In this document: piece by piece, positions 1 to 64,000 of the stretch
Numbering within the stretch: the stretch's first letter is position 1
Layout: each line of letters begins with the position of its first letter
NCBI GenBank assembly: GCA_016201505.1
Contig: JACQCQ010000009.1
Span: 1,991-65,990, forward strand
Direction: 5' to 3'
Length of the DNA stretch: 64,000 nt
Source of the DNA: Candidatus Sungiibacteriota bacterium
GTDB taxonomy: Bacteria > Patescibacteriota > Minisyncoccia > Sungbacterales > JACQCQ01
Position numbers and translations under genes: made by a program
Notes under the pieces: generated by a model
Told to the model about the DNA's origin: nothing
The model's database searches: none
Seen by the model: the letters and a program-made list of their open reading frames with translations, nothing else

Positions 1-280
1 GGGCGAGGCGGAAGGGGGGTGTGGGGGGAATTCCGCCTCGCCCGAGCCGAAGCGAAGCCCCGCCGCCCTGCTCGGTCAGAGCAGAGTCCCGCAAAAAAGT
101 TTTCTTTTCCTTTTAGAAGAAAAAGAAATCGCGCGCCAAATCAAAAAATGCGAAGAAAACTTTTTTGCGGAACAGCGAGCGAAGCGAGCGGCGGCGGGGC
201 GGAGCGTCAGTTTCGCTCAAAGAAATTTCGCGCAAGGTTTAGAATATCCCACAAAAAAAGACGCGCCATCCTCCCATAAA
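1..280. repeat. Low-complexity GC-rich segment sharing a ~30-nt block (cgtttcgctcaaagaaaNttcgcgcaaNgt followed by a TAGAAT/TATAAT -10-like box) with 18036-18068
   Basis: Matched to 18036-18075 by eye. The ORF 19..279 is Arg/Lys-rich low complexity and not credible. Confidence 0.4.
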
Positions 281-304
281 GATGTACGCGTCAGGTTACA
301 CGTC

Positions 305-904
305 ATGAATCAAAAAATAATCTACGTCATGATTGGCGCCGCGGTCGTATCCGGCGGAATTTTGTATGCGAGTTATTATCCCGCAGAACTGGCGAGCCAG
401 TTCGCAAAAACCGCCACTGTCTACGACGAGTCTATTAAAGTCTCGCCGGGCAAGGCCATCAAAGTTGCTGAAGTTATTGATGGCGATACGATTGTCCTCG
501 CTAACGGCGACCACTTGCGCTATATCGGCATGGACACCCCCGAAGAAGTTGACCCGCGAAAGCCGGTGCAGTGCTATGCCAAAGAGGCGGCCGACGCGAA
601 TCGCCGGCTGGTTCAAGGGAAAACGATTATTTTTTATCGGGATGTTTCGGAGCATGATAAATACGGCCGCTGGCTGGGGTATGTCTACCTTTTAGACGGG
701 CCCGATGCCAAAATGAATACATTTGTAAATCGAACGCTGGTCAGGTCCGGCTTTGCCTTTGCCTATAATTACAAGCCGGACACTTCCAAAGCCGCTTTAT
801 TTAAAACCGATGAAACGGCCGCAAAAAATGATCACCTCGGCCTGTGGGCGCATTGCACTGTGACTCGCTTATCGACCGGCCGCGAGCAGACGAATAATTT
901 ATGA
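305..904 (+). CDS. Thermonuclease (staphylococcal nuclease-like) family protein with N-terminal TM/signal
   Basis: SNase-like motifs VIDGDTI, RYIGMDTPE and DKYGRWLGYVY. N-terminal hydrophobic segment. Confidence 0.7.
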   Translation: MNQKIIYVMIGAAVVSGGILYASYYPAELASQFAKTATVYDESIKVSPGKAIKVAEVIDGDTIVLANGDHLRYIGMDTPEEVDPRKPVQCYAKEAADANRRLVQGKTIIFYRDVSEHDKYGRWLGYVYLLDGPDAKMNTFVNRTLVRSGFAFAYNYKPDTSKAALFKTDETAAKNDHLGLWAHCTVTRLSTGREQTNNL

Positions 905-1623
905 ATTTTGCCCTTAGCTACATACGCTATATCGTTTTGACGGGCAGCATTATTCTGGCGGCCGTTTTATTTTTGAGTCTGGTGTCCGGGTCTTCGCTGC
1001 CTGCGAGCAGCTATCTAAAACTCGATCGGCTGTACGGTCTGATCGCCGTTTCATTTCTATACCTTGCCTTACTCGCCACACCCCTCACCCAAGCCTGGCC
1101 AACTATCCCCTATCGTGTTGTTTACGTAAAAGCCCGCCGCGCCATCGGGGTCTCGGCTTTTTTCTTCGGTCTGCTCCACGCACTGATTTCGTTTTTTGTG
1201 TTACTCGGCGGCTATTCCGGCCTTTTCTTTTTAAATTCAACGTCTGCCTTGGCGATAGCGCTCGGATTCCTTCAGCTTTTAATTTTGGCGATCCTAGCTT
1301 CGACCTCATTTGATTCTATGGTGCGAAAACTCGGCACGCGCTGGAAGCAACTACACCGGCTCGTTTACATCGCCGCGTTTTCAATTTTAATTCACGCCAT
1401 CATTCTCGGCAGCGATATCGGTGATTGGTCGAATTCCATTTCTCAAGTCTTCTATATCGCCGTCATATTTCTGTTCGCTCTCGAGGATCTGCGCATATTT
1501 GGGTATCTAAAAAGAAAATTCCCGACATTTTCACGGCGACTGCTTCTGGCCCCCTGTATTCTGGTTTATTTGGTTTTCTCCATTTTGCTCTACCGGTTCA
1601 TGAGTTTCGGCCATGCGCATTAG
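901..1623 (+). CDS. Polytopic membrane protein, ferric-reductase-like transmembrane domain (MsrQ/YedZ-like)
   Basis: Six predicted TM helices with conserved His in helices (LLHALISF, LHRLVYIA, LIHAIILG). Overlaps the upstream stop by 4 nt. Confidence 0.4.
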   Translation: MNFALSYIRYIVLTGSIILAAVLFLSLVSGSSLPASSYLKLDRLYGLIAVSFLYLALLATPLTQAWPTIPYRVVYVKARRAIGVSAFFFGLLHALISFFVLLGGYSGLFFLNSTSALAIALGFLQLLILAILASTSFDSMVRKLGTRWKQLHRLVYIAAFSILIHAIILGSDIGDWSNSISQVFYIAVIFLFALEDLRIFGYLKRKFPTFSRRLLLAPCILVYLVFSILLYRFMSFGHAH

Positions 1624-2137
1624 AAAATGGGTTGAGGTTTTTTCCATTTTCTATTTGCTGTTTGCTATTTGCTTCTCCGCCTCCGCCCATGTTTTAAAGA
1701 GCGACGGCGTAATCGGCGCCGATCTTCACATTGAGCCGGATGACGATCCTTACGTCGGAGCTCCCGCGACGCTGTACCTCGATTTTAAGGACTTGAGCGG
1801 AAAGTTTTTGCTCGATCAATGCGACTGCCGCATGAGTATTTCTCTAGATAACAGCCAGCTGTATGAAGCGAGCCTCGTCTCTTTCACCGCCTCGTACACA
1901 TTTGCCAAACCCGCAAGCTATCTGCTCACGGTGAGCGGAACACCGAAACACATTCGCGCATTCCAGCCGTTTTCACTAGAATATCCAATACGAGTCGCCC
2001 GTATGGTCCCGCCAGCCGCGGCCTCGCAAAAGTCAAAAACTCATAATCATAATTCGATAATTCTGTACGGCATTTCGGCCATCATCACGTTCTTTATTTT
2101 GTACTACGAAAAAAATAAAGCGAAGTTGTTTTCGTAA
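1613..2137 (+). CDS. Hypothetical secreted protein with C-terminal membrane anchor
   Basis: N-terminal signal-like segment, C-terminal hydrophobic helix, and coding-like composition. Confidence 0.4.
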   Translation: MRIRKWVEVFSIFYLLFAICFSASAHVLKSDGVIGADLHIEPDDDPYVGAPATLYLDFKDLSGKFLLDQCDCRMSISLDNSQLYEASLVSFTASYTFAKPASYLLTVSGTPKHIRAFQPFSLEYPIRVARMVPPAAASQKSKTHNHNSIILYGISAIITFFILYYEKNKAKLFS

Positions 2138-2226
2138 CATGCCGGAATCATTATTTACCGCGGCGCTTATCCAGCATTTGCTCCTCCGGCAATTTTTGAC
2201 ATTACCAATGGCGGGAGATAGGCTAT

Positions 2227-2871
2227 TTGAGTATGTCTAAATTTTCCATCGGCATCATGCTCTTAGTTCTGGTTCTTTCCGGCGGGCTTTTTTATATCGC
2301 GAAACATAGACCCGAAGACGCTGCCCATGTCCTAACGCTGGCCGTGACTCCCGGTGATCACGCCACGGGGACGCCGACCGCAAGGGTCACTTTGCTCGAA
2401 TACGGCGATTATCAGTGTCCGGCCTGCGCCGCCTATTTTCCGCTGGTCGAGCAAATCCGCAAAGATTATGCGGGCAAAATCCTCTTTGTCTTCCGCAATT
2501 TTCCGCTTACAGCGATCCATTCAAATGCCGAGATCGCGGCCCTGGCGGCTGAAGCCGCCGGCCTGCAGGGAAAATATTTTGAGATGTATGCAACACTCTA
2601 TCCGCATCAAAACGATTGGTCGGGTTCCCGAAATGCCAAAGATATTTTTATGGGGTATGCCGAAAGTCTCGGCCTCGATAAAACCAAGTTCTCGAACGAT
2701 CTTGATTCAGATAGCTTAAAGAAAAAAATTGAAGATGATGCCAACAGCGGACTGGCCGCGGGCGTCCAGGGCACGCCGACTTTCTTTATCAATGGTAAGT
2801 CGATTCAAAATCCGCAAAGTTATGATGGATTCAAAAAACTCATTGACGACGCCCTCGCCAAGAATCCCTAA
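2227..2871 (+). CDS. DsbA-family thiol:disulfide oxidoreductase (thioredoxin fold)
   Basis: CPAC active site (YGDYQCPACAAYFP), N-terminal TM anchor, and thioredoxin-like length. Confidence 0.8.
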   Translation: MSMSKFSIGIMLLVLVLSGGLFYIAKHRPEDAAHVLTLAVTPGDHATGTPTARVTLLEYGDYQCPACAAYFPLVEQIRKDYAGKILFVFRNFPLTAIHSNAEIAALAAEAAGLQGKYFEMYATLYPHQNDWSGSRNAKDIFMGYAESLGLDKTKFSNDLDSDSLKKKIEDDANSGLAAGVQGTPTFFINGKSIQNPQSYDGFKKLIDDALAKNP

Positions 2872-3298
2872 GTGGCTGGCACCAGCCATTATTATCGTAT
2901 CCGCCATCGGGCTGCTTGATTCCGCCTATCTGGCCATGAAGTATTATTTGGGCGAGCCCGTTACCTGCTCGCTCTTTTGGGGCTGCGAGGCCGTGACCAC
3001 CAGCCAATATGCCGCCGTGGGCCATGTTCCGACGGCACTATTCGGCGTTTTATTTTACCTCGGCACATTTTTACTCGGGATTCTCTATTACGAAACCAAA
3101 AAAGAAATCTATTTGCGCCAATTTTCGTATCTCTCCGCGATTGGATTTTTAGTTTCACTGGGTCTCCTCTGGCTTGAACTGTTTGTCATCCGCGCCATCT
3201 GCGTCTACTGCTCAATTTCAACCCTCGCCTCAACCATTCTTTTCATCTGCGGCGTCTTCAGCCTGCGTAATACATCGAGCGCGCGGAACTCTCCTTGA
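2822..3298 (+). CDS. Vitamin K epoxide reductase (VKOR) family protein
   Basis: VKOR signature CSLFWGCEAV plus C-terminal CVYC within a 4-5 TM protein. Start ATG at 2822 overlaps the dsbA end by ~50 nt (the ORF track gives a longer 2729 start). Confidence 0.7.
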   Translation: MMDSKNSLTTPSPRIPKWLAPAIIIVSAIGLLDSAYLAMKYYLGEPVTCSLFWGCEAVTTSQYAAVGHVPTALFGVLFYLGTFLLGILYYETKKEIYLRQFSYLSAIGFLVSLGLLWLELFVIRAICVYCSISTLASTILFICGVFSLRNTSSARNSP

Positions 3299-3364
3299 AG
3301 TAAAAAGACATTTTGGCATACTGGATGGTAGAGTTTGCCCCCACTCCACGAAGGAGGTGAGGCG

Positions 3365-4108
3365 ATGAGCCTTGTCGGGAGAGTCATCATCGTCGCCAGC
3401 GTTCTGGTTTTCGGATTCTCGTCCTGCGCGCCGTTCAAAGTAACGGGGGTAAAACCCGCCGCCCAGGCACAGGCCGCGGCCAGCGACTCCGCCAAATCGG
3501 CCGCTCAATGCTCGCGTACTGCGCAAGAATCGGTCGGCAAGTTTCTGGCCGGGTTGATGGAGGCCATCTGGAAATCGAGTCTCGTGCTTCTTCGTTCGGT
3601 CTTTCCGCCGGACATGAATCTTCTGCAGGCCTTCAGCGACAAGAACGACGGCGGCGAGGTGGTGAAAGCCATCATGCAATACTCGAAAGAACAAATGGGC
3701 GACCAGGTTGCCCCCGAGTACGATCCGGGGGCCGTCGTCATAGACACCGAAAACCCGCTGGTCAAGCTGGTCACGGTCCGGCGGCATATCGATCACACCA
3801 GTTACAAGACGGGCAAAACCGAGGAGTTGGATGAAGAGCGCCAATTCATGGTCATGTTTGACAGTCCGGACCGAAACTGCATCATCTGGATCCGGGCGAT
3901 TGACCCCGCTTGGAGAAGAATCAGCGAGAGCCAAACCACCGGCTCTCGTTTTATTTTGAATTATTTTTATCCGCCGTCGCAGCAGACCTCAGGCATTAGC
4001 CTAAGGGTGAGTGTGATTATGACAGATAATCTTGAGTCGAGTTTGGGAGTGGATGCTTTGGCGCCTGCTCGCCAGTGCCTGTGTCATAAGGACTCCCTAA
4101 TGTCTTAA
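3365..4108 (+). CDS. Hypothetical lipoprotein (GC-rich islet)
   Basis: Strong SD AAGGAGGTG 7 nt upstream of the ATG at 3365. Signal peptide ending ...GFSSC (lipobox-like). GC-rich codon usage unlike neighbouring genes. Confidence 0.45.
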   Translation: MSLVGRVIIVASVLVFGFSSCAPFKVTGVKPAAQAQAAASDSAKSAAQCSRTAQESVGKFLAGLMEAIWKSSLVLLRSVFPPDMNLLQAFSDKNDGGEVVKAIMQYSKEQMGDQVAPEYDPGAVVIDTENPLVKLVTVRRHIDHTSYKTGKTEELDEERQFMVMFDSPDRNCIIWIRAIDPAWRRISESQTTGSRFILNYFYPPSQQTSGISLRVSVIMTDNLESSLGVDALAPARQCLCHKDSLMS

Positions 4109-4160
4109 GCACACTCTGTATTCTCACTCTCTCCTAAGCTCGTCTAGCAGGCAGATGGCA

Positions 4161-4245
4161 GGCGGGGATTCCGCTGATCTCGCAAGAGTTCGCCTGAAAG
4201 CGAATTGCGAGATGCCACGGCCTCATGGCCGTGTAGCTTCATAAA
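4161..4245. repeat. REP-like double-hairpin element (copy A); copy B at 59195-59265
   Basis: Shared ggattccgcYgatctcgca...gcgaaNtgcgagat (hairpin 1) followed by ccacggcc..ggccgtg (hairpin 2) and gcttcat. Confidence 0.55.
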
Positions 4246-4253
4246 AAAAATAC

Positions 4254-4297
4254 CACCTCGCCCTGATCCGCCCGCTGGCGGGATCGAGGGCGAGGTG
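4254..4297 (-). terminator. Rho-independent terminator for the minus-strand gene 4326..4715
   Basis: ~19-bp GC-rich inverted repeat cacctcgccctgatccgcc/ggcgggatcgagggcgaggtg followed (minus orientation) by a T8 tract. Confidence 0.55.
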
Positions 4298-4325
4298 TGT
4301 GATGCAGGGAGCGCTGCTCCCTTAC

Positions 4326-4715
4326 CTACTTCGGGAAAGCGAAGACGGGTCCGTCGGCCAGGTTCTCGAGCCTCTTCGGCTTCAGCGGATCCACGAACCC
4401 GACCGAGACGGCGGTAGGCACCGTGCTCACGATCGAGGCGGCCGAGTCAATGGCGGTCAACGGCGTGTTAATGACGGCGGCTCCGAGGCCGGTGGCCACA
4501 CCGACGGGGCCGCGCTTGTCCACCTCGTCGCCGACGCTCTTGAAGGGGGCGAGCCCGACGTTGGCTGCGCCGACCACGACGGTCTGGACGCCGTCCCAGA
4601 GGCCCATGAGCGGGTTCGAGTTCACCTTGACCTTGATGTCCGCAGCCGCCGCCGGGGCCGGCGCGACCAGGATTAGAGCGAAAACCGCCATCACTATGAT
4701 GCCGAGTGCTTTCAT
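4326..4715 (-). CDS. Hypothetical small secreted protein (GC-rich islet)
   Basis: Signal peptide MKALGIIVMAVFALILVAPAPAAAAD and an SD-like GGGAGGG upstream. Confidence 0.45.
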   Translation of the reverse strand: MKALGIIVMAVFALILVAPAPAAAADIKVKVNSNPLMGLWDGVQTVVVGAANVGLAPFKSVGDEVDKRGPVGVATGLGAAVINTPLTAIDSAASIVSTVPTAVSVGFVDPLKPKRLENLADGPVFAFPK

Positions 4716-4896
4716 GTTCCCTCCCGGGGGATGGGGTGAACTGCGCCTACTTCGTGTGCTGAAGAAACCATACCACGCTCGTCAGTTCTTTTAAGCGGAC
4801 TTATCCACACCTGTGTATAATTCAAGCCGCAAAAGCACATAGTATAAAGAGAGATACTTCGGGTCGCAGTCAAGCCCAAGAAAAGGGAGGCGGCCA

Positions 4897-5334
4897 ATGA
4901 AGGTGCTCTTTGTCATTCTAGTCATGCTCGCGATGGTTGCCGGATCGGTTCCGGCGGCGGGACAGCCAACCCTGCCTCTCTTCAATCCCTACCCGGGAGT
5001 GACGCAGGAGAAGATGGACACGGACACCAAGTACTGCCTGAACTTCGCCACCGTTCAGGTAACGACGCAAGTGCCCGGCCAAGATAACACCGGCCGCGAC
5101 GCGGCTGTCGGCGCGCTCGGCGGTGCCGCTACCGGTGCCGCCATCGGTGCGATCGCCGGGGGTGGCAAAGGCGCCGGCAAAGGCGCTGCGATCGGTGGTC
5201 TGGCGGGACTCATTTTCGGTGGGCTATCTGGCGCAAGCCAGGCACAGTCGAGTCAAACCCAAACGACGCCCATGCTTGATGGAAATCGATATGCCGCCTG
5301 CATGAACCAGTTGGGATACCCGCGCGTGCCGTAG
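4897..5334 (+). CDS. Glycine-zipper (YMGG/Pcp-like) small secreted/membrane protein
   Basis: GxxxG/AxxxG zipper run AVGALGGAATGAAIGAIAGGGKGAGKGAAIGGLAGLIFGG, signal peptide, and SD GGGAGG upstream. Confidence 0.55.
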   Translation: MKVLFVILVMLAMVAGSVPAAGQPTLPLFNPYPGVTQEKMDTDTKYCLNFATVQVTTQVPGQDNTGRDAAVGALGGAATGAAIGAIAGGGKGAGKGAAIGGLAGLIFGGLSGASQAQSSQTQTTPMLDGNRYAACMNQLGYPRVP

Positions 5335-5359
5335 CCGGTGATCCCCAGGAGGAGAAAAG

Positions 5360-5890
5360 ATGATCACTACGACGACACTGCAGTCAAACGGGGCTGGAGT
5401 TACCGCCAAGTCAAGAAGCATGGGCACTCGCCAGGACGGCCTTGTCGGTTGGAAGCTGGTGCTGCCGATCGTTCTCGGCCTGCTCGCAATGTTTGCCTTC
5501 TCGACGGGGATCATGCTCGCGGCAGATCACGGCGGACGGACGCTGCGTAACGCCGTCATGACGACCTGGCTGCTCGCGTTCTTCTATCCGATCAGCATGC
5601 TCTTCCTGACGCTCGTTCTCGTGCGGATCGGCTGTCAGATCTCGAGATACCCGCCGAGTTCGAAGCTCACCAGCTGGGGATCGAATGCCCCCGGACTCGC
5701 AGTCGGGGTTCTTCTGCTCGCTGTGTTCATTGGTCTAAAGATTCTCACGGGGATGCCGACGAAGACGGGAGCAGAAGCGCTTCAGTCACTGCTCACCTAC
5801 TTCTGCGCCTTGGCGGTCCTGGTGGCCATCTGCGAGGTTGTCCGCTGGCTGGGGCGAGAGATCACGCATCCAGCCTTGAGCCTCATGTAG
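5360..5890 (+). CDS. Hypothetical polytopic membrane protein (GC-rich islet)
   Basis: SD CCAGGAGGAG upstream; 4-5 predicted TM helices. Confidence 0.5.
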   Translation: MITTTTLQSNGAGVTAKSRSMGTRQDGLVGWKLVLPIVLGLLAMFAFSTGIMLAADHGGRTLRNAVMTTWLLAFFYPISMLFLTLVLVRIGCQISRYPPSSKLTSWGSNAPGLAVGVLLLAVFIGLKILTGMPTKTGAEALQSLLTYFCALAVLVAICEVVRWLGREITHPALSLM

Positions 5891-5922
5891 CAGAGGTACT
5901 GCTACATGATCTCGGCTTCGAG

Positions 5923-5964
5923 AGCCGGCCGCTTCCTTCATCTGAAGCGACCGGCTATTTTTTT
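5923..5964 (+). terminator. Rho-independent terminator after 5360..5890
   Basis: Inverted repeat agccggccgcttc/gaagcgaccggct followed by a T7 tract. Confidence 0.55.
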
Positions 5965-6080
5965 GTCAATCGATTTTACTACCACACCAGAAAGCCTCGT
6001 CTCTAAAGACGCGAGTGAATGATTAAAAAATGCCACGCCTTAGTCAGAAAGCCGCGGATTTGCACCCGTGGTGTGGGGGT

Positions 6081-6656
6081 TTACTCAAGATCCGATAGTC
6101 TCCCGATCAAAAATTCAAGCAGGATGAATACCAGCAGACCCGAAAGTAGCGCGATCTCGGTAAATCTCAAATAGTGCCGGACATGAATGAGCGTCGCCGA
6201 TGAAAAAAAGCCCAGCGAAGCTACAATTAAAAACCACATGAAAACAGCCAGAGAATCTTTGCGCCAGATTTTTTTTGGCTCTATATTTAAGAGTCCGGCT
6301 TTGACCACCATCAAATGGCCGAGGCCGTACATAAATTTTGAAATGAAGAGTGTGCGGGCGGTTCGTTCGGCGAGATGAGTGTTGAAACGATTGGTCAGCC
6401 GTTCAATCCAATGGCGGACAAAAAGCCAAACTTTTGTTTCGCGGAGCCAGACGCCGATTTGATACCAGAATGTCTCGCCGATCAGCAGTCCGACAGCAAC
6501 GACCAGAATTGTTTTTGCCGGATTTAAATACCCGAGACGCGCGAGAAAAGCCGCGGTAAATAAAATGATATCGCCTTCAAAAATCATGCCGAAGAATATA
6601 AATGCATAGGCCAAGGGTCGCGAAATAAGTAAATACGGCAATAAAAAAGAGCGCAT
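6081..6656 (-). CDS. DedA/SNARE-associated (VTT domain) membrane protein
   Basis: DedA-like motifs (FIFFGMIFEGD, LARLGYLNP, FISKFMYGLGHL) and topology. Confidence 0.7.
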   Translation of the reverse strand: MRSFLLPYLLISRPLAYAFIFFGMIFEGDIILFTAAFLARLGYLNPAKTILVVAVGLLIGETFWYQIGVWLRETKVWLFVRHWIERLTNRFNTHLAERTARTLFISKFMYGLGHLMVVKAGLLNIEPKKIWRKDSLAVFMWFLIVASLGFFSSATLIHVRHYLRFTEIALLSGLLVFILLEFLIGRLSDLE

Positions 6657-6660
6657 CCGT

Positions 6661-7401
6661 TTAGGGTTTTATCAATTGGTAGAGCTCATCATCCAGTCGG
6701 AACACTTCCTCCGATCTCATATTGCGCGGTCGCGGCAGATGATTTTGGATTATGCGTTCAACCCGGGCTGGCGGTTTTGTCAGCACAGCAATGCGGTCCG
6801 CCATTTCGACCGATTCGTGGATGTTGTGCGAAACCATCACGATCGTAACTTTTCGCTCGGCCCAGACGTCGAGCAGTTCTTGGCGCAGGGCGTCGCCGGT
6901 GAATGAGTCAAGTTCGGAAAACGGCTCGTCCATGAAGATTATTTTTGGGTCGGTGGCGAGCGCCCGGGCAATGCCGACGCGCTGCTTCATGCCGCCGGAC
7001 AATTCATGCGGGTGATGATTTGCGAATTTTTCCAGTCCAAAGATTTTAAGTTCTTGCCAGACGCGTTCTCTTCGTTTCTCCTCCGAAGTCTCGCGCTCGA
7101 GGAGACCGAGTTCGATATTCTCGCCGACCGTCAGCCAGGGCAGAAGCGCAAACTGCTGAAAGACAAAGCTGATATCTTTTTGGCTAAGCCCTGCGCCTAA
7201 GACCCTCTCCCCGGTGTAAGCTGGCTCGATGCCGGCGAAGATGCGGAGCAAGGTTGATTTGCCTGAACCCGAGGGCCCCATTAGGACAAAGAACTCGCCA
7301 AAATGAATTTCCAGGTTGATGTCTTTTAACGCATGAAAAGGACTGGCGTTTTTTCCGTCCATAAAAGTTTTATTTATATTTTTTGCTTCAAGTGCAAACA
7401 T
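6661..7401 (-). CDS. ABC transporter ATP-binding protein (NitT/TauT/SsuB-like family)
   Basis: Walker A GPSGSGKST, signature LSGGMKQRVGIARAL, Walker B IIFMDEP. Confidence 0.85.
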   Translation of the reverse strand: MFALEAKNINKTFMDGKNASPFHALKDINLEIHFGEFFVLMGPSGSGKSTLLRIFAGIEPAYTGERVLGAGLSQKDISFVFQQFALLPWLTVGENIELGLLERETSEEKRRERVWQELKIFGLEKFANHHPHELSGGMKQRVGIARALATDPKIIFMDEPFSELDSFTGDALRQELLDVWAERKVTIVMVSHNIHESVEMADRIAVLTKPPARVERIIQNHLPRPRNMRSEEVFRLDDELYQLIKP

Positions 7402-7404
7402 AGG

Positions 7405-8136
7405 TCAATCGTCGGTCCGCGTGTGCGACCACTCAAGCAACGGCAGCCAGATTATTTTATTGATGAGGAAGATGAGCGCGAGTAATCCCAAAATGCCAAA
7501 AGCGGTCACGGTGGGGTTGCTGGAAAATGATTGGAAAAATTCCCCCAGCCCGCGCGGCGCGCGCGCGATAATTTCGGTGGCCACCAGTCCCTCCCAGCCG
7601 TTGCCCAAGCCGATGATGGAGCCGGTAATAAATCCCGGTGCGGAGGCGGGCAGCAAAAATTTTTTAATATAGGTCAAGCCGCGCAAATCGGCGATGGCTA
7701 CGGCCTCATGCCAGTCGCGCTTAATAAGCCGCAGCGAGCTGGTAATCGTAAAAAAAATCGGCCAGACGATGATCATAAAAAGAAAGAAAATAACAACCAG
7801 ACTAGCGTTCCCAAATACTAAAACGGCAAACGGCAGTGCCGCGAATGTCGGGAAACTCTGTAGCACATCAAAAAACGGCAGGGCCCATTCTGCTTTCTTG
7901 CCGCGGTAGAACAAAACCGCCAGAACCCAACCAACGCAGGAAGACAGAAAATACGCAATCGCAAGCCGCAATACAGATATGCCGACATCGTACGAAAGCC
8001 GCCAGAGCTCAATGTTGGCGTAGGCCGAGAATAATGCCAAAAGAAAAAAGGGCAGAGCGACGACAGCGGCTGTTACAGCCAGATGCCGTGAAGAGGTATA
8101 TATGCCTACCGGGACCCGGTGCGCGTGATGTCTCAT
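7405..8136 (-). CDS. ABC transporter permease (binding-protein-dependent inner membrane component)
   Basis: Six predicted TM helices with an EAA-like loop (IADLRGLTYIKKFLLPASAP). Adjacent to the ATPase with a 3-nt gap. Confidence 0.8.
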   Translation of the reverse strand: MRHHAHRVPVGIYTSSRHLAVTAAVVALPFFLLALFSAYANIELWRLSYDVGISVLRLAIAYFLSSCVGWVLAVLFYRGKKAEWALPFFDVLQSFPTFAALPFAVLVFGNASLVVIFFLFMIIVWPIFFTITSSLRLIKRDWHEAVAIADLRGLTYIKKFLLPASAPGFITGSIIGLGNGWEGLVATEIIARAPRGLGEFFQSFSSNPTVTAFGILGLLALIFLINKIIWLPLLEWSHTRTDD

Positions 8137-8448
8137 GTATTTTCTATTATGCCGGTAGATAAACTGCGGAAGGTTCCGTTAAAACCGAACTGGATCTACC
8201 GCTGAAAACTAAAAATCTATAACCAACCGACTGTCCATGACAAAATAGTAGCATAAAAATTCGAAGTTATTCTCACCGGGTATGCGCTAGACGAGGTTCT
8301 TTCCAAAGACAGCAAAATAGCGTATAACAATCAGTATTATGCCCGCCTAAATTTTTTGGCGGGCAGGATAATCTGAAGAAACATAAAATTTCCAGTATAA
8401 TTTAAGAAGTCGAAACATATGCTGCGTGACTTAAAAACTTAAGCCGGT

Positions 8449-9378
8449 ATGCCGCCGGAAACTCGCACGTCGCCGAAAGATGTCTTTTTGCATCTGCTCG
8501 CCCTGCTGACGCTTTATCTCTCGGCGATCTCGGCCATCGCTTTGCTATTTCAGTACGTTGATTATTTTTTTCCTGATGCCCTAAATCCATACGCACCGGG
8601 TGCCGGCATTCGTTGGGCAATTGCCGCGCTCGTCATTCTTTTTCCGGTGCATGTCATCATCATGAGACTACTGCAAAAAGATTTTGTAAAGACGCCCGCG
8701 CATCGCGAGGGACGACTGCGCAAATGGCTGATTTATTTTACGCTGTTTGCGGCGGCCGTTACGCTGATCGTCGATCTTGTCGTTTTGGTGTTTCACTTTT
8801 TAGACGGTGATTTAACATTTAGTTTTATCGGCAAAGTCTTGTCGGTGGGGCTGGTTGCCGGCGGGGTATTTGGCTATTACATCTGGGATTTAAAAAGACA
8901 AGAGGTTCGCATATCGGTTAAAGCCGCGCGAATTCTTTGGGCCGCGGGTGTGGTTCTGGCTCTTACCGTCATTGGCGGATTTTTTGTCATCGGCTCGCCG
9001 TTTGCCCAGCGCCAAGTCCGATTCGATGAAGAGCGCGTAAATAATTTAATGCTGGTTCAATCAGAAATAATTTCATACTGGCAGGCCAAACAAAAACTGC
9101 CCCCAAGTTTGAGTGATCTGAAAAATGATATCTCGGGATTTGTTCCGCCGCACGATCCGGAGTCCGGCGCGTCATATCAATATGCGGTGACGGGACAATA
9201 CGCATTCGATCTCTGCGCAGTCTTTGATCGGCCGAGTTCTAAAACTCCCTCGCCAGCCTACCGCTATCCCGCCAGCCAGAACGATGTCTGGCAGCATGCC
9301 TCCGGCCGCGTCTGCTTTTCGCGTTCCATTGACCGAGAGTTGTATCCGCCGAATGCGGGCCTAAAACCAGTGCGCTAG
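8449..9378 (+). CDS. Hypothetical membrane protein (N-terminal multi-TM region plus C-terminal soluble domain; DUF5671-like by recollection)
   Basis: Hydrophobicity pattern only; no catalytic motifs recognised. Confidence 0.45.
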   Translation: MPPETRTSPKDVFLHLLALLTLYLSAISAIALLFQYVDYFFPDALNPYAPGAGIRWAIAALVILFPVHVIIMRLLQKDFVKTPAHREGRLRKWLIYFTLFAAAVTLIVDLVVLVFHFLDGDLTFSFIGKVLSVGLVAGGVFGYYIWDLKRQEVRISVKAARILWAAGVVLALTVIGGFFVIGSPFAQRQVRFDEERVNNLMLVQSEIISYWQAKQKLPPSLSDLKNDISGFVPPHDPESGASYQYAVTGQYAFDLCAVFDRPSSKTPSPAYRYPASQNDVWQHASGRVCFSRSIDRELYPPNAGLKPVR

Positions 9379-9465
9379 GCAGAGAAAGCCCCCGCGCGAG
9401 ACGTTGCGGGGCTTTTCAATCCGGCCAAACGTCCGTAGAGTGGAACGGTTATACGTATAAGAGAT

Positions 9466-9741
9466 ATGCAGCGGCTTGAAGCAAAAATATTTGGGCGCGT
9501 CCAGATGGTACTGTTTCGCGATTTTACCAGGAGACACGCTCTGAAGCTGGGGCTTTCCGGGTTTGTGCGCAATGAAACCGATGGCAGTGTGTTGGTAGTT
9601 GCAGAAGGTAAGAAGGAGTTTCTGGATAAGCTGCTTTCCAAAATTCACCGCGGGCCGATGTTTTCGCGCGTTTCTGACGTTGAGATCGAGTGGAAGGAAG
9701 CTGACGGGAAATTCCCGACGTTCAGTATTGATTTTTCTTGA
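9466..9741 (+). CDS. acyP: Acylphosphatase
   Basis: Acylphosphatase motifs VQMVLFRDFT and GFVRNETDGSV; ~90 aa. Confidence 0.8.
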   Translation: MQRLEAKIFGRVQMVLFRDFTRRHALKLGLSGFVRNETDGSVLVVAEGKKEFLDKLLSKIHRGPMFSRVSDVEIEWKEADGKFPTFSIDFS

Positions 9742-9742
9742 A

Positions 9743-10429
9743 ATGAGCCAAGCAGGAAGGATCCCGACTTGTATCGGCATTATTCCCGATGGCAATCGCC
9801 GCTGGGCGAAGGCTAACGGCCTCTCGTCGCTCGAGGGCCATCACGCCGGGTATCAAAAATTTAAGGAAGTAGTCCATTGGGCTTTTGAGCGCGGCGTGTC
9901 CACGGTGATTTTTTATGCTTTCTCGACTGAAAATTGGCGACGTGAACCCAAAGAAGTTAAATATTTAATGAAAATGCTGGAATGGGTTTTGTCGAGCGAA
10001 GTCGATGAACTGCATACGGAGGGCATTCGAGTTCGCGTCATCGGCGATATCCGATCACTTTCCGACAGGCTCCAAGAGTTAGTTCGTAAAACCGAGGCGA
10101 AAACAAAAGATAATGCAAATGGGACTGTTGCGATTTTGCTCTCTTACGGGGGCAGAAAAGAAATCATGGAAGCTTTAAAAAAAGCGCGGCTTGATCCCTC
10201 GCTCGCGGCCGAAGAAAGTTTTGCCAAACTCTTATGGACAGAGGAATTGCCCGACCCTGATTTGGTCCTGCGGACGAGCGGCGTTAAACGCCTGTCTAAC
10301 TTTTTGATCTGGCAGACGGCCTACAGCGAGCTTTTTTTCTCCGATACGCTCTGGCCGGATTTTTCGAGGCCGGAATTTGAGGCGGTACTCGCCGAATTCG
10401 CCGAACGTGAGCGAAGATTCGGCGCCTAA
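9743..10429 (+). CDS. uppS: Isoprenyl transferase (undecaprenyl diphosphate synthase)
   Basis: IIPDGNRRWA, FSTENWRR and RTSGxxRLSNFLxWQ motifs. ATG at 9743 (the track ORF starts earlier in frame). Confidence 0.85.
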   Translation: MSQAGRIPTCIGIIPDGNRRWAKANGLSSLEGHHAGYQKFKEVVHWAFERGVSTVIFYAFSTENWRREPKEVKYLMKMLEWVLSSEVDELHTEGIRVRVIGDIRSLSDRLQELVRKTEAKTKDNANGTVAILLSYGGRKEIMEALKKARLDPSLAAEESFAKLLWTEELPDPDLVLRTSGVKRLSNFLIWQTAYSELFFSDTLWPDFSRPEFEAVLAEFAERERRFGA

Positions 10430-10430
10430 G

Positions 10431-10455
10431 AAAAAATCCCTTAGCGGGATTTTTT
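10431..10455. terminator. Bidirectional hairpin aaaaaatccc-ttagc-gggatttttt
   Basis: Perfect 10-bp stem with an A-tract on one side and a T-tract on the other, immediately after the uppS stop. Confidence 0.55.
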
Positions 10456-10674
10456 CTTAGGCTTGACCAGTCGTTTCAGCGACCTTTTATGCTTTCGTTT
10501 CAGCAGTGTTCCCAACTGCAGCCCATCTTTCCCTAGGGTGCGGTGGTAGATTTGCTGAAGCGTTCCGATCTTGGTATCGTTTCGCTTTCGGCGCAATTTG
10601 CCCGAACTTTTTACTCGAGAGCGCGAGCCTCGCATACCGGGGGCATCCTTGGCTTTTTTTTGCCGTCGTTTCAT
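10441..10674 (-). CDS. Hypothetical very basic small protein (possibly spurious)
   Basis: Lys/Arg-rich 77 aa ORF with no recognised family; its 3' end overlaps a terminator hairpin. Confidence 0.25.
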   Translation of the reverse strand: MKRRQKKAKDAPGMRGSRSRVKSSGKLRRKRNDTKIGTLQQIYHRTLGKDGLQLGTLLKRKHKRSLKRLVKPKKKSR

Positions 10675-10787
10675 CCCGTTAGAAGCAGATCGCGATAAAT
10701 GCTGCTTTCCGCTTAATTAGTTTTTTAATTTTATTAAACAAAGTTTTATGTCCAAAGATTCTACCGTGATCGCGGCTTCTAACGGGA

Positions 10788-11276
10788 TCAATCTGATTTT
10801 ACCCGAAGTTTTTGCGCCTTGTTGCGATCGCGTTTCGGCAGCTTAACGGTCAGCAGGCCGTTTTTCATTGAAGCTTCGGCTTCATCGGAAATAATCTCTT
10901 GCGGCAGGATAATAGATCTGACAAACGACCCCCAGTAGAGCTCCTGGTAGAAGAAATTTTCTTCACGCACCTCATTCGTTCTCGAGCGTTTTCCGCGGAT
11001 GGTGACCATTTCATCCGTTACTTGCACATCGAGGTCCTCGGGTTTTACGCCGCCGACGATGGCCTGCACCGTGACATAATCCCCGTCGTCAAAAATATCA
11101 ACCGAGAGTTCGCCCTCCTCGACAGTCTCCGCCTCCCCCTCTGGTGCTGCTTCAAGTTCTGGTTTTGCGGCTTCGGCAATTTTTTTTGTAGTTTGTGAAA
11201 TTCGCTCGCGCGGCGGCTCGGACGGCGTGGGCGCGGGTTTCGATCCCGTCAGTCTTTCAAAAAAAGATTTTGCCAT
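10788..11276 (-). CDS. Hsp20/alpha-crystallin family small heat-shock protein
   Basis: Alpha-crystallin domain (DIFDDGDYVTVQAIVGG...MKNGLLTVKLPK). Confidence 0.8.
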   Translation of the reverse strand: MAKSFFERLTGSKPAPTPSEPPRERISQTTKKIAEAAKPELEAAPEGEAETVEEGELSVDIFDDGDYVTVQAIVGGVKPEDLDVQVTDEMVTIRGKRSRTNEVREENFFYQELYWGSFVRSIILPQEIISDEAEASMKNGLLTVKLPKRDRNKAQKLRVKSD

Positions 11277-11302
11277 AGAATTGAGAGCTGATGTTCAAAA
11301 AA

Positions 11303-12022
11303 TTATCCGGCCGTCTCTCCTTTCAATTTATGAAAATCAATCAAAATAACGATGAGCGCCGAGGAGAGAAGGGCGGCCAGGTAGAGCGCGCTGCCCGGCA
11401 GATGGTCTTTCAATATAATAAGGTAGTCAAATCCGGCATGCAAGCAGGCCGCAGCCAGGATGCCGAGGGCGATAACATGTTTCCGGTGGGGAGAAAACCA
11501 AGCTCGGGCAATGGCGTAGCCCACGACGCCGGAAGACAAGGCATGCAGAAAGTTGGCGCCAATAAATCGAGCGATGGATAATTTGGCGCCGAGGATTAAG
11601 TTTCTGCCAATCAGCATTTGCGGATTGTAACTTTGATTGAAGAGAAACAGGATATTCTCCATCGCCGCAAAGCCCATGCCGGCGGTCATCATATAAATCA
11701 TGGCGTCAATCGGTTCGTTAAAATCCTTTCGGGAGAAAGCCAGTAATTTTGCCGCCAGGTATTTGGCGTATTCCTCAACCAGCGCCACGATAAAAAATGT
11801 AAAGAAAAAATTCGTAAACGGGTCGGTTTTATAAAACAGCGCTTCTTGCGCGAGCAAAGCAAAAATGGCCGCGGCCGCCCCGCCCAAAAACGTGATTAAA
11901 ATAAGATGCACGGGTTCGGCATGCCGATCCTCCCGCAGGTAAATCAAAAGCCAAATGATCGGCGGAATAACGCCAAGCGCCAGAAATCCCGAGCTGGTGG
12001 AAACAACGGCCGCGTAATCCAT
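11303..12022 (-). CDS. PrsW-family intramembrane metalloprotease
   Basis: EExxK motif (ALVEEYAKYLAAK), FxxxH, and HxxxD-like (ACLHAGFDY) in a multi-TM protein. Confidence 0.65.
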   Translation of the reverse strand: MDYAAVVSTSSGFLALGVIPPIIWLLIYLREDRHAEPVHLILITFLGGAAAAIFALLAQEALFYKTDPFTNFFFTFFIVALVEEYAKYLAAKLLAFSRKDFNEPIDAMIYMMTAGMGFAAMENILFLFNQSYNPQMLIGRNLILGAKLSIARFIGANFLHALSSGVVGYAIARAWFSPHRKHVIALGILAAACLHAGFDYLIILKDHLPGSALYLAALLSSALIVILIDFHKLKGETAG

Positions 12023-12159
12023 CCCGTTAGAGGCGGACCTGCCTGCCGGCAGGCAGGATCGCGATCAAACGCGTTCGCCGCACAATAATTTTATAAATTG
12101 ACATATATCTAATATATAACTTTTGCGGTCGCGGCCTCTCACGGGATCCATTTTTTTAT

Positions 12160-12225
12160 TGTCTACCGTCTACCGACTACAGTCTACTGCCTAAACCTTT
12201 GCGGTAGTCAATGTCAGTAGCCCGT
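12160..12225. repeat. Leader-repeat family copy (gtctaccgtctaccgactacagtctactg...gcggtagtcaatgtcagtag)
   Basis: Same word composition (CTACAG/GACTAC/GGTAGTC) as the copies at 26432, 44505, 45410 and 46010. Confidence 0.5.
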
Positions 12226-12234
12226 GGTCTTTAA

Positions 12235-14493
12235 TCAGTGTCGGGGCCAAGGCTCAATCATGAGCAATCTTTTTTCTTTCACGGGCAGATGCTCCCAAAT
12301 GGCTTCGGTCACGTAGGGCATAAAAGGATGCAGTAAAATCAAGCTAGTTTTTAAGATCGTGTAGATCAAAATTTTTGCCGCTTCTCGGTCTTTTTCATCA
12401 TCTGATTGGAGCCGCGGTTTCGCCGACTCGATGATTGTGTCGGCGAAGGTGTGCCAGAAATAATGGTAGAGAGTTTCCGCGGCGTGATGGAACTTAAACG
12501 CTTCCATATCTTGGCTGACTTGTTTTGTGAGCCCATCCAAGTCTTTTAGCAGTTTTTTGTCATGCTTCGTTAGCTTGGCTTTTTTCGCATTCGGCTCCGT
12601 ATCTTCGAGATGAATCAAGACAAACCGCGAAGCATTCCAAATCTTATTGGCAAAATTTCGATAGCCGCGGATTTTATCTTCAGAGATAATCGGATCATTC
12701 CCCGGCGTGTTGCCGACAACCAGCGACATGCGAACGGCGTCGGTGCCGTATAATTCTGCGACACCCAGCGGGTCAATTACATTGCCCTTTGATTTTGACA
12801 TTTTCTGCCGATCCTGATCGCGGACGAGGCCATGCAGATAGACTTTTTTAAACGGCACTTTCCCGGTCCGGTACATGCCAAGCATAATCATGCGAGCCAC
12901 CCAAAAAAAGAAAATATCCCAGCCCGTTTCCATGACTGAAGTCGGGTAAAATTCTTTAAAATCTTTGCCGTCAGGATAGCCGAGCGCCAAAAACGGCCAC
13001 TGGCCGGATGAAAACCAGGTATCAAGAACGTCCGGATCTTGAATAAGATTATGATCGCCGCATGCGGGGCATTGGAGAGGCGCTTCCTTTGAAACAATCG
13101 GGGGGCAGCCCTCCCTCGCTCTGCCGGAGCTTTGGCGGGCGCTCAATTCTCTGGCCGCACCCTCGTCGCGGAGAAAATTGGCGCAAAACCAGGCCGGAAT
13201 GCGAATGCCCCAGCTAATCTGGCGCGAAATATTCCAGTCGCGGAGCCCTGACATCCAATGATAAAAAACTTTTTCAAATCGCTTCGGGATGAACTCGATT
13301 TGTTTTGATTTAATGGCCTTTACGCCGAGATCGCGCAGCGAAGTTTTTGTATTTCCTTTGTCGGTCATTTTTACAAACCACTGCGGGATGACCATCGGCT
13401 CAATAATGCCGCCCGATCTCGCCGAAACCGCGACCGAATGTTTATATGACTCATCGATTTTAGTAACGAGGCCCTTGGCTTGCATATCTTCTACGACCTT
13501 TTTGCGCGCTTCTTCGACTTTCATCCCCTGATAGGGCCCAGCCCGTTCATTCATTCGTCCGTATTTGTCGATGACCTGCTTGATTTCAAGATTATGCCGC
13601 AAGGCGATTTCAAAGTCGGCCGCATCATGCGCCGGCGTTACTTTGACAACACCCGTGCCGAATTCGGGGTCGACCGCCGCATCTGCGATGACCGAAATTT
13701 TTGCTGGTCCCAAAACTGTTTCAATATCAATCATCTGGCCGACAAATTCCCTGTATCGTTTGTCTTTCGGGTTTACCGCGACCGCTGTATCACCAAATTT
13801 AGTCTCGGGACGAACTGTCGCGAGTTCCAACGGCCCGTATTTTATGAAATAGAGCGGATCATTGCGCTCTTCGTATTTTATTTCTAAATCGGAAAGCGCT
13901 GTTTGATCTTTGACCGACCAATTGATGATGCGCCTCCCGCGATAAATGAGACCATCTTGATACATTTGGACAAATGAATCCTCTACTTTTCCAACGATGT
14001 CGGCATCAAGCGTAAATTTTTCTCTAGACCAATCGCATGAAGCGCCCAGTTTGCGTAACTGGTTTTCCATGACGACTTTATTTTTTTGCGTGAACTCGAA
14101 AATTTGGCTGTACAATTCTTCACGCGAAAAATCTGACCAGCGCTTGCCTTCTTTTTCCAACTTTTTTCGATAGACAAATTCGGTTTCGATGCCGGCGTGA
14201 TCGGCGCCCGGCAGCCAAAGCGCTACTCGCCCGCGCATGCGCTCGAACCTCGTCATAATATCCTGAAGCGTCACGAATAAGGCGTGGCCGATATGGAGTG
14301 CTCCGTTCGCATTCGGCGGCGGCATGATGATGGAAAATAGCTCTTTCTGCTTACCGGCCTTACCCCGCGAAACTCCAGTTGAGCGGAGTGGGGGCAGTTT
14401 GTCGGGATTAAAAAAACCAGACGCTTCCCAGCGCTTGTAAATCGCACCTTCTACTTTTTGCGGCAGATAAGCCCCGTTAGGAAATGTATCCAT
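12235..14493 (-). CDS. valS: Valine--tRNA ligase (class I aaRS; compact form without C-terminal coiled coil)
   Basis: PPPNANGALHIGHA (HIGH), KMSKSKGNV (KMSKS) and DWNISRQISWGIRIP; 752 aa. Confidence 0.7.
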   Translation of the reverse strand: MDTFPNGAYLPQKVEGAIYKRWEASGFFNPDKLPPLRSTGVSRGKAGKQKELFSIIMPPPNANGALHIGHALFVTLQDIMTRFERMRGRVALWLPGADHAGIETEFVYRKKLEKEGKRWSDFSREELYSQIFEFTQKNKVVMENQLRKLGASCDWSREKFTLDADIVGKVEDSFVQMYQDGLIYRGRRIINWSVKDQTALSDLEIKYEERNDPLYFIKYGPLELATVRPETKFGDTAVAVNPKDKRYREFVGQMIDIETVLGPAKISVIADAAVDPEFGTGVVKVTPAHDAADFEIALRHNLEIKQVIDKYGRMNERAGPYQGMKVEEARKKVVEDMQAKGLVTKIDESYKHSVAVSARSGGIIEPMVIPQWFVKMTDKGNTKTSLRDLGVKAIKSKQIEFIPKRFEKVFYHWMSGLRDWNISRQISWGIRIPAWFCANFLRDEGAARELSARQSSGRAREGCPPIVSKEAPLQCPACGDHNLIQDPDVLDTWFSSGQWPFLALGYPDGKDFKEFYPTSVMETGWDIFFFWVARMIMLGMYRTGKVPFKKVYLHGLVRDQDRQKMSKSKGNVIDPLGVAELYGTDAVRMSLVVGNTPGNDPIISEDKIRGYRNFANKIWNASRFVLIHLEDTEPNAKKAKLTKHDKKLLKDLDGLTKQVSQDMEAFKFHHAAETLYHYFWHTFADTIIESAKPRLQSDDEKDREAAKILIYTILKTSLILLHPFMPYVTEAIWEHLPVKEKRLLMIEPWPRH

Positions 14494-14873
14494 AGACTCA
14501 CAACAAATTTTATAGGCTGATATTCAGATTTTCAGATATAAATCTCAAGTTAAATTTTCTAACGGGGTAAACTTGCCATGGTCAAATTTCTTCGATATAT
14601 CTAAAGCGGGCTCGTGGTTAGCGTACCATAGAGAAGAACGCTCGTTCCATTCTTGAAATTTCGGCCTTGAGGAGGTGAATAGGCAGTCATGAATTTTTAC
14701 CTCTGCGAATTCAGTGATCTCGAGCCGGTCATCGCGGCGAGACTCGCCGAAGAAGGTTTCTGTCCCGGAATTCCCCAGTGCGGCATTCGGGCTAAGGATT
14801 ATCGCGCGGGGAAGTGCGATCTCGAAGGCTGTCCCCGGCGAGCCCGGGAGAAGGCCTATCTGCAAACCACTGG

Positions 14874-16088
14874 CTAGGCCAGGCGCAGCGCCGGCTCGGC
14901 GCGGAGATCGCTCCGCGCCGCTTTTTTATTTCGCTGGTAATAGGCCGCCACCGCAATCATTAAGCCGTTATCGGTCGTTTCTTTTGGGTGCGGCAGAAAT
15001 ACTTTCACGGTGGGCAGCGCGCGAGAAAAACTTTCAGCCAGATCTTTGCGCAATTTTTTATTTGCCGCGACTCCCCCGCCGAGAATGAATGTTTTCACGC
15101 CGTATTTTCTGGCCGCAGCAATAGTTTTTTTAACGAGTACCTCAACCACCGCATTCTGAAACTCATGCGCGATATCAGCGAATAACGAATCTCCTTCGAA
15201 TATACGAATTCGTTTATTCGTTTTAAATTCGGTATTCGTTGTTGTGAGTTCACGAAGTTTATATAACACCGCTGTCTTTAACCCTGAAAACGAAAAATCA
15301 AAGTTGGGTGAATCGATCATCGGCCTCGGCAGCCTGATTCTCGGTTCTTTATTCTTGATTCTAAATTTCTCGGCGAGCCGAGAAATTTGTGGTCCTCCCG
15401 GATACGTAAGGCCCAAGAGTTTTGCGACCTTATCAAAAGCTTCGCCGGCGGCATCGTCCCGCGTCTCGCCGATAATTTGATACGCGCCGTGTTTTTTCAT
15501 GAGCACGAGTTCGGTATGTCCCCCCGAGACAATCAAAGCCAGCGCCGGGAAATCAATTTTTTTCTGATGCAGGAGATTGACATATATATGGCCCGCCAGA
15601 TGATTTACGGAAACGAGCGGCACCTGCCATACGCGCGCCAGGCCTTTAGCAAAATTAACCCCGGTCCAGAGCGCCGGCGCCAGCCCCGGCCCGTAGGTGA
15701 CGGCAATGACATCAATGGCGGGTTTTTCAATTTTAGGGATTTCTTTTTTAAATTGACGGAACAACTCCGGCTCGTGCGAAAAACAATCAGCCAATATCGA
15801 ATTGTTTGCGAATATACGAATTCGCTTATTCGTTTTAGATTCGTTATTCGCTGATGAGCGATAGAGCCTCGCTTCTTTGAGCGCTGTTTTTAATACCGGC
15901 ACTAAGTTTTTCTCATGCTCTCTTTTCGCCAGGTTTGGCACGACGCCGCCGAACTTGGCGTGGATGGCAATCTGCGATGAGACAACATTGGCAAGCGGCT
16001 TAAATTTCGGCGCGTTGATACGTCCATCTGCTTCAAGCACAGCAATCGCCGTTTCATCACATGATGTTTCAATGGCTAGAATTCTCAT
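14874..16088 (-). CDS. tsaD: tRNA N6-adenosine threonylcarbamoyltransferase TsaD (Kae1/Gcp family) with two in-frame insertions
   Basis: ILAIETSCDETAIAV N-terminus, HLAGHIY, DFSFSGLKTAV and ILGGGVAAN. 404 aa versus ~340 typical. Confidence 0.85.
   Translation of the reverse strand: MRILAIETSCDETAIAVLEADGRINAPKFKPLANVVSSQIAIHAKFGGVVPNLAKREHEKNLVPVLKTALKEARLYRSSANNESKTNKRIRIFANNSILADCFSHEPELFRQFKKEIPKIEKPAIDVIAVTYGPGLAPALWTGVNFAKGLARVWQVPLVSVNHLAGHIYVNLLHQKKIDFPALALIVSGGHTELVLMKKHGAYQIIGETRDDAAGEAFDKVAKLLGLTYPGGPQISRLAEKFRIKNKEPRIRLPRPMIDSPNFDFSFSGLKTAVLYKLRELTTTNTEFKTNKRIRIFEGDSLFADIAHEFQNAVVEVLVKKTIAAARKYGVKTFILGGGVAANKKLRKDLAESFSRALPTVKVFLPHPKETTDNGLMIAVAAYYQRNKKAARSDLRAEPALRLA
15197..15241. 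repeat. Intragenic palindromic element copy 1 inside tsaD (cgaatatacgaattcgtttattcg...)
   Basis: Near-palindrome centred on GAATTC. An 86% identical copy lies at 15808-15850. Translated in frame as KTNKRIRIF. Confidence 0.6.
15808..15850. repeat. Intragenic palindromic element copy 2 inside tsaD (cgaatatacgaattcgcttattcg...)
   Basis: See copy 1; same in-frame peptide KTNKRIRIF. Confidence 0.6.
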
Positions 16089-16196
16089 GACTGAAGCATT
16101 ATATCCCGAAATAGTAAGTTTACAATTAGGCGGATTTGAGTTATTTTGGGCTTCAGTTAATTAGAAATTAAGAATTAGAGATTAGGAATTCTTCCT

Positions 16197-16269
16197 GCTC
16201 CCATCGTCTAGAGGCCCAGGACCCGGGCTTTTCAAGCCCGTTACACCAGTTCGAATCTGGTTGGGAGCG
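16197..16269 (+). tRNA. tRNA-Glu (anticodon TTC); no encoded CCA
   Basis: Cloverleaf read by hand: acceptor gctccca/tgggagc, anticodon loop cttttcaa, T-loop ttcgaat. Confidence 0.85.
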
Positions 16270-16318
16270 CAAAGCAGAGTTAGTTTCTTAGTTCAATCTC
16301 CTGCGATAGAATAGTCTT

Positions 16319-16861
16319 ATGCCTGACCGACGCGTCATTGATTTAAAAAATTCAATTGCGGCAACCGAATCTGACGCCGAGGAAAATTCTGATTCTTTTT
16401 TTTCAATTCTGCATTCGTGGAGAGCTCCGGAGTATCACCACATTCCGAAAGAACGAAACTGGTATATTGCCGGCGCGATTATCGCCGGCAGTCTTCTCGT
16501 TTACTCCCTGATGACCGCAAATTATTTTTTTGCGATATTCACTCTGCTTGCGACATTTATCGTCTATACCTATTCCGTCCGCCTGCCTAAAGAAATGTAC
16601 GGCGCGATCACCTCGCACGGCGTGCAGATCAACAATCGATTGTATGGCTTTGAGGATTTAAATTCTTTCTGGATTTTTTATGAACCCGGTGGTATAAAAG
16701 AGCTTAGCCTTGAATCAAAAAAAGCCGTTATGCCGTATATTCGCCTGCCGCTGGGCGATGCCGAGCCGGTAAAAATTCGCGAAATTTTGGTCCAATACGT
16801 ACCCGAGGTGCGTCACGAAGAATCTCTTGCCGAGACTCTTTCAAGGTTTATAGGATTTTAA
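16319..16861 (+). CDS. Hypothetical membrane protein
   Basis: Two central TM helices; no recognised motifs. Confidence 0.4.
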   Translation: MPDRRVIDLKNSIAATESDAEENSDSFFSILHSWRAPEYHHIPKERNWYIAGAIIAGSLLVYSLMTANYFFAIFTLLATFIVYTYSVRLPKEMYGAITSHGVQINNRLYGFEDLNSFWIFYEPGGIKELSLESKKAVMPYIRLPLGDAEPVKIREILVQYVPEVRHEESLAETLSRFIGF

Positions 16862-16888
16862 TTCAGGCAAGTGCGCGACAAGCGCCCT

Positions 16889-16963
16889 GCGCTCGTCGTT
16901 CAACGGATAGGACACAAGCTTGCGGAGCTTGTAATAGGGGTTCGATTCCTCTCGAGCGCACCA
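16889..16963 (+). tRNA. tRNA-like gene, apparent anticodon GCG (Arg), with encoded 3' CCA (atypical for this genome)
   Basis: Acceptor gcgctcg/cgagcgc, D-loop aacggata, anticodon stem caagc/gcttg with loop ttGCGga, T-loop ttcgatt, then CCA. The other tRNAs here lack CCA. Sits at the edge of a degraded mobile region. Confidence 0.5.
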
Positions 16964-17103
16964 ATCAGGAAAAGTCAAATCCTCGCGGCGCGTGCCGCGC
17001 CGCTCGGCCACCAATTCGTACGGATTTTTTGGCTCAAAACGGAACTGACGGTTTTCGGCGGGAAAAGAAAATTTTTTCATTTACTAATTAACCAAACAAA
17101 ACT

Positions 17104-17313
17104 ATGCGCTATGTAATCTATGCTCGTAAATCTACCGAGGACGAAGATCGTCAGATTTTGAGTATTGAAGCTCAACTCGTTGAACTCAAAGAATTTGCCG
17201 CCAAAGAAAAACTTGAAATTGTCGCTTCCTTTCAGGAAGCAAAAACTGCCAAAGAACCTGACGAAAAACATCGACTCGAACCATATTTTTGGGAAAAGAA
17301 AATTTTTTCATAA
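17104..17313 (+). pseudogene. Serine recombinase (resolvase/invertase) N-terminal fragment, truncated
   Basis: MRYVIYARKSTEDEDRQ..SIEAQ is the catalytic N-terminus of serine recombinases; the ORF stops after 69 aa. Confidence 0.55.
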
Positions 17314-17451
17314 GATTTTTCAGAAAAGAAACTCAATGAGTTTCTTTTCTGTTTTAGCTTGATTTTCCTTGGTATTTTTGCTAATGTAATTTTGGTAATC
17401 AGCCCGATAGTCGGGCTGAAGTCGCACATTCCCAACTAGGAGGATAGACGC

Positions 17452-17790
17452 ATGGAGCTACAAACCGAAGTCGCAGATATCCGATTGGAGCACCCGTTGA
17501 TGAACGCGGCAGGAACGTGCAAGATGCTGGTGACAAGCCCCAGAAAAACTAGACAGTTGCGGATAAAGAATTATGGCCGGAAGAAAGCTCGGAGAGCCGA
17601 GTTTTCTCCTGTTCGTAAAATGTATGCGGCGGCATTACGCACGGCGAAGACATTCGGGAGTATCGCGAGAGCGGCGCTGTGGCAACGCAAGTGGCCACTG
17701 CCTATCTCGAGCGACACGAGCAAGTGTTCAGTTCACTCCTCGGCGAGCTCCTCGAAGTTGCGAGCGCGTGAATCGCTCGCGGAAAACCGT
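17452..17790 (+). pseudogene. Dihydroorotate-dehydrogenase-like (FMN TIM-barrel) gene remnant with an internal deletion/frameshift
   Basis: Frame A gives LEHPLMNAAGTCK (N-terminal DHODH-like motif). Frame +1 at ~17640-17780 gives GGITHGEDIREYRESGAVATQVATAYL (C-terminal motif). No intact ORF. Confidence 0.35.
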
Positions 17791-18035
17791 CCCACGGGAC
17801 GCTCATCGGCAACAGTGTGCGTCCCTTTCTTTTTAAATTTGAAAGAACAAAGAATTTGCCGCCAAAGCTGAAATTCGCTAGAATTTCAGTAATCCGAATT
17901 CCGCCAAAGAAAAACTTGATTCGCCAGCTGGCGAATGTCAGCGGTGCGGCTCACTTCGACTTCGCTCAGTACGAGCCGCCGCCTTTCCGTCCGCCAGCTG
18001 GCGGATTCGCGGGGGGTTCTCGCCGCAGGCGTTTC

Positions 18036-18075
18036 GCTCAAAGAAAGTTCGCGCAAAGTGTATAATTACAGCATT
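18036..18075 (+). promoter_or_regulatory. Candidate promoter for hicBA (extended -10 TGTATAAT), within a block repeated at 205-250
   Basis: gtttcgctcaaagaaagttcgcgcaaagtgtataattacagc lies ~40 nt upstream of the hicB ATG. Confidence 0.35.
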
Positions 18076-18112
18076 GTACGATATTCTTTGATTATGTTAG
18101 AGTGCCCTTGTT

Positions 18113-18355
18113 ATGAAGAAATCAGGAGGCAAAAAGTTATCGAAATTTAGTATTGATCTGGATCGTGAGGAAGATGGACGATGGATTGCAGAAGTTCCCA
18201 AAGTTCCCGGTGCTATGGCATATGGCAATACGAAGCAAGAGGCGGTCCGAAGGGCATATGCCATTGCTTTACGAACACTTGCAGATAGCATAGAACAAGG
18301 CCATACACCCGTGATCGTTTCTCGCTTACTTGAACATGCAATGGCACGCCGTTAA
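18113..18355 (+). CDS. hicB: HicB-family antitoxin (UPF0150)
   Basis: EDGRWIAEVPKVPGAMAYGNTKQEAVRRAYAIAL matches the HicB N-domain pattern. Confidence 0.7.
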   Translation: MKKSGGKKLSKFSIDLDREEDGRWIAEVPKVPGAMAYGNTKQEAVRRAYAIALRTLADSIEQGHTPVIVSRLLEHAMARR

Positions 18356-18545
18356 AGCGCGGGAGGTTCTTAAGGCATTGCTGGATTCCGGGTGGCGGAT
18401 CAAAAGACAAAAAGGGTCGCATAGAATTCTTAGTAAAGTTGGTTACACCAATTTCACTTTTGCTTTCCATGATCGAGAAGAAATCGGTCCCCGAATGCTT
18501 GCTCGAATTGCGAAGTATACCGATATAACTCCGGACGTGTTTTGA
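18330..18545 (+). CDS. hicA: HicA-family mRNA-interferase toxin
   Basis: LDSGWRIKRQKGSHRIL (the KGSH motif of HicA/YcfA). Overlaps hicB by 26 nt. Confidence 0.7.
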   Translation: MNMQWHAVKAREVLKALLDSGWRIKRQKGSHRILSKVGYTNFTFAFHDREEIGPRMLARIAKYTDITPDVF

Positions 18546-18731
18546 CTCTCAAACGTAATATAGGTGAGATGGGGGTAGCGTCCACGAAGGTGAGGCTCGA
18601 TTCCTCACGGGGGCGCCACCAAGAAAAAATACACCCTGGGGTGTATTTTTTCTTTGCGGTTGCATTTTTTAAATATTTGAGGTACACCAGTAACCAAGCC
18701 GAGGATAGAACAGGAAAACAGGAGGAGGCCG

Positions 18732-19304
18732 ATGGCCAAAAAAGGCTACGTGACGTTCCCGAAGAAGAAACGTAACAGTAAGTCGAGAGAACCTCTCTCG
18801 AGGGCGGTCGCTGCTGTGTTGGATCCGATTCTCGTCGAGGCTCGTTCAGTCGATGAGGCGAAGTACCATGTCGTGCCGCTTGGGGCCGGTGATACGGCCG
18901 CGTCGCTGGCGCTCGCATATAAGGTCGCACTCGAGGCTTCCCGAGCCACTGGCGTCGTCCTTGAGGCCGCGAAAGCCAAACTTTTCGCGGCCTTTGTCCA
19001 GAAGGGATGGAAAGAGTTCCCGGTCTCACCAGGGGTGGCCTTCAAGGTAACGACTCCCGATGTGGTCTACGTGGATACCGAAGAGCTCCCGCATCTCGGC
19101 GAGCCGATGCACATCGCGCTCACTCGTTCTGCTCGTGTTATTGATCTCGAGAAGGTCGCAAGAGCACTCGTCGAGAAGGACTCACGGGTGACGCATTTGA
19201 CGTCGGGGCAACGGGAGCAACTCATTGTCGTCGAGTGTAAGATGCAAGTCAGCGGGGGTGGCGACAAGGAGTCGCCCCTTGAAGAGCTGGATGAGCTGGG
19301 ATAG
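18732..19304 (+). CDS. Hypothetical protein (GC-rich islet)
   Basis: SD AGGAGGAGG 6 nt upstream of the ATG; Ala/Val/Glu-rich GC-rich composition; followed by a strong terminator. Confidence 0.5.
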   Translation: MAKKGYVTFPKKKRNSKSREPLSRAVAAVLDPILVEARSVDEAKYHVVPLGAGDTAASLALAYKVALEASRATGVVLEAAKAKLFAAFVQKGWKEFPVSPGVAFKVTTPDVVYVDTEELPHLGEPMHIALTRSARVIDLEKVARALVEKDSRVTHLTSGQREQLIVVECKMQVSGGGDKESPLEELDELG

Positions 19305-19345
19305 TTCAGCTAGACCCCGCAGTCCCGCCGCCGGCGGGACTGCGG
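19305..19345 (+). terminator. Rho-independent terminator
   Basis: Perfect 14-bp inverted repeat cccgcagtcccgcc/ggcgggactgcggg followed by atatatttttt. Confidence 0.65.
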
Positions 19346-19406
19346 GATATATTTTTTAGGCGCACCCCGCGAGAAAATTTTCGCGTTCGATTTTTGATAA
19401 GCATAA

Positions 19407-21584
19407 TTGAGGTTTAATTTTCTCGCGGGGTATACTTTTTATATGTTGACAGCGGAAACGCCAATCGAAAAATTGCCGAAGGTAATTCCGGCACTCGCTA
19501 AACGGCTGCATCACCTGGGCATTAAAACCGTTCGCGACCTCTTATTTCATTTTCCCGCCCGCTATGATGATTTTACAAATGTAAAATCCATCGGCGATTT
19601 GACAATCGGCGAAATTGCGACCATTTCAGGCCGCATTAAAAAAATTTCATCAACCCGCGCCTGGCGCCGCCGTATGTCCATTACGGAGGCGATTGTCGAA
19701 GATGATTTAGATTCGATACGCGTCATTTGGTTTAATCAGCCCTACCTCGTCAAAACCTTGCCGGTTGGTTCGCGAGTGAGTCTGGCGGGAAAATTAACCA
19801 CATCCAAGCGCGGCGAATATTTTGCCAACCCAGCATATGAAAAAATCGGAATGTCAGACGGCCTGCGGCATACCGGCGGATGGGTGCCCATTTATCCCGA
19901 GACGACTGGGCTTACCTCGCGCTGGATTCGGTTTCTGATGCGTGAAGTCGCCCCCGTTATAAAAAAAATTCCCGATCCCTTGCCGTCGGCCTTGCTTAAA
20001 AAAAGCACCTTACTTCCGCTTGAGCGCGCGCTTAGTAAAATCCATTTTCCTGAATCAAAAGACGAGTACGAAGAAGCTCGCAAGCGCTTCGCCTTCGAGG
20101 ATATTTTATTGATTCAGCTGCGCGTGTTGATGTCCAAAAAACAACTGGAAGAAAAAAAAGCGCCGCCGATTCCTTTAGGCCTCGAAGAAATTAAAAAGTT
20201 TATCGCCTCTCTCCCGTTCTCCTTAACCGATGGCCAACGCCGGGCCGCCTGGGACATCATGCGGGACACGGCAAAATCGGTGCCCATGAACCGCCTGCTG
20301 GAAGGCGATGTCGGATCGGGAAAAACCGTTGTGGCCGCGCTCACCTCGTTTAATGCCATCAGGTCCGGCTACCAGGTGGCCTATCTCGCGCCAACCGAAA
20401 TCCTGGCCATCCAGCATTTTAATACCTTAAGGCACTGGCTCTCTCCGTTTGGCGTTTACGTGGGTCTCCTGACAGCGGCGCATAAAAAATTTATTTCAGA
20501 TTACGGCGAGAGAGACCGAGTAAGCATCAGGAGCATGACCGAGGCGGGCGAAATTCCTATGCTGATCGGAACCCAGGCGGTGATCCAAGACGGCGTCAAA
20601 TTTAAAAACTTGGGTCTCGTGATTGTTGACGAACAGCACCGCTTCGGGGTCGCACAACGCGCCAAGCTGCTTCGGCAAAAGCAAACAGGCAATAGCCAAG
20701 AGGACTATTCCCCATCCCTCATCCCCCATTTTCTCTCCATGACGGCAACGCCCATCCCGCGAACTCTCGCGCTTACCATTTACGGCGATCTCGATGTTTC
20801 AATTTTAAATCAAGTCCCTCAAGGACGAAAGCCGATTGTGACCAAAATTGTGCCGGAAGAGAAAAGAAGCGCCTGCTATCAATTCATCCGAGACGAGGTG
20901 CATCGCGGCCGCCAAGTTTTTGTTATTTGTCCCAGAATTGAATTAAACGAGGAAATGGGAAATGGGAAATGGGAAATGGGAAATGTTTTGCGAGAAGAGG
21001 TGAAAGCCGTCAAAACCGAGTATGAAAAATTATCAAAACAAATTTTCCCTGACTTAAAAGTCGCCATGCTCCACGGCAAAATGAAATCAAAAGAGAAAGA
21101 AAATGTTATGCGCGATTTTAAAGAGGGAAAATCGGATGTCTTGATTTCAACTTCAGTGATTGAAGTTGGTGTCGATGTGCCGAATGCCACGATTATGTTA
21201 ATTGACGGAGCGGAAAAATTCGGGCTGGCGCAAATTCATCAGTTCCGCGGCCGGGTGGGCAGAGCCTCGCATCAGTCGTATTGTTTTTTAATGACCGGCT
21301 CAAGGGCCGCAGCAGAATCACAACGCTTAAAAGCCTTGGTTACTGCCAAAAATGGATTTGAACTGGCCGAAAAAGATCTCGCCATCCGCGGCCCCGGAGA
21401 TTTTTTGGGCACGCGCCAATCCGGCATCCCGCCCTTTGCTTATAAAAGTTTTAATGATCTGGAACTGGTTCAATCATCTCGCGATGCGGCGCGGGAGATT
21501 ATCGAGAAAGATCCGAAACTGGAGAGGCACGTCGCGCTGCAGAAAAATCTGGTGAAATTTGAAGAGACCGTGCACTTTGAATAA
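19407..21584 (+). CDS. recG: ATP-dependent DNA helicase RecG
   Basis: TDGQRRA, GDVGSGKT (Walker A), DEQHRFGV (DEQH), helicase C motifs (QFRGRVGR). Possible later start at 19443. Confidence 0.85.
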   Translation: MRFNFLAGYTFYMLTAETPIEKLPKVIPALAKRLHHLGIKTVRDLLFHFPARYDDFTNVKSIGDLTIGEIATISGRIKKISSTRAWRRRMSITEAIVEDDLDSIRVIWFNQPYLVKTLPVGSRVSLAGKLTTSKRGEYFANPAYEKIGMSDGLRHTGGWVPIYPETTGLTSRWIRFLMREVAPVIKKIPDPLPSALLKKSTLLPLERALSKIHFPESKDEYEEARKRFAFEDILLIQLRVLMSKKQLEEKKAPPIPLGLEEIKKFIASLPFSLTDGQRRAAWDIMRDTAKSVPMNRLLEGDVGSGKTVVAALTSFNAIRSGYQVAYLAPTEILAIQHFNTLRHWLSPFGVYVGLLTAAHKKFISDYGERDRVSIRSMTEAGEIPMLIGTQAVIQDGVKFKNLGLVIVDEQHRFGVAQRAKLLRQKQTGNSQEDYSPSLIPHFLSMTATPIPRTLALTIYGDLDVSILNQVPQGRKPIVTKIVPEEKRSACYQFIRDEVHRGRQVFVICPRIELNEEMGNGKWEMGNVLREEVKAVKTEYEKLSKQIFPDLKVAMLHGKMKSKEKENVMRDFKEGKSDVLISTSVIEVGVDVPNATIMLIDGAEKFGLAQIHQFRGRVGRASHQSYCFLMTGSRAAAESQRLKALVTAKNGFELAEKDLAIRGPGDFLGTRQSGIPPFAYKSFNDLELVQSSRDAAREIIEKDPKLERHVALQKNLVKFEETVHFE
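20951..20978 (+). repeat. (GGAAATG)x4 heptanucleotide tandem repeat inside recG
   Basis: ggaaatgggaaatgggaaatgggaaatg encodes ..EEMGNGKWEMGN.. in a loop of the helicase C-domain. Confidence 0.8.
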
Positions 21585-21594
21585 TGAGGTTTTA

Positions 21595-23187
21595 TCAAAT
21601 AGTGGCAGGCGTTTCTGTCCGCGACAATCTAACTTTTGGTGTCACCCAAAACCCCATGTAGCGCCCCAGCATGAGCCGCGTTTCGGCATCAATTCCCGGG
21701 ATTGAACCAAACACAATGAGCGTTATCGGAATCAAAACCCACTGAAGCGCAATCCAGAGATAGTGACGCGGGGAGCGATGCGCGGGCCGCGGCGGCAGAA
21801 GTTTTAATGAATATATGGCAGAAGTTATCATGCCGATGGAGGCAAGCGTCATGAGATAGCGCGTAATCCGCGGCAGGTTGTAGGCCAGCACCGAGACTTC
21901 AAATTTGTGCCCGCCGATTACAATCGGCAGCCAGCCGAGCAAAAAAATCATCAGCGCGTTTGTGCCGATTGACCAGAAGCCCTCGATTTGATTAAAACCA
22001 AAGAACAATTTTTTGGAGAATGGAATTTTTTTGTTTTTTACGAAACCGAATAAAAGATAAGGCACGTTTTCCACTCCCCAAATCCAGCGGCGCTGCTGGC
22101 GGTAGACATTTTTGACGGTCTCATATGTTGTTGGTGCCAGATTCGCGTCCATCGAAACGGGATAATACAACGGGACGACTTCATAGTTGCCGTCATAATA
22201 CATAAGCGCTTGCCAGAAGATGCGCGAGTCCTCCGAGACCATATTGGTGTGCCAATAATTCATTTCGGCGAGGGGTGAGAGCGGAATCGAGTGCGAGGAA
22301 AACGTGGCCAGGCGCTCCGGCCGGGCTTGTTGCATCATCTGCCAAAACGTGCCGGATGTGGCGACAACTCGCGAAAAGGCCGACGCGTCCCAGACGTTGT
22401 TGTTGTAGACCGGAATCGGCTGGAATGACGAGTAGAGAGGTTTTCGAGCCGTGATATATGAATACGTGAGTATGCCGAAATATTCCGGGTAGACTTCGGT
22501 ATCAACATCAAATGAGGAAACCAGGACGTGCTGATAAGGGATATGATTTCTATCGATCAGTTCGGGTATGGCGGTTTTGGCCGCATATGATTCGTTTGAA
22601 CCCTTGCCGGGAATCTCACCGGCCAGGTTCGCCGGATGCTTTGTAACGAGAATTGAGCCAAAGTGCTTGGAAAATTCATTTTTGGCGCGGATGGCATCGG
22701 CTTCCGCCTCCTGCCCGGCCCGCTCCTCGGCCGCGAGAACTATAAAAAAGTTCTCCAGCGGATAATTTGATTTTACTATTGCGTCCAGCCCGCCCTTTAA
22801 AACTTCATAGGGTTCTTTATAGAAGGGAATGATGATAAGCTGTTTGATTTCGCGCCAGTCCGAAACCTGAAGTTCAGCCGCGTATTGACGGGGTACAAGC
22901 GCATCTAATTTTTCCCTCCAATTAATTTTTAGGTTCTTCTGCATTTCGTTAAATGAGTGACGCAGATGGAGCGAGAGAAAAATAGTTTTGAGTAGCCAAT
23001 AAATGTCAAAGGCAATGATGAAAAAGCTGGCGCCAATCGGGAAAAAGTATGAGGCGAGCACAGTGCCCGCAAGTGTCGCCCACATTAAAACCCCGGGCAA
23101 GATTTCAAAAAACCGGAATAGGGCGTAGTCGCCCGGTTTTTCAAAATCCGGCGCGTGAGCCGCTTTGAGATACCACTTTTCTTCCAT
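21595..23187 (-). CDS. Membrane-bound family-2 glycosyltransferase (processive, cellulose/chitin-synthase-like)
   Basis: Q(Q/R)xRW motif (YRQQRRWIWG), D-containing motifs (SSFDVDTE), multiple TM helices. Confidence 0.65.
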   Translation of the reverse strand: MEEKWYLKAAHAPDFEKPGDYALFRFFEILPGVLMWATLAGTVLASYFFPIGASFFIIAFDIYWLLKTIFLSLHLRHSFNEMQKNLKINWREKLDALVPRQYAAELQVSDWREIKQLIIIPFYKEPYEVLKGGLDAIVKSNYPLENFFIVLAAEERAGQEAEADAIRAKNEFSKHFGSILVTKHPANLAGEIPGKGSNESYAAKTAIPELIDRNHIPYQHVLVSSFDVDTEVYPEYFGILTYSYITARKPLYSSFQPIPVYNNNVWDASAFSRVVATSGTFWQMMQQARPERLATFSSHSIPLSPLAEMNYWHTNMVSEDSRIFWQALMYYDGNYEVVPLYYPVSMDANLAPTTYETVKNVYRQQRRWIWGVENVPYLLFGFVKNKKIPFSKKLFFGFNQIEGFWSIGTNALMIFLLGWLPIVIGGHKFEVSVLAYNLPRITRYLMTLASIGMITSAIYSLKLLPPRPAHRSPRHYLWIALQWVLIPITLIVFGSIPGIDAETRLMLGRYMGFWVTPKVRLSRTETPATI

Positions 23188-23188
23188 G

Positions 23189-23260
23189 TGCGCGCGCTAG
23201 GATTCGAACCTAGGACCCACTGTGTATAAGACAGTTGCTCTACCGCTGAGCTACGCGCGC
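23189..23260 (-). tRNA. tRNA with anticodon TAT (tRNA-Ile UAU), no encoded CCA
   Basis: RC reads gcgcgcgtagctcagcggtagagca-actgt-cTTATac-acagt-gggtc-ctaggttcgaatcctag-cgcgcgc-a, a regular cloverleaf. Confidence 0.6.
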
Positions 23261-23352
23261 CAATCAAGAATCAAGAATGATGAATTATGGATACTATAAA
23301 GCCAGCGGGCCGTCTACCCATGATGCTTGATTCTGTATCCTCGATTCTTTTC

Positions 23353-25176
23353 CTAGGCGCGAGCCGCGACTAACGTATTAAACTCATCCTGTTCGATGGT
23401 TTCTGTTTCAATCAAGCGCCTGGCAATTTTATCGAGGATGGATCGGCGTTTTACAATAATATCTTTGGCGCGCTTTAAGGCTTTGCCTAAGAGGTTTTTT
23501 ACTTCGCTATCAATCAGTTCCGCCGTGGCTTCCGAATAATTTTTCGGACTCGATATGTCTTTACCCAAGAAGGTAAGCTCGGGCGCATCAGTAAATGAAA
23601 GCGGCCCCAACTTCTCCGACATGCCGTATTTGGTGACCAAGGCACGGGCTAAATCGGTTGCTTTCTGAAGATCACTATGAGGTCCGGTGGTTAATTCTTT
23701 AAAAACTAAAAGTTCGGCCGCATACCCGCCTAAGTCCACCGCTAACTCATCCAAGAAATGCGGCCGCGAGAAGAGATGCCGATCTTCGCTCGGCAATTTT
23801 AAGGTGTATCCCGCGGCGCGGCCGCGGGCGACAATCGAGACTTTGTGCACCGGATCGGCGTTCGGCAGTGAAGCGGCAACCAGCGCATGTCCGGCTTCGT
23901 GATAGGCCGAGATTTCTTTTTCTTTTTCTGAAAGCAAATGACTTTTTCGTTCTGGGCCGAGCAAGACTTTTTCAATCGATGAAATTAAATCCAGTTGGGC
24001 GATGACGGTACGATTGGCGCGGGCCGCTAAAATCGCGGCTTCATTGACCAAGTTTGAAAGATCGGCCCCCGCAAATCCGGGTGTCCTCTCGGCAATTTTT
24101 CGTAACGCCACATCCGGCGCCAATTTTTTGTTTTTAGCGTGAATGGCTAAAATTTCTTCGCGATCATTAATATCCGGAAGATCGAGGATGACGCGCCGAT
24201 CGAACCGGCCCGGCCGCAAAAGCGCAGGATCCAAAACATCCGGCCGGTTGGTCGCTGCCATTACGATCACGGATTCATTGGTTTCAAATCCATCCATTTC
24301 GACTAGAATCTGATTTAAGGTTTGTTCTCTTTCATCATGTCCCCCGCCGACGCCGGTGCCGCGATGTCGTCCGACGGCGTCAATCTCATCAACGAAGATA
24401 ATCGAAGGGGCTGATTTTTTGGCGAGTTTAAACAAATCGCGAACGCGCGCGGCACCCACGCCGACAAACATCTCGACAAACTCGGATCCGGAAAGATGGA
24501 AAAAAGGCACGCCGGCCTCTCCGGCCACCGCGCGGGCCAGCAAGGTCTTCCCCGTTCCGGGCGCACCCATTAAAAGGACGCCTCGCGGAATCCGCGCGCC
24601 AATATCAAAAAACTTTTTGGGACTCTTCAAAAAGTCAACGATCTCAACTAATTCTTCTTTGGCTTCTTTGGCCCCCGCGACATCCTTAAACATGACGCGT
24701 TCTTTGGCATCATCCGGCGAAATGACGCGGGCTCTCGTTTGGCCGAATGAGAAGGCTTGCATGCCGCCTTGTTTTAATTGGCGCGCCGAAAACCAGATGA
24801 AAAAGGCGATTAAGAGCACCGGGCCGGCAATCGGGATGATGACCGAAAGCCAGAGCGAAAGTGTGCTTGCGCCTTTTACATCCAGCTGAATTTGGCCAAG
24901 CTTCTCCGGGTTGACACTGTAATTTTTCAAAGTTTCGGTGAATCCGGCCTCTGACTCTTTCCGGGAAACTTCAACCGAGCCGTCTTTTTTGGTCGCCTCA
25001 ATATCATTGTCCTGGACGACAATTTTCTGAATCTCCCCGCCGTTAATCTGCTGAACCAATTGCGAAAGCGAGACCTCCGGTTTTGGTTTAAAAGGATTGG
25101 CAAGCAATGCATACAGACCCGATAAAATCATCAGGATCAGCAAGGCGTAGACAAATTGTTTGGAGAATTGTTTCAT
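23353..25176 (-). CDS. ftsH: ATP-dependent zinc metalloprotease FtsH
   Basis: AAA motifs GAPGTGKT and IIFVDEIDA, the SRH region, and HEAGHAL zinc site. Confidence 0.9.
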
Positions 25177-25234
25177 TTTTATTTTTAATCCACCGCTCCC
25201 CTTTCCCCATTTCCCATTCTCTATTCCCTATTTC

Positions 25235-26425
25235 CTATTCTGCGGTTGCCTCAAGACGAGACGCCGTCGTTTCATCTACGGGGGCAGCTGCCTCCGCTGC
25301 TTTTGGCGCGAGAAAGCCCTCAAGCGCCAGCGAAAGCCGATGTTCCGGGATATCAATCGAGACGATTTTGAAGTCGTAGGTTTTGCCAAGCTCCAAGACT
25401 TCGCGCATTTTGGTGCGTGTCCCGAATTCGGAGATGTGGGCCAGTCCCTGGATCGTCTCGTCAATCTGGACAAATGCGCCGTAGGGATTAAATTTGGTCA
25501 CTTTGCCTGAAATAATTTCACCCTTTTTATACTTCTCACCGGCGGCAATCCAAGGGTCAGGTGTTAGGGCTTTCAATGATAACGAAATTTTATCGCCCTC
25601 GATATCAATAATTTTAGCCTGCTTTTTCTCGCCGACTTTCAGCACCGCTTTCGGGTCTTCAATCAGCTGCCAGTCAATTTCCGAGATATGAATCAGACCC
25701 TCAAGCCCGTCGTCAAATTTCATGAAGGCGCCGAAGTTAACCACACCGGTAATTTCACCCTCGACCGTGTCGCCTTTGGCATATTTTGCAAGTTTCTCTT
25801 TCATTTCAGCCGAATCACTATCACGTTCGGAGAAAATCAGTTTATTTTCATACGGATTTACATCCAAAATTTTCACTTTCAACTCTTGGTTCATAAATTT
25901 CTGCAGTTCGGCAAGGATGCGCTCTTTGTCGCCGTTTTCGACTCTCGGGTAGTGCTTTAAGGCAAGCTGTGAGACGGGCAAAAATCCGCGCACGCCGTGA
26001 AGCTCTAAAATCAGTCCGCCGCGGTTAGCTTCTTTCACCGGAAGTGATAAAACTTCGCCCGCTTGCATCTTGTCTTTTAAGTCACGCCAGGACTTTTCGC
26101 GCCCGGCTTCTTTTAAGGAAAGTTCAACGTAGCCCTCGTCATTATCCAGTTCGACGACTTTCGCCGTAACCAGGCTGTCGGGCTCGATATTCTTGATGAT
26201 GTCTTGGGCTTCATAATATTCGCGGCCGTAGATAATGCCCGTGCCGCGAACGCCAAGATCGATAAAGAGTTTGGCACCTTTTTTCTCGATGGCCGTGCCC
26301 TCGACAATCTCGCCGACTTTCGGCACGTTTAAAAAGTCACCGCGTGACTTGAGCATATTCTCCATCGGATGACGGATGGCGCTCGCCACCGCCGTCTTCC
26401 CATCTTCGGCTGTTTCGTCGTTCAT
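25235..26425 (-). CDS. rpsA: 30S ribosomal protein S1 (short four-S1-domain form)
   Basis: Repeated S1-domain pattern (GxVxGxVxxIxxFGAFV...) four times. Confidence 0.8.
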   Translation of the reverse strand: MNDETAEDGKTAVASAIRHPMENMLKSRGDFLNVPKVGEIVEGTAIEKKGAKLFIDLGVRGTGIIYGREYYEAQDIIKNIEPDSLVTAKVVELDNDEGYVELSLKEAGREKSWRDLKDKMQAGEVLSLPVKEANRGGLILELHGVRGFLPVSQLALKHYPRVENGDKERILAELQKFMNQELKVKILDVNPYENKLIFSERDSDSAEMKEKLAKYAKGDTVEGEITGVVNFGAFMKFDDGLEGLIHISEIDWQLIEDPKAVLKVGEKKQAKIIDIEGDKISLSLKALTPDPWIAAGEKYKKGEIISGKVTKFNPYGAFVQIDETIQGLAHISEFGTRTKMREVLELGKTYDFKIVSIDIPEHRLSLALEGFLAPKAAEAAAPVDETTASRLEATAE

Positions 26426-26431
26426 CTGGTT

Positions 26432-26505
26432 GACTGCTGGCTACGATCTACAGACTACGGCGTGAGTTGCAGTAGTCGGTAGTCAGTTTGCTGTAGACCG
26501 TACTA
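26432..26505. repeat. Leader-repeat family copy immediately upstream of the rpsA start
   Basis: ctacgatctacagactacggcgtgagttgcagtagtcggtagtcagtttgctgtagaccg. Confidence 0.5.
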
Positions 26506-26871
26506 CTATATGGAATAGACGCCTTCATGTAAAGTCTCTGGCGCACCATTTTTCTTCACGCCTCCATTTTTTAAGCTCGCCTGCGGCGAGCTTCTAAAGA
26601 TCCCACCGCCAGCCCGATGAAGAAAAATGGCGCGCTTGGATGAGGGCCTACCGAAAGTAGCGCTTCACGCTTTGCTGGACTTTCAGAGAGAATCGGATAA
26701 AAAATGCTGGTAGTGAAAATTATGCCTATTACAGTGACAGATGGACCGACCAGTTCATAACTTTTTTGTCAGTCAATTTCGACCTTTTCAGCTCTTCAAA
26801 AACGGCTCAAAAAATGCTAAAATACTTGAGTTATCATTGAAAATTTAGCCTTTATCCTTCAGCCTTTCCGT

Positions 26872-27537
26872 ATGGTTATCTCCTGGTACGGCCAGTCTTC
26901 GTTTAAGATTCAATCCGGGGAGCTCGTGATTGCGACCGACCCCTATCATAAAGAAATTGGACTTACTCCGCCTCGCTTCAAGGCGGATATTGTTGTCGTA
27001 ACCCACGAGCATCCGGACCACAACAATATAGAAACGATACCCCAGGCCGGCGAGGCGGAGGGCGCATTTATCGTAAGAGGCCCCGGCGACTACGAAATCA
27101 AGGGAGTGACCATCACCGGCATTGAGACCTTCCATGATAAGGTGAGTGGGAAAGAACGCGGAGCCAATACCGCCTATATCATTGAGTTAGAAAATATTCG
27201 GCTCTTGCATCTAGGAGACTTCGGCGAGGCCAAGCTGCGGCCGGAGACAATTGATGCCCTCGGTGAAATCGATATTCTCTTGGTGCCGGTTGGCGGGACA
27301 TATACCATTGACGCTGAAGAAGCGGCAGAAATCGCCTCTCAAGTCGAACCAAAAGTTGTCATTCCGATGCACTATAAAATTCCCGGGCTTAAAGTAAATT
27401 TGGCGCCCGTGGATACATTTTTAAAAGAAATGGGGGCGAAGTCAGCCGAAGTCGAAGATCGGCTCACGATCAAAAAGAAAGATCTGGCCGAAGATGAGAG
27501 CGCAAAAGTCGTTGTCTTAAAACCAGTCAATTCATAA
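26872..27537 (+). CDS. MBL-fold metallo-hydrolase
   Basis: HEHPDH metal-binding motif plus downstream HLGDFG/His ligands. Confidence 0.75.
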   Translation: MVISWYGQSSFKIQSGELVIATDPYHKEIGLTPPRFKADIVVVTHEHPDHNNIETIPQAGEAEGAFIVRGPGDYEIKGVTITGIETFHDKVSGKERGANTAYIIELENIRLLHLGDFGEAKLRPETIDALGEIDILLVPVGGTYTIDAEEAAEIASQVEPKVVIPMHYKIPGLKVNLAPVDTFLKEMGAKSAEVEDRLTIKKKDLAEDESAKVVVLKPVNS

Positions 27538-27544
27538 CCCGGGC

Positions 27545-27988
27545 ATGAAATCATTTTTTTCGTTTATCGAATCATTGCGAAACAAGCCCGAGCCCGTGCG
27601 CTGGGCGGCGGTTTTCGGTATCACCGCGGTTTTGAGTATTTTGCTTATTTTCGGCTGGATCTCAAGCGTGAAGCAAAAATTTACGCCTATGAATCCAGTT
27701 GATTTGATTGCCATTTTAGAAACGAAAAGCCAAGTAGCCGCCGAGCCAAAACCCGCCGAACCGTCTTTTTTTGATAATCTCTCGGAGACTTTTTCGAGTC
27801 TCTTGGGAAAAACGGCCGGGCTCTCGGCCGTCCACGAGGGCATCGTCAATGAAAAGCCAGCGCGCGTCGAGACGGTCGCTGCGGTTTCCGCTCCGGGGTT
27901 TATGGCCCGTCTCGTGACAGTCGTTCAATATAATGTAGGAATTATGATGGAGATGTTTCGGAGCTTCGGCAAGTCGTTCAAGTTTTAA
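27545..27988 (+). CDS. Hypothetical membrane-anchored protein
   Basis: Single N-terminal TM helix; no recognised motif. Confidence 0.4.
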   Translation: MKSFFSFIESLRNKPEPVRWAAVFGITAVLSILLIFGWISSVKQKFTPMNPVDLIAILETKSQVAAEPKPAEPSFFDNLSETFSSLLGKTAGLSAVHEGIVNEKPARVETVAAVSAPGFMARLVTVVQYNVGIMMEMFRSFGKSFKF

Positions 27989-28010
27989 GATTGAGAAATC
28001 TCGTTGAGTC

Positions 28011-31000
28011 ATGGATATCGGCGAAGTAAAAAATCGAGAAATAGTGGCGGAAATGCAGGAGTCGTATTTGGATTATGCGATGTCGGTTATTGTCTCTCGG
28101 GCTCTGCCCGATGTACGAGACGGATTAAAGCCCGTCCATCGCCGCATTCTCTATGCCATGCATTTACTCCATTTAACGCGCCAATCCAAACATCGAAAAT
28201 CGGCATTGGTGGTTGGCGAGGTGCTGGGTAAATTCCATCCGCACGGGGATGTGGCGGTGTATGACTCAATGGTGCGGCTGGCGCAGGATTTTTCGATGCG
28301 GTACCCCTTAATCGACGGGCAGGGAAATTTCGGTTCGGTGGACGGCGACGGAGCCGCCGCCATGCGGTATTGCATCACCGGCGATACGCGCGTTGTCACA
28401 GATAAAGGCCTTATTCCAATCCAAGAAATTTCCGAGAGCGGGCATGAAGACATCTCAATTTCTGTGTTATCAAAACATAGCATTCAAAATAAAGCGACCA
28501 AATGGTTTGATAGCGGATTTCATCCCACGATTAAAATCGAGACTCGTTCTGGTCAGTCGCTCCAAGGTTCATATAATCACCCTATTTTAATCTGGGCTAA
28601 AAATCCCGTAAGCGGATCGCCTGAATTTCGTTGGAAACTCTTAAGTCAATTGAAAATCGGCGACGTGGCAGTCGTTGATCGCAGGGCCGACACTTTGTGG
28701 CCTAAGGCCGAGCCTTCTCTTTTGCCATACGAGCCCAAAATTCTCGGCAGGAGACAAAAGAAAGTGTTGCCTCAATCTCTGTCTTCTGATCTTAGTTTTC
28801 TCTTAGGTTCATTAACCGCTGAAGGAACCTTAAAAGAACATGCATTGGGATTCTGCAGTAGTGACCTCAATTGGATAGAAGAGTTCAGTCAAAAATGGCA
28901 ACTGGTATTTCCCGATTGCAGATTGCATTCATTCCGGCGCAATCCAAATTCATACGGCAAAAAATCTTATTTTACTCATGAAATTCATTCTCGTCACGTC
29001 ATCGAGTTTCTTAAAAATTTGGGGCTCTCTCCGGTAAAATCAGTCGATCGACAGGTCCCCGGAGTCGTATTTAAAGGCACGAAGTCAACGGTCGCCTCAT
29101 TTTTACGAGCTTATTTTGAAGGCGGCGGGAGCATAAGCTTCAGCGGGAAAATGACAGAGTTGAGCTGTTGCTCGAAGAGTGAGATTCTTTTAAAACAAAT
29201 TCAAATTCTTCTGCTTCGTTTTGGGATCGCCTCCACGCGGCGATATGACCGCTATAAATTAACACACAAAATTTATATTCGCGGACTGGCTAATTGCCGT
29301 CTCTTCCAAGAAGCCATCGGCTTTAATTCCAAAGAGAAACAAGAAACGCTTGAAATGGCTATTCAAAGATTGCATAAAGAATACCCCGCGACAGATTTTA
29401 TTCCGTTCATCAGCGATTTTGTTCGAACGAATGAAAATCGGGCGGTTCGTTTTCGCGAGCGCAGCTTTATGCATAAGCCTAACTTCGATCGGTACGGCTC
29501 TCTTAAAACAAACGGCGAAGCAATTCTTAACCTTCTTCGACCAAGCATTCAATCGGAAATCGGATTTCTGTTTCAAGAATTAATTGAGCAGAATTATTTC
29601 TTTGATCCGGTGGTAAAAATTGAAGCGGGCGGAGTCCACAGAGTCTATTCTATTAAAGTTGAAAGCACCTGCCACTCATTTGTGGCGAACGGGTTTATCA
29701 ACCATAACACCGAAGCACGGATGGCCGATATCACCGCGCTACTCCTTGAAGACATTGATAAAGAGACCGTTGACTTCGCGGATAACTATGACGGGACGCA
29801 AAAAGAGCCGCGCGTTTTGCCGGCGGCGGTGCCCAATTTGTTACTAAACGGCACGCTCGGGATCGCGGTTGGCATGACCACCAATATTCCGCCGCACAAT
29901 TTAACTGAAGTCATTGATGCGGCCGTAACACTGATTGATAAACCCAAATCCACCAATGATGACCTGCTTGAATATGTAAAGGGACCCGATTTTCCGACGG
30001 GCGGCGTCATCTACAACGAAAAAGAAATTAGGGAGGCTTATGCCACCGGCAAGGGCTCGATTGTGATGCGCGGGGTGGCGGAAATTGGCGAAAAGAAAAA
30101 CGGCTATCAGATCATCATCAGCGAAATCCCCTATCAGGTAAATAAATCCGAGTTAATCGAGAAAATTGCCGATCTCGTAAAAGAAAAAAAGATTGAGGGC
30201 ATCCGCGATCTGCGTGATGGGTCGGATCGGGAAGGTATGCGCATTGAGATTGACCTAAAAGCCGACAGCTATCCGCAGAAAGTTTTAAATAATCTATTTA
30301 CGCATACGGATCTAGAAAAGCGCTTTCATATCAATATGTTGGCGCTCGTCGACGGCATCCAGCCGCAGGTTCTGTCGCTTAAATCGATCCTGGAGGAATA
30401 TTTAAAGCACCGATTTCAAATTGTCACGCGGCGCAGCACATTTGATCTGGCCCGCGCCAAAGACCGCGCTCATATTTTAGAAGGACTGAAAAAAGCGCTC
30501 GACAATATTGATAAAGTTATCGACACGATTAAAAAATCGGCCGATCGGGACGTAGCGCGCGATAATTTAATCAAAAAGTTTTCTTTGTCCGAAAAACAAG
30601 CACTCGCCATTTTGGAGATGCGGCTGGCCACACTTGCTGGTCTCGAGCGGCAGAAAATCGAGGCTGAATTAAAAGAAAAACTGGCCTTAATCCGCGATCT
30701 GGAAGCCTTACTAAAAGATCCAGCCAAAATTCAGACGGTGATTAAAAAAGAATTAGTAGCTACACGCGAGAAATACGGTGATGAGCGGAAGACGAAAGTC
30801 ATCAAATCCGCCGTTCGCGAATTTTCCGATGAAGATTTGATTCCCGAAGAGGAGACACTGGTGGTGGTGACCCGCGGCGGCTACATCAAGCGGGTAAAAC
30901 CGGAATCCTACCGCATGCAAAAGCGCGGCGGCAAGGGGTTGATTGGCATTGAAACGAAAGAAGAAGACGTGGTCGAACATCTAGTTTCGGCGAGCACTCA

Positions 31001-31787
31001 TTCGGATCTTTTGTTTTTTACCTCATCCGGCAAAGTTTTTCAGGTGAAAGCCTATGAGATTCCCGAAGCCTCCAGGACCGCCAAGGGCAAGGCCATTTTT
31101 AATTTCCTTTCGGTAAATCAAGATGAATTAATCACCTCGATTTTAGCTGCTCCCAAAACGCGGGCGCGCCGCGGCGAAAGAGAAAAATCGGAATTCTTTG
31201 TGATGCTAACGCGCCGCGGCGTGATTAAAAAAGTAGAGGCCTCGGCTTTTGGCGATGTGCGACATTCGGGCTTAATCGCCATCGGCTTAAAATCAGATGA
31301 TACGCTGGGCTGGGTTAAATTAACCAATGGCGCCCATGATATTATCGCGGTCACTAAATTGGGCCAGGCCATCCGGTTCTCCGAGCGTGATGTCCGAGCC
31401 ATGGGACGTACCGCCTCCGGCGTTACCGCCCTGCGGCTTAAAAAATCAGACGAAGTCGTCGGCATGGACGTGGTGATTGATGCCGGCGCTAATCTTTTGG
31501 TTATCATGTCGCAAGGCTACGGCAAGAAGACCCCCTTAAAACAATATAAGCGGCAGAAACGCGGCGGCTCGGGCATTAAAACAGCCAAAGTCGTACCCAA
31601 AAACGGCTACGTCATTTCGACTCACGTCATCCAGGCTGAAGAAACCCAACTCGTCTGCATTTCGCGCAAAGGCCAGGTCATTCGGATTGAGCTTTCGGCC
31701 ATTCCAACGCTCGGCCGCGCCACCCAGGGTGTTCGCATCATCCGACTCGAGACCTCGGACGCGCTCGCCTCAATGACGACGTTTTAA
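28011..31787 (+). CDS. gyrA: DNA gyrase subunit A containing an in-frame intein (extein ~812 aa)
   Basis: GyrA N-terminus ([21 protein letters not shown]), active-site AAMRY followed by CITGDTRV (intein N-terminus). ...FINHN|TEARMADI restores the GyrA sequence, and the C-terminal beta-pinwheel repeats follow. Confidence 0.9.
28371..29708 (+). mobile_element. GyrA intein (446 aa) with LAGLIDADG homing-endonuclease domain
   Basis: Cys1 after MRY (canonical gyrA-a insertion site) and C-terminal HN followed by Thr+1. Internal LAGLIDADG-like blocks [10 protein letters not shown] and [12 protein letters not shown]. Confidence 0.8.
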
Positions 31788-31853
31788 AAAATGAGCGTAG
31801 AGAAGCGTCCCCGACCAAATCGGGCGTTTTTCTTTTGCGCCTCCTCATTTATA

Positions 31854-32405
31854 ATGAGATGTATGCAAGACCCTTCGTCTTTTTTAAATCCCGAACGGGT
31901 GGTTTCTTATTTTGACATCGCAAAAGGCTCGATCGTCGCTGATTTCGGCGCTGGTGCGGGGTATTACACCATTCCGCTGGCGCGTAAAGTCGGGCCGGAG
32001 GGGAAGGTCTACGCCTTCGACATCCAGCCGCATTCGGCCGACCTTGTCCGGTCGAAAGCCCGCATGCATCATATATTGCAAGTTGAAGCCTTGACGGCGG
32101 ATCTGGAACGAAATCATGGGACGCATTTAAAAGATGCAGTCGTTGATTTTATTCTTTGCTCATCAGTCCTGCATCAGGCCGAGGATAAACTGGCCGTATT
32201 GCACGAAGCCGCACGCATTCTAAAACCCGGCCGCCTGCTGGCCGTAATTGAATGGGATCTTATCCCTGCGCCCGGGGGGCCCAAGCCGGAATTTCGCATT
32301 GCCAAAGCTCGCGCGCGCGAGCTTTGCGAGTCTTCCGGTTTCATGCTCGATCGGGAATTCGAAGCCGGCACGCATCACTACGGACTTTTATTTAAAAAAC
32401 GCTGA
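31854..32405 (+). CDS. Class I SAM-dependent methyltransferase
   Basis: Motif I DFGAGAGYYT and an acidic post-I residue (YAFDIQ). Start chosen at ATG 31854; the track start 31791 overlaps the gyrA end. Confidence 0.6.
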   Translation: MRCMQDPSSFLNPERVVSYFDIAKGSIVADFGAGAGYYTIPLARKVGPEGKVYAFDIQPHSADLVRSKARMHHILQVEALTADLERNHGTHLKDAVVDFILCSSVLHQAEDKLAVLHEAARILKPGRLLAVIEWDLIPAPGGPKPEFRIAKARARELCESSGFMLDREFEAGTHHYGLLFKKR

Positions 32406-32411
32406 TCGGCC

Positions 32412-33719
32412 ATGCTGAAAAATCTCAAATCTAAAATTATAGCTTTCGCTGTTGCGGGGTTTGTCATTTTGTTGGCCATGCTGATTTTGACTGGTGTCAT
32501 TTCGCCGTTTAAAGCTAAGCCCGTCTCCGGCCAAGTTACGGTCTGGGTGCCGCCGCAATATAAGAGCGCCATGGCTCCAATAGTTACTTCTTTTCAATCT
32601 CAATACCCGGCGGTCAAGGTGACGCTAGAGGAAAAAAACGAGACGACCTACGAGACCGATTTAATCAATGCTCTCGCCTCCGGCGCGGGGCCGGATGTCA
32701 TCCTCCTGCCTTCTTCTGATATTGGTCTTTGGCAAAATAAGTTACTCCCCGCTCCTAGAACGAATGTCCTAACACTTGATCAATTTGAGTCCCAAGCCCC
32801 TGACGCGGCGATTGCCGACCTGGTAACGCAAAAAGGCGAGATGCTCGGCCTTCCGCTCTCCGTCGATACGTTGGCGCTCTACTATAATAAGGATTTGTTT
32901 AACGCGGCCAATATCATTAGTCCGCCGCAAACCTGGGATGATTTTGCCGCCGCTTCAGGCCTCATGGTGGCCCGTTTAATAAACGGCGACCTGACTCAAT
33001 CCGGCGCCTCGATCGGAACGGCGCAAAATGTAAATCATTTTTTTGAGATTCTTTCTGAACTGATTTTGCAAACGGGAAATCCGATCGCGACACTGGATGG
33101 GCATGTAACACTCGCGGATAAAACCGGCGACTCCTACCCCGCTCTTTCGGCGCTTAACTTCTACACCTCCTTCGCCGATCCCTCAAATAAAAACTATTCT
33201 TGGACGAATGCCGGCCCCAATTCGCTTGAGGCCTTCGCCCAAGGCCAGGCGGGCATGTATTTCGGCTATGCCGCTGATTTAGAGACGATTATTACCAAAA
33301 ACCCGCATCTTAATTTCAGCGTGGCGCCCTTCCCCCAGCTTGCCAAAGGCAGCCGCAAATCGTTCGCCCGCTATCCGGTTTTAGCGGTCACGCGCGCCTC
33401 GACCAATCCAACTATTGCCTGGGCTTTCATCAGTAATTTTTATACCGCGGCCAATCAAAAAATTCTGATTGACGCGCTTGGCCTTCCGCCGGCGCGGCGC
33501 GATTTGATACATTCGTTGCCGCCGAATAAAATTTTGCGCCCCTTTTATGATCAGGTGCTGTCCGGCCAGTCCTGGCCCATTCCGGATTACGGCCGCGCGC
33601 AGTCTATTTTCCGCACGATGATTGAGTCGGCCGTATCGGGCGGCTCGATTGGTTCGGCTGATGCCATCAGTCGGGCCGCAGGCCAATTAAAACTTTTGTT
33701 AAATCCCAATGGCCAGTAG
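32412..33719 (+). CDS. Extracellular solute-binding protein (ABC transporter, family 1; orphan)
   Basis: N-terminal TM/signal, MalE-like length and composition. No permease genes adjacent. Confidence 0.6.
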   Translation: MLKNLKSKIIAFAVAGFVILLAMLILTGVISPFKAKPVSGQVTVWVPPQYKSAMAPIVTSFQSQYPAVKVTLEEKNETTYETDLINALASGAGPDVILLPSSDIGLWQNKLLPAPRTNVLTLDQFESQAPDAAIADLVTQKGEMLGLPLSVDTLALYYNKDLFNAANIISPPQTWDDFAAASGLMVARLINGDLTQSGASIGTAQNVNHFFEILSELILQTGNPIATLDGHVTLADKTGDSYPALSALNFYTSFADPSNKNYSWTNAGPNSLEAFAQGQAGMYFGYAADLETIITKNPHLNFSVAPFPQLAKGSRKSFARYPVLAVTRASTNPTIAWAFISNFYTAANQKILIDALGLPPARRDLIHSLPPNKILRPFYDQVLSGQSWPIPDYGRAQSIFRTMIESAVSGGSIGSADAISRAAGQLKLLLNPNGQ

Positions 33720-34650
33720 AAAAATAATTATAATCTTTTTTAGTCTCTTGGGGCTCGCGCTGGTTGCTTCGCCGATTCTCGTCATGTCGCAAAGCTCGGG
33801 GATTGTGCCGTGCGGCAACGGCGGCGGGCTTTCTGGCTGGATACCCTGCACCTTCTGCGACTTTTGGGGGCTGTTAAAAAATCTGATTGATTTTATCGCC
33901 GTAAAGTTAGCGCTCCCGCTCGCGGTCATTATGTTCATCTACGCCGGATTTCGCTATGCGTTTTCCGCCGGCAAGGAATCAAACATTAGCGCCGCGCGCG
34001 AGATTTTAACCCAAACGGCGATCGGCCTTTTAATCGTCTTCGGCGTCTATTTCATAACCGATACTTTGATAAAAATTATCGCCGGCGGCGCGCCGAAAGC
34101 CATAGAAAATCTTGGGCCCTGGAGGAATCCTTTTGAGCCCGGCAAATCAATCTGCACGCCACCTGTTTCAGTCCCCATTTCAAAAGAACCTCCCGTTCCT
34201 TACCCCCGATCAAATGATCAGTCAATTCCTTTGCCGCAGGGAACATTGTCACGGGCTGACGCCGTCGCTCGATTACAGGCGGGAGGGGTAGATACGGGGT
34301 TTATCAGCGCCGAATGTTCTCCCGGTGTCGGTCGCGGGTGCACTTCTCTATCCGGCGTTCTACCCTCGACCATTGATGGCGCCGTCGCCCTGCAAAAGGC
34401 CTGTGATGCGGCAACAAGCGGCGAGAGATGCCAATTATTGATTACCGGGGGCACCGAGACGGGGCACTCTGACAACGGCGTTACGCACGCCAGTGGTCAA
34501 AAATTAGATTTTGCAAATTCACCCACTCTCTATCGCTACCTGCAACGCTTGCCTGATATGGGCAATGGCGTTCGGCAAGGACCGGATGGAACACTCTATA
34601 GATTTGAAACTAATCCGTTTCACTGGGATGTCGCATTCCCCAAGAAATAA
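33709..34650 (+). CDS. T4SS-pilin-like (VirB2/TrbC-type) N-terminal domain fused to a peptidase M15-like (D-Ala-D-Ala/L-Ala-D-Glu peptidase) domain
   Basis: Signal peptide, then IVPCGNGGG...CTFCDFW...LPLAVIMFIYAGFRYAFSAGKE..AREILTQTAIGLLIVFGVYFI (the pilin module). C-terminal half carries the M15-like zinc-ligand spacing ITGGTETGH...THASGQKLDF...FHWDV. Confidence 0.5.
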   Translation: MASRKIIIIFFSLLGLALVASPILVMSQSSGIVPCGNGGGLSGWIPCTFCDFWGLLKNLIDFIAVKLALPLAVIMFIYAGFRYAFSAGKESNISAAREILTQTAIGLLIVFGVYFITDTLIKIIAGGAPKAIENLGPWRNPFEPGKSICTPPVSVPISKEPPVPYPRSNDQSIPLPQGTLSRADAVARLQAGGVDTGFISAECSPGVGRGCTSLSGVLPSTIDGAVALQKACDAATSGERCQLLITGGTETGHSDNGVTHASGQKLDFANSPTLYRYLQRLPDMGNGVRQGPDGTLYRFETNPFHWDVAFPKK

Positions 34651-34671
34651 TATTTCGCCTACAATAGACCT

Positions 34672-35529
34672 ATGGAAATTTCAATCATGAAGTCGGGATC
34701 CCGACGTATCGTCGGGATTGTTTCCGCATTTTGTTTCCTGTCGCTTGTTTTCTGTATTCCGGCTTTCACATCTGCTCAAACTGCCTACCCCAATCCGATT
34801 GATCCGATCAACTCCATTCCGGCGCTGGTTGATGGTTTGGCGAATTCAATCAAGCCCATTGTTATCACCTTATCCGCCATTTCGATTTTGATCGGCGCGT
34901 TTTTGTATGTCACTGCGGGCGGGGATGAGAAAAAAATTAAAACAGCCCATGCCGCGCTGACCTATGGTGTTCTGGGCATCATCATCATGCTTTCCGCCAG
35001 CACGATTTCAGAGACCTTAAAAAGTTTTGGCGACCAAGCCAAAGGCAAAAGCCCGCAAGAGTTCCTTGACTTTATCATCAATCTCTTTGGGACGTTAATT
35101 ATGGCGATTTCGGTATTCGCCATTTTGTATGCCGCGTTTCTTTACATCACTTCTGGCGGAGATACCACAAAAGTCTTCCAAGCCAATCGGCTTATTTTAT
35201 ACGCGGTGGTAGGTATCGCTATTGCGGTACTCGCCAAGATCATTCCTAAGGCGTTAGAAACACTCCTTCCCTCCGCCGGTTCAGGCCCGATTTCAAATCA
35301 AATCAGCACGCTCGCTGGCAGAATCGCGCAGGCTTTTGGCACCATCGTGATGGCCGCCTCGGTTCTGGCCGTTCTCTACGCCTCATTCTTATTTGTAACG
35401 GTAACAGAGGATTCTGATCGGGCCACGACCGCGCGCCGCGTTCTGCTCTATGCCTTAATCGGCGTAGCAGTTGGCCTTTTGGCGTATATCATTCCAAATG
35501 TCATTTTGAAATTTGCCCAGTCGTTATAG
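34672..35529 (+). CDS. Protein with three tandem T4SS-pilin-like modules
   Basis: Signal peptide then three repeats of [TM helix]-LY(V/I)T(A/S)GGDxxK-[TM helix], for example ILIGAFLYVTAGGDEKKIKTAHAALTYGVLGIIIMLSA. Confidence 0.5.
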   Translation: MEISIMKSGSRRIVGIVSAFCFLSLVFCIPAFTSAQTAYPNPIDPINSIPALVDGLANSIKPIVITLSAISILIGAFLYVTAGGDEKKIKTAHAALTYGVLGIIIMLSASTISETLKSFGDQAKGKSPQEFLDFIINLFGTLIMAISVFAILYAAFLYITSGGDTTKVFQANRLILYAVVGIAIAVLAKIIPKALETLLPSAGSGPISNQISTLAGRIAQAFGTIVMAASVLAVLYASFLFVTVTEDSDRATTARRVLLYALIGVAVGLLAYIIPNVILKFAQSL

Positions 35530-35590
35530 TACCTTTCTGCGGCTGGGGATAAGTTTTTTCTAAAGTAAGGGTCGATTCTATATAATAAAG

Positions 35591-36013
35591 ATGCTGGAAA
35601 GTACTCAATTTTTGGTTAAGAATTTTATGAAATATCACTCATTACTCAAAATAGGCACTGTGGCGACAGTTGTTGTTTCGTTAGGTCTTTTTATCCCGCA
35701 AATCTCCGGTGCGGCTGCGGTCCCTACGCCATCGTATGCGCCAAATAATACCGGCACCATAAGTGATTTTCCGAATTTTATCTCGAGACTAGGTGGGAAC
35801 GTTGCTAATATTTTTGGGACACTTATTTTGGCTATTTCTGTGATTATGATTCTCTATTCAGCTTTTTTATTTCTCACTGCACAGGGTGATGCGACAAAAC
35901 TTACCACAGCTCGTAACGTGTTACTTTTTGCTTTGGTTGGTGTAGCAGTAGCATTGCTGGCATATATTCTGCCGAATGCTGTAAGTAATTTTGTTCAAAC
36001 AAACGTACAATAG
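35591..36013 (+). CDS. T4SS-pilin-like protein (single module)
   Basis: Signal peptide then ILAISVIMILYSAFLFLTAQGDATKLTTARNVLLFALVGVAVALLAYILPN. Possible start at 35627. Confidence 0.5.
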   Translation: MLESTQFLVKNFMKYHSLLKIGTVATVVVSLGLFIPQISGAAAVPTPSYAPNNTGTISDFPNFISRLGGNVANIFGTLILAISVIMILYSAFLFLTAQGDATKLTTARNVLLFALVGVAVALLAYILPNAVSNFVQTNVQ

Positions 36014-36032
36014 TCATACAGCAAACAAGAAA

Positions 36033-36093
36033 CCGCCCAGCTCCCCTTGCGGGGAACTGGGCGGTCTTCGTTTCGCGGGGCATCCGCGAAACG
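36033..36093. terminator. Two consecutive hairpins forming a bidirectional terminator between convergent genes
   Basis: ccgcccagctcccc-ttgc-ggggaactgggcgg and cgtttcgcgg-ggcat-ccgcgaaacg. Confidence 0.6.
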
Positions 36094-36099
36094 GTTGGG

Positions 36100-37356
36100 T
36101 CAGGATTTCGCTTGCGGCGTTACCCTGACCGTGAAGACGGCTCGCGCGACTTTGTCGCGCGAGCGCTCCTGAACAAGAAGACGCAGGTCGGAGAGCCCAG
36201 GTTTCTCCGGCAAGGGGAAACTTCCCATTGTCGGCTCGCCGTTTTGGCAGGGCCAGCGAACGTTCTCGTACTTCCATTCGCTGGTTTCCGCGTTGAACGT
36301 CGCGAGATTGGTCTCGACATCGCAAAGAGCAACCGGCAGGCCGTTACCGGCCCTTTCGCCAGTCAGTCCCTCGCGGTACTCGAGCACCGACTCCGATTTG
36401 GCGAGAATCGGCCGCGAGACCAGTTTCCACTTGGTGTCGGTCGGCTGGATGACGACGTCCTCCCGCCAAGCCTCGACCGCGATCTGCCGCGGCGTGAAGC
36501 TTGTCGCCGGCCGCGACGTGATCCAGTTGTGCCCCCACATGAGACCAAGTCCCACCAGGAGCACAAGCACTGCGAGCGCTACCTTCTGTGTGAACCAGCT
36601 AAGCACCACCGCCGTCTTGGTACCGGCTGCAGCGACTTGCCGCTTCTCTCTCATCGCGAGGATGATCAAGATGGCGGCAACGGCAACAGCGAGGAACCGG
36701 AGGATGGTGGCGTAAGGCGTCCACCAGCTGGACGAAAAGATCGTCTGCTTATCGAAGACCGTCCGCCAGCTTGCATCGCTCGGATACAGCCAACAGCCGA
36801 GGCTCACCAGCACATGGATCGCGAAGATGACAAGGACCAATTTCTTGATCCGTCGCGATCCACTCTGGTCCCAAACCCCGTAGAAAATTGCCAACCCGAT
36901 GCAGCCGAGGAAGACCATGAAGGCAACCTCGGGCCGCTCATCAACGGGGAGCCAGACTTCGGCGAAGCCGATCATCATCAGGACGCAGACGACGCCTGCG
37001 GCGAGTTGTAGATACTTTTTTGCCGACTCGATGATGATGTGGGCGATGCGCTCGTCTCGCACGGGCGACGTAGCCGGTTGCCGATTGAACAGAGTCTCCA
37101 GCTCGATACCGATCACGGCACGCCGCCACTCGAGCCAGAAGAAGATTCCCATGCCGATCGGCATGGCGACGTCGAGCGCCACGAGCTTCTGGTAGAAGCC
37201 GTAGGCTCCGGCGATTCCGCCTGCCAGGATCAGCCCGAGCGTAGCAAGAACGGCCACGAAAACCGAGTTCCGCAGCCGGCGCAGCTCGGTCAGGTGCCAG
37301 GTCAGAGCCTCCTGGATCGTGTGGATAATGGTCATGAAGGTTTGCATTAGATCCAC
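36100..37356 (-). CDS. Hypothetical polytopic membrane protein with C-terminal soluble domain (GC-rich islet; third gene of an overlapping operon)
   Basis: ~8 TM helices; its start overlaps the upstream gene's stop by 10 nt; GC-rich. Confidence 0.5.
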   Translation of the reverse strand: MDLMQTFMTIIHTIQEALTWHLTELRRLRNSVFVAVLATLGLILAGGIAGAYGFYQKLVALDVAMPIGMGIFFWLEWRRAVIGIELETLFNRQPATSPVRDERIAHIIIESAKKYLQLAAGVVCVLMMIGFAEVWLPVDERPEVAFMVFLGCIGLAIFYGVWDQSGSRRIKKLVLVIFAIHVLVSLGCWLYPSDASWRTVFDKQTIFSSSWWTPYATILRFLAVAVAAILIILAMREKRQVAAAGTKTAVVLSWFTQKVALAVLVLLVGLGLMWGHNWITSRPATSFTPRQIAVEAWREDVVIQPTDTKWKLVSRPILAKSESVLEYREGLTGERAGNGLPVALCDVETNLATFNAETSEWKYENVRWPCQNGEPTMGSFPLPEKPGLSDLRLLVQERSRDKVARAVFTVRVTPQAKS

Positions 37357-37958
37357 CTCCTCCAGCCGCGGGCGTTTCGAGCGTTGATGGCCCGGAGGCC
37401 ATAAGCAATTCGATCGATTTGCTGTGCGACCGCCTGGTCAGCCGCAGCCAGTCTCGGCAGTGTCGTTTGGGCTACCACATGGATGGCCATCTTCAGAAAC
37501 TCGGCCAGTCCATCATTATGGTAGATTCCGAGACGTGCGATGAAGTTCGCGACTCCCTGTCGGGGGTCGGAATCCCAGAGCAACTGCTCAAGCTCAGGGT
37601 AAACCTTAGCACGGTCTCGCTGGGGAACCTTCGTCAACATGTTGACGATCCAGTTCTCCCGCGTGTACGTGTCACCGACAGGGATGAATCCCCCTTCGGT
37701 ATTCATGTACTCGAGGAGCTGCACGATCCTCTGGCAGTTGAACCTGCCGAGGTCCTGTACCATCTCGATGCGGTCGGTATCGAAGATGTGGCCGAGTTCT
37801 CGGCCAAACCCCTCCGCCGCACGCCGGTGGCGCTCTTTCGGGTCGCTCGTCATCTCGGCATCAGGATTATGCTTGTGCCAGAAATGTAACCCGACCCCGA
37901 GAACGCTCCAGAACAGCGTTTCCGTCCCGACCTCTTTCAGCCAGTCAGGGATTCTCAT
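37347..37958 (-). CDS. Hypothetical protein (GC-rich islet; second gene of the operon)
   Basis: ATGA start/stop overlap with the upstream gene; His-rich N-terminus (HFWHKHNPD). No confident family. Confidence 0.5.
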   Translation of the reverse strand: MRIPDWLKEVGTETLFWSVLGVGLHFWHKHNPDAEMTSDPKERHRRAAEGFGRELGHIFDTDRIEMVQDLGRFNCQRIVQLLEYMNTEGGFIPVGDTYTRENWIVNMLTKVPQRDRAKVYPELEQLLWDSDPRQGVANFIARLGIYHNDGLAEFLKMAIHVVAQTTLPRLAAADQAVAQQIDRIAYGLRAINARNARGWRRWI

Positions 37959-38551
37959 GGCTTCAGTCCTTTCAGCCAGCTCTTGTCAGCCGGCCCGAAG
38001 TTTTTCCCCGGGAGAATTTTCTCCCAGATGAGTTCATCGTTGAGTCCGGCGATGACGCGAACGAGTGCACCCTCGTTTCCCGTGAAGGAAAATGAGAGCG
38101 AACCATCCGCTTCAGTCTTGAGGTTCGACTGCTTGATTCCCGCGACCTCGACAGTCACGGGACAGTCACCGATCAGCTGATCATCCGCGTCCGCGGCGCT
38201 GATAAGAAGACGCCAGTTGCCCGGCTCGCCCGTGTCGCTCACGCGGAGCTTCGCGGGCTTCTTCTTTTCCCTCATCTTCGGGGTCTCGATCGTCTCACGC
38301 GCATGATCTTCCAAAGCTTCGCACTGCGCGGTGATGAGATAGTTCCCCGCGGCAAGACCCGACCATTTGTAATTTGCACGACCGTGGTCGCTTGTCCGCC
38401 TTTCCTCTTGCGCGGCGATGCCGTTCAAAAAAAAGGTGACACGCTTGTTGATGTCTGGTTGCCTGCGTTCTCTTACGAGAACAGTCGCTTCGACTGTCCC
38501 CATGTCACCTTCTTTATTGGCGACGGTTTTGAGACTTATCCAGTCCGCCAT
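37955..38551 (-). CDS. Hypothetical protein with two carboxypeptidase-regulatory-like (transthyretin-like beta-sandwich) repeats (GC-rich islet; first gene of the operon)
   Basis: SD AGGAGGA upstream; repeats VTFFLNG..SGLAAGNYLITAQ and VTVEVAG..TEADGSLSFSF. Confidence 0.45.
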   Translation of the reverse strand: MADWISLKTVANKEGDMGTVEATVLVRERRQPDINKRVTFFLNGIAAQEERRTSDHGRANYKWSGLAAGNYLITAQCEALEDHARETIETPKMREKKKPAKLRVSDTGEPGNWRLLISAADADDQLIGDCPVTVEVAGIKQSNLKTEADGSLSFSFTGNEGALVRVIAGLNDELIWEKILPGKNFGPADKSWLKGLKP

Positions 38552-38823
38552 TTTCCGATCCTCCTGCCGCGAATGCGGCGTCCACGTTCTCTACGTGGGT
38601 TAAGGTTAGATTCGTTTGCTTGCGCTCGTATCTATCGGAAAAGGCAGTTTTTGCCTTTTGTTAGTATATTCAGCTGTCAAACAGCCTTAGTTAAGCCAAA
38701 TTTCAGGCTCAACCAACTGGCCGCTATTTTAAACTATAATTATAGTAAAAGTCAACCGCTTGTCATGGTTCAATAGCTTGGCGATAATTTACCAAAATCT
38801 AACTCCCCGTACCTACCGATATC

Positions 38824-38851
38824 TCCCTATAGTACAATATAGGTATGAAGT
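38824..38851. repeat. Inverted-repeat motif copy (RC: attgtactatagggagatatcggtagg) left of the PaaX-like gene
   Basis: Pairs with 39415-39441. A third, near-identical copy lies at 48066-48098. Confidence 0.5.
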
Positions 38852-39393
38852 CTAAGATGGGGCCCATCCAAAGTTCATTGCTTGAGGCGTTGTCCGAACT
38901 CGGCACAATCACCTACGCGGTTTTGACATCGTCGAGGAACACAAAGCTCCTGCGGCGTAAACTCGGCGCGTATGGAGTACCCAATCCGGCATTTCGCCGT
39001 TCTCTGGAGAAACTTAAGGAACGCGGCTACGTGGAATTTAAAATTATCCAGGGGGAAGAATATTTGGTACTGTCGAAATCAGGCAAAGAAAAAATGAAGA
39101 GTAAGGAAGTGCTTGAATTAAAATTGCCTCGGCAGCCAAAGTGGGACAAGAAGTGGCGCGTCATACTGTTTGATATCCCCGAGCGTTTTAAAACGGCGAG
39201 GCGTGCACTCTCATTTCAATTGCGATCGATGGGGGCCGTTCCGTTTCAGAAAAGTGTCTTTGTCTTCCCCTACCATTGCAAAAAAGAAGTCGAGTTTGTG
39301 TCAAATTTTTTCGGCGTGGGGCCATACATTCGTTATATGGAAGCCAAGATTATGGGCGATGACGAATCTTTGCGAAAGCACTTTAACCTTTGA
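38845..39393 (+). CDS. PaaX-like regulator: winged-HTH N-domain plus Cas2/VapD-fold-like C-domain
   Basis: C-domain WRVILFDIPERFKTARRALSFQLRSMGAVPFQKSVFVFP follows the Cas2/PaaX pattern (hhhhYDI..RR..L...L...G.R.Q.SVF). Family assignment is from memory. Confidence 0.45.
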   Translation: MKSKMGPIQSSLLEALSELGTITYAVLTSSRNTKLLRRKLGAYGVPNPAFRRSLEKLKERGYVEFKIIQGEEYLVLSKSGKEKMKSKEVLELKLPRQPKWDKKWRVILFDIPERFKTARRALSFQLRSMGAVPFQKSVFVFPYHCKKEVEFVSNFFGVGPYIRYMEAKIMGDDESLRKHFNL

Positions 39394-39414
39394 CACAGCC
39401 GACACGACCGATAG

Positions 39415-39441
39415 CAAACTATAGGGAGATATAGGTCGGTT
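39415..39441. repeat. Inverted-repeat motif copy (aaactatagggagatataggtcgg) right of the PaaX-like gene
   Basis: Shares the 14-nt core actatagggagata in opposite orientation with 38826-38839. Confidence 0.5.
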
Positions 39442-39644
39442 GTGTCGATGGGCCAGAGTTTCAAATTTGATGCTAAGACGGTATGCTGACGGAGCGCCGA
39501 GATGGCGGAACCCAGCACCAAATTCCGAGATGAGAAAAACTTTCATATTGCCCGTGGTCATGTCTTTAATTCATCCTGATCTGATTTGCGGATAAATTTG
39601 TAGAATTGATGCTGGGCGAGCTGGTATATCTACCCCGTACCAAT

Positions 39645-39726
39645 GCCTCTGTGGCGGAACTGGAATACGCGCGCGGCTTAGAACCGCGTGGGGAAACCCT
39701 TACAGGTTCAAATCCTGTCAGAGGCA
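39645..39726 (+). tRNA. tRNA-Leu (anticodon TAG), embedded in an extended hairpin
   Basis: ggcggaactggaatacgcgc D-arm typical of tRNA-Leu, anticodon loop cTTAGaa, long variable arm, T-loop ttcaaat. Flanks ccccgtaccaat and attggtacgggg extend the acceptor stem by 12 bp. Confidence 0.85.
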
Positions 39727-39749
39727 TTGGTACGGGGCGCGTACGGCCT

Positions 39750-39797
39750 GTAACCATATCCCGAAGGTCTTGAGGGTTCGACTCCCTCTCTCGACAC
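39750..39797 (+). other. Orphan tRNA 3'-half-like fragment (T-arm gagggttcgactccctc plus acceptor-3' tctcgaca)
   Basis: Canonical T-arm and acceptor strand with no matching 5' half nearby. Confidence 0.35.
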
Positions 39798-39853
39798 AAA
39801 CTAAAGTGCCATTGGCTATTTGCGAGTTGCGGTTGGCTTAGTAAACTAAAAAT

Positions 39854-40315
39854 ATGGCAGACGAAAAAATATTTCCCAAATCAGAAAACGAAGTTTTCTC
39901 GCGTCACGAGGCGCGCAATCGCGCGATTGCCAAAAAGATCGCCGATTTGAAGTCAGAAAAATTCACGCGGCTGGATCGTGTGGCGTTATGGGTCAATCGC
40001 GCTATCGGCTCCTTCCGTTTTTTTATACTGCTGGCGCTGTGGACTGGCGGCTGGCTTTTATGGAACGCTTTCGCGCCGCCAGAATTTCGTTTTGATCCGT
40101 ATCCGGCATTTGTGCTTTGGCTTTTTATTTCCAATATGATTCAGCTGTTGTTCCTGCCGCTTTTGATGGTCGGCCAGGATTTGCAGGGGCGGCACGCCGA
40201 GCTCCGGGCTGAAATCGATTTTGAAATCAATCGGAGAGCCGAAGAAGAACTGCATGAAGTCTTGCGCCGGCTTGAACTGCAGCAAAGAGAAATTAAGCAG
40301 ATTCTCAAACAATAA
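39854..40315 (+). CDS. DUF1003-family membrane protein
   Basis: FDPYPAFVLWLFISNMIQLLFLPLLMVGQ block recalled as DUF1003; coiled-coil C-terminus. Confidence 0.55.
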   Translation: MADEKIFPKSENEVFSRHEARNRAIAKKIADLKSEKFTRLDRVALWVNRAIGSFRFFILLALWTGGWLLWNAFAPPEFRFDPYPAFVLWLFISNMIQLLFLPLLMVGQDLQGRHAELRAEIDFEINRRAEEELHEVLRRLELQQREIKQILKQ

Positions 40316-40378
40316 TCGAGTTGCGAAAGAAAGAACTTCGCGATACTATTTGTCAGGCATTAAAAATTATGAAATAGT

Positions 40379-40450
40379 GCCGGAGTAGCTCATCGGTAGA
40401 GCAGCACCATGGTAGGGTGTTGGCAGCGGGTTCAATTCCCGCCTCCGGCT
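40379..40450 (+). tRNA. tRNA-Thr (anticodon GGT)
   Basis: Acceptor gccggag/ctccggc, anticodon loop atGGTag, T-loop ttcaatt. Confidence 0.85.
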
Positions 40451-40495
40451 CCGTAGATTAGAAATTAAGCGATAGGAATTAGAAATTTAGTTGAT

Positions 40496-40657
40496 ATGCC
40501 CCAAGATAATCTTATTAGATTTCAGTGTTCACAATGTAAGCGCTATAACTATTGGGCGCATAAAAATGTTCGCAAAGTCGAACGCAAATTAGAGTTCAAA
40601 AAATTTTGTAAGTGGTGCCGGAAACACACGAAGCATACGCAGGCGAGGAAAACTTAA
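40496..40657 (+). CDS. rpmG: 50S ribosomal protein L33 (zinc-ribbon form); 53 aa, below the ORF-track cutoff
   Basis: MPQDNLIRFQCSQCKRYNYWAHKNVRKVERKLEFKKFCKWCRKHTKHTQARKT with CxxC...CxxC. Followed by the hairpin cttaatcc-ttaa-ggattaag. Confidence 0.7.
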   Translation: MPQDNLIRFQCSQCKRYNYWAHKNVRKVERKLEFKKFCKWCRKHTKHTQARKT

Positions 40658-40708
40658 TCCTTAAGGATTAAGTTTTGCAAATAGCCTGCGGCTGATAGTA
40701 TGTAGCTA

Positions 40709-41062
40709 ATGTTTCGGTTTGAAAATTTGGAGATTTGGAATTTTGCGATCGGATTCGCAAAATCAATCTATGGAGTTACTGAGAAGTTCCCGCAAATTGA
40801 ACAATTCACTCTTGGTGACCAATTGAGACGTGCATCGGTCTCGGTATCGGCTAATATTGCTGAAGGCAGTGGAAGTTCGACCAATAAAGATTTCCAAAAT
40901 TTTTTGTCCATTGCCGCCAAATCTTTATTTGAAGTTGTCAGTTTATTGAAAATTGCTGAGCAAAATGGCTATATGAGTGAATCAGAGTATAACGATACAT
41001 ATCAGACAGCCGAAAACCTTGCGAAGAAAATCTACGCTTTCAGGAACGCTATCAGCAATTAG
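40709..41062 (+). CDS. Four-helix-bundle protein (the family often encoded in 23S rRNA intervening sequences)
   Basis: FENLEIW..A, SANIAEG and LSIAAKSLFEV motifs typical of the TIGR02436-like family. Confidence 0.7.
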   Translation: MFRFENLEIWNFAIGFAKSIYGVTEKFPQIEQFTLGDQLRRASVSVSANIAEGSGSSTNKDFQNFLSIAAKSLFEVVSLLKIAEQNGYMSESEYNDTYQTAENLAKKIYAFRNAISN

Positions 41063-41085
41063 CTATAAGCCATTTGCATAAGCAT

Positions 41086-41156
41086 GGGGAATTGGTGAAG
41101 TGGTATCACAAGGGCCTCCAAATCCCTTGTCGGGGGTTCGATTCCCTCATTCCCCG
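41086..41156 (+). tRNA. tRNA-Trp (anticodon CCA)
   Basis: Anticodon loop ctCCAaa, acceptor ggggaat/attcccc, T-loop ttcgatt. Confidence 0.8.
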
Positions 41157-41176
41157 CAGGATTTGACCTACGTAGG

Positions 41177-42148
41177 CTACTGGTTCACGATCAGGGCCTC
41201 GCGATCATGCTGGTCCAGGAAATTGGCCATGGCATCGGCGACTGCCTTTCTTGCGGGCGACATATCGGCGGTAATCGGCGAGGGGATGAGACCGTGCGCG
41301 GCATTTTTTACCAGCCTGAACTCGGTCGGAACACCAACTTTTTCTAACGCATTGAACAGGTTTTGAGATTCAGACCAGGGCACGGTCGAATCTTTATCGC
41401 CATGAAAGAAGGCGATCGCGGGGCTTTGCGGCCCAACATACGAAATGGGACTTGCCTGTTGTAATGTCGGAATAGCGGCGGGGTCGCCAGTTCGGTAGCC
41501 AAAAACTCTAGGCATGGGGTCGTCGTTTTGGTTGTGGAAAAAATATGATTGAGTCAGATCAGTTGGGCCGAAGTAGCTGACGACGGCTTTGACTTGGCTT
41601 GAGACGCCCGCGTATCCACCGTTTCCCTCAAGCCCCGCCTCGGGCCCCGCGAGGCCGAGCATCAACGCAATATGCGCGCCGGCGCTCGCGCCAAAAACGG
41701 CGATACGATTAGGGTCGATGCCATATGATGCGGCATTGGCGCGGATATGGCGCACCGCGCATTTGGCATCTTCCATAAATGCCGGCCATTTGTTCTCCGG
41801 CGCCAGCCGATAATTGATTGCGGCTACAAAATATCCGCGCTCGATCAGGACTGCTTTTTCAGGCAAGAGATCAATGGCCAGTTTATCGCCCGTCCGCCAG
41901 CCGCCGCCATGAATAAAAATGACGACGGGCTTTAGTGCTTTTGACCCATCGAGCGGCGTGTAGGTATCCATCTTGAGATCCTGTCCGCCGCCGGTGCAGT
42001 AGACGATGTTATAGGTTGATTTAATACGGCCGCCGCCCGCCACAGGCAGTTTTCGCCAAACCCAAAATGAGGCCAGAGCTAAGCCGATGATGAAAAGAAT
42101 CAGCGCCGAAAACATCAAGCTGTGAGATTTAAAATATTCGCCGGTCAT
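41177..42148 (-). CDS. Alpha/beta-hydrolase-fold esterase/lipase
   Basis: HGGGW oxyanion motif, GASAGAH nucleophile elbow, N-terminal TM anchor. Confidence 0.8.
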   Translation of the reverse strand: MTGEYFKSHSLMFSALILFIIGLALASFWVWRKLPVAGGGRIKSTYNIVYCTGGGQDLKMDTYTPLDGSKALKPVVIFIHGGGWRTGDKLAIDLLPEKAVLIERGYFVAAINYRLAPENKWPAFMEDAKCAVRHIRANAASYGIDPNRIAVFGASAGAHIALMLGLAGPEAGLEGNGGYAGVSSQVKAVVSYFGPTDLTQSYFFHNQNDDPMPRVFGYRTGDPAAIPTLQQASPISYVGPQSPAIAFFHGDKDSTVPWSESQNLFNALEKVGVPTEFRLVKNAAHGLIPSPITADMSPARKAVADAMANFLDQHDREALIVNQ

Positions 42149-42290
42149 ATCTATCTAAAATGGTGGCGGGGGAGCGGCGAGGTGTCAACCCGTTTTGCTT
42201 CATCAGCCGATAGAAAATAGGCAGTTGCCATTTTTTACTCCGGAGTTATACTAGAAATCGTCGAAATTAATATTAATATTGTTCTCATCT

Positions 42291-42731
42291 ATGGATAAAG
42301 CAAAAATCATATCAGCTGTTTCACTTGGCGCTTTGCTCTTGGGTATAGTGCCGGCACTCGCCCAAACAGGAACCACGACACCGCCCACAAATTCAGCAGC
42401 GATCGCCTGCCTTGCGGCGGCTGTCAGCACTCGTGAAAAAGCACTTGGCGCCGGAGTCGGCACCTATACCGGAGCGATCAACGCCGCCTACACGGCGCGC
42501 GCCTCGGCACTCGCCTCGGCCTATGCCCAAACCGGAGGCAATACTGCCATCCGCACGGCGGTGCGTGCCGCCTGGAGCGCCTTCAATAAATCCATGCGCA
42601 GCGCCCGCCAGACCTGGAATTCTACGCGTCTTTCGGCCTGGTCCCAATTCCGCACGGCCGCCAAAGCCTGCAGAGCGCCATCGTCGGTCAGCGACTCGGC
42701 GAATGCGGCCAGCGAAGTCTCGGGTCAGTAA
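42291..42731 (+). CDS. Hypothetical Ala-rich secreted protein
   Basis: Signal peptide ending ALAQ; low-complexity Ala-rich helical repeats. Confidence 0.4.
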   Translation: MDKAKIISAVSLGALLLGIVPALAQTGTTTPPTNSAAIACLAAAVSTREKALGAGVGTYTGAINAAYTARASALASAYAQTGGNTAIRTAVRAAWSAFNKSMRSARQTWNSTRLSAWSQFRTAAKACRAPSSVSDSANAASEVSGQ

Positions 42732-42743
42732 AGTTAAATCCAA

Positions 42744-42783
42744 CCAAAACAAAAGCGGCATTCCAGCGCCGCTTTTGTTTTGG
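42744..42783 (+). terminator. Rho-independent terminator
   Basis: ccaaaacaaaagcggc/gccgcttttgttttgg 16-bp stem. Confidence 0.6.
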
Positions 42784-42810
42784 TCGGCTTCGGGGTAAGG
42801 TGGAAAAATC

Positions 42811-43908
42811 ATGGAATCGGAGTTCGGCCATCCCAAAACCCCGCCTCGTGCGCCGCTTTTTTGGTTTTGGGTTATAACCAGCGCCATGGGCGTAATTTTG
42901 ATGCTGGGGTTTGGCTGGCTCGTCTACGAAGTTTATCTGCCACACACGTCATTTTTCGGCGAGAAGAAAATTGTGATACCGGCAAGTTACGGCTCACGCC
43001 TGATCGGCGATCTTTTAAAACAAGGAGGTTTTATCGGCTCTAAATGGGCTTTTGTAACCTATGCCACGTTTAAAAATCAAGCTTCAAGTTTAAAGCCGGG
43101 GACATACTCTTTCTCGGAAAACTCGACAATGATTGAGATTTTGCATAATCTCGTCGTCGGCGAGCCGTATGCCAACGAGCGCTTTGTCGTTATTCCCGAG
43201 GGCTGGAATCTTGGCGACATCGGCCATTATTTAGAGACAGAGAATATTGTCGCATCCAAAGAATTTTGGCGCGTCGCCGGATATCCCGCCAAGGATTACA
43301 CTTTTGCGCTGGCCTCATCCAGACCAGAAGATTTTAGCCGAGACTTTCCCTTCCTGGTTGGTAAAAATAATGGCACGGGACTCGAGGGCTACTTGTTTCC
43401 CGATACCTATCGCGTCTATCGGAACGCCACGGCTGAAGATATTGCCAAAAAAATGCTGGCCAATTTTAAAACCAAGGTGATTGGCGCCTACGGCGATGAA
43501 GTCTTGGGCCAAAATAAAAAACTGGCCGATATTATTACGGTTGCCTCATTAGTTGAAAAAGAAGTCAGGCAAGACAATGACCGTGCGGTTGTGGCGGGAA
43601 TATTATGGAAACGGCTTAGCGCAGGCTTGCCTCTGCAAGTCGACGCAAGCTTAATTTATATTCGCGGCGTAAGTGGCGCGCCGATCACCGCACGCGACAA
43701 AGAGAGCCTTTCCCGATTTAATACCTATCGCTATCCGGGCCTGCCGCTCGGCCCGATTTCGAATCCGGGAATTTCAGCCATCACCGCGGCACTGCATCCG
43801 AACAATTCGCCCTATCTCTATTATCTTTCCGCGCCCGACGGAACGACGATATTTTCCAAGACTCTAGCCGAGCATAATGCGGCCAAAGCGAAGTTTCTCG
43901 GCAAATAG
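42811..43908 (+). CDS. mltG: Endolytic murein transglycosylase MltG (YceG family)
   Basis: N-terminal TM anchor, YceG-like blocks (LVEKEV, LQVDASLIY, YNTYRYPGLP). Confidence 0.8.
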   Translation: MESEFGHPKTPPRAPLFWFWVITSAMGVILMLGFGWLVYEVYLPHTSFFGEKKIVIPASYGSRLIGDLLKQGGFIGSKWAFVTYATFKNQASSLKPGTYSFSENSTMIEILHNLVVGEPYANERFVVIPEGWNLGDIGHYLETENIVASKEFWRVAGYPAKDYTFALASSRPEDFSRDFPFLVGKNNGTGLEGYLFPDTYRVYRNATAEDIAKKMLANFKTKVIGAYGDEVLGQNKKLADIITVASLVEKEVRQDNDRAVVAGILWKRLSAGLPLQVDASLIYIRGVSGAPITARDKESLSRFNTYRYPGLPLGPISNPGISAITAALHPNNSPYLYYLSAPDGTTIFSKTLAEHNAAKAKFLGK

Positions 43909-44091
43909 CAAAAAGCCAATAGCCAATAGTTTTGAACCGAAAATCCTTCCGCCTCGGCGGAAGGATTTTCGGTTTTCCTGCTCAGTTTAAGTGAGCCGCT
44001 TCTAAATTTTTTATCGGGTTGGCCGTGGGGACATTTTAGCCCGAAGGCTTTCAGAATAGGGGCGTAAAAAATTTGAAGACGCGAGTGCTCT

Positions 44092-44499
44092 CTACATACC
44101 TGACGACATAGGCATTGAAGCCATGGCGGGCTTTTTCATGGCCGCCCAGAGCGCCCAGGCGCCGACAACCAAGTGCAGAAAGGTGTCTGCCGGATTCTCA
44201 AGGTTGGCACCTAAGAAGTTGCTTGAGTAGACGAGGCTATAAAGGCCTACGAGTACGCCGATGACGCCAAGCAATAGCACTAATGGCTTTTGCAGTGATG
44301 CGGGAAAGGCGAATGCCGCAATCAGGCCCACGACTCCCAAGACCAAGTGCGCCCAGTTTTCTCCGTTATCAAACCACCAGGTAGCGCCGAAGATGCTCCC
44401 ATCAGGCGAGGGGCCGATAACGCCCATAAAACCAAGGATGGCGACCAGGACGAGCACAATACCGCCGATAGTTAGAAATCCTTTTGGAGTTAAGATCAT
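44092..44499 (-). CDS. Hypothetical small membrane protein
   Basis: Four TM helices, Gly-rich. Confidence 0.45.
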   Translation of the reverse strand: MILTPKGFLTIGGIVLVLVAILGFMGVIGPSPDGSIFGATWWFDNGENWAHLVLGVVGLIAAFAFPASLQKPLVLLLGVIGVLVGLYSLVYSSNFLGANLENPADTFLHLVVGAWALWAAMKKPAMASMPMSSGM

Positions 44500-44504
44500 T
44501 TAGA

Positions 44505-44570
44505 ATGACTACCGACTACCGCCCACAGTCTACGGCACTAGGCGTAGTCTGTAGTCAGTCGACTGTAGAC
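44505..44570. repeat. Leader-repeat family copy upstream of the 44499 start
   Basis: gactaccgactaccgcccacagtctacggcactaggcgtagtctgtagtcagtcgactgtagac. Confidence 0.5.
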
Positions 44571-44796
44571 ATTATAAAAAAACGAGCTCGACCTTTTAAC
44601 CCCGTTAGAAAAATACCTTGTGCTTCAGCTTAAAACTTAAATGCGAAGCTCTAACGGGGTGAACTGAACTTTAGTATAGCATTGTCGTTTATAGGCTCAA
44701 GAGTTTTAGCGGTTTATTTTTCGACGCGATTATTGACATATGCATATTTATATGATATAAGACATGAAGATTTGATCATTCTAGTTTCTTGGGGGT

Positions 44797-45129
44797 GTGT
44801 CCATGGGATTCGTCCTCGTCTCCATCGCACTCGTCGTTCTCGCTCTCGGCATCATCTACTACCTCCGCCAGCCGAAGCCCGAGCCGCCCTCCCCCGCCGT
44901 GACGAGCCTGGCGCCTATCCGTCTCGCGAAGACCGATGCGGTCGGGCAGCTCAACGGGCACCCGACGGGCGCCCGGCGCGGCGACCTGAAGGGTCAGCTC
45001 GTCGCCTTCCGTGCTTCGCGCGGAAGGCGCGCCTTCGGCGTCGTGGAGCGCGGCCGGTACCGGCTCCGCGTCCGTCAGCCGGACGGTTCTCGTCGCCACC
45101 CCTGGCGGCGGGACGTCACCGTCGTCTAG
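44797..45129 (+). CDS. Hypothetical protein (GC-rich islet)
   Basis: GC-rich 110-aa ORF with an N-terminal TM helix. Competing antisense ORFs make the call uncertain. Confidence 0.3.
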   Translation: MSMGFVLVSIALVVLALGIIYYLRQPKPEPPSPAVTSLAPIRLAKTDAVGQLNGHPTGARRGDLKGQLVAFRASRGRRAFGVVERGRYRLRVRQPDGSRRHPWRRDVTVV

Positions 45130-45409
45130 TTTCGTCCCCATGCGGGGCGGCGCGTAACGCGCCGCCCCGCTCTTCATTTTCGCCCGATTGTTGACAGGCG
45201 GTTATCGCCTTCCTATACTTCTCATGCAATCGCTTCAGAGACAGCAGGCAGGCTAGGTAATAGAAAATAGGCAATGGGGAATAGCGGTAACTGCGTACCC
45301 ATTGCCTGTTCCCCAGTCCCTATTCCCTAGCCGTAAGTCCCGCCGAGAGGCATATTCTCTTCCCTTCTTAGGGAATCTCTGTGGCCCTTGGGGTCATTTT
45401 ATTGTAAAA

Positions 45410-45477
45410 GTCTACAGTCTACTGGCTACAGACTACGGCGCATTGAAGCTGTAGTCGGTAGACGGTAGTCGGTAGCC
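45410..45477 (+). repeat. Leader-repeat family copy immediately upstream of rplJ (~90% identical to 46010-46077)
   Basis: tctacagtctactggctacagactacggcgcattgaagctgtagtcggtagacggtagtcggtagcc. Confidence 0.6.
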
Positions 45478-45483
45478 AAAGCA

Positions 45484-46005
45484 GTGTTAACCAAAGTCGA
45501 AAAAGGAAAAATTGTGGAGGAGTTAAAAGAAAAGATTGCCAAACAACGTGTGGCGATTTTCTCCAACTTCCATGGCTTGTCGGTAACGAAACAGCAAGAA
45601 CTGCGGCGCAGCCTTAAAAAAGAAAATGCCGAATACAAGGTGGCGAAAAAAACGCTGATCAGCCGGGCCTTTGAATCCGCTAAAATTCCCTTTGTGCATA
45701 AAGATTTTAAGGGAGAACTGTCCGTCATTTTTGGATACGGCGATGAGGCGAGTCCGGCGAAGTCGCTTTTTAAATTTGGCAGAAAAAATCCTGATGCCAT
45801 CTCCATCGTAGGCGGCATTTTGGGTTCACGCGCGCTTTCCAAAGATGAAGTCGTTTCGCTCGCAAAATTGCCGTCGCGAGAGGAACTCTTGGGCCAAGTG
45901 GCCCGTGCAATTTCCGCTCCGATCCGGGGGTTCCTGAACGTACTAAACGGTAATCAGCGAAAGCTCGTTCTTGCACTTTCGGAAATTGCCAGAAAGAAAT
46001 CATAA
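45484..46005 (+). CDS. rplJ: 50S ribosomal protein L10
   Basis: L10 N-terminal pattern (KVEKGKIVEELKEKIAKQRVAIFSNFHGLSV); GTG start. Confidence 0.85.
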   Translation: MLTKVEKGKIVEELKEKIAKQRVAIFSNFHGLSVTKQQELRRSLKKENAEYKVAKKTLISRAFESAKIPFVHKDFKGELSVIFGYGDEASPAKSLFKFGRKNPDAISIVGGILGSRALSKDEVVSLAKLPSREELLGQVARAISAPIRGFLNVLNGNQRKLVLALSEIARKKS

Positions 46006-46009
46006 AATA

Positions 46010-46077
46010 GTTTACAGTCTACTGGCTACAGACTACGGCATATTGAAGCGGTAGTCGGCGGACGGTAGTCAGTAGTC
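46010..46077 (+). repeat. Leader-repeat family copy immediately upstream of rplL
   Basis: tttacagtctactggctacagactacggcatattgaagcggtagtcggcggacggtagtcagtagtc. Confidence 0.6.
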
Positions 46078-46085
46078 ATAAATCA

Positions 46086-46457
46086 ATGAAAGACATATTA
46101 GAAAAAATTGAGAAGATGACGGCGCTTGAATTATCGGAACTGGTGAAAGCGCTGGAAGAAAAATTCGGCGTCTCGGCTTCGATGCCGATGATGGCGGCCG
46201 CGGCTCCTGCGGGTGAAGAAGATGAGAGTCCGGCCAAAGAAGAAAAATCCACCTTCACGGTTGAACTAAAATCAGCTGGCGGTCAGAAGATCGCCGTCAT
46301 TAAAGCGCTTCGCGAGATCATGGGGCTGGGACTCGCCGAAGCCAAAGGCGTGGCCGATGCCGCGCCGAAAGTTGTGAAAGAAGGCGTAGCCAAAGCCGAG
46401 GCCGAGGAAATAAAGAAGAAGCTGGAAGAGGCCGGCGCGACTGTGGAACTAAAATAG
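46086..46457 (+). CDS. rplL: 50S ribosomal protein L7/L12
   Basis: Ala/Glu-rich hinge and C-terminal domain ([39 protein letters not shown]). Confidence 0.9.
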
Positions 46458-46725
46458 TGCCGCGGGTATATCTTTCTTCGACTCGCGCGGAAATCCCAGC
46501 GAGATTTTCGCGCTCAGCGCTCGCCTCACTCGTCCCTCGATTTTACTCGGGACACTATACTCGCTCGGCTCGCGATGGTCTCAGAAAGATATACCCCGTG
46601 TCGCACCGAGGAAGAAAAAGGAACAATACCAAAAAGCACCCTCGATGGGTGCGTTTTGGTAAGCAGGATAAAAAATTTGGCGCATGGGGTCTTCCCCCAT
46701 GCGCCTCTGGTCGCCGACTCCTTTC

Positions 46726-46884
46726 CTAGGCGGCCTTCGGCCGCAGATCTCGCCGAAGGAGCTCCCTTTCGAGCGGTTCGAGCTCCTCGTCGAACGCCTT
46801 CTCGAATTGCTTCAGGCTCATCTCGTCGATCCGGCCAGTGTCCAGGATGGAAAACCCATCTCCGGGATTGTCCATGATCTCCAT
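46726..46884 (-). CDS. Hypothetical 52-aa acidic protein (GC-rich islet)
   Basis: SD AGAGGAGG 7 nt upstream of the ATG. Clean helical acidic sequence MEIMDNPGDGFSILDTGRIDEMSLKQFEKAFDEELEPLERELLRRDLRPKAA. The larger competing ORFs here are Arg-rich frame shadows. Confidence 0.3.
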   Translation of the reverse strand: MEIMDNPGDGFSILDTGRIDEMSLKQFEKAFDEELEPLERELLRRDLRPKAA

Positions 46885-46988
46885 GTGCCGGCCTCCTCTG
46901 GGTCAGTAACTCATTCAATATACCGACAGAAATAGCTTGTCAATTTCAGGTTTAAATCGAGCCTATCCAGCCTTGCGCGCTCGGGACG

Positions 46989-47645
46989 TTGGCATATAGT
47001 GAAGATGCTATGGAACTTGTCTTAGAAAAACTTTTCGAGTCGAAGGCAAAAGTCAGAATTTTGCGCTTATTTTTAAGGAATCCGGCCAGTCATTTTTCGC
47101 TCGATCAAGTCTCGCGTCTGGTGGGATTGAAAGAAGAAGAAACGGCAAAAGAAATTTCAAAATTTTTGCAGCTTGGCATTTTAAAATGGCGCACGACGCA
47201 AGTCGTCGTTTCGGAACTTTCCGGCAAAGGCAAAATGAAAAAATTGCGCATGCGCCAAAAAACGGTCAGAGTTTTTATCGCCGATGAGAACTTTTATTTT
47301 TTCAAGGAACTGCAGGCCTTAATTCTGCGCCAGGTGCCGGAGTCGCGTCATCGGCTGGTTTCAAAAATCAAAAAACTGGGCCGCGTGAAGCTGGCCATCG
47401 CGACCGGCGCTTTCGTCAATAATGATTCGGCGCGGGTTGATCTTTTAATCGTGGGTGACTCTATCAATCGCCGCAGGCTCGAGAACATGCTGCATACCTG
47501 GGAGGCCAACGCCGGCAAAGAACTGACTTATGCCCTGATGACGACTGAAGAGTTTAAATATCGCGTGGATATGTTTGACCGGTTTACCCGCGACATTCTT
47601 GAAACTTCGCATGATAAGTTGATCAATGCGCTGAATGTGAGTTAG
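46989..47645 (+). CDS. Hypothetical protein (possible wHTH N-terminus)
   Basis: Coding-like composition; no confident motif. Confidence 0.45.
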   Translation: MAYSEDAMELVLEKLFESKAKVRILRLFLRNPASHFSLDQVSRLVGLKEEETAKEISKFLQLGILKWRTTQVVVSELSGKGKMKKLRMRQKTVRVFIADENFYFFKELQALILRQVPESRHRLVSKIKKLGRVKLAIATGAFVNNDSARVDLLIVGDSINRRRLENMLHTWEANAGKELTYALMTTEEFKYRVDMFDRFTRDILETSHDKLINALNVS

Positions 47646-47761
47646 GAAATGGGAAATTGGAAATAGTGAATAGACGCTTGAACCAAAAAGTCGCCTCGAC
47701 TTCCGCCAGCCGGCGGATCGCGGACGATTTTTTGCTACTATCACTTCGTGACAGATCATCT

Positions 47762-47800
47762 GCGCGCATAGCTTGGTGGCAGAGCGTTCGATTTCGCGGA
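47762..47800 (+). pseudogene. Mini pseudo-tRNA (tRNA-Val-like acceptor plus D-arm joined directly to a T-loop)
   Basis: gcgcgcatagcttggtggcagagcg|ttcgatttcgcgga; the D-arm is nearly identical to that of the neighbouring tRNA-Val. Confidence 0.35.
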
Positions 47801-47834
47801 CACTTAGTTCAGTGGTAGAACGTCGCATTCATTC
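47798..47834 (+). other. 5' half of a split tRNA (acceptor, D-arm, anticodon stem tcgca and loop ttCATtc; anticodon CAT)
   Basis: Pairs with the 3' half at 47949-47983: anticodon stem tcgca/tgcga is perfect and acceptor ggacact/agcgtcc matches 6 of 7. Confidence 0.4.
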
Positions 47835-47851
47835 ATCCCATTAGATTTCCT

Positions 47852-47923
47852 GGGTGATTAGCTCAGTGGCAGAGCGTTGCATTCACATTGCAAAGGCCAC
47901 AGGTTCGATACCTGTATCACCCA
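47852..47923 (+). tRNA. tRNA-Val (anticodon CAC)
   Basis: gggtgattagctcagtggcagagcg-ttgca-ttCACat-tgcaa-aggcc-acaggttcgatacctgt-atcaccc-a. Confidence 0.8.
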
Positions 47924-47948
47924 CTCAAATAAATCTAACGGGACAAGT

Positions 47949-47983
47949 TGCGAAGGCCGCTGGTTCGATCCCAGCAGCGTCCA
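47949..47983 (+). other. 3' half of the split tRNA (anticodon stem 3' strand, variable loop, T-arm, acceptor 3' strand)
   Basis: tgcga-aggcc-gctggttcgatcccagc-agcgtcc-a. Confidence 0.4.
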
Positions 47984-48065
47984 TCGCTGGAAACACTCTG
48001 GCAAAACGCCGAAGAGACGAAATCAAAAAGAATGAATTGAAATTAGTCTCGTCTTAGACCTCATA

Positions 48066-48098
48066 CCGATATTGTACTATAGGGTAATATAGGTATAT
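48066..48098. repeat. Third copy of the attgtactataggg... motif
   Basis: cataccgatattgtactatagggtaatataggtat matches the RC of 38824-38851 at 22 of 23 positions. Confidence 0.5.
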
Positions 48099-48196
48099 TT
48101 CTATCCGCGCTCCAATTTCTGCCAACTGGCGGATCGCGAATCGATTCCGACTAAAAAAGAACGGCCCGCATGAACTTCATGGTTCATGCGGGTCTA

Positions 48197-48430
48197 TTAG
48201 GTCCCCGCTGCTTCTGCAAAAATCCAGACCTCGTCCTCCGAGCGCAGATCTTTCGGAAGCCGCGCCGGTATCCGGCCGCGATGGATAAAGTCGCACATCA
48301 GCCGATTGCCTTCGGCCCAGTTTGCTCCCAGCCCAGAGTGGTGGTACGGACAGAGCGCCTCCTCACCCTCCTCACCCTCCTCACTTCTCGTCGCGGTTAT
48401 TTCCGCGCCGCAGTAGCTACAGCGTGGCAT
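48197..48430 (-). CDS. Hypothetical zinc-ribbon protein (GC-rich islet)
   Basis: SD TAGGAGGT upstream. CxxC...CPYHH. Contains an internal 9-bp tandem repeat (cctcaccct) x2.5 encoding EEGEEGEE. Confidence 0.4.
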   Translation of the reverse strand: MPRCSYCGAEITATRSEEGEEGEEALCPYHHSGLGANWAEGNRLMCDFIHRGRIPARLPKDLRSEDEVWIFAEAAGT

Positions 48431-48593
48431 AGGAAGGACCTCCTATCTTTTTTGTATTCTTCAATCTAAATCAGGTCAAGCTCGCGGGTAGAGGAAAACT
48501 TTTATAGTTGTTCATTTTGTCTCATAAGATTCTATAGGACATTATATAAAATCTAAAGGACATCAGAGACAGTCTCATAGATGTCCTTTAGAT

Positions 48594-48610
48594 GTAACAC
48601 GTAAAACTTT
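48594..48610. repeat. Left 17-bp inverted repeat GTAACACGTAAAACTTT abutting the homing-endonuclease stop codon
   Basis: Perfect reverse complement of 49028-49044. Confidence 0.8.
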
Positions 48611-49027
48611 CTAGTAAAGGTCTGGGAACTTGAGCCTAAAGGCATCATGGAAAAATCGATATGAGGGGTTAGTAGCACTGGATTTGAATTGCTTGAACCA
48701 CCATTGGAATTGACGTTTTTTATAACCTGAAAGTTTTGGCCACAATAGAGGTATCACGATATTTTTAAGGCTGCCGATGTTTCGTACAATTAGCATCGCA
48801 TAATGGCGGCCTCCATGATGATATTCGTATACCTTTTCTGACGTTAGGCCAAGAGAGTCTCGTACATCCATAACAAGGTTATAATCCCGGATAGGCATTT
48901 TTAAGCAAAATACAGGCCGCTTATACCCGTCGCCAGCCATAGTCCAATAAAAAGTCCCTTCGCCCACTACGAGTCCAGCAACAAAATCCAAGCTCAAGGT
49001 TTCACGTGTTACGCCAATTTCAGTCAT
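48611..49027 (-). CDS. Free-standing LAGLIDADG homing endonuclease (single-motif, I-CreI-like)
   Basis: LDFVAGLVVGEGTF LAGLIDADG motif; 138 aa; markedly AT-rich compared with its flanks. Confidence 0.7.
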   Translation of the reverse strand: MTEIGVTRETLSLDFVAGLVVGEGTFYWTMAGDGYKRPVFCLKMPIRDYNLVMDVRDSLGLTSEKVYEYHHGGRHYAMLIVRNIGSLKNIVIPLLWPKLSGYKKRQFQWWFKQFKSSATNPSYRFFHDAFRLKFPDLY

Positions 49028-49044
49028 AAAGTTTTACGTGTTAC
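49028..49044. repeat. Right 17-bp inverted repeat AAAGTTTTACGTGTTAC abutting the homing-endonuclease start codon
   Basis: Perfect reverse complement of 48594-48610. Confidence 0.8.
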
Positions 49045-49091
49045 ATTGAAAGTGTGTACGGGTACTACAATTATACAAGTTTCACAAAATA

Positions 49092-49481
49092 ATGTCATTA
49101 TCTAACGCTCAAATAGCCCAGGCTGGAGAGGACGCAGCCGCCGATCTGCTCAAACAGAAGGGCTACGCTATTATTACCAGAAACTATGATCTGCCGATGG
49201 GCGAGATTGATATTGTGGCCCAAAGGAGGGGGAAACTTCGGTTCATTGAGGTAAAAGCCAGCCTTGATACATATCGGGACGTTTTTAGCCCAGAGGAGCG
49301 GGTGGATAGGCGAAAGAGGCAAAGGTTGCAGGGACTTTGTGAACTGTACTGCCTGCGGGAGGGGATTAAGCCTGGAACTGACTGGCAGATTGATATCATA
49401 GGCGTAACACTCGACACGGAGGGGAAAACCCAGCATATTGAACATATCGAAAATGCAGTTTGGGACTATAGGGGGGTGTAA
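49092..49481 (+). CDS. YraN-family (UPF0102) PD-(D/E)xK endonuclease-like protein
   Basis: GEDAAADLLKQKGYAII..GEIDIVA..LRFIEVKAS pattern of the UPF0102 family. Confidence 0.7.
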   Translation: MSLSNAQIAQAGEDAAADLLKQKGYAIITRNYDLPMGEIDIVAQRRGKLRFIEVKASLDTYRDVFSPEERVDRRKRQRLQGLCELYCLREGIKPGTDWQIDIIGVTLDTEGKTQHIEHIENAVWDYRGV

Positions 49482-49522
49482 ATCCAGATTAGGCTAGATG
49501 GTTTTGATTAAAATTTAGAAAT

Positions 49523-49585
49523 GACCCGCCATAGCTCGGCTCGGCTGAATGGATTTCGCCCGCCGAAGCCGAGCTATGGCGAGGC
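49523..49585 (+). other. Long imperfect hairpin (18-bp stem) preceding tRNA-Pro
   Basis: cgccatagctcggctcggc ... gccgaagccgagctatggcg. Confidence 0.5.
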
Positions 49586-49590
49586 GAAGG

Positions 49591-49661
49591 CGGGCTGTAG
49601 TATACCGGTAGTACGCGTGCTTTGGGAGCATGTAGACTGGGTTCAATTCCCAGCAGCCCGA
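49591..49661 (+). tRNA. tRNA-Pro (anticodon TGG), C1:G72 acceptor pair
   Basis: cgggctg acceptor, anticodon loop ttTGGga (G37), T-loop ttcaatt. Confidence 0.8.
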
Positions 49662-49887
49662 TTGTAAGGATTTCTAACGGGATGAAGGAGCACGTAGTCC
49701 AAGTTCTTCGCCAGCCGGCGGATCGATAGCCCAACTAGAAAAGTCTATAAAGTCTATCTATATAAGAATTTACCCCTGCGTCCTAGGAGGACGCAGGGGG
49801 CATTGGCCGTTGTTTCACTTCAGTATCTCTTCCAGTCGGCCGATGAGGTAGACAGCGCAGTTTGGGTTATATCCCGACTGATTAAAC

Positions 49888-50594
49888 TCATCGACCATGC
49901 TCTTGATTTTCATGAGCTTGGTGTCTTCGGCTGGTTGGCGGTGCTTCCGGCGCCGGCTCCACCATAGGTGGTGGTAGCGCCTGAGGCGGCTCCTCAACCA
50001 CCAGCTCCCAGCGCTCGTTTCGCTTGACGCTCCTTGTGCGTCGAAAGCGACTGGGGTAGGCGGTGAGGACTCTGCCGATGGCCTGATGGGCATTCTCTGG
50101 CCAGCCCGCGAGCTTCAAGATCTCCGAGCGAGTTAGGGGTTTATCTGCCTCGCGCATGATGCGCTCGACGATCGGCAGCCGCTCCTCAACCCTCACAATC
50201 GACTTGGGTAGAGCTTCACTCATGGATTTCGTCTCCTCTTGGCAACTTAACCTCCACCGCTCGGCCTCGCTTTGATTCCATGCTTCCAAGTCCTCGCGTG
50301 TGCCCGGCGCGGCTCTTTGCAGCTGATCGGGCCTCTGCGCGAGCTGTGATTTAGCTGGTGCTCCGCTCGTGGGCTTGCCGCCTCGCTTTTCGGGGGGCCT
50401 TATCAGACCCTCTTCAAGCGCCATGCGGTTTGCTAGAACTTCATAGTTTCGGAAAGCCCTTGTGCCGCTAAGATTGCTCGGTACAGGCAGAACCTTATTT
50501 CCGATCTGCCATCGGCGGTGTTTCCTCCCTGGGGCGATCTCCTTCGCTCCCAGTGAGCGAAGGAACTTAAAGAAGTCCGATATCTCGCTCACAC
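49888..50594 (-). CDS. Hypothetical protein (GC-rich islet), possible HTH
   Basis: GTG start with SD AAGGAGGTG upstream; a second internal SD+ATG sits at 50223; Arg/Pro/Glu-rich. Confidence 0.4.
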
Positions 50595-50726
50595 CACCCA
50601 CCTCCTTTCTTTTGCGGTAGGTATTAAGCTGTACAATTATGGCAATTTTTATCTTTTTATCAATAGAATTCGTAGAAGATTGCTTTTTCACTCTATTTCT
50701 TACAAAATATTTGAGTACTCAAAATT

Positions 50727-50797
50727 GCGGGTATCGTATAGTGGCAATACCACAGGTTTCCAACCTGTTGCCAGGGGTTCGATTCCCCTTACCCGCT
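50727..50797 (+). tRNA. tRNA-Gly (anticodon TCC)
   Basis: gcgggta acceptor, anticodon loop ttTCCaa, T-loop ttcgatt. Confidence 0.85.
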
Positions 50798-51071
50798 CAA
50801 GTATTAGAAAAAGTAAGAGCTCTCGTAAGAGAGCTCTTACTTTTTCTGTTTGTGATAGTCGGGGAATCGCAGGGTATTTCAAAAACTAAATTGTTTATAT
50901 TTTAAAAACCCGGGCCTGGAAGAGCCGCGGAGCCTGCGCATTCTTACACGCGCGAAGCAGCGGAGGAGAGGATTCCTCTTACCCCATATTTTTTTATCTC
51001 TTCTTACTGACTGACCCGATTTCGGTCCTGCGATGTAGTCATCTGCAACTTTAGCGATACTCAACGCTTTT

Positions 51072-53129
51072 TTGTGCTATAATTCCTACATGTTCAGGAA
51101 AGTATCAGTCGGTATCGTTATTAGTTTTGCTTTGGCTACGCCTTTAATGAGTTGGGGACAAAACAATCCGCCAACTTCAAATTTGCAGGCACTCATAGAG
51201 CAACTTCAGACACAGATAAAAACTCTGCGGGGGCAGGTAGTATCACTTCAGGCACAGCTTGAAACCACCAAAAAAGAAGTGGCCGAGGTGAAAGAAGAAC
51301 TCAAAATCACTCGCTCACTTCAGAGAGGAGTAAGCGGCGATGAAGTAAAGAAACTTCAAGAATTCCTGAAGAAGTTCCCGGACATTTATCCGGAGGGATT
51401 AGTGACCGGTTACTTCGGCCCCCTGACTGAGGCGGCAGTGAAAAAACTGCAAGAGAAACAAGGCATAGAGGCTATTGGCATTGTCGGCCCAAAAACTGCC
51501 ATAAAGATCAACGAACTCCTGACTCAAGGTGCTGGCGCTTCGGGTATTGTCCCGCCCGGACTCACTACTGCCCCCGGAATTCAGCAGAAGTTGGGTGAAA
51601 CGACAACCACCATCCCACCGACAGCCACCACTACAACTTCAACTTCAACTTCTACTCCACCCACGGCAATCGCAACTACTACTCTCGCTGTTACCCCAAA
51701 CACAGGCAGTTCTGCTGTGCCGCCTCCGGTGACTGCTTCGCCGCCGACTACCACGAGCACTACTGCCACCACGTCTACCAACGCGACATCGGACACAACG
51801 TCTCCCTCTGTGCCCACCAATTTGAGCGCATCCGCTGTTTCAACCAGCCAGATAAATCTTTCGTGGCTTAACTCTACGGATAATGTTGGGGTATCGGGAT
51901 ACAAAATTTATCGAAGCGGCGCGCAAATAGCGACCGCCGTTGCATCTACGTCAGCCACAGCAACCGCCGCCTATTCAGATACCGGCCTCCAAGCTTCCAC
52001 TGCGTATACCTATGCCGTCGCTGCCTATGACGCAACGGGAAATAATAGTGCTCAGTCAGCGAGTGCGAGTGCGACAACGCAGTCGCCGCCACCTGCTTAC
52101 AATACACCCCCCGTCATCTCATCTGTTGCGGTGTCTTCGATTACCTCAAATTCAGCCATGATTAGCTGGATAACCGATGTACCCGCTACTGGATTTGTAA
52201 ACTATGGCACACCGACTATCGGGATAGTTACTCCAGAAAATACTTCCTATCTTACGTCACATTCTTTTACCATCTCAAACTTAGCGGCCAGCGCGCTTTA
52301 TAATTTTAGAGTTTATTCTCATAATGCGTATGGAGATCAAACCGATTTGGTCAGTGGCTATCCGCCCAATCGTACTTTCACAACTTTGAGCGGTCCTCCA
52401 TCTTGTTCAAGTATAAATGTAACCCTTAACGATGGTAAAACCACCTATATCAAAGGCGTAGATAATTTTGTGAATTATACTTGGACATGCGCTCCCGGTG
52501 GTTCAGCTGATGTAAATGTCGGGATTCAAAAACCGGGAGGCTGGATATCTCTTAATACAACCACGAATAGTCCAACACAAACTTTGTTTATTGATATTTC
52601 TAGTGATAGCTACCCGATAGGAACATACCGGTTAGAGGCCTGCTTCAATGTTTGCGGAAGTATTGTCGCCGGACAGACATTTAGTATTTCATCTCCGCCG
52701 GTCGACACCACACCGCCTGTCATTTCTTCACTTAGAGTGGATGTCGCTTATAGTTCTGCCATGGCCTCATGGACTGCCCTTCCTGTCTGGATTACAGATG
52801 AACCTTCTACATCACAGGTAGAGTTTGGATTAACATCTTCCTATGGCACTATAACCCCGCTTGATTCGTCCGGAGCCTTTCTGCGTACGGTGCATTCCAT
52901 TATTCTTTCCCCGGAATACGGATATAACCTCACCAGCAACACGACTTACCATTACAGAATGATATCAAAAGATGCTCAGTGGAATTCTGCTGTCAGCGGC
53001 GATTATACATTTACGACCGCCTCATCTACCACCTCTGCAGATTTTACTCATTCTAATTTAGCTTCTATTTTTGAATCTTTGCGATCTTTAGCCCTAATAC
53101 TTCAAAAACTTCAGAGCTTATTTCATTAG
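51072..53129 (+). CDS. Large secreted surface protein: coiled coil, peptidoglycan-binding (PG_binding_1-like) domain, Thr/Ser/Pro-rich linker, fibronectin-III-like domains
   Basis: Signal peptide. GVSGDEVKKLQEFL...LVTGYFGPLTEAAVKKLQEKQG (PG-binding-like). Linker TTTTSTSTSTPPT. FN3-like SPSVPTNLSASAVSTSQINLSWL..GVSGYKIYRSG. Confidence 0.65.
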   Translation: MCYNSYMFRKVSVGIVISFALATPLMSWGQNNPPTSNLQALIEQLQTQIKTLRGQVVSLQAQLETTKKEVAEVKEELKITRSLQRGVSGDEVKKLQEFLKKFPDIYPEGLVTGYFGPLTEAAVKKLQEKQGIEAIGIVGPKTAIKINELLTQGAGASGIVPPGLTTAPGIQQKLGETTTTIPPTATTTTSTSTSTPPTAIATTTLAVTPNTGSSAVPPPVTASPPTTTSTTATTSTNATSDTTSPSVPTNLSASAVSTSQINLSWLNSTDNVGVSGYKIYRSGAQIATAVASTSATATAAYSDTGLQASTAYTYAVAAYDATGNNSAQSASASATTQSPPPAYNTPPVISSVAVSSITSNSAMISWITDVPATGFVNYGTPTIGIVTPENTSYLTSHSFTISNLAASALYNFRVYSHNAYGDQTDLVSGYPPNRTFTTLSGPPSCSSINVTLNDGKTTYIKGVDNFVNYTWTCAPGGSADVNVGIQKPGGWISLNTTTNSPTQTLFIDISSDSYPIGTYRLEACFNVCGSIVAGQTFSISSPPVDTTPPVISSLRVDVAYSSAMASWTALPVWITDEPSTSQVEFGLTSSYGTITPLDSSGAFLRTVHSIILSPEYGYNLTSNTTYHYRMISKDAQWNSAVSGDYTFTTASSTTSADFTHSNLASIFESLRSLALILQKLQSLFH

Positions 53130-53324
53130 TCCTAAAGCCAAATGAAATATCAAAGACCAAGATGGAGGGTAGACGATGATGGGGCTACGCAAAATTCGGA
53201 ATTAGGCTTTATCTGTTAGACTGAAAATAGGTTCTCGCGTAATTCACTAACCCGCTCAAATTTCATTTAAATAATTTAAAATAGGAATCGGAGCGAGGCT
53301 CGCCCGTAGGGCGGCTCGTTCAAG

Positions 53325-53363
53325 AAAATCAAAATCCCGGATAAACTCCGGGATTTTGATTTT
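53325..53363. terminator. Bidirectional terminator (perfect 17-bp hairpin aaaatcaaaatcccgga/tccgggattttgatttt)
   Basis: Between the convergent 51072..53129 (+) and hup (-) genes. Confidence 0.7.
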
Positions 53364-53415
53364 AGTAATTTATCTAACTGCTGGCTGTGAGGTTACCTGA
53401 CCGTTTGTAGTGAGC

Positions 53416-53688
53416 TTACCGAACTGCTTCTTTTAAAACTTTGCCGGCGCGGAATTTCGGCGTCGTGGTGGCTTTAATCTGAATCTTCTCGCCGGTGCGC
53501 GGATTGACACCCTGGCGTGCGGCCCGTTTCCTTACAATGAACGTGCCAAAACCCGAGATCGAAACTTCTTGGCCTTTTGAAAGTCCATTGGTGATGCTTC
53601 CAAATACTACTTCGACGGCCTCCTCGGCTGACTTTTTGGTGCCTTGGAGTTTTCCGTGCACCGCCTCAATAATGTCTGCTTTGTTCAT
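53416..53688 (-). CDS. hup: DNA-binding protein HU
   Basis: MNKADIIEAV..., GFGTF..R.ARQGVNPRTGEKIQI arm. Confidence 0.85.
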   Translation of the reverse strand: MNKADIIEAVHGKLQGTKKSAEEAVEVVFGSITNGLSKGQEVSISGFGTFIVRKRAARQGVNPRTGEKIQIKATTTPKFRAGKVLKEAVR

Positions 53689-54032
53689 GAGTATGTTTTT
53701 TCCTTGAAGTGTTCGACCTTTTTACCTAGTTGTGATCCTAATAATCCGGATGCATCCGAATGACCCGAAACAATCTGAAGTAACAAATTACTTCATCCAT
53801 CTCCATCGTATTTTTGGTCTGCGGAACATTCGCGAGCTATGCGGGATGTTCGGATCGGCACGTGAACTACTCAACTATTGTAGATGAGGCCGCGATTATT
53901 ACGCAAGGCCCGTTACTCGGTAGACTTTTAGAAAAAATATGTCGCTGTGATTAACTTTTTATTTTCGTGAGGACCGAGTAACGGGCCAAGCCCGCCTAAA
54001 TTTTGCTATATAAAACTTGGCCGGGCAAGGGC

Positions 54033-54845
54033 TTAGGTTTGGAGAATCGGTTGATTTAAAATTTGTCGCAGTCGGATTATTTCCGTACTTTTTCCAGTCG
54101 TTTCATCGATAGTGACGAGAATAGCATTGACCTCATAGGGCGGGGCTTCGGCAATGTCCGGCTTTACCTGTTCCTGCCGCACCAAGATACCAAGTCTCGG
54201 GTCAATGGCCTCGCCAATGATGGAATTATGTGGTCCGGTCATGCCAATGTCCGATATGCAGGCTGTTCCATAGGACAAAATGCGCTCATCAGCCGTAGCA
54301 ATATGGGTATGTGTCCCATAGACGCATGAAACTTTGCCGTTGAGCCACCAGCCCATAGCCATCTTTTCGGAGGTCGTATCGGCATGCCAATCAACGATGA
54401 TAATCTTAGTTTTTTGATTTTCGGAGTTCTCTGTTAAAACTTTTTCAATCGCGGCGTAGGGCGAATCATAATGGGTTCGCATGTGCGTTTGGGCTATCGC
54501 ATTGATAATTAAAATCTCTTGCCCCTTTTTTACGAGCCTCAAAAGTCCACGTCCTGGATGAGACGCGATAAAATTTATGGGGCGCGTGAGCGGAAGTTTT
54601 GGGTCATCGAGTAACTCACCCGCATTTTTTCCTTCGAGTGAATGATTGCCGCCAGTGATGACATCAACGCCGGCATCCAACATTTCGCGGACGGTGATTT
54701 CAGAAATGCCTTTGCCGTGTGAAAGATTTTCTCCGTTCGCCATTATTAAATCGGCAGAATATTCTTCTTTCCATTTCGGCGCGATATATTTGATGGCTTC
54801 TCTGCCCGGCCGCCCGAAAATGTCGCCGAAAATTAACAATTTCAT
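54033..54845 (-). CDS. ymdB: YmdB-like TIGR00282-family metallophosphoesterase (2',3'-cyclic-nucleotide phosphodiesterase)
   Basis: MKLLIFGDIFGRPGR N-terminus, GNH, and conserved His/Asp motifs. Confidence 0.75.
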   Translation of the reverse strand: MKLLIFGDIFGRPGREAIKYIAPKWKEEYSADLIMANGENLSHGKGISEITVREMLDAGVDVITGGNHSLEGKNAGELLDDPKLPLTRPINFIASHPGRGLLRLVKKGQEILIINAIAQTHMRTHYDSPYAAIEKVLTENSENQKTKIIIVDWHADTTSEKMAMGWWLNGKVSCVYGTHTHIATADERILSYGTACISDIGMTGPHNSIIGEAIDPRLGILVRQEQVKPDIAEAPPYEVNAILVTIDETTGKSTEIIRLRQILNQPILQT

Positions 54846-54966
54846 AGTTACAAATTCTAAATCAGAATATCGAAATCCGAAACAATATCAAAAATCAAAA
54901 TCAAAAAACTGGTGAAACGTTTAGATATCGGAATTTGTTTCTAGTTTCGTATTTCATGCTTCGGGT

Positions 54967-56502
54967 TTAGCGCGCGTATTCTATGACGCGGGTTTCCCGA
55001 ATAACGTTGACTTTGATTTCGCCGGGGTATTTGAGTTCTGACTCAACACGGCCGGCAATTTTTTGGGCGAGGTCGCGTGCCTCAAAATCGCTAACTTTTT
55101 CGGGCGTAACAAAGATACGTATCTCGCGGCCGGCCTGAATGGCGTATGATTTTTCCACGCCCTCAAATGAATTGGCGATGGCCTCAAGATCTTGCAGTCG
55201 TTTTAAATAATTCTCAACCGAGTCTCTGCGCGCCCCGGGGCGTCCGGCGGAAATCACATCAGCTACTTGGACCAGGATCGATTCCAGCGTTTCGTAGGGG
55301 TACTCTTCGTGATGCGATTGCATGGCCTGGATGATGTGCGGATCGGCGTTGAACTTTTGTAAAATGCGCCGCCCGATTTCAACGTGCGTGCCCTGCACTT
55401 CATGGTCGACAGCCTTTCCAATGTCATGAAGCAGGGCGCCTTTCTTGGCGACCACCACATCACCGCCCAATTCTTCGGCTAGCATGCCGGCCACATGCGC
55501 CATCTCAATTGAGTGGACCAGGACGTTTTGGCCGTATGAGGTGCGGAATTTAAGCCTGCCAAGGAGCGAAATGAGCCGCGGGTCGAGGTCAAAGATACCA
55601 ACTTCAAAGGCGGCCGTATCACCCGCGGCTTTAATCTGTTTTTCGATTTCCTGCCGCGCTTTATCCACGGCTTCTTCGATGCGGGCTGGCTGGATGCGGC
55701 CATCACTAATCAGGACTTCGAGCGCATTTTTGGCAATATGGCGGCGCACCGGATCAAAGGCCGAGATAACGATGGCTCCCGGCGTATCGTCAACAATAAT
55801 TTCAACCCCGGCCGCGCGCTCGAGCGCGCGGATGTTGCGACCCTCCCGCCCAATGATCTTGCCCTTAATTTCATCATTCGGAATCTGAACGGTGGTAGTT
55901 GTTACTTCCGAAACAGTCGGAGTCGATACCCGTTGAATAATCGTGGCGAGTATTTGTTTGGCGCGGCGCTCCAATTCATCCAGTCCCGTGGTTTCCAACT
56001 TGCGGATTCGCTGCATCAGGCTCTCACTGTGGTCTTTTTCAATTTTTTTGTTTAATTCTTCAAGCGCCACATCTTGCGAGAGTCCGGCGACGCGTTCCAA
56101 TTCCTTGCCAACTTTAGTTTTTGTTTCCTCAATTTCGGTCTTTATACTTTTTACCTTCTCAACATTTTTTTCGAGATCCTTTTCGCGCTCGTCAATTTCG
56201 AGCATCTTTCGATCGAGTAACGATTCACGGTTTTCGAGTCGGTCCTGGAGACGCTTAATTTCCTGCTCGCGATCTTTTTCTTCTTTTTTGGCTTCTTCTA
56301 AAATTTGAACCGCATTAGCTTTGGCTTCGATGAGTATTTCTTTGGCTTCGGTCTTCGCGTCTTCGATTAATTTTTGTGTGCGCTGTTCGAGTGAATTGAT
56401 GCGCTGCTTTGAAATCAACTGGCGGAGAATGTAGCCGAGACCCGCGCCCACCGCGATTAAAAGCACCGCACCGACGGATAACGTCAGGGTGATTGATTGC
56501 AT
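54967..56502 (-). CDS. rny: Ribonuclease Y
   Basis: N-terminal TM, long coiled coil, KH domain (IGREGRNIRALE), HD domain (LLHDIGK). Confidence 0.9.
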   Translation of the reverse strand: MQSITLTLSVGAVLLIAVGAGLGYILRQLISKQRINSLEQRTQKLIEDAKTEAKEILIEAKANAVQILEEAKKEEKDREQEIKRLQDRLENRESLLDRKMLEIDEREKDLEKNVEKVKSIKTEIEETKTKVGKELERVAGLSQDVALEELNKKIEKDHSESLMQRIRKLETTGLDELERRAKQILATIIQRVSTPTVSEVTTTTVQIPNDEIKGKIIGREGRNIRALERAAGVEIIVDDTPGAIVISAFDPVRRHIAKNALEVLISDGRIQPARIEEAVDKARQEIEKQIKAAGDTAAFEVGIFDLDPRLISLLGRLKFRTSYGQNVLVHSIEMAHVAGMLAEELGGDVVVAKKGALLHDIGKAVDHEVQGTHVEIGRRILQKFNADPHIIQAMQSHHEEYPYETLESILVQVADVISAGRPGARRDSVENYLKRLQDLEAIANSFEGVEKSYAIQAGREIRIFVTPEKVSDFEARDLAQKIAGRVESELKYPGEIKVNVIRETRVIEYAR

Positions 56503-56797
56503 ATAGCATTGCAGGTCTCGACCTCTGCTGAGGTTTGGCGAATCGTTCGGAAAACTTAAGAAGGTCTCTTTCTAAAGAGGCAAAAGGCTGTCTTTAAACT
56601 GTTGCGAAATTTTTTTTCGACGAGACTCTTTCATTGAACGGTTGGCTTGTTTCAGCAGCGGGTTCGAGTGCCCGCTGTTTTAAGTTCCAGATAGTTTAAT
56701 ATGAACGTGGTGCGAGTATACTGCAAACATATACAATCGTCAACGATTTTAGGTTTTAGCTATTCGTTTATGAGCCTAGAATGATAGAATTAAGCTA

Positions 56798-57030
56798 TGA
56801 ATCCCGTTAGAGAATGAATCAGAGACTACATTTCGAACATGAAACTCACGACACATAAAGACATGAGACCAGCAACAGAGTTAGTAGTTAATTCTCTAAC
56901 GGGATGAATCCCGTTAGAGAATGAATCAGAGACTACATTTCGAACATGAAACTCACGACACATAAAGACATGAGACCAGCAACAGAGTTATTAGTTAATT
57001 CTCTAACGGGATGAATCCCGTTAGAAGCCG
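56798..57030 (+). repeat. Tandem direct repeat, 107-bp unit x ~2.2, each unit bounded by the cccgttagaga...tctctaacggg inverted repeat
   Basis: Units start at 56798, 56905 and 57012 and differ at one position. Lies upstream of gpmI. Confidence 0.85.
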
Positions 57031-57239
57031 TGATCGTCGAAAGATCAAAAACAATGTGACGCCGGATAAATTAGATAATTTAATGCAGACTCCGCGTAGG
57101 GTCGCGATCCCGCTACCACAAAGCCTTCATGGATTTGACTACGGGACAAGCCTAACTATGACAGACTTACTATTCACTACGGCTCACCCCGTAGTCACCG
57201 AGCACGCGAGGTGTACTACCGGGGTCTCTCTCTAACGGG

Positions 57240-58844
57240 ATGAAAGCCTATAAACCCGTCGTACTCATCGTCATGGATGGATTCGGCGTTTCCTTGGAAG
57301 AAAAAGGCAATCCCGTCGCGCTCGCCAAAAAACCGACGCTGGATTTATTTGACGCCAATTTTCCCATGACGACACTGCAGGCTTCAGGCGTCGCCGTCGG
57401 GCTGCCCTGGGGCGAGGCGGGAAACTCGGAGGTCGGCCATTTAACCATGGGCACCGGCCGCATCAACTATCATCACCTGCCGCGGATTATCTACTCGATT
57501 CGTGACGGCAGTTTTTTTGAAAATCCGGCCTTTCTGCACGCCGCCGAGCACGTTAAAAAAAATAATTCAAAACTGCATATCATTGGGCTTGTTTCATCCG
57601 GCTCGGTCCACAGCTACATCGATCATCTGTATGCACTGTTAAAATTTGTTGAACTGCAGGGTCTTGCGCAGGCATTTTTGCACGTTATTACCGATGGCAA
57701 AGATTCTCCGCCGCAGGAAGGCGTTAAATTTTTAGCGCAACTTGAAGAAAGAATGATTAAAGAATTTCCGCAGACGAAAATCGCCTCAGTTGTCGGCCGA
57801 TTTTTTGCCATGGACCGCGATGAAAAATGGGATCGGATTGAGAAAGCTTATCAGTTGTGGACCGAAGCCAAAGGCAGTCCGATAACGAATATATCCGAGT
57901 ATGTATCGAGCGAATACCAAAACGGGCGCAGTGACGAATTTGTTGAACCCGGCTATGTCGCGCCAAATAATGCTCCCTTGGCTACGATCCACGACGGCGA
58001 CGCAGCCATTATTTTTAACTTCCGTGAGGATTCAGTCAGAGAAATTTCGCATGCCCTTATTGACCAGGTTTTTGATCGCTTCCCGCGAACGCAGGTCGCC
58101 GATTTATTTTTGGCGACGATGACGATGTATGAAGATTCACTCGCCGCCGAAGCGGCGTTTCCGCCGCTTCAGGTCAGTTATCCGCTCGCCCGCGTCATTT
58201 CGGACGCCGGCCTGCGGCAACTCCATATTGCCGAAACGGAAAAATACGCGCATGTAACCTATTTTTTCAATGGCGGGCGTGAAAAACCGTTTCCCAGCGA
58301 AGAACGCATACTCGTCTCCTCGATTTCGACCGCCCATTTTGATGAAGTACCCGAGATGAAAGCGGCCGATATTACAGCCAAAGTTATTGCCGAGCTCCCG
58401 CGGCATGATTTTGTCTTGGTTAATTTTGCTAACGCCGATGTGGTGGGCCATTCCGGCAATCAAGCAGCGGCCATCAAGGCAGTTGAGTCGGTTGATCGCT
58501 GTATCGGCGAAATTTATGAGGCGGTCGCGCGTGAGGGCGGCGTTTTAGTGGTCACCGGAGACCACGGCAACGTCGAGGCCAAACGCAACCTGCTGACGGG
58601 CGAGCGGCTGACCGAGCACTCATTAAATCCCGTACCGTTCTATTTAGTCGGGGCAGACTTTCGTGTTTCAGTGGCCCGCTCTCGCGATGAAGTGATCAAA
58701 CAGAAGAAAGAAACCGGCGGCATTTTAACCGATGTGGCGCCGACCATCATTGAGCTGATGGGATTAAAAAAGCCGCTTGAGATGACGGGAAGCTCGTTGC
58801 TACCCATGCTGATCTCACAGCACTTTGTTCACCCCGTTAGTTGA
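57240..58844 (+). CDS. gpmI: 2,3-bisphosphoglycerate-independent phosphoglycerate mutase
   Basis: PVVLIVMDGFG N-terminus, SEVGHL, metal-binding His/Asp blocks (VVTGDHGN). Confidence 0.9.
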   Translation: MKAYKPVVLIVMDGFGVSLEEKGNPVALAKKPTLDLFDANFPMTTLQASGVAVGLPWGEAGNSEVGHLTMGTGRINYHHLPRIIYSIRDGSFFENPAFLHAAEHVKKNNSKLHIIGLVSSGSVHSYIDHLYALLKFVELQGLAQAFLHVITDGKDSPPQEGVKFLAQLEERMIKEFPQTKIASVVGRFFAMDRDEKWDRIEKAYQLWTEAKGSPITNISEYVSSEYQNGRSDEFVEPGYVAPNNAPLATIHDGDAAIIFNFREDSVREISHALIDQVFDRFPRTQVADLFLATMTMYEDSLAAEAAFPPLQVSYPLARVISDAGLRQLHIAETEKYAHVTYFFNGGREKPFPSEERILVSSISTAHFDEVPEMKAADITAKVIAELPRHDFVLVNFANADVVGHSGNQAAAIKAVESVDRCIGEIYEAVAREGGVLVVTGDHGNVEAKRNLLTGERLTEHSLNPVPFYLVGADFRVSVARSRDEVIKQKKETGGILTDVAPTIIELMGLKKPLEMTGSSLLPMLISQHFVHPVS

Positions 58845-59043
58845 TTTATAGCAGTGAAACTAATCTTAACAGGGATCTATTCAAGCCTAAGGTCAGATCA
58901 ACTGACGGGGCAAGCCCATTACGCGGATAGGAGGCGATCAAACACGAGCGCACGGTGGGAAAGTTCTTGCTAGATTCCGTATAAGTCGAGCTCCGGTAAC
59001 ACAGAAGAATTCGCCCCCCGCTTTTTACATAATTCTCGCAACC

Positions 59044-59079
59044 AAAAAACTTCTCCGACGAATGTCGGAGAAGTTTTTT
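59044..59079. terminator. Bidirectional terminator (cttctccgac-gaat-gtcggagaag with A- and T-tracts)
   Basis: Between the convergent gpmI and clpP. Confidence 0.6.
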
Positions 59080-59194
59080 GGGTTTTGTTTTCTGTTTTTT
59101 TATCCCCCGCCGCAGAAGACCACAGGCGTCAGCCTATGGCTGAATGCAAAAATAAGTAAGTATTTCCATGTGAGCTTCAATGCGTATGCGCTGG

Positions 59195-59265
59195 GGGATT
59201 CCGCCGATCTCGCATTTCGCCCGAGGGCGAAATGCGAGATACCACGGCCGTAGGGCCGTGGCGGC
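59195..59265. repeat. REP-like double-hairpin element (copy B)
   Basis: ggattccgccgatctcgcatttcgccc-gag-ggcgaaatgcgagat plus ccacggcc-gtag-ggccgtgg, then gcttcat. Same family as 4161-4245. Confidence 0.55.
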
Positions 59266-59266
59266 T

Positions 59267-59971
59267 TCATTTCTCTTTCTCCGTTTTCTTTCCGCTGCGC
59301 TGGATGATTTCATCAATGATGCCGTATTTTAAGGCTTCCTCGGTATTCATCCAGTAGTCCCGCTCGGTATCAGCTTCAACTTTTTTCAAATTCTGTCCGG
59401 TGTGATGCGCCAGAACTTCGTTGGTCTTTTGTTTCATCTTTAAAATCTGGCGCGCGGCGATTTCGATTTCGGTGGCTTGGCCCTCCGCTCCGCCCATCAC
59501 CTGATGAATTAAGATTTGCGAATTGGGCAGTGAAAAACGCTTGCCCTTTTTCCCGGCGGCCAGTAGCAGTGCTGCAGCCGAAGCCGCAGTGCCGACAACG
59601 ATTGTGGCTACATCCGGTTTTACATACTGCATGGTGTCGTAGATCGCCATGGCGGCATAGACCGACCCGCCGGGGGAATTGATGTAAAGTTTGATGTCGT
59701 TTTTGATGTCCTGCGCCTCTAAAAATAAGAGTTGGGCAATCACGGTGTTCGCCACGGCATCATTGATCGGCCCGCCGAGGAATATAATGTTGTCTTTTAG
59801 GAGGCGCGAATAAATATCATAGGCGCGCTCGCCAAACTGCGACTTTTCAATCACGGTCGGGATTAAATATTGTCCGTAGGGTTCTTGGGTCATGAGAATA
59901 GTCTTCGATGTATCAGTATAATCGCAACTTCTTTTTAAATCAAGGAGATTTTCAATCAGGGGCATGACCAT
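59267..59971 (-). CDS. clpP: ATP-dependent Clp protease proteolytic subunit
   Basis: Catalytic-Ser block [32 protein letters not shown]. Likely true start at ATG 59893. Confidence 0.85.
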
Positions 59972-60009
59972 AGTCAGTTCATTCTCATATTCTCAAGAAT
60001 ATGAGAATT

Positions 60010-61293
60010 CTATTCGAGCCCTTCTAGATATTGAAACACCAATTCATTCCGGCGAATCCCTCGCGCATAGCTGCGAAGGGCTTGAGGCTCAACTTGCTTT
60101 TTGGCTTCCTCGGGGGACTTAAATCGCGAAAGGATGGCCTGCATTTCTTCATCGACATCTTCCTTGGCCGGATCTAAGTGCTGGGCTTCGGCAATTTTCC
60201 GTAGCACTAAAGCAATTTTTACCCTGCGCTCGGCATCCGGCCGCATGTCTTTTTTCAGCACCTCCTCGGTTTTTTTAAGATGCGAAAGATAATCATCGTA
60301 TTTTAGTCCCATAGACTCGATACTCTCGCGGAGCTCGGCCAGCATTTTCTCCAATTCCTGCGCGACCATGACTTCCGGGATTACGATGCTGACTTCTGTG
60401 GCAATCGAGTCCAAGATGCGAACGCGAATCCGATCCTTTTCTTTTATTTTTTTCTCCTCGCCGATACCCTCATGGACGCTCTGACGCATCTCATCCATCG
60501 AGTTAAATCTACCGATTGTTTTGGCAAAGTCATCATTTAATTCAGGCAGGATCTTTTCCTTGATTTCATTCATGCGGACGGAAAAATCCATCTTTTTGCC
60601 GCGGAGTGCTGCTTGCGCGTGCGACTCCGGAACGAGAAGCGAGAATTTTTTTTCATCCCCGACCTGCATGCCGATCAGCGCCTCTTCAAATCCGGGAACC
60701 ATTGTGCCTTTGCCGATGGTGAGCGGATGATTTTTGGATGGTTCAGAAATTGGCGAGTCGCCATCACTCATCTCAAAATCAATTTCAACGTCGTCGCCTT
60801 CGCGCGCCGGTCGTGAGACGAGTTTTAATTCGCCACGTTCTTCCTGCAGCCAGCGCAAGGCCTCATCAATTTCTTTTTCTTCAACGTTCGGGGCTATTTT
60901 TGTTTTTAAAACTTTCTTTGCGATTGATTCAACATCGGGCAGTGAAAATTCCGGCACGAGGGCGGATTTCAAACTAAATTCGAGCGGATTTCCCGGCGCT
61001 AACTTTTTAACCGAGACCTCGGGGCGCCCAACAAGCTTTAATGTATGCTCGGCAATAATCTGCGGCATCACACCGTTTACGGCAAAGGGCACCGCGCGCT
61101 CCAAAATCGCCGCTTCGCCGTAGCGCTCTTTTAACACCTGGTAGCTGGCTTTCCCCGGGCGAAACCCTTCAATCGGCCGCTCCTTCGATAATTCTTCGGC
61201 GGCGCGCGCGAGATAGGGTTTTAGTTCGTCGGGTGAGAGCTCGACGGCGATTGTTACTGTTGAGTCAGAATTTTTCGTGACCTTGGTTTGCAT
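60010..61293 (-). CDS. tig: Trigger factor
   Basis: MQTKVTKNSDSTVTIAVELSPDEL N-domain, FKBP-like middle domain (PGFEEALIGM). Start at the ATG encoding MQTKVTK (the track ORF extends further upstream). Confidence 0.85.
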   Translation of the reverse strand: MQTKVTKNSDSTVTIAVELSPDELKPYLARAAEELSKERPIEGFRPGKASYQVLKERYGEAAILERAVPFAVNGVMPQIIAEHTLKLVGRPEVSVKKLAPGNPLEFSLKSALVPEFSLPDVESIAKKVLKTKIAPNVEEKEIDEALRWLQEERGELKLVSRPAREGDDVEIDFEMSDGDSPISEPSKNHPLTIGKGTMVPGFEEALIGMQVGDEKKFSLLVPESHAQAALRGKKMDFSVRMNEIKEKILPELNDDFAKTIGRFNSMDEMRQSVHEGIGEEKKIKEKDRIRVRILDSIATEVSIVIPEVMVAQELEKMLAELRESIESMGLKYDDYLSHLKKTEEVLKKDMRPDAERRVKIALVLRKIAEAQHLDPAKEDVDEEMQAILSRFKSPEEAKKQVEPQALRSYARGIRRNELVFQYLEGLE

Positions 61294-61378
61294 ACAAATT
61301 GATCTGCTGGAGTATAACGAAGAATGGAAGAGATAGAAAGGCGCGGCCCCGAAGGGGCCGCGCCGTGCCGCGCGCACG

Positions 61379-61930
61379 TTAGCGGAGATCTAGCCCGGCG
61401 AGCTCGCGCGTCTCATCTCCCCGCAGCTGAAAGATCTGGGAAAACGATTGCTCGCTCTCGCGGCTTCGAGGAGTATCCGGCGGGATGAAGGCGTCGCGGA
61501 TCCATTGAAAGTGACCCTTCAAAATTCCGCGATCTTTTTCACAAGAGGGGTGGTGGATCTCGCCCCGCCAGGCGCGAACAAGCTCGGTGCCGGCGGCAAA
61601 CAAAATTGAGGTGCGTTTTTTCAATGCCTCGGACTCTGGAACGCCGACGATATGATTCCAGAAAAAGTCTCGCGGGACCTCCTGCTCGCCTTCAGCGGCG
61701 TAGCGCTCCATCTCGCGCGCAAGCGCGAGGGCGGCTTGATACTGCACGGCCTTCTCGAATCCTTCGCAGGATTTTCCCGCGCGAGGGAAATAATCCGCGG
61801 TTGCCCGATAGACCGTCCGGAAGAGAAGCACATTTTCATATGACCTCTGCGAGACGACGATGAAGGCGGAGGCGGAAATCGGCCCGAAACCAAAAGAACA
61901 AACGAGGAGCAGGATTAGCCATCGCGTCAT
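61379..61930 (-). CDS. Hypothetical secreted protein (GC-rich islet)
   Basis: SD AAGGAGGT upstream; signal peptide MTRWLILLLVCSFGFGPISASA. Confidence 0.45.
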   Translation of the reverse strand: MTRWLILLLVCSFGFGPISASAFIVVSQRSYENVLLFRTVYRATADYFPRAGKSCEGFEKAVQYQAALALAREMERYAAEGEQEVPRDFFWNHIVGVPESEALKKRTSILFAAGTELVRAWRGEIHHPSCEKDRGILKGHFQWIRDAFIPPDTPRSRESEQSFSQIFQLRGDETRELAGLDLR

Positions 61931-62056
61931 CGCGAACCTCCTTTCTCAACGTGTATCCATTCAATTCGAGAATGAAAAAATCCGCAAGGCTTACAAAATC
62001 TAATGTTTGTGCTACCATCGGCTTGGTTTTTTAAGACACATATCAGGGAGGGAAGC

Positions 62057-63409
62057 ATGCTTCCACGCTATACCCGGCCGCCGTTTGATCAGCTCTGGTC
62101 CGAAGAGGCGAAATTCCGCCGCTGGCTCAATGTAGAGATGGCAATCATAAGTGCCCGGGCGAAGCTCGACGATCTTTCTCCAACGATCGCCGGTCGCATT
62201 AAGAACCATTTTCGGTTCCTGGAAATCAACTCGAATGTCGTTTGGCAAATTGAAGCGATCGAGGTTGAGCTCGTGCATGACATGAACGCCTTCATCGTGG
62301 CCATGCGGGAGACGATGACGGGCGACCTCGAGCCTCACCGCGGTGAATTCCACAAAGGAGTTACCTCCTACGACATTGAAGATCCCGCCTTTATCCTGGC
62401 GTTGCGCCTCGCCGCCGGCTGCATCCTCGACAACGTAAGGGCGCTCCACCAAGCACTGCAAAAAAAGTCCTACGAGCATCGCTCGACACTCATGATCGGC
62501 CGAACGCATGGACAATACGCAGTGCCGGACACTTTCGGCCGATTACTCCGGACATTCGCCGAGGCACTCCGGAAGGACATCCAGGCGATCGAGCGATCGG
62601 TGGCCTACGACCTTTCGGAGGGGAAGATCTCAGGCGCCATCGGAAACTACGGCGACATGGATCCGCAGATAGAAGAGTTAGCACTCGCAGAGCTCGGCCT
62701 GCAGGCGGCGATCTGCGAGACGCAGATTCTGCATCGCGGCAGACATTTCAGCTTCATGGCGGCGCTTGCTAGGGCCGCAGGCACGATCGCCGGAATGGCA
62801 AAAACGTTCTGGCCCATGATGCGGAGCGATGTCGGCGAGTTGGAAGAGCCGCGAAAGTCAAAACAGCGCGGATCGTCCACCATGTCGCAGAAGAAAAATC
62901 CGATCAAGGTCGAGCAGATGGATGATGGAATTCCGCGGTTGTTTGCCGGTTACCTCGCGGCGGCATTCGCCAACATCGGCTCGCGCGAGGGGCGTGATAT
63001 TTCGCAATCCATAGTTGAGCGGCACATCTGGCCTGACGCCACGTCCCTCATCTACTATATGGCCGAAACGATGACGAGGGTCGTCGATGGTCTCGTCGTC
63101 CACGCCGACGATATGTATCAAAGGTTGGAAGTTGAGACGCGAGGCGTTTGGGCGGCCGAGCGAGTTAGGCTCGCGCTCGTTGATGCGGGCGTTGACCCGA
63201 ATCTCGCCTACGACTACACGCAAGCAGTTTCCTTCGAGGCCACGAAGACAAAAAAGCAACTTTACGTTCTGCTTCAAACTCGAGCCTTGAAGAGCGATGA
63301 TCATCGCACTGCTTATGAGATCCTGGGGGAAGAAAAGCTCGTTTGGTGTTTCGACGCGAGAGGCTACGTCGCCAACGGCGTGAAGCACATCTTCGGTAGT
63401 GACGAGTAA
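62057..63409 (+). CDS. purB: Adenylosuccinate lyase-like class-I fumarate-lyase superfamily enzyme (GC-rich islet)
   Basis: SD AGGGAGGGA upstream of ATG 62057. N-terminus MLPRYTRPPFDQLWSEEAKFRRWLNVEMA is PurB-like. Signature GSSTMSQKKNP. Confidence 0.7.
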   Translation: MLPRYTRPPFDQLWSEEAKFRRWLNVEMAIISARAKLDDLSPTIAGRIKNHFRFLEINSNVVWQIEAIEVELVHDMNAFIVAMRETMTGDLEPHRGEFHKGVTSYDIEDPAFILALRLAAGCILDNVRALHQALQKKSYEHRSTLMIGRTHGQYAVPDTFGRLLRTFAEALRKDIQAIERSVAYDLSEGKISGAIGNYGDMDPQIEELALAELGLQAAICETQILHRGRHFSFMAALARAAGTIAGMAKTFWPMMRSDVGELEEPRKSKQRGSSTMSQKKNPIKVEQMDDGIPRLFAGYLAAAFANIGSREGRDISQSIVERHIWPDATSLIYYMAETMTRVVDGLVVHADDMYQRLEVETRGVWAAERVRLALVDAGVDPNLAYDYTQAVSFEATKTKKQLYVLLQTRALKSDDHRTAYEILGEEKLVWCFDARGYVANGVKHIFGSDE

Positions 63410-63414
63410 CATAC

Positions 63415-63464
63415 CCAGCACTTTGTTTGCGACAGCAAACAAAGTGCTGGGCTCTTTCGTTTTT
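63415..63464 (+). terminator. Rho-independent terminator
   Basis: 16-bp stem ccagcactttgtttgc/agcaaacaaagtgctgg followed by gctctttcgttttt. Confidence 0.65.
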
Positions 63465-64000
63465 GAGCAAATTTAAAACTTTTATGAAAACAAAAACACC
63501 TTGGAGAGCGATGCGAGAGGAGATACTTTCAAATGAAAGAACATTCGCACCGCTCTCTAAGGTGTCACTGGATTCTTTTTCGCGACATTCTCACATTCTC
63601 AAGAATGTTGGAATGTCATAAATTGTTTTTATATTCTCTAATTCCTGCCTGCTGGCAGGCAGGCGCGCGAATAAGCGAATGGACAAATCACGCGTGACTT
63701 TTATTCTAATGTTCTTAAGAACTTGAGAATAAAGAATCTTTTTGCTACTTCTCAAAGTCCGCGAATCAAGTCGTGAGCTTAGTTGAAGCACGAGGTGCGT
63801 CTTGCGAACTTCGCAAGACGCACCTCGTTTTCGCGTGCCTCGTCCGAGGCTTCCCGCCGCGAAGCGGTTCGGTTCTCTTTGGCGTAGATTGTGGCAGGGC
63901 TCTACGCTCACCAAAACCGAAAAAGGATTTGCCAGCCCCAGGAAGATATTTTTAGTCTTGGTGATCTCGCCGTCTTCCCCGACGAGGCCAAGTGTTTTCA

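What the first reader, a model, noticed from the sequence alone, without database searches (positions are those of the whole stretch)
20951..20978. Heptanucleotide tandem repeat (GGAAATG)x4 inside recG: a candidate slipped-strand phase-variation switch in a DNA-repair helicase
A perfect 28-nt tract of four GGAAATG units lies within the recG coding sequence, translated as EEMGNGKWEMGN in a permissive loop of the helicase C-domain. Because the unit is 7 nt, gain or loss of one unit by slippage would frameshift RecG and remove the C-terminal helicase motifs. That would reversibly switch a recombination/repair function. Related GGAAATGG/GGGAATAG words recur in intergenic regions (25180-25240, 45240-45320, 47640-47670), which suggests the motif was recruited from a dispersed element.
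Basis: seen in the sequence. Interest (0 to 1): 0.65.

Follow-up and report, generated by a model that had tools for sequence, protein, structure and literature searches.

The report
Young heptamer microsatellite inside recG loop
A perfect five-copy 7-base repeat really does sit inside the recG DNA-repair helicase gene of an uncultured Patescibacteria bacterium. It looks like one more of the many 7-base microsatellites these genomes produce, tolerated in a floppy surface loop, and nothing shows it is an evolved on/off switch.

Summary
The tract is real but was miscounted. It is (GGAAATG)x5, 35 nt, at 20951-20985, perfect and far beyond chance. It lies in an intact RecG gene of a Candidatus Sungbacteria MAG and encodes EEMGNGKWEMGN. 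This peptide sits in a low-confidence coil straight after helicase motif IV. Solved RecGs have nothing at that site, and Patescibacteria RecGs carry 0 to about 60 unrelated residues there.

Only 2, 5 or 8 units keep the frame. Any other count stops translation 5-13 codons later.

The switch interpretation has no support:
- Only the 5-unit allele exists in public data.
- The tract is short, lies 70% into a housekeeping gene, and is absent from relatives.
- Period-7 arrays are about 20-fold over-represented across 644 kb of Patescibacteria DNA, mostly between genes.
- Seven other recG genes among the 80 relatives (plus two doubtful calls) carry heptamer arrays, as do four further close relatives. 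All lie in variable loops and all are in frame.
- One such array, (GCGACAA)n, is orthologous across five related species.

Best reading: a young slippage-born microsatellite fixed in frame in a permissive loop. It is a mutational hotspot, not a demonstrated contingency locus. It is also the window's only canonical G-quadruplex motif.

The parts
20951..20985 (+). Perfect heptanucleotide microsatellite (GGAAATG)x5, 35 nt. Encodes E503-N514 (EEMGNGKWEMGN) of RecG.
   Evidence: It is the only frameshift-capable SSR of note in the window apart from two (GC)5 tracts.
19443..21584 (+). recG coding sequence, 713 aa from the ATG at 19443. Alternative starts are TTG 19407 and 19446 (the start used by NCBI, giving 712 aa).
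   Evidence: 100% identical to MBI3627542.1, Candidatus Sungbacteria MAG; 1GM5, E = 6e-143.
20943..20993 (+). Loop B coding segment (L501-R517), between the motif IV strand (QVFVICPRIE) and the following helix. It is a hypervariable insertion site.
   Evidence: a 13-residue insertion relative to T. maritima and E. coli RecG; 0 to about 60 residues in 79 relatives; mean column occupancy 0.22; pLDDT below 50 at residues 500-509 and coil at 495-510 (P0001 numbering).
20957..20980 (+). Canonical G-quadruplex motif GGGAAATGGGAAATGGGAAATGGG on the sense strand. Five units is the smallest in-frame count that gives four G3 runs.
   Evidence: the only G3N1-7 x4 motif in 64 kb on either strand (shuffle mean 0.63). 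ViennaRNA with gquad gives -8.4 kcal/mol. In-silico prediction only.
20673..20726 (+). Loop A coding segment (between helicase motifs II and III) with weak period-7 signal. It may be a decayed counterpart of the (GCGACAA)n array that relatives carry at this site.
   Evidence: The window reaches only 9 of 14 self-matches at lag 7, which is inconclusive. Relatives L001 and L082-L085 reach 11-14 of 14.
25199..25241 (-). Intergenic degenerate array of the same GGRAATRG family, including GGAAATGG.
   Evidence: No RNA fold (z = -0.9).
45254..45327 (.). Intergenic inverted pair of GGRAATRG-type heptamer arrays forming a long hairpin.
   Evidence: -40 kcal/mol, z = -5.0.
47645..47673 (+). Array GGAAATG GGAAATT GGAAATA GTGAATAG, starting at the stop codon of ORF 46989..47645.

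Best explanation
The tract is a young heptanucleotide microsatellite, a 'long SSR'. It arose by replication slippage inside a structurally permissive, disordered surface loop of RecG, the loop straight after helicase motif IV. It is carried in an in-frame configuration (5 units, i.e. 3n+2), where it simply encodes a 12-residue filler, EEMGNGKWEMGN.

It belongs to a genome-wide, Patescibacteria-wide population of period-7 arrays. Most of these lie between genes. Occasionally one lands in a loop of a conserved protein and survives there, becoming a fixed lineage-specific insertion that slowly decays.

Mechanistically the tract is a local indel hotspot. Gain or loss of one or two units would truncate RecG at about residue 510-536 and remove motifs V and VI and the TRG motif. 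Such alleles are most likely deleterious by-products removed by selection, not an exploited ON/OFF state.

Shown here: the anatomy, the reading-frame arithmetic, the permissiveness of the loop, the lineage-wide excess of heptamers, and the in-frame persistence of arrays in other recG genes.

Inferred: the slippage origin, the youth of the tract (from its perfection), and the absence of adaptive switching.
For: Anatomy and frame.

Permissive loop:
- 13-residue insertion relative to 1GM5 and 9WM0.
- Loop length 0 to about 60 residues, with unrelated content, in 79 relatives.
- AF2 coil with pLDDT below 50.

Heptamer arrays are a general mutational product:
- In the window, 10 arrays at lag 7 against 0-4 at other lags (0-1 except lag 12, which has 4). 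Eight of the 10 are intergenic although about 85% of the window is coding (P = 1e-5).
- In 644 kb of Patescibacteria DNA, 54 arrays at lag 7 against 2.7 in shuffles and 2-11 at lags 4, 5, 8, 10 and 11. Thirty-two of the 54 lie in the 12% that is intergenic (P = 4e-16).

Other recG genes carry heptamer arrays in low-occupancy loops, always in frame: L001, L006, L011, L012, L043 and L056. The (GCGACAA)n array in loop A is orthologous in five species with 2-5 recognisable units. None of the recG genes examined is split at an SSR; the one apparent break, in L071, is a run of N.

The same loop B has taken up other repeats elsewhere: a 9-nt SSR in L033 and palindromic elements in L018, L049 and L052.

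No other allele is on record.

Literature: heptamers are the most abundant long SSR in most bacterial genomes, and polymerase slippage has been proposed as the cause (Mrazek et al. 2007, as summarised in PMC4692102 and PMC4679880).
Against: No read-level data could be examined, so minority alleles with 4 or 6 units cannot be excluded.

A perfect 5-unit tract is exactly what a currently active slippage site looks like. Its unit is the same as in two or three intergenic arrays of this genome, which chance does not readily explain and which hints at a sequence-specific process.

The organism was assembled from a single sample series, so the absence of other alleles in databases is weak evidence.

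The tract is the only canonical G4 motif in 64 kb, which could point to a function at the nucleic-acid level.
Confidence: 0.72

Rival explanations
1. Contingency locus. Slipped-strand mispairing of the heptamer tract reversibly switches RecG between full-length (2, 5 or 8 units) and truncated null forms. This would create subpopulations with altered recombination and repair, and the arrangement would be maintained by selection.
For: The unit length is not a multiple of 3, and the tract is perfect. All non-3n+2 counts truncate RecG 5-13 codons downstream. Heptamer tracts inside coding regions can drive phase variation, as in neuO (PMC13001214) and candidate H. influenzae loci (PMC2651432). The tract is the most slippage-prone frameshifting SSR in the window.
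Against: No length variant has been observed anywhere. The tract has only 5 units, against 13-53 in validated heptamer switches. It lies at 70% of the gene rather than near the 5' end (PMC3315296). RecG is a housekeeping repair gene, not a surface or restriction-modification gene. No other contingency-type SSRs occur in 64 kb. Relatives lack the tract. Comparable arrays in seven other recG genes among the 80 relatives, plus four further close relatives, are degenerate or fixed in frame. The genome-wide excess of heptamers explains the tract without invoking selection.
Confidence: 0.08
2. Origin by capture of a dispersed element. The tract was not born in place. It was copied or inserted from the genome's GGRAATRG intergenic array family by recombination, gene conversion or a mobile mini-element, and then tolerated in the loop.
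For: The same cyclic unit GGAAATG(G) occurs at 25207-25221 and 47645-47658. The family gives 20 matches against 2.0 expected. Sharing one unit class out of roughly a thousand possible heptamer classes is unlikely by chance (my own estimate). The same loop in L018, L049 and L052 has clearly taken up palindromic repeat elements.
Against: There are no flanking target duplications or element ends. The intergenic arrays are degenerate and heterogeneous, whereas the recG tract is perfect. The M-G encoded by the tract aligns with a conserved D-M-G (GAY ATG GGA) in relatives P0002, P0004 and P0007, which offers an in-situ proto-repeat. GGAAATGG as a single word is not over-represented outside the arrays.
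Confidence: 0.15
3. Function at the nucleic-acid level. The (GGGAAAT)n tract acts as a G-quadruplex in the sense DNA strand or the mRNA, or as a G_GGA_AAT slippery site. It would modulate recG replication, transcription or translation rather than act through unit-number change.
For: It is the only canonical G4 motif in 64 kb, and a three-tetrad G4 is predicted. G-rich heptamer arrays (GGGAATC, GGGGAYT) in Xanthomonas and Nostoc fold into G4s (PMC4692102). G_GGA_AAT in the zero frame formally fits the X_XXY_YYZ pattern (direct reading).
Against: This is a prediction only. Relatives do not conserve it. The -1 frame ends after about 13 codons with no alternative product. One G4 motif against 0.63 expected is not statistically remarkable once the repeat itself is given.
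Confidence: 0.04
4. Assembly or sequencing artefact that creates or miscounts the repeat.
For: Short tandem repeats can be miscounted by assemblers.
Against: The 35-nt tract is shorter than typical reads. Two independent assemblies agree base for base. The count keeps a 713-aa RecG in frame, with all motifs aligned to 1GM5.
Confidence: 0.01

Closest known systems
Long simple sequence repeats with 7-nt units in bacterial genomes (Mrazek et al. 2007, as summarised in PMC4692102 and PMC4679880). Includes cyanobacterial STRR heptamers and the G-rich GGGAATC / GGGGAYT arrays of Xanthomonas and Nostoc.
   Same: Head-to-tail 7-nt units. Period 7 is strongly over-represented relative to other periods. 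Arrays are mostly intergenic, sometimes arranged as inverted pairs that form hairpins. The unit is G-rich with G4 potential. The number and sequence of units vary between related genomes.
   Different: Here the host is a Patescibacteria (CPR) genome, for which I found no description of such arrays. This copy also lies inside a conserved coding sequence, which is unusual for units that are not multiples of three.
neuO of E. coli K1 prophage CUS-3: a coding-region heptanucleotide (AAGACTC)n phase-variation switch (PMC13001214).
   Same: A heptamer tandem repeat inside an ORF. The full-length product is made only for one residue class of unit number modulo 3. All three frames of the repeat are stop-free.
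   Different: neuO has 3-53 units (mode 20) at the 5' end of a capsule-modifying gene. About 66% of genomes are phase-OFF, and switching has been measured. Here there are 5 units at 70% of a housekeeping helicase gene, and only one allele is known.
Haemophilus influenzae heptanucleotide SSRs: hmw1A/hmw2A promoters, AACAACC in a TonB-dependent receptor gene, and AATTTTG x14 inside hmw1A (PMC2651432).
   Same: 7-nt units, and potential frameshifting when the tract is intragenic.
   Different: Those are host-adapted pathogen surface genes with long tracts and documented variation between strains.
Tandem repeats that create new disordered regions in proteins, such as Borg element repeats (PMC9879509).
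   Same: The repeat-encoded segment forms a low-confidence, disordered insertion in a protein.
   Different: Per the abstract, Borg tandem repeats create intrinsically disordered regions in proteins; whether their units are multiples of three was not checked here. Here the unit is 7 nt, so only every third copy number is viable.

Membership tests
SSR-mediated phase-variable (contingency) locus | A tandem repeat whose unit-number change alters the reading frame or the promoter spacing of a gene. | tested here: met
   7-nt unit inside the recG CDS. Only 2, 5 or 8 units give full length.
SSR-mediated phase-variable (contingency) locus | Observed repeat-number polymorphism (ON and OFF alleles) within or between populations. 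| tested here: inconclusive
   Only the 5-unit allele appears in the MAG and the Logan contig. The flank-anchored metagenome scan found nothing. Six modelled alleles are absent from about 15 billion proteins.
SSR-mediated phase-variable (contingency) locus | A tract long enough for high-frequency slippage, comparable with validated loci of the same unit size. | tested here: not met
   5 units here. neuO has 3-53 units, mode 20 (PMC13001214). hmw tracts have 13-38 units (PMC2651432).
SSR-mediated phase-variable (contingency) locus | Typical placement near the 5' end and typical gene class (surface, restriction-modification or host-interaction), within a genome that holds several such loci. | tested here: not met
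   The tract is at residues 503-514 of 713, in a housekeeping helicase. There are no homopolymer, tetra- or pentanucleotide SSRs in 64 kb. N-terminal bias is documented in PMC3315296.
Bacterial heptanucleotide long SSRs / STRR-like arrays | Head-to-tail 7-nt units, with genome-wide over-representation of period 7, mainly intergenic. | tested here: met
   54 observed against 2.7 expected, and 32 of 54 intergenic.
G-quadruplex-forming G-rich heptamer repeats (Rehm et al. 2015 class) | At least four G3 runs with short loops, and a demonstrated G4 fold. | tested here: inconclusive
   The motif is present and a G4 is predicted by ViennaRNA.
RecG (SF2 branched-DNA helicase) | N-terminal wedge/OB domain, two RecA-like helicase domains with motifs I-VI, and a C-terminal TRG region. 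| tested here: met
   NCBIfam equivalog NF008168, 812.8 bits against 718. Pfam RecG_wedge, DEAD, Helicase_C and RecG_dom3_C. Full-length alignment to 1GM5. AF2 model with pLDDT 81.
Programmed -1 ribosomal frameshift site | An in-frame X_XXY_YYZ slippery heptamer, plus a downstream stimulator, plus a meaningful -1 ORF. | tested here: not met
   G_GGA_AAT is in the zero frame, but the -1 frame terminates after about 13 codons. No downstream stimulator was looked for.

The most novel reading that the evidence does not exclude
The tract is a genuine contingency locus. Heptamer slippage, possibly promoted by G-quadruplex formation on the sense strand, would reversibly inactivate RecG in a fraction of cells of an ultra-small episymbiotic Patescibacteria bacterium, producing subpopulations with altered recombination or genome stability. 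This would be the first phase-variable DNA-repair helicase and the first contingency locus described in the candidate phyla radiation. More broadly, heptamer microsatellites would be an active engine for switching genes and for creating the lineage-specific loop insertions typical of CPR proteins.
Probability: 0.07. Interest if true: 0.7.

Novelty: new member of a known kind. Interest (0 to 1): 0.3.

Why it matters
Taken at face value the finding is modest. It is one more heptanucleotide microsatellite, which is the commonest class of long SSR in bacteria, caught inside a gene.

Two aspects give it some value.

First, it is a clean natural example of how a non-triplet microsatellite can be born in a conserved enzyme, be tolerated, and become a loop insertion. 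The same recG family shows older stages of this process, namely the orthologous, decaying (GCGACAA)n array in five species. This suggests heptamer slippage is a recurrent source of the lineage-specific insertions seen in Patescibacteria proteins.

Second, it marks a precise, cheaply testable site where population-level instability of a repair gene could be measured in an uncultured organism. If variation were found it would be a first for the CPR. If not, the tract is a neutral curiosity.

Tried and rejected
1. I first suspected a cyanobacterial STRR context, because of the many intergenic heptamers and about 50% GC. Rejected: every RecG relative is from Patescibacteria, and the exact protein is from a Candidatus Sungbacteria MAG.

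2. I searched for length variants with a flank-anchored gapped pattern in JGI metagenome contigs. No hits, not even the 5-unit form, so the source sample is not in that collection.

3. I looked for near relatives (66-100% identity) that would show the history of the tract. None exist among 5.8 billion clustered proteins.

4. I made exact look-ups of modelled 2-, 3-, 4-, 6-, 7- and 8-unit products. None is on record.

5. I looked for recG genes split at SSRs among the relatives. The only apparent frameshift (L071) is a run of N.

6. Look-ups of P0001 and P0004 contigs failed because there is no exact gene record.

7. The Rfam scan of the window found only nine tRNAs and nothing at the heptamer arrays.

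8. Programmed ribosomal frameshifting was considered and rejected, because there is no -1 ORF.

9. The primary Mrazek 2007 paper is not held in the library. It is cited second-hand.

10. The apparent second GGRAATRG-type array inside recG (20705-20719, minus strand) is a single hit against 2.0 expected for that pattern. It partly overlaps conserved PHFLSM codons, so it is not counted as evidence.
Full report
OBSERVATION

Reading the window directly and running Tandem Repeats Finder show a perfect heptanucleotide array starting at 20951. It has five units, (GGAAATG)x5, 35 nt, 20951-20985 (TRF: period 7, 5.0 copies, 100% matches, score 70). It is the only perfect array of at least 3 copies with period 7 in the 64 kb, and dinucleotide shuffles give about 0.1 arrays of even 2.5 copies. 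The double unit, allowing up to 2 mismatches, occurs 8 times against 0.93 expected. An independent Logan assembly of run SRR12113409 (L081, 3012 nt) is identical to the window and also has five units, so the tract is not an assembly artefact.

HOST GENE

The ORF 19443 (ATG; alternatives are TTG 19407 and 19446) to 21584 on the + strand is RecG:
- NCBIfam equivalog NF008168 scores 812.8 bits against a cutoff of 718.
- Pfam finds RecG_wedge, DEAD, Helicase_C and RecG_dom3_C.
- It aligns over its full length with T. maritima RecG 1GM5 (E = 6e-143) and E. coli RecG 9WM0.

The protein is 100% identical to MBI3627542.1 from a Candidatus Sungbacteria (Patescibacteria/CPR) MAG, on a contig of 140,836 nt. 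The next relatives are only 60-66% identical. The tract is read as E503 E M G N G K W E M G N514.

WHERE IN THE PROTEIN

Both solved RecGs have a gap of 13 residues exactly opposite MGNGKWEMGNVLR. The site follows the motif IV strand QVFVICPRIE and precedes the helix VKAVKTEYEKLSK.

In an alignment of 79 Patescibacteria RecGs this position holds anything from 0 to about 60 residues of unrelated sequence. Mean column occupancy is 0.22.

An AlphaFold2 model built from 60 homologues (mean pLDDT 81) gives coil at residues 495-510 with pLDDT below 50 at 500-509.

Within the closest clade the loop is about as long as in the window (16-17 residues) but has different content: IAGHDEKVHTPRELYA or ATSDMGQETRQ. 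The tract has therefore replaced or overwritten older loop sequence rather than added to a bare site. The M-G of the tract aligns with a D-M-G (GAY ATG GGA) shared by three relatives. This is a plausible proto-repeat for in-situ expansion.

FRAME ARITHMETIC

I modelled 1-9 units. Counts of 2, 5 and 8 units give full-length proteins of 706, 713 and 720 aa. Every other count terminates 5-13 codons after the tract, giving 510-536 aa and removing about 200 C-terminal residues, including helicase motifs V and VI and the TRG region. All three frames of the unit are stop-free, which is a precondition for its presence in a gene.

THE GENOMIC BACKGROUND CHANGES THE INTERPRETATION

Period-7 arrays are a conspicuous property of this genome. 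With a simple self-match scan (21-nt window, at least 16 matches) the window has 10 arrays at lag 7, against 0-1 at every other lag from 4 to 11 and 4 at lag 12. Eight of the 10 are intergenic although about 85% of the window is coding (P = 1e-5).

The arrays fall into unit families:
- GGRAATRG: the recG tract, 25199-25241, 45254-45327 and 47645-47673 (20 matches against 2.0 expected).
- GTCTACC: 12152, 45406, 46006.
- GCCAATA: 1638, 43899.

Some arrays are arranged as inverted pairs that fold into long hairpins (z about -5).

The same excess holds across 80 related Patescibacteria recG loci. In 644 kb there are 54 arrays at lag 7, against 2.7 in shuffles and 2-11 at lags 4, 5, 8, 10 and 11. 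Thirty-two of the 54 lie in the 12% of DNA that is intergenic (P = 4e-16).

This matches what is already known for bacteria in general. Heptanucleotides are the most abundant class of long SSRs, mostly intergenic, and polymerase slippage has been proposed as the cause (Mrazek et al. 2007, as summarised in PMC4692102 and PMC4679880). G-rich GGGAATC and GGGGAYT arrays, including inverted pairs, are described for Xanthomonas and Nostoc (PMC4692102). I found no paper describing this for Patescibacteria.

HEPTAMER ARRAYS IN OTHER recG GENES

Of the 80 relatives, L001, L006, L011, L012, L043 and L056 carry period-7 arrays inside recG. One search also lists L009 and L042, but the L009 array lies upstream of the region aligned to RecG and the L042 array is A/T-rich low complexity, so I do not count them. 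Each array lies in a low-occupancy loop, at window residues about 133-140, 349-355 or 407-427. These are the same loops that AF2 marks as low-confidence (138-142, 418-421).

In the loop between motifs II and III, five species of the window's own clade (L001, L082, L083, L084, L085) share an orthologous (GCGACAA)n array. It has 2-5 recognisable units in 7-nt register and encodes variants of QATSDKRQ. The L001 copy is still perfect for 3.7 units.

All these genes are intact. A tblastn screen found no recG split at an SSR, and the single apparent break, in L071, is a run of N.

Loop B has also absorbed other repeats in other lineages: a 9-nt SSR in L033 (QAGQAGQAG) and palindromic elements in L018, L049 and L052.

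Together this gives a life cycle. Arrays arise by slippage, survive only in permissive loops and only in frame, become fixed lineage-specific insertions, and then decay. The window's tract is the youngest stage, still perfect.

TESTS OF THE SWITCH HYPOTHESIS

Only the 5-unit allele is on record:
- The two assemblies agree.
- A flank-anchored gapped search of JGI metagenome contigs found nothing.
- No truncated or length-variant relative appears among the best hits in 5.8 billion protein clusters.
- Exact look-ups of the modelled 2-, 3-, 4-, 6-, 7- and 8-unit products among about 15 billion proteins all failed.

The indirect criteria are mostly unfavourable:
- The tract has 5 units. neuO has 3-53 units (mode 20), with 66% of genomes phase-OFF and measured switching (PMC13001214). 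The H. influenzae hmw tracts have 13-38 units (PMC2651432).
- It lies 70% into the gene, whereas contingency SSRs are biased to the N-terminus (PMC3315296).
- The gene is housekeeping.
- The window has no other contingency-type SSRs, only two (GC)5 tracts.

I therefore rate an adaptive switch at about 0.08. The best explanation is a tolerated, young, slippage-born microsatellite, at about 0.72. The tract remains a real indel hotspot, and RecG-null cells must arise at some rate.

ORIGIN

Two readings remain open. In-situ growth from the ancestral GAY-ATG-GGA proto-repeat is favoured by the alignment. Capture from the dispersed GGRAATRG family is favoured by the shared unit. Sharing one cyclic heptamer class out of roughly a thousand is unlikely by chance; that figure is my own estimate. 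GGAAATGG as a single word is not over-represented outside the arrays. I rate capture at about 0.15. A genome-specific bias of slippage toward G-rich GGRAAT-type units could reconcile the two.

EXTRA PROPERTIES

The tract contains GGGAAATGGGAAATGGGAAATGGG (20957-20980). This is the only canonical G3N1-7 x4 quadruplex motif on either strand of the window (shuffle mean 0.63). ViennaRNA with G-quadruplex energies predicts a three-tetrad G4 at -8.4 kcal/mol. Five units is the smallest in-frame number that yields four G-runs. In the zero frame, G_GGA_AAT formally fits the X_XXY_YYZ slippery pattern, but the -1 frame ends after about 13 codons, so programmed frameshifting is rejected. Both properties are in-silico curiosities. 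G4 formation could raise replication slippage, but nothing here tests that.

VERDICT

It is a new member of a known kind, namely bacterial heptanucleotide long SSRs and potential SSR frameshift sites. It lies in an unusual place (inside a conserved helicase gene) and in an unusual host (CPR). Interest is about 0.3.

The more interesting by-product is the recurrent, sometimes orthologous, presence of heptamer arrays in variable loops of Patescibacteria RecG. This suggests non-triplet microsatellites are a source of lineage-specific protein insertions in these genomes.

Noticed in passing
window 45406-45478 and 46006-46078: A 73-nt element (88% identical copies, 600 nt apart) brackets ORF 45484..46005. 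Each copy is an inverted pair of GTCTACC-type heptamer arrays that folds into a long hairpin (-36 and -27 kcal/mol, z about -5). A related single arm lies at 12152-12193. It looks like a REP/MITE-like hairpin element built from heptamers.
   Followed up: partly
L001 4225-4266; L082, L083, L084, L085 (recG loop between helicase motifs II and III): An orthologous (GCGACAA)n heptamer array encoding QATSDKRQ-like peptides is shared by five Sungbacteria-like species. It has 2-5 recognisable units, is always in frame, is still perfect for 3.7 units in L001, and is expanded with a second block in L083. A non-triplet microsatellite has therefore been conserved across genera inside a helicase gene.
   Followed up: partly
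window + 79 Patescibacteria loci (644 kb): Period-7 tandem arrays are about 20-fold over-represented (54 against 2.7 in shuffles) and are concentrated in intergenic DNA (32 of 54 in 12% of the sequence). Twenty-one still lie inside coding sequence, against 4 each for periods 5 and 8. I found no description of this for Patescibacteria in the literature library.
   Followed up: partly
L018, L049, L052, L033 (recG loop B, same site as the finding): Other lineages have different repeats inserted in frame at the same loop. L018 has a GC-rich palindrome. L049 and L052 have palindromic elements translating to IPA.AGIQ...RFHGND-type peptides, which from memory resemble translated REP-like repeats. L033 has a 9-nt SSR giving QAGQAGQAG.
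   Followed up: no
window 1638-1676: A degenerate (ATTTGCT)n heptamer array lies within the first 20 codons of ORF 1613..2137. It encodes the hydrophobic core of what looks like a signal peptide (VFSIFYLLFAICFSASA). This is a second case of a heptamer array in a permissive coding segment.
   Followed up: no
window 56797-57025: A 107-nt unit is repeated 2.1 times at 99% identity, in the long gap between the listed ORFs 54967..56502 and 57240..58844. The unit begins and ends with inverted termini (CCCGTTAGAGAAT...ATTCTCTAACGGG). There is no Rfam match.
   Followed up: no
window 20957-20980: The recG tract is the only canonical G-quadruplex motif (G3N4 x4) on either strand of the 64-kb window. 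Five units is the smallest in-frame copy number that gives four G-runs. G_GGA_AAT is also formally a -1 slippery heptamer in the zero frame.
   Followed up: partly
window 48358-48384 and 51634-51651: Two other perfect short tandem repeats, (CCTCCTCAC)x3 and (CAACTT)x3. Both have units that are multiples of three. Their coding context was not examined.
   Followed up: no
window 16197-16960, 23189-23260, 39645-41156, 47852-50797: Nine tRNA genes are found by Rfam. Heptamer arrays abut some of them: 23258-23293 sits next to the tRNA at 23189-23260, and 47645-47673 lies about 180 nt upstream of the tRNA at 47852.
   Followed up: no
L001 and L084, recG loop A downstream of the heptamer array: The octamer CATGTCGC recurs three times at irregular spacing within the same loop-coding DNA (SAMSHVAKPMSL / ALSHVASSMSQ). 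This suggests further small-repeat activity in this loop.
   Followed up: no

Follow-up and report, generated by a model that had tools for sequence, protein, structure and literature searches.

A VirB2-like pilin array beside gyrA in Candidatus Sungbacteria whose first gene carries a LAS-fold peptidase-like domain

The locus and its hairpin modules

Candidatus Sungbacteria are ultrasmall, probably host-dependent bacteria. The 64-kb stretch of their DNA analysed here (the window) carries three adjacent genes on the + strand, A, B and C, and an ORF check of the window gave products of 313, 285 and 140 residues, at exactly the coordinates listed in an initial annotation. The first two are identical to the NCBI proteins HY220_02265 and HY220_02270 of a Candidatus Sungbacteria MAG. 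Gene A (33709..34650) encodes a pilin-like hairpin of the A type that continues into a LAS-fold peptidase-like domain, gene B (34672..35529) a signal peptide followed by three concatenated pilin-like hairpins, and gene C (35591..36013) a single pilin-like hairpin protein that may actually start with the ATG at 35627. Directly upstream, on the same strand, lies a gene for a membrane-anchored solute-binding protein (SBP; SBP_bac_1/SBP_bac_8, Pfam 104-106 bits, 32412..33719) with an N-terminal transmembrane (TM) segment. The end of this gene overlaps the first 11 nt of gene A, and no ABC permease lies beside it. On the other side, a 17-bp G+C-rich inverted repeat without strand (36030..36067) sits where gene C and the gene at 36100-37356 converge, between their stops, and is probably a bidirectional terminator closing the array. 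A promoter scan was uninformative, with 10 sites found versus 8.7 expected.

The neighbours of the array are housekeeping genes, including FtsH, S1, MurJ, RelA, TopA and aminoacyl-tRNA synthetases. Synteny comparison shows the order gyrA-MTase-SBP-pilin to be conserved in related loci, across species with 54-81% GyrA identity, and in the window, as in 13 of the 14 related loci, the SBP directly precedes the pilin genes; the exception, L001, shows no SBP and is cut ~100 nt upstream of its gene. The locus is a conserved core-genome slot adjoining gyrA and a solute-binding protein, and its syntenic housekeeping surroundings led us to reject a mobile-element or prophage origin.

As the initial annotation had noted, the window holds no VirB4, VirB6 or coupling ATPase (VirD4) gene. 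The scan took in every window ORF of at least 500 aa and most of at least 150 aa; these are housekeeping or cell-wall genes with few exceptions, which match no family or do so weakly and below threshold and include 21595-23187 (530 aa) and 36100-37356 (418 aa). In all syntenic loci, type IV secretion system (T4SS) genes are absent to a distance of 10 kb from the array, so that the core genes expected with a VirB2-type pilin (VirB4, VirB6 and others) are missing from its neighbourhood. An orphan system, as had been proposed, is nevertheless not established: the slot is part of the core genome, and about 40% (813/1,948) of the VirB4-positive, pilin-bearing Patescibacteria assemblies have their pilin genes apart from virB4 (PMC12102498).

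All three proteins show the signature of the PF18895 "T4SS pilin" family, a signal peptide followed by a two-helix TM hairpin with a short polar loop, as seen in hydropathy profiles and, for gene A, in an AF2 model. Hydropathy gives an N-terminal signal-like segment plus two TM helices in A, six in B and two in C. The membership proposed earlier holds for each of them, at differing strength against the gathering cut-off of PF18895 (26.6 bits). Gene B scores 59.2 bits over three stretches and also exceeds the cut-off of 40 for NCBIfam NF045849 (43.4 bits, three stretches). Gene C, with one sub-threshold match (16.5 bits, E 9e-3), is 51% identical to the third module of B. Gene A gives one match below the cut-off (20.2 bits, E 6e-4), while its A-type orthologs L011 (34.7 bits) and L012 (27.5 bits) exceed it. 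For TrbC/VirB2 (PF04956, cut-off 27.9 bits), A reaches 17.1 bits (E 0.0066), and Pfam returned no match for B or C; three relatives with several modules (P0137, P0237 and P0271) reach 51-76 bits and thereby link PF18895 with PF04956. The one structural hint of a pilus or channel came from Foldseek, a weak match to VirB2 of the A. tumefaciens T-pilus (8exh_A, E 1.6, TM 0.54 on target). A profile of the five modules matched no solved pilin among PDB sequences; its only matches, a designed coiled coil and Prp8, were dismissed as chance.

The modules of gene B span residues 41-123 (34792..35040), 125-202 (35044..35277) and 203-285 (35278..35526), all on the + strand, which bears out the proposal of three pilin modules in one polypeptide. 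Linkers of 5-15 residues join them. Since they are only 28-39% identical to one another, repeat collapse could be ruled out. Mutual identity among the five modules of A, B and C is 19-51%, the third module of B and gene C forming the top pair, and an HMM built from the five found no further copy in six frames of the window. The motif LY[VI]T[AS]GGDxxK, described initially for all three genes, occurs literally in the first two modules of B only; elsewhere its position is occupied by variants, FLFVTVTEDSDR in the third module, FLFLTAQGDATK in C and FRYAFSAGKESN in A.

The hairpin of gene A is preceded by a signal-peptide-like segment (residues 1-28, 33709..33792, +; hydropathy peak at residues 6-24, predicted helix 2-27) with a putative cleavage site, and by an extracytoplasmic cysteine motif, G-I-V-P-C-G ... 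C-x2-C (residues 31-50, 33799..33858, +). The latter, reported initially, is real: G31, V33, P34, C35, G36, C47 and C50 are invariant in five A-type orthologs. The PF18895-like hairpin itself covers residues 47-127 (33847..34089, +), with helices 49-84 and 90-124 in the AF2 model, and is followed by a flexible linker (residues 128-178, 34090..34242, +) that is proline-rich in sequence and of low confidence in the model (pLDDT 42-53).

The LAS-fold domain of gene A

The C-terminal domain of gene A (residues 179-313, 34243..34647, +) adopts a Hedgehog/DD-peptidase (LAS) fold in which the putative metal ligands and catalytic residues are conserved. It comprises ~135 residues after the ~50-residue linker rather than the ~170 first proposed. 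Its key residues are TGGTE (246-250), H253, H260-x6-D267, E300 and H305-W-D307. Structurally it comes closest to the Hedgehog N-domain, and the H260-ASGQKL-D267 pair, invariant in 106 sequences, aligns with H141-x6-D148 of Shh. Across the 106 members, 13 positions are invariant and about 20 near-invariant. In the LAS superfamily, the second motif is H-X-H preceded by a catalytic Glu (PMC6027127); gene A retains the Glu (E300) and the first His (H305), whereas the second His is replaced by Asp. Some homologs (P0003, P0004 and P0006) have H-W/Y-H at this position.

The earlier assignment to the M15 peptidases is supported in its fold and its H-x6-D ... H zinc-ligand pattern but not in Pfam membership. 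Residues 130-313 matched no Pfam model even at E<=1, those for M15 (VanY, Peptidase_M15_2/3/4) included, nor did ten standalone relatives of the domain match M15, and NCBIfam gave no M15 or other match to the C-terminal half. Sequence searches of the PDB with gene A (phmmer) and with profiles of 5 and 106 C-terminal domains yielded nothing significant; the only matches were to Shh (E~0.8), which we treated as a lead, not as proof. This lack of Pfam M15 detection and of a significant match to a solved chain sets the domain apart from the named LAS peptidases with which we compared it, namely ShhN, VanX (M15D), VanY (M15B), the S. albus G DD-carboxypeptidase (M15A), MepA (M74) and the phage L-Ala-D-Glu endolysins (M15C), as do the H-W-D second motif of gene A and the signature of its family, C-T-S ... 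T-G-G-T-E-x-G-H plus four cysteines. The domain belongs to a large, cross-kingdom, Hedgehog-like family that lacks a Pfam model. Standalone relatives are secreted proteins in many organisms, one of which, the fungal P0104, was named "putative effector protein" by its source, and other relatives are fused to PG_binding_1, an indirect hint that the domain of gene A may bind zinc and hydrolyse peptide bonds of peptidoglycan. The pilin-LAS architecture recurs in independent samples (P0002-P0004 and P0006), on which grounds an assembly or frameshift artefact was rejected as the source of the fusion.

Relation to other loci and to published systems

The heads on orthologous first genes are interchangeable: a LAS peptidase, an SLT transglycosylase, an extra pilin module or none. 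SLT domains (PF01464), of which Pfam found none in gene A, are carried by the first genes of L002 (P0005) and L012 (37.7 bits), while those of L010 and L013 are bare. The distribution of modules over the genes also varies, being 1/3/1 in the window and 2/2/1 in L007. Since A, the first module of B, and C have clear counterparts in L007 but the second and third modules of B are ambiguous, fusion and fission of a fixed five-module array is only partly supported. An exhaustive, Pfam-confirmed profile search found proteins with 2-8 modules to be abundant, so that concatenated modules such as those of gene B are no exception.

Arrays of divergent VirB2-like pilins in tandem have also been described before in Patescibacteria (PMC12102498, PMC10633639). 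Published examples include 441 arrays in 383 assemblies, SEML1_0006-0019 of S. epibionticum ML1 and a "Sec-secreted array" of N. lyticus TM7x (PMC12102498, PMC10633639, PMC12857230). Like these, the window array consists of tandem same-strand PF18895/PF04956-like paralogs with a signal peptide and a two-helix hairpin. With three adjacent genes and five modules, it falls under the published definition of at least two pilin genes of low identity, in tandem or one gene apart (PMC12102498), and its identities of 19-51% compare with a mean of 25% and a maximum of 54% in published Patescibacteria arrays. It differs from them in its location in the gyrA-MTase-SBP slot instead of beside virB4 or another T4SS gene, and in containing one fusion to a putative wall hydrolase and one three-module concatemer. 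The accounts in PMC12102498, PMC10633639 and PMC12857230 mention neither of these last two features, and likewise leave the fixed place beside gyrA, the swappable heads and the fused modules unmentioned; in the supplement of PMC12102498, "HY220" occurs 0 times and the MAG is not listed.

Wall hydrolases are a familiar component of T4SSs, and for gene A we propose the same role as for VirB1 (an SLT) and for Gram-positive PrgK (pCF10), TraG (pIP501) and TcpG, that of opening peptidoglycan locally to let a machine span the envelope. The SLT heads of L002 and L012 correspond to VirB1, and the Gram-positive hydrolases share the membrane tether of gene A. However, their anchor is a simple TM helix, whereas that of gene A is a VirB2-like pilin hairpin, and its catalytic domain is a predicted LAS-fold metallopeptidase and not SLT, CHAP or LytM. 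The NF045849 family matched by gene B represents a pilin-like conjugal transfer protein of Mycoplasma ICEs (Mbov_0395/MMCAP2_0565), a single 80-residue module in a mobile conjugative element, in contrast to the concatenated modules in the non-mobile housekeeping neighbourhood of the window.

Possible functions of the array

The initial observation was confirmed, with corrections of detail, and its interpretation is partly supported. On balance, we lean towards the view that this is a chromosomal, core-genome array, in a Paceibacteria/Sungbacteria cell, of VirB2-like hairpins forming an envelope structure, with gene A as a pilin-anchored peptidoglycan peptidase. The array would probably be transcribed together with the upstream anchored SBP, ending at the strong hairpin after gene C, and each protein would be exported by Sec. 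Removal of the signal peptide would leave a two-helix hairpin in the membrane with both ends outside; because both ends face outwards, stringing one, two, three or more of them together leaves this topology unaltered. The modules could then act as building blocks of a VirB2-type fibre or conduit, assembled either by themselves or by a Patescibacteria T4SS whose genes lie elsewhere on the genome. As a specialised first subunit, gene A would bear the putative zinc peptidase at its outward-facing C-terminus, on a proline-rich tether of ~50 residues. By locally cutting peptide links in the cell's own wall, and possibly in that of a host, the enzyme may let the structure pass, a VirB1-like task performed in cis.

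A doubtful but substantial alternative is that the hairpins are no pilus subunits, and instead serve as membrane anchors or oligomeric scaffolds of a T4SS-independent housekeeping complex with the SBP. In that case gene A could serve wall growth or division as a membrane-tethered autolysin, or the complex could keep an uptake apparatus in place in the wall. The linkage of the array to gyrA-MTase-SBP and housekeeping genes throughout the loci, the lack of nearby T4SS genes, the overlap with a permease-less SBP and the existence of Sungbacteria assemblies without VirB4 are all consistent with such a complex, and strings of 3-8 fused hairpins resemble polytopic membrane proteins more than pilins. 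However, pilin genes lie near virB4 in 1,135/1,948 assemblies and are essential within the T4SS cluster of S. epibionticum (PMC12102498, PMC10633639), NCBIfam ties the module to the conjugal-transfer proteins of Mycoplasma ICEs, and it is surface-exposed subunits, rather than housekeeping scaffolds, that typically, like the proteins here, diversify fast, vary in copy number and share little identity between paralogs. In a further reading that we consider unlikely, the gyrA-linked SBP-pilin array would be a conserved, T4SS-independent envelope apparatus of Paceibacteria, in which a wall-spanning fibre or conduit of hairpins, free or fused in strings of up to seven or more, carries exchangeable peptidoglycan-cutting heads on its lead subunit and serves the permease-less SBP in capturing or importing host-derived molecules.

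The two remaining alternatives concern the head of gene A. That it is an offensive enzyme, a LAS peptidase (SLT in relatives) at the tip or base of the pilin structure breaching host peptidoglycan at the contact site, would suit a clade thought to live as epibionts. It would also suit the long flexible tether, the secretion of standalone relatives, including the fungal protein named as an effector, and the exchange of heads between two unrelated wall-degrading folds, as in polymorphic effectors. We nevertheless find it quite improbable, since a head tied covalently to a two-helix anchor through only ~50 residues favours action on the wall of the cell itself, there is no evident immunity gene and the first genes of L010 and L013 are headless. 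More improbable still is a non-catalytic head, a Hedgehog-like pseudo-peptidase with affinity for glycans of the wall or of a host. The structural match to the Hedgehog N-domain, whose own peptidase activity is debated (PMC6027127), the H-W-D motif and the failure of M15 models point in this direction, but neither the Glu nor any of the putative metal ligands has been lost amid the strong conservation of the family, and the replacement of the domain by a bona fide lytic transglycosylase in orthologs argues that this slot needs an enzyme.

Few Patescibacteria-specific proteins are as abundant as the VirB2-like pilins, or as poorly understood. In freshwater-specific structure clusters, no Pfam domain ranks above PF18895 (10.1101/2025.04.23.650224), and pilin genes were essential for epibiotic growth in the one system tested (PMC10633639). 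Natural fusions of pilins to wall-cutting enzymes of two unrelated folds are Rosetta-stone evidence for a structure that must pass through peptidoglycan, and natural concatemers constrain how its subunits pack. The fixed chromosomal address beside gyrA and the SBP, away from virB4, lets comparative genomics ask about dependence on a T4SS, and the locus points to a large cross-kingdom family of Hedgehog-like peptidases without a Pfam model. If the T4SS-independent SBP-pilin apparatus were to prove true, the VirB2 fold would have a new use beyond type IV secretion.

Array organization and family membership

The ORF listing bears out three adjacent forward-strand genes at the positions reported in the initial annotation: gene A (33709-34650, 313 aa), gene B (34672-35529, 285 aa) and gene C (35591-36013, 140 aa). 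A Candidatus Sungbacteria MAG encodes both A and B, with identical sequences, as the hypothetical proteins HY220_02265 and HY220_02270 of a contig of 140,836 bp. Each product begins with a signal-like N-terminus, followed, according to hydropathy, by two, six and two transmembrane helices in A, B and C, respectively. If the signal peptide is cleaved, both ends of every hairpin would lie outside, so that one, two or three hairpins share the same topology and the C-terminal half of gene A is placed outside the membrane. Pairwise identity among the five modules (A, B1-B3 and C) is 19-51%, with B3 and C at 51%, and an HMM built from them found no further copies in six frames of the window. The motif LY[VI]T[AS]GGDxxK, previously attributed to all modules, is present as such in B1 and B2, while A, B3 and C carry variants. 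The gap between the stop codons of gene C and the next gene, which are convergent, contains a G+C-rich inverted repeat of 17 bp (36030-36067).

Gene B matches the Pfam T4SS_pilin model PF18895 three times (59.2 bits; cut-off 26.6). It also matches NF045849 in NCBIfam (43.4 bits; cut-off 40), which represents the Mbov_0395 pilin-like conjugal-transfer protein of Mycoplasma ICEs. Genes A and C score below the PF18895 cut-off, at 20.2 and 16.5 bits, and gene A also scores below cut-off with TrbC/VirB2 (PF04956, 17.1 bits). Indirect support for placing gene C in the PF18895 family comes from its identity to B3, and for gene A from orthologs of the A type in other species that score above the cut-off (34.7 and 27.5 bits). 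Several multi-module relatives reach 51-76 bits with the TrbC/VirB2 model, which ties the two families together. The modules showed no sequence match to solved pilins, and the hairpin gave a weak Foldseek match to the A. tumefaciens T-pilus subunit (E 1.6). The assignment of the modules to the T4SS_pilin family, as initially proposed, is sound; pilin function is putative for the PF18895 family as a whole.

Searching 1.84 billion cluster representatives with a five-module profile, without a word index, retrieved 46,052 proteins at E<=0.001. Among the best 150 of these, nearly all contain 2-8 matched stretches and many contain three; examples are P0133 (606 aa, seven stretches) and P0137 (820 aa, eight). 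Pfam found 2-8 PF18895 stretches in ten rescanned relatives, and 5-8 in the six longest. The three-module architecture of gene B, initially regarded as not known to have been described, is not rare. The papers PMC12102498, PMC10633639 and PMC12857230, on Patescibacteria T4SS, do not mention module concatemers or pilin-hydrolase fusions, which may be described elsewhere.

The C-terminal domain of gene A

A proline-rich, low-confidence linker of ~50 residues separates the gene A hairpin from its C-terminal domain. The C-terminal half matches no Pfam or NCBIfam model, even at E<=1, and no PDB sequence. A profile of five homologous domains recovered 151 proteins. Short secreted proteins and lipoproteins from Micromonospora, Streptomyces, Nocardioides and Deinococcus make up the majority; fungi, a springtail, an annelid and Pelomyxa also contribute members, and in some of the 151 the domain is joined to PG_binding_1. 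None of ten rescanned homologs matched M15. All 13 invariant family positions (C-T-S, T-G-G-T-E, H253, H260, G263, K265 and D267) are kept in gene A, as are the near-invariant E300, H305, W306 and D307.

A 106-sequence domain profile aligned weakly but specifically with Shh (E ~0.8), placing ITiTGG.TEtGH...sHwnGyKlD onto LRVTEGWDEDGHH...LHYEGRAVD, the stretch of the H141-x6-D148 zinc motif (PMC6027127). The M15 zinc-ligand spacing proposed earlier is thus supported at the superfamily level, while membership in M15 itself is not demonstrable, with no Pfam or NCBIfam match. The comparison list for this domain comprises LdcB, VldE, the S. albus zinc DD-peptidase, VanXYc, Ply500, LysB4 and VanXYg; its nearest structural relative is Hedgehog-N. 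Gene A carries H-W-D in place of the H-X-H of the published definition of the LAS (Hedgehog/DD-peptidase) superfamily, and some homologs carry H-W-H. Its enzymatic activity is putative.

The domain (34243-34647) groups with the homologous proteins P0007-P0126 in a large family, not covered by any Pfam model, whose members are small and secreted and share the signature C-T-S ... T-G-G-T-E-x-G-H ... H-x6-D ... E-x-N-H-W-D. Members occur in Actinobacteria, Deinococcus, Planctomycetes, fungi, a springtail, an annelid and Pelomyxa; one fungal protein carries the source label "putative effector protein". The group resembles a so far unnamed family of Hedgehog-like peptidases. Elsewhere in the window (~2227-3298, +), and at 2011-3076 of the related locus L014, a DsbA-like thioredoxin (PF13462/PF01323) and VKOR (PF07884) pair constitutes an extracytoplasmic disulfide-forming system, relevant to the gene A cysteines C35, C47 and C50 and the four of the LAS domain.

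Genomic neighbourhood and plasticity of the array

Window content is housekeeping and cell-wall related (aaRS, TsaD, RecG, FtsH, S1, GyrA, RNase Y, iPGM, trigger factor, MltG, UppS, L10 and nine tRNAs). As noted initially, no VirB4, VirB6 or coupling ATPase lies within the 64 kb. Related loci were collected from homologs of A and B and from a scan of GTDB species representatives. The order GyrA, small methyltransferase (MTase), solute-binding protein (SBP) and PF18895 genes is common to 13 of 14 homolog-carrying loci. Their GyrA proteins are 54-81% identical to that of the window, FtsH and S1 often lie upstream, and the flanks encode MurJ, RelA, TopA, aaRS, Band_7, LytR and similar proteins, with no T4SS genes. 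The SBP gene (32412-33719, +; SBP_bac_1/SBP_bac_8) overlaps the start of gene A by 11 nt; its product is membrane-anchored, no gene for an ABC permease or ATPase adjoins it, and it lies directly upstream of the array in the syntenic loci (13/14).

The first array gene is always of the A type, with an invariant V-P-C-G ... C-x2-C motif, and the modules per gene, in gene order, vary: 1+LAS, 3, 1 in the window; 2, 2, 1 in L007 and L009, with L008, cut at its contig end, showing the first two genes of this arrangement; 1, 1, 1 in L010; five single-module genes in L013; 2 plus a Cys-rich tail, then 1, in L005; 1+SLT in L002; 1+SLT with four more genes in L012; 1 plus an unrelated C-terminal domain in L011; and eight genes including a seven-module protein in L016. 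Comparing the window with L007 module by module gave clear counterparts for A, B1 and C and ambiguous middle modules. P0003, which has a LAS head, is 64% identical to the L011 protein over the first 169 residues and not thereafter, a clean domain swap. The L011 protein (9935-10750) ends in a distinct Cys/His-rich domain (…CHYGG…FAFDF…ETTHGH…) with no Pfam match, which may be another divergent metallopeptidase head. In L016 (9005-14262), eight consecutive PF18895 genes, including that of the 606-aa, seven-module P0133, follow GyrA-MTase-SBP, an extreme array expansion.

Three minus-strand genes (36100-38551) converge on the array, encoding a 418-aa polytopic membrane protein without a Pfam match, an uncharacterized protein of 203 aa and one of 198 aa that resembles Big_1 below the threshold. 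This block has a G+C of 0.59 against 0.50 for the window; its counterpart in L009 (27-31% identity; G+C 0.61 against 0.51) also adjoins the array, and a functional link is possible. Window GyrA (28011-31787, +) has 1258 aa compared with 816-857 aa in most relatives, and splits into two BLAST segments around an insert (start ...MRY|CITGDT, end ...NGFINHN|TEARM) consistent with an intein; L011 GyrA is also long (1220 aa). ARAGORN found a tRNA-Ile with anticodon TAT (UAU) at 23188-23260 (-), an uncommon AUA-reading route in bacteria. A second stretch of raised G+C (4001-6000; 0.60 versus ~0.50) has no Rfam family. Cell-wall genes include MltG endolytic transglycosylase (42811-43908, +) and a 685-aa protein with PG_binding_1 and fibronectin-III domains (51072-53129, +).

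Relation to type IV secretion systems

Wall hydrolases of T4SSs are separate proteins with their own anchors, such as VirB1 or, in Gram-positive systems, PrgK, TraG and TcpG, whereas the hydrolase-like domain in the window is fused to a pilin-like hairpin. We consider it somewhat probable that the array products are VirB2-type envelope subunits, the first of which would carry in cis the putative wall-opening activity provided in trans by other systems. That fusions to either a peptidase or a transglycosylase recur speaks for a structure that must pass through peptidoglycan. The main alternative, an envelope complex linked to the SBP and independent of any T4SS, seems rather unlikely to us. VirB4 is recorded as absent from three of the first six Sungbacteria assemblies listed in a published table, but these MAGs may be incomplete. 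Overall, the initial observation is confirmed and its interpretation upheld in part: the PF18895 family and, at the superfamily level, the zinc-ligand spacing stand; M15 membership and the exceptional status of the module concatemer do not.

In Patescibacteria, divergent genes for VirB2-like pilins are known to stand in tandem arrays of 2-11 (441 arrays in 383 assemblies; mean identity 25%, maximum 54%), and VirB2-like pilins occur in 1,948 VirB4-positive assemblies, near virB4 in only 1,135 (PMC12102498). In S. epibionticum, the pilin series within the T4SS cluster is essential (PMC10633639), and a 2025 review gives the Patescibacteria systems as the only monoderm T4SSs with VirB2-like pilins (PMC12857230). 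The cluster belongs to this known kind and is not a new class of system. Features we did not find described are the fixed gyrA-MTase-SBP address, the fusion of the lead pilin-like subunit to wall-hydrolase heads belonging to two unrelated folds, and a division of modules among genes that differs from relative to relative. For T4SS and Patescibacteria specialists, the array offers a natural Rosetta stone and a conserved handle for comparative genomics.

Follow-up and report, generated by a model that had tools for sequence, protein, structure and literature searches.

A fast-diverging, translationally coupled gene triad beside a VirB2-like pilin array in Candidatus Sungbacteria

Patescibacteria depend on other microbes, and VirB6, VirB8 and adhesins are unrecognisable in most of their genomes. 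In the portions of Quinonero-Coronel et al. (2025, PMC12102498) drawn on here, these bacteria are described as carrying an MPF_FATA-like type IV secretion system (T4SS) with arrays of paralogous VirB2-like pilins that are highly variable, homologues of VirB6 and VirB8 being detected in only a minority of genomes; work summarised in the same portions reports T4SS genes and pilin arrays as essential for epibiotic growth in one genetically tested lineage. The three-gene locus described in this article shares part of that setting. As in the clusters treated in those portions (PMC12102498), it adjoins 2-4 PF18895/VirB2-like pilin genes in Paceibacteria-type genomes, and at one related locus (L005; loci are cited by our own labels) it has VirB4-type, TraC-like and PrgI genes near dnaA, yet no component described there resembles its products A, B or C. 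It also differs from these T4SS clusters in being a separate, convergent operon, in a window (the whole stretch of DNA analysed, 64 kb long) without a T4SS ATPase.

In the Agrobacterium virB operon, virB5 codes for a helical protein and virB6, the gene that follows it, for the polytopic platform where VirB2 pilins polymerise. The VirB6 protein of A. tumefaciens is reported to be N-out/C-in, and “extended” VirB6 proteins, such as TraG of the F plasmid, have a variable extracytoplasmic domain. Two further groups invite comparison, the intimin/invasin Big_1 adhesins and the variable surface-antigen or receptor cassettes found at fixed sites in the chromosome (pilin and O-antigen loci under diversifying selection, for example). 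Like the latter, our locus combines conserved flanks and promoter with hyper-divergent coding sequence, atypical GC content and a possible reshuffling, here between B and C types; unlike them, it evolves fastest in A and B, for which a cytoplasmic location is predicted.

The triad (locus tags HY220_02280/85/90) belongs to a Candidatus Sungbacteria MAG, and its features and neighbours are the following, in window coordinates.

32412..33719, plus strand: SBP_bac_1 solute-binding protein gene (Pfam), overlapping the first pilin gene
33709..36013, plus strand: pilin array of three VirB2-like genes (313/285/140 aa), convergent with gene C
36030..36093, minus strand: double hairpin terminator, common to the convergent pilin gene ending at 36013
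36100..37347, minus strand: gene C, ORF of 415 aa from ATG 37347 (418 aa if from GTG 37356)
37345..37365, minus strand: B/C coupling junction, with the ribosome-binding site GGAGGAGG in B's last codons, then TAATG
37347..37958, minus strand: gene B, ORF of 203 aa, predicted all-helical
37955..38551, minus strand: gene A, ORF of 198 aa with two tandem Big_1/intimin-type Ig-like domains
38559..38565, minus strand: AGGAGGA, the ribosome-binding site for A, with a spacing of 7 nt to the ATG and conserved in L022
38726..38755, minus strand: probable triad promoter, TTGACT-18 nt-TAAAAT (consensus scan)

A preliminary description of this DNA had listed three minus-strand genes of 198, 203 and 418 aa, and the ORF list agrees, with consecutive ORFs of these lengths at 37955-38551, 37347-37958 and 36100-37356, as does the sequence for the 4-nt ATGA overlap of A and B. 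The translational coupling it proposed stands as well, without the 10-nt overlap of B and C, which needs the GTG 37356 start for C. A start of C at ATG 37347 is better supported: this codon lies 8 nt after GGAGGAGG and shares 1 nt with B's TAA (TAATG). The same SD-8 nt-TAATG junction recurs in the closest relative, L022, and also in L018 and L015. In most other loci C's ATG falls within the Ser-Trp codons of B, so that a 16-nt stretch is translated in both frames (WLDF*/MAGFL). This makes a clear case of dual-coded gene overlap, in which the conserved tail of B supplies C with its ribosome-binding site, its start codon and its first residues. Because that site and that codon are embedded in the final codons of B, production of the two proteins is coupled.

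A, B and C form a single transcription and translation unit, with its own probable promoter, ribosome-binding sites and double terminator. The terminator, already noted in the preliminary description, is a pair of neighbouring hairpins, 36093-36069 and 36067-36030, with a fold energy of -53.9 kcal/mol (z = -7.7) and a T-run after the second. Upstream, the probable promoter is overlapped by an alternative (ATGACA-16 nt-TATAAT, 38766-38739, also from the consensus scan), and a 5' UTR of ~170 nt is predicted from the putative promoter. The intergenic region is indeed AT-rich, with a GC of 0.42 over 293 bp (275 bp had been given). From tRNA-Leu to the pilin genes, nothing but the segment 38718-38755 can still be aligned with L022 (87%, 39 nt). 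Rfam gave no riboswitch or sRNA in the leader; its one match, to the P36 sRNA on the terminator hairpins, falls short of the gathering score and is taken to be a chance hit.

Gene A had been described as two beta-sandwich repeats of the transthyretin or carboxypeptidase-regulatory type. The two repeats hold, and their class is corrected to the Big_1/intimin Ig type: CarboxypepD_reg reaches only E = 0.095, against E = 1.4e-6 for Pfam Big_1 (PF02369; 28.7 bits, below the 34.9 gathering cut-off), E = 8e-5 for Big_3_5 (Pfam), and E = 5.7e-6, in two stretches, for the A-family profile A7 with intimin 6tpl_A. The A7 profile also matches 6tqd_A and 1f00_I, more weakly. Homologues of A stand upstream of B in 10 other loci (transitive BLASTP), and weak Big_1 matches recur among them (L020, L015, L022/L023 and others). 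With intimin/invasin adhesins A thus has in common two tandem Big_1-matching domains and a family profile that matches intimin crystal structures; unlike them, it is only ~200 aa long, scores below the curated Pfam cut-off and has no signal peptide, beta-barrel, LPXTG anchor or lectin-like tip domain. It has no TM helix either (maximum 19-residue hydropathy 0.97). A relationship between A and B was considered and dropped (hhalign probability 0.05).

B is modelled as an all-helical protein of an undescribed family and is predicted to be cytoplasmic. Its single-sequence AF2 model is all helix, and unreliable (pLDDT 42); no hydrophobic signal segment is present (maximum 19-residue hydropathy 0.95). 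The protein is not His-rich, as had been thought, having 7 His in 203 residues, and the HFWHKHNPD stretch lies in a non-conserved N-terminal segment. Its C-terminus is basic and contains Trp (RGWRRWI). Four libraries yielded no family for B, and no Pfam match was consistent across 13 members; the best hit of the B profile among PDB sequences is RidL (E = 0.014), with no T4SS protein among the matches listed. Homology of B across loci is transitive, through BLASTP intermediates, with 31% identity and E = 2e-20 for L003 and E = 1e-10 to 1e-14 for L020, L013 and L005.

For C, 7 TM helices are predicted rather than the ~8 first counted, with an N-in topology from hydropathy and the positive-inside rule. 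A conserved N-terminal five-TM core is followed by a variable C-terminal domain of ~150 aa, predicted to be extracellular and containing 2 Cys. Exhaustive HMMER searching of 1.84 billion representative proteins found 24 distant relatives, all matching residues ~14-190; AF2 with alignment A1 gives a pLDDT of 72-92 for residues 1-190 and a low-confidence model for the C-terminal domain. Most members of the C family are likewise predicted to be N-in, C-out with 5 or 7 TM helices, and their tails carry an even number of Cys (2 or 4 in 17 of 25). C has no Pfam match at E <= 1. With the C model, Foldseek returned nothing significant from the PDB (best E = 0.2, TM-score below 0.3), and its best BFVD hit (E = 0.006) has a TM-score of 0.18; a cluster of ABC-exporter TM domains was discounted at TM-scores below 0.2. 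A Wzy_C/O-antigen-ligase role was set aside as noise (2 of 25 members, E = 0.016); the AmaP match in NCBIfam, at 19 bits, is far short of the 55-bit cut-off.

Are these, then, orphan genes? A word-indexed search of A, B and C against 5.8 billion sequences returned only the query proteins themselves, and direct BLASTP of A and B against the L001 neighbours gave no match, homology emerging only via intermediates; the orphan impression proved to be a sensitivity artefact of the word-indexed search. On the contigs of C relatives, the B-C pair, usually preceded by an A-like gene, is found in 17 further non-redundant loci, and the triad is conserved in about 18 related genomes of ultrasmall Patescibacteria (a four-sequence alignment was used to scan related loci). 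Any thought that the ORFs might not be co-conserved elsewhere is therefore dispelled by the gene-neighbourhood search. A B-type gene abuts or overlaps C in every locus with upstream sequence, L011 having one 504-aa ORF, and the window's own C shows the family's defining arrangement, a C-type N-terminal TM module after a translationally coupled B-type helical gene.

The statement in the preliminary description that no known system has this architecture remains valid, B and C being negative in Pfam, NCBIfam, PHROGs, PADLOC, PDB sequences and folds, phages, plasmids and IMG/VR. PHROGs gave no match below E = 0.15, tblastn none among 50,697 phage records and 72,556 plasmids, and two IMG/VR scans no relative; PADLOC-DB gave only AbiEi in B (18 residues, E = 0.029) and nothing for A and C. 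No paper describing the triad was found in the literature. B and C are two protein families without an entry in current family libraries.

The flanks are as first claimed, with three T4SS_pilin genes on one side (in Pfam the 285-aa protein scores 59.2 bits and the other two score lower) and a Cas2-fold regulator and tRNA-Leu on the other, the regulator being a PaaX_M/Cas2-like-domain protein (64.5 bits, Pfam). The pilin link is more than incidental, being the most constant feature of the neighbourhood: among the 13 loci with downstream sequence, 10 have a VirB2-like pilin array downstream of C and convergent with it, the exceptions being L004, L007 and L015. The other flank varies among loci (PaaX-like gene/tRNA, yidC/R3H, Band_7, XerC-like recombinase, sigma factor). 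L001, L008 and L022 keep the same SBP-pilin-triad gene order. In L005 the triad abuts, on the opposite strand and near dnaA, a T4SS cluster (pilin, VirB4-type ATPase, TraC-like, PrgI), and the 21 kb read there encode no polytopic membrane protein other than C; L004 has a TrwB/VirD4-like gene nearby. Neither VirB4 nor any other T4SS ATPase was found within the 64-kb window, nor VirB4 within reach in L001, L008 or L022.

Could B and C be true VirB5 and VirB6 homologues, diverged beyond recognition? This is very improbable. The rarity of VirB6, found in only 480 proteins for 2,474 virB4 genes in the portions of PMC12102498 drawn on here, leaves room for it. Like virB5-virB6, the B-C pair places a helical-protein gene before a polytopic-protein gene, beside VirB2-like genes; like VirB6/TrbL, C is a polytopic inner-membrane protein next to pilin genes, with a conserved TM core and a variable non-membrane extension, and it alone is polytopic in the L005 T4SS neighbourhood. 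However, neither family matches the Pfam TrbL/VirB6, VirB5-type or TraG_N models at E <= 0.1 (0 of 25 C-family members for TrbL/VirB6 or TraG_N), and the family profiles find no T4SS protein at E <= 10 among PDB sequences, a set that presumably includes solved VirB5 and VirB6 chains. Foldseek against the PDB meets a T4SS chain, that of R388, only at rank 47 (E = 3.7), and no resemblance of C to solved VirB6 chains was detected in sequence or fold. Its predicted N-in/C-out topology is opposite to that of A. tumefaciens VirB6, and its 5-7 TM helices with long cytoplasmic helical extensions and its place outside a T4SS operon set it further apart. As for B, it has no Sec signal peptide, whereas VirB5 is exported, and no match to VirB5/TraC-type models or structures. 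It is likewise a long shot that B and C make up the missing pilus-nucleating platform of the patescibacterial T4SS, as functional and perhaps also very remote evolutionary VirB5/VirB6 counterparts, with A as a Sec-independent intimin-like adhesin exported through it; if so, the hypervariable cassette and the pilin array would jointly decide on which hosts an episymbiont can settle or feed.

The triad's coding sequence diverges far faster than its flanks, while promoter and ribosome-binding sites are kept. In L022, the closest syntenic genome, the flanking genes are 81% (gyrA), 80% (S1), 75% (LactB3), 74% (DUF1003) and 91% (L33) identical to those of the window and the promoter is 87% identical, whereas the SBP gene falls to 44%, the pilins to 36-51%, C to 28% and A to 27%, with no match for B. 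The whole SBP-pilins-triad block (32.4-38.6 kb) thus diverges faster than its housekeeping flanks. The triad is GC-rich, as had been noted, at 0.589 for a window value of 0.501, with a GC3 of 0.66-0.78 against about 0.55 for host genes; its GC exceeds that of the flanks in every locus measured, and GC3 is raised in 7 of 7 loci tested.

Such a composition (GC 0.59 vs 0.50, atypical codon usage), together with long antisense ORFs like that of 299 aa at 36112-37011 (+), might suggest a recently acquired foreign island, or spurious ORFs of GC-rich DNA. The triad nevertheless holds an orthologous position in four syntenic genomes (L022/L023, L001, L008) with a conserved promoter, so that the “GC-rich islet” of the preliminary description is no recent foreign insertion. 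The loci read all keep the three ORFs intact and coupled, and A's Ig-like domains were detected independently. Codon-position GC fits the minus-strand frames, which show the GC1>GC2<GC3 pattern of coding sequence, unlike the antisense ORF with its peak at codon position 1. A foreign or spurious origin, which has next to no probability, is refuted as stated. A mobile element was also rejected: in the window the triad has neither direct repeats flanking it nor an integrase nearby, and a recombinase neighbour, as in L008 and L015, is not a general feature. Silent cassettes, a diversity-generating retroelement and invertible elements were likewise not seen around the triad, and it is not a hot spot of microdiversity, L015 and L016 differing at 9 sites with only one inside it.

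Extreme divergence at a fixed site, with regulatory DNA conserved, is also what a conflict system (anti-phage defence, exclusion or immunity) might show, C being a membrane effector and A and B a sensor and a regulator; a hot spot would retain such a system, and an arms race together with inter-lineage recombination would diversify it. The elevated GC and GC3 of every locus would fit, as would the XerC/D-like recombinase directly upstream in the unrelated loci L008 and L015 and the partly discordant similarities shown by B and by the N-terminus of C (for C the closest are L008 and L013, whose B types differ). Yet PADLOC offers no trustworthy match beyond the AbiEi segment above, relatives are lacking in phages, plasmids and IMG/VR, and the triad is devoid of enzymatic domains such as those of a nuclease, NTPase or protease. 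At a typical defence hot spot, moreover, unrelated systems occupy one site, whereas all four syntenic genomes have the same family there. We consider a conflict system improbable.

The shared acceleration of the block may also mean that the triad, as a variable surface or envelope module, is autonomous and has nothing to do with the pilus, its pilin neighbours being part of one fast-evolving surface block by descent. C would then display a diversifying extracellular domain (receptor, phage-receptor decoy or host recognition), with A and B as cytoplasmic partners. Its separate, convergent transcription unit and the three loci where the pilin is not adjacent agree with this. Set against it, the pilins stay adjacent in genomes that share only 54% identity in gyrA, and also where the other flank is rearranged, and the faster divergence of the predicted cytoplasmic A and B than of C's conserved core is left unaccounted for. 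Such an autonomous module is rather unlikely, and would still be a well-delimited hypervariable locus in a poorly understood phylum.

Our preferred reading, held tentatively, is that the triad is a lineage-specific, vertically retained and extremely fast-evolving envelope module of Paceibacteria/Sungbacteria-type Patescibacteria, working with the adjacent VirB2-like pilin array. It would probably build a variable cell-surface or pilus accessory. C would be the membrane-embedded core, its conserved five-TM module and cytoplasmic helices anchoring the complex, and its variable, disulfide-bonded C-terminal domain would face outwards to contact pilins, the pilus base or the host-cell surface. B may be a helical partner, cytoplasmic or peripheral, and bind the conserved cytoplasmic helix at the N-terminus of C, and A may be either a cytoplasmic scaffold or a cargo or adhesin exported by a non-Sec route, via the T4SS or C. 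Rapid divergence could then reflect co-evolution, either with the pilins, which vary just as much, or with the surface of the hosts to which these episymbionts attach. The triad is a candidate for a missing T4SS part or a host-specificity determinant because it is conserved, translationally coupled, membrane-anchored, nearly always beside a pilin array and faster-evolving than almost all its neighbours.

Several observations weigh against an envelope module acting with the pilins. The link is one of gene neighbourhood, the triad being convergent with the pilins and separate from their transcription; pilins are not adjacent in L004, L007 and L015, the 64-kb window has no T4SS ATPase, and none of the searches run revealed a T4SS component resembling the triad's proteins in sequence or fold. 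Although predicted to be cytoplasmic, A and B evolve fastest, which fits conflict systems or secreted effectors better than a scaffold; the raised GC3 of the triad in 7 loci is not accounted for by the model, and C's C-terminal domain has a low-confidence model.

A last detail concerns the motif ATTGTACTATAGGGAGATA, which had been placed in the triad's leader. It lies 6 nt upstream of the divergent PaaX-like gene and is part of a repeat that brackets this gene, and the gene is absent at the orthologous site in L022; for these reasons the motif is assigned to the PaaX-like gene.

The preliminary description of three consecutive minus-strand ORFs, here called A, B and C, with an ATGA overlap between A and B, was borne out by reading of the frames. 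All three display the GC1>GC2<GC3 codon-position pattern typical of real coding sequence, and their database copies, tagged HY220_02280/85/90, belong to a Candidatus Sungbacteria MAG contig of 140,836 bp. The operon is laid out as follows:

38766-38739 and 38755-38726, minus strand: sigma-70-like promoters (promoter scan)
37955-38551, minus strand: gene A, a 198-aa ORF, with the ribosome-binding site AGGAGGA and its ATG 7 nt further on (read from sequence)
37347-37958, minus strand: gene B, a 203-aa ORF
36100-37356, minus strand: gene C from the first possible start (418 aa), or preferably 36100-37347 (415 aa; ORF and junction comparison)
36093-36069 and 36067-36030: two strong, adjacent hairpins 3′ of C (fold energy -53.9 kcal/mol, z = -7.7)

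The hairpins confirm the double terminator proposed for one side of the operon, and can act for both directions, given the end of the convergent pilin gene at 36013. On the minus strand, they also give a sub-threshold Rfam match (36037-36097) to the Pseudomonas sRNA P36, at 30.1 bits for a gathering score of 36, most likely a chance resemblance to GC-rich stem-loops. An antisense ORF at 36112-37011 is long but lacks the coding GC1>GC2<GC3 pattern. The leader motif presented as a feature of the triad was not upheld.

The 10-nt overlap reported between B and C holds only if C starts at GTG 37356, which immediately adjoins the GGAGGAGG motif; it disappears with ATG 37347, located 8 nt past GGAGGAGG and sharing a single base with the stop of B (TAATG). 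The junction of L022, the closest syntenic relative among the loci of other genomes (L001-L023), has the same layout as the window (GGAGG-tggttc-TAATG), and TAATG also occurs in L018 and L015. It is because of the spacing from GGAGGAGG and of these TAATG junctions that the start of C was placed at ATG 37347. Whichever start applies, the arrangement implies that B and C are translationally coupled. In most loci B ends in ...K-G-(G)-W-R-S-W-L-D-F*, where the Ser codon supplies, with its third base, the A of the ATG of C and the Trp codon its TG; the 13 nt that come after are dual-coded (WLDF* and (M)AGFL), and the Lys-Gly-Gly codons of B (AAAGGAGG) are the Shine-Dalgarno sequence of C. This 16-nt dual-frame stretch (WLDF* in B, MAGFL in C) lies at 1572-1587 in L001, with equivalents in L003, L004, L005, L007, L013, L020 and L021. 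Judged from these sequences, the B/C junction is a conserved dual-coding junction, with TAATG instead in the window, L015, L018 and L022, and part of the conservation at the end of B and the start of C is probably due to the junction serving twice. At L011 (167-1681), B and C are read as one 504-aa ORF, perhaps because the genes are naturally fused there, perhaps through an artefact of assembly or frameshift.

A word-indexed search of 5.8 billion proteins retrieved A, B and C only as themselves. Exhaustive HMMER comparison of C with 1.84 billion cluster representatives yielded 24 relatives (E = 1e-15 to 1e-3, 24-39% identity), all matching residues ~14-190, which rules out the triad proteins as orphans. 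C has seven hydrophobic helices, rather than the eight or so first counted, and by the positive-inside rule its N-terminus is predicted inside and its C-terminal ~150 residues outside. The AF2 model made with the family alignment reaches a pLDDT of 72-92 at residues 1-190, with low confidence further on. The alignment reveals conserved motifs ahead of TM1 (W-H-x-x-E-x-RRLRNS) and following TM2 (WRRxxIGxE), as well as Y(I/L)RLVAAxLASE, LWLPAHxNP and WQxGxxWWPK. Some are degenerate in the window protein (e.g., VWLPVDERP for LWLPAHKNP), and this speaks against conservation of a catalytic site. The C-terminal parts (~100-250 residues) are mutually unalignable, and contain 0, 2 or 4 cysteines in all members but one (2 or 4 in 17/25); such even counts fit putative disulfide-bonded extracellular domains.

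Protein A has two domains, and hydropathy found neither a TM helix nor a signal peptide. Its Pfam matches are weak (Big_1, E = 1.4e-6; Big_3_5, E = 8e-5; both under Pfam cut-offs), and a profile built from ten homologues matches intimin Ig-domain structures (6tpl_A, E = 5.7e-6). From these matches A is therefore taken as an intimin-type tandem Ig protein, a stronger assignment than the transthyretin/CarboxypepD_reg repeats initially favored (E = 0.095). Protein B is predicted to be all-helical, by a single-sequence model whose pLDDT of 42 makes it unreliable. It is not His-rich, contrary to the first description, with only 7 His per 203 residues and the HFWHKHNPD stretch in an unconserved segment. 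Neither B nor C has a match in Pfam (every family member scanned), NCBIfam, PHROGs or PADLOC, in PDB sequences (by profile for both), among PDB and BFVD folds, or in phage genomes, plasmids and IMG/VR. The triad can thus still be read as an “unknown system”, and the preliminary description was largely right, with corrections. Set beside these searches, a conflict or exclusion system is an unlikely identity for the triad.

The loci compared were the contigs encoding C relatives and those from pattern scans. A B-type gene (~180-250 aa) lies immediately 5′ of C in every locus with upstream sequence, so that the B-C pair is co-conserved in 17 further non-redundant loci. An A-type gene precedes B in L001, L004, L005, L006, L007, L013, L015, L018, L020 and L022/L023, with a partial upstream ORF in L019 and, in the Candidatus Paceibacterota MAG of L008, a XerC/D-like recombinase in place of A. 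Two loci that are otherwise unrelated (L008, 8087-8977; L015, 4532-5425) have such a tyrosine recombinase directly 5′ of the module. By BLASTP, window A matches that of L005 (E = 1e-17, 35% identity) and window B that of L003 (E = 1e-20, 31% identity), with further links to B of L020, L013 and L005. For some pairs of loci, the divergence of A and B defeats direct BLASTP detection, and remote homologues are connected via intermediates. At least three subtypes of B can be told apart, and they agree only partially with the similarity of the N-terminal module of C (Spearman correlation between matrices, 0.48): L008 and L013 are the closest pair in C, yet their B types differ.

How such proteins diverge can be seen in L022/L023 (GCA_964494945.1, GCA_016181625.1), which share synteny with the window between FtsH and YceG. 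Protein identity to the window is 91% for L33, 81% for gyrA, 80% for S1, 75% for LactB3, 74% for DUF1003 and 61% for the methyltransferase; it is 44% for SBP, 36-51% for the pilins, 28% for C (N-terminal 187 aa only) and 27% for A (partial), with no match for B. The SBP and three pilin genes (window 32412-36013, L022 11220-14439) diverge much faster (36-51%) than the housekeeping flanks (74-91%), so that the variable block extends over ~6 kb, the SBP gene and gene A being its outermost members. In nucleotide alignments with L022, the flanks show 67-81% identity and the promoter segment 38718-38755 shows 87%; conservation is also seen around the ribosome-binding site of A, whereas no part of the triad coding sequence can be aligned. 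The more distant L001 and L008 (gyrA 54%) keep the order gyrA, SBP, pilins, triad. Thus, the locus is inherited in place, its regulatory DNA being kept as its coding DNA turns over extremely fast.

The triad is GC-rich (0.589 vs 0.501 for the window; GC3 0.66-0.78 vs ~0.55 in host genes), and had been seen as an islet. Its shared position in L022/L023, L001 and L008, together with the 87% promoter, speaks against foreign insertion, and a foreign island, or spurious ORFs, is now a very improbable account. Triad GC exceeds that of the flanks by 0.02 to 0.11 in all 12 loci measured (window, L001, L004, L005, L006, L007, L008, L013, L014, L015, L022, L023), and GC3 that of flanking genes by 0.04 to 0.18 in 7/7 tested, over host genomes of about 40% to 56% GC. 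Both the raised GC and the B/C subtype mismatch might stem from lineages having exchanged parts, or from a GC bias associated with recombination.

Just 3′ of C, a convergent VirB2-like pilin array is present in 10 of the 13 loci having enough downstream sequence (window, L001, L005 with one intervening gene, L008, L011, L013, L014, L018, L019, L022), so the pilin neighborhood noticed in the window recurs in its relatives; most of these pilins exceed the PF18895 gathering cut-off of Pfam. The A-side flank varies: PaaX-like gene and tRNA-Leu in the window, yidC/R3H in L005, Band_7 in L013, a recombinase in L008 and L015, a sigma factor in L020. We tentatively favor, from sequence, topology and gene neighborhood, a lineage-specific, fast-diversifying membrane module working with the pilin array. 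In this scheme, C would anchor the module and expose a variable domain, B would be the cytoplasmic protein coupled to it, and A would serve either as an Ig-type scaffold or as an adhesin exported by a non-Sec route. An autonomous variable surface module is a possible but less probable reading; L004, L007 and L015 have no pilin array beside C, though downstream sequence is present.

The VirB5-VirB6 pair, encoded next to virB2, is the analogue that comes closest to B-C in position and overall architecture, and C also resembles those extended VirB6 proteins whose external domains vary. However, C is predicted to have the opposite topology to VirB6, and every sequence or fold test run on B and C was negative, so the likeness is a functional analogy at most, and true but unrecognizable VirB5/VirB6 homologues are quite improbable. 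In L005, close to dnaA/dnaN, genes for a VirB4-type ATPase, a TraC-like protein and PrgI come after the pilin gene, and C is the sole polytopic membrane protein in the 21 kb covered there. This order is the arrangement published for patescibacterial T4SS (PMC12102498). The window contains no T4SS ATPase, its other genes being housekeeping ones.

Other features of the window deserve mention. A 34-44-nt repeat with CTATAGGGAGATA/TATAGTACAAT occurs, inverted, at 38811-38857 and 39407-39440, on both sides of the PaaX-like gene (38845-39393), one copy taking in the first 13 nt of the gene. Since L022/L023 lack this gene entirely at the orthologous site, it has the look either of an insertion (a cassette or small mobile unit bounded by terminal inverted repeats) or of a gene with its own operators on each side. 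A third copy (48052-48095), beside tRNA-Val, has ATGAGGTCTAAGA followed by merely a 13-codon ORF. The gyrA gene (28011-31787, 1258 aa) is split by an intein that bears a homing-endonuclease domain of the LAGLIDADG type (Pfam Intein_splicing, LAGLIDADG_3), absent from the orthologues of L001, L008 and L022 (809-831 aa). Finally, a perfect 19-nt inverted repeat (CCCCGTACCAATGCCTCTG / CAGAGGCATTGGTACGGGG; 39633-39737) borders tRNA-Leu (39644-39727) on both sides and overlaps its ends, prolonging the acceptor-stem pairing past them.
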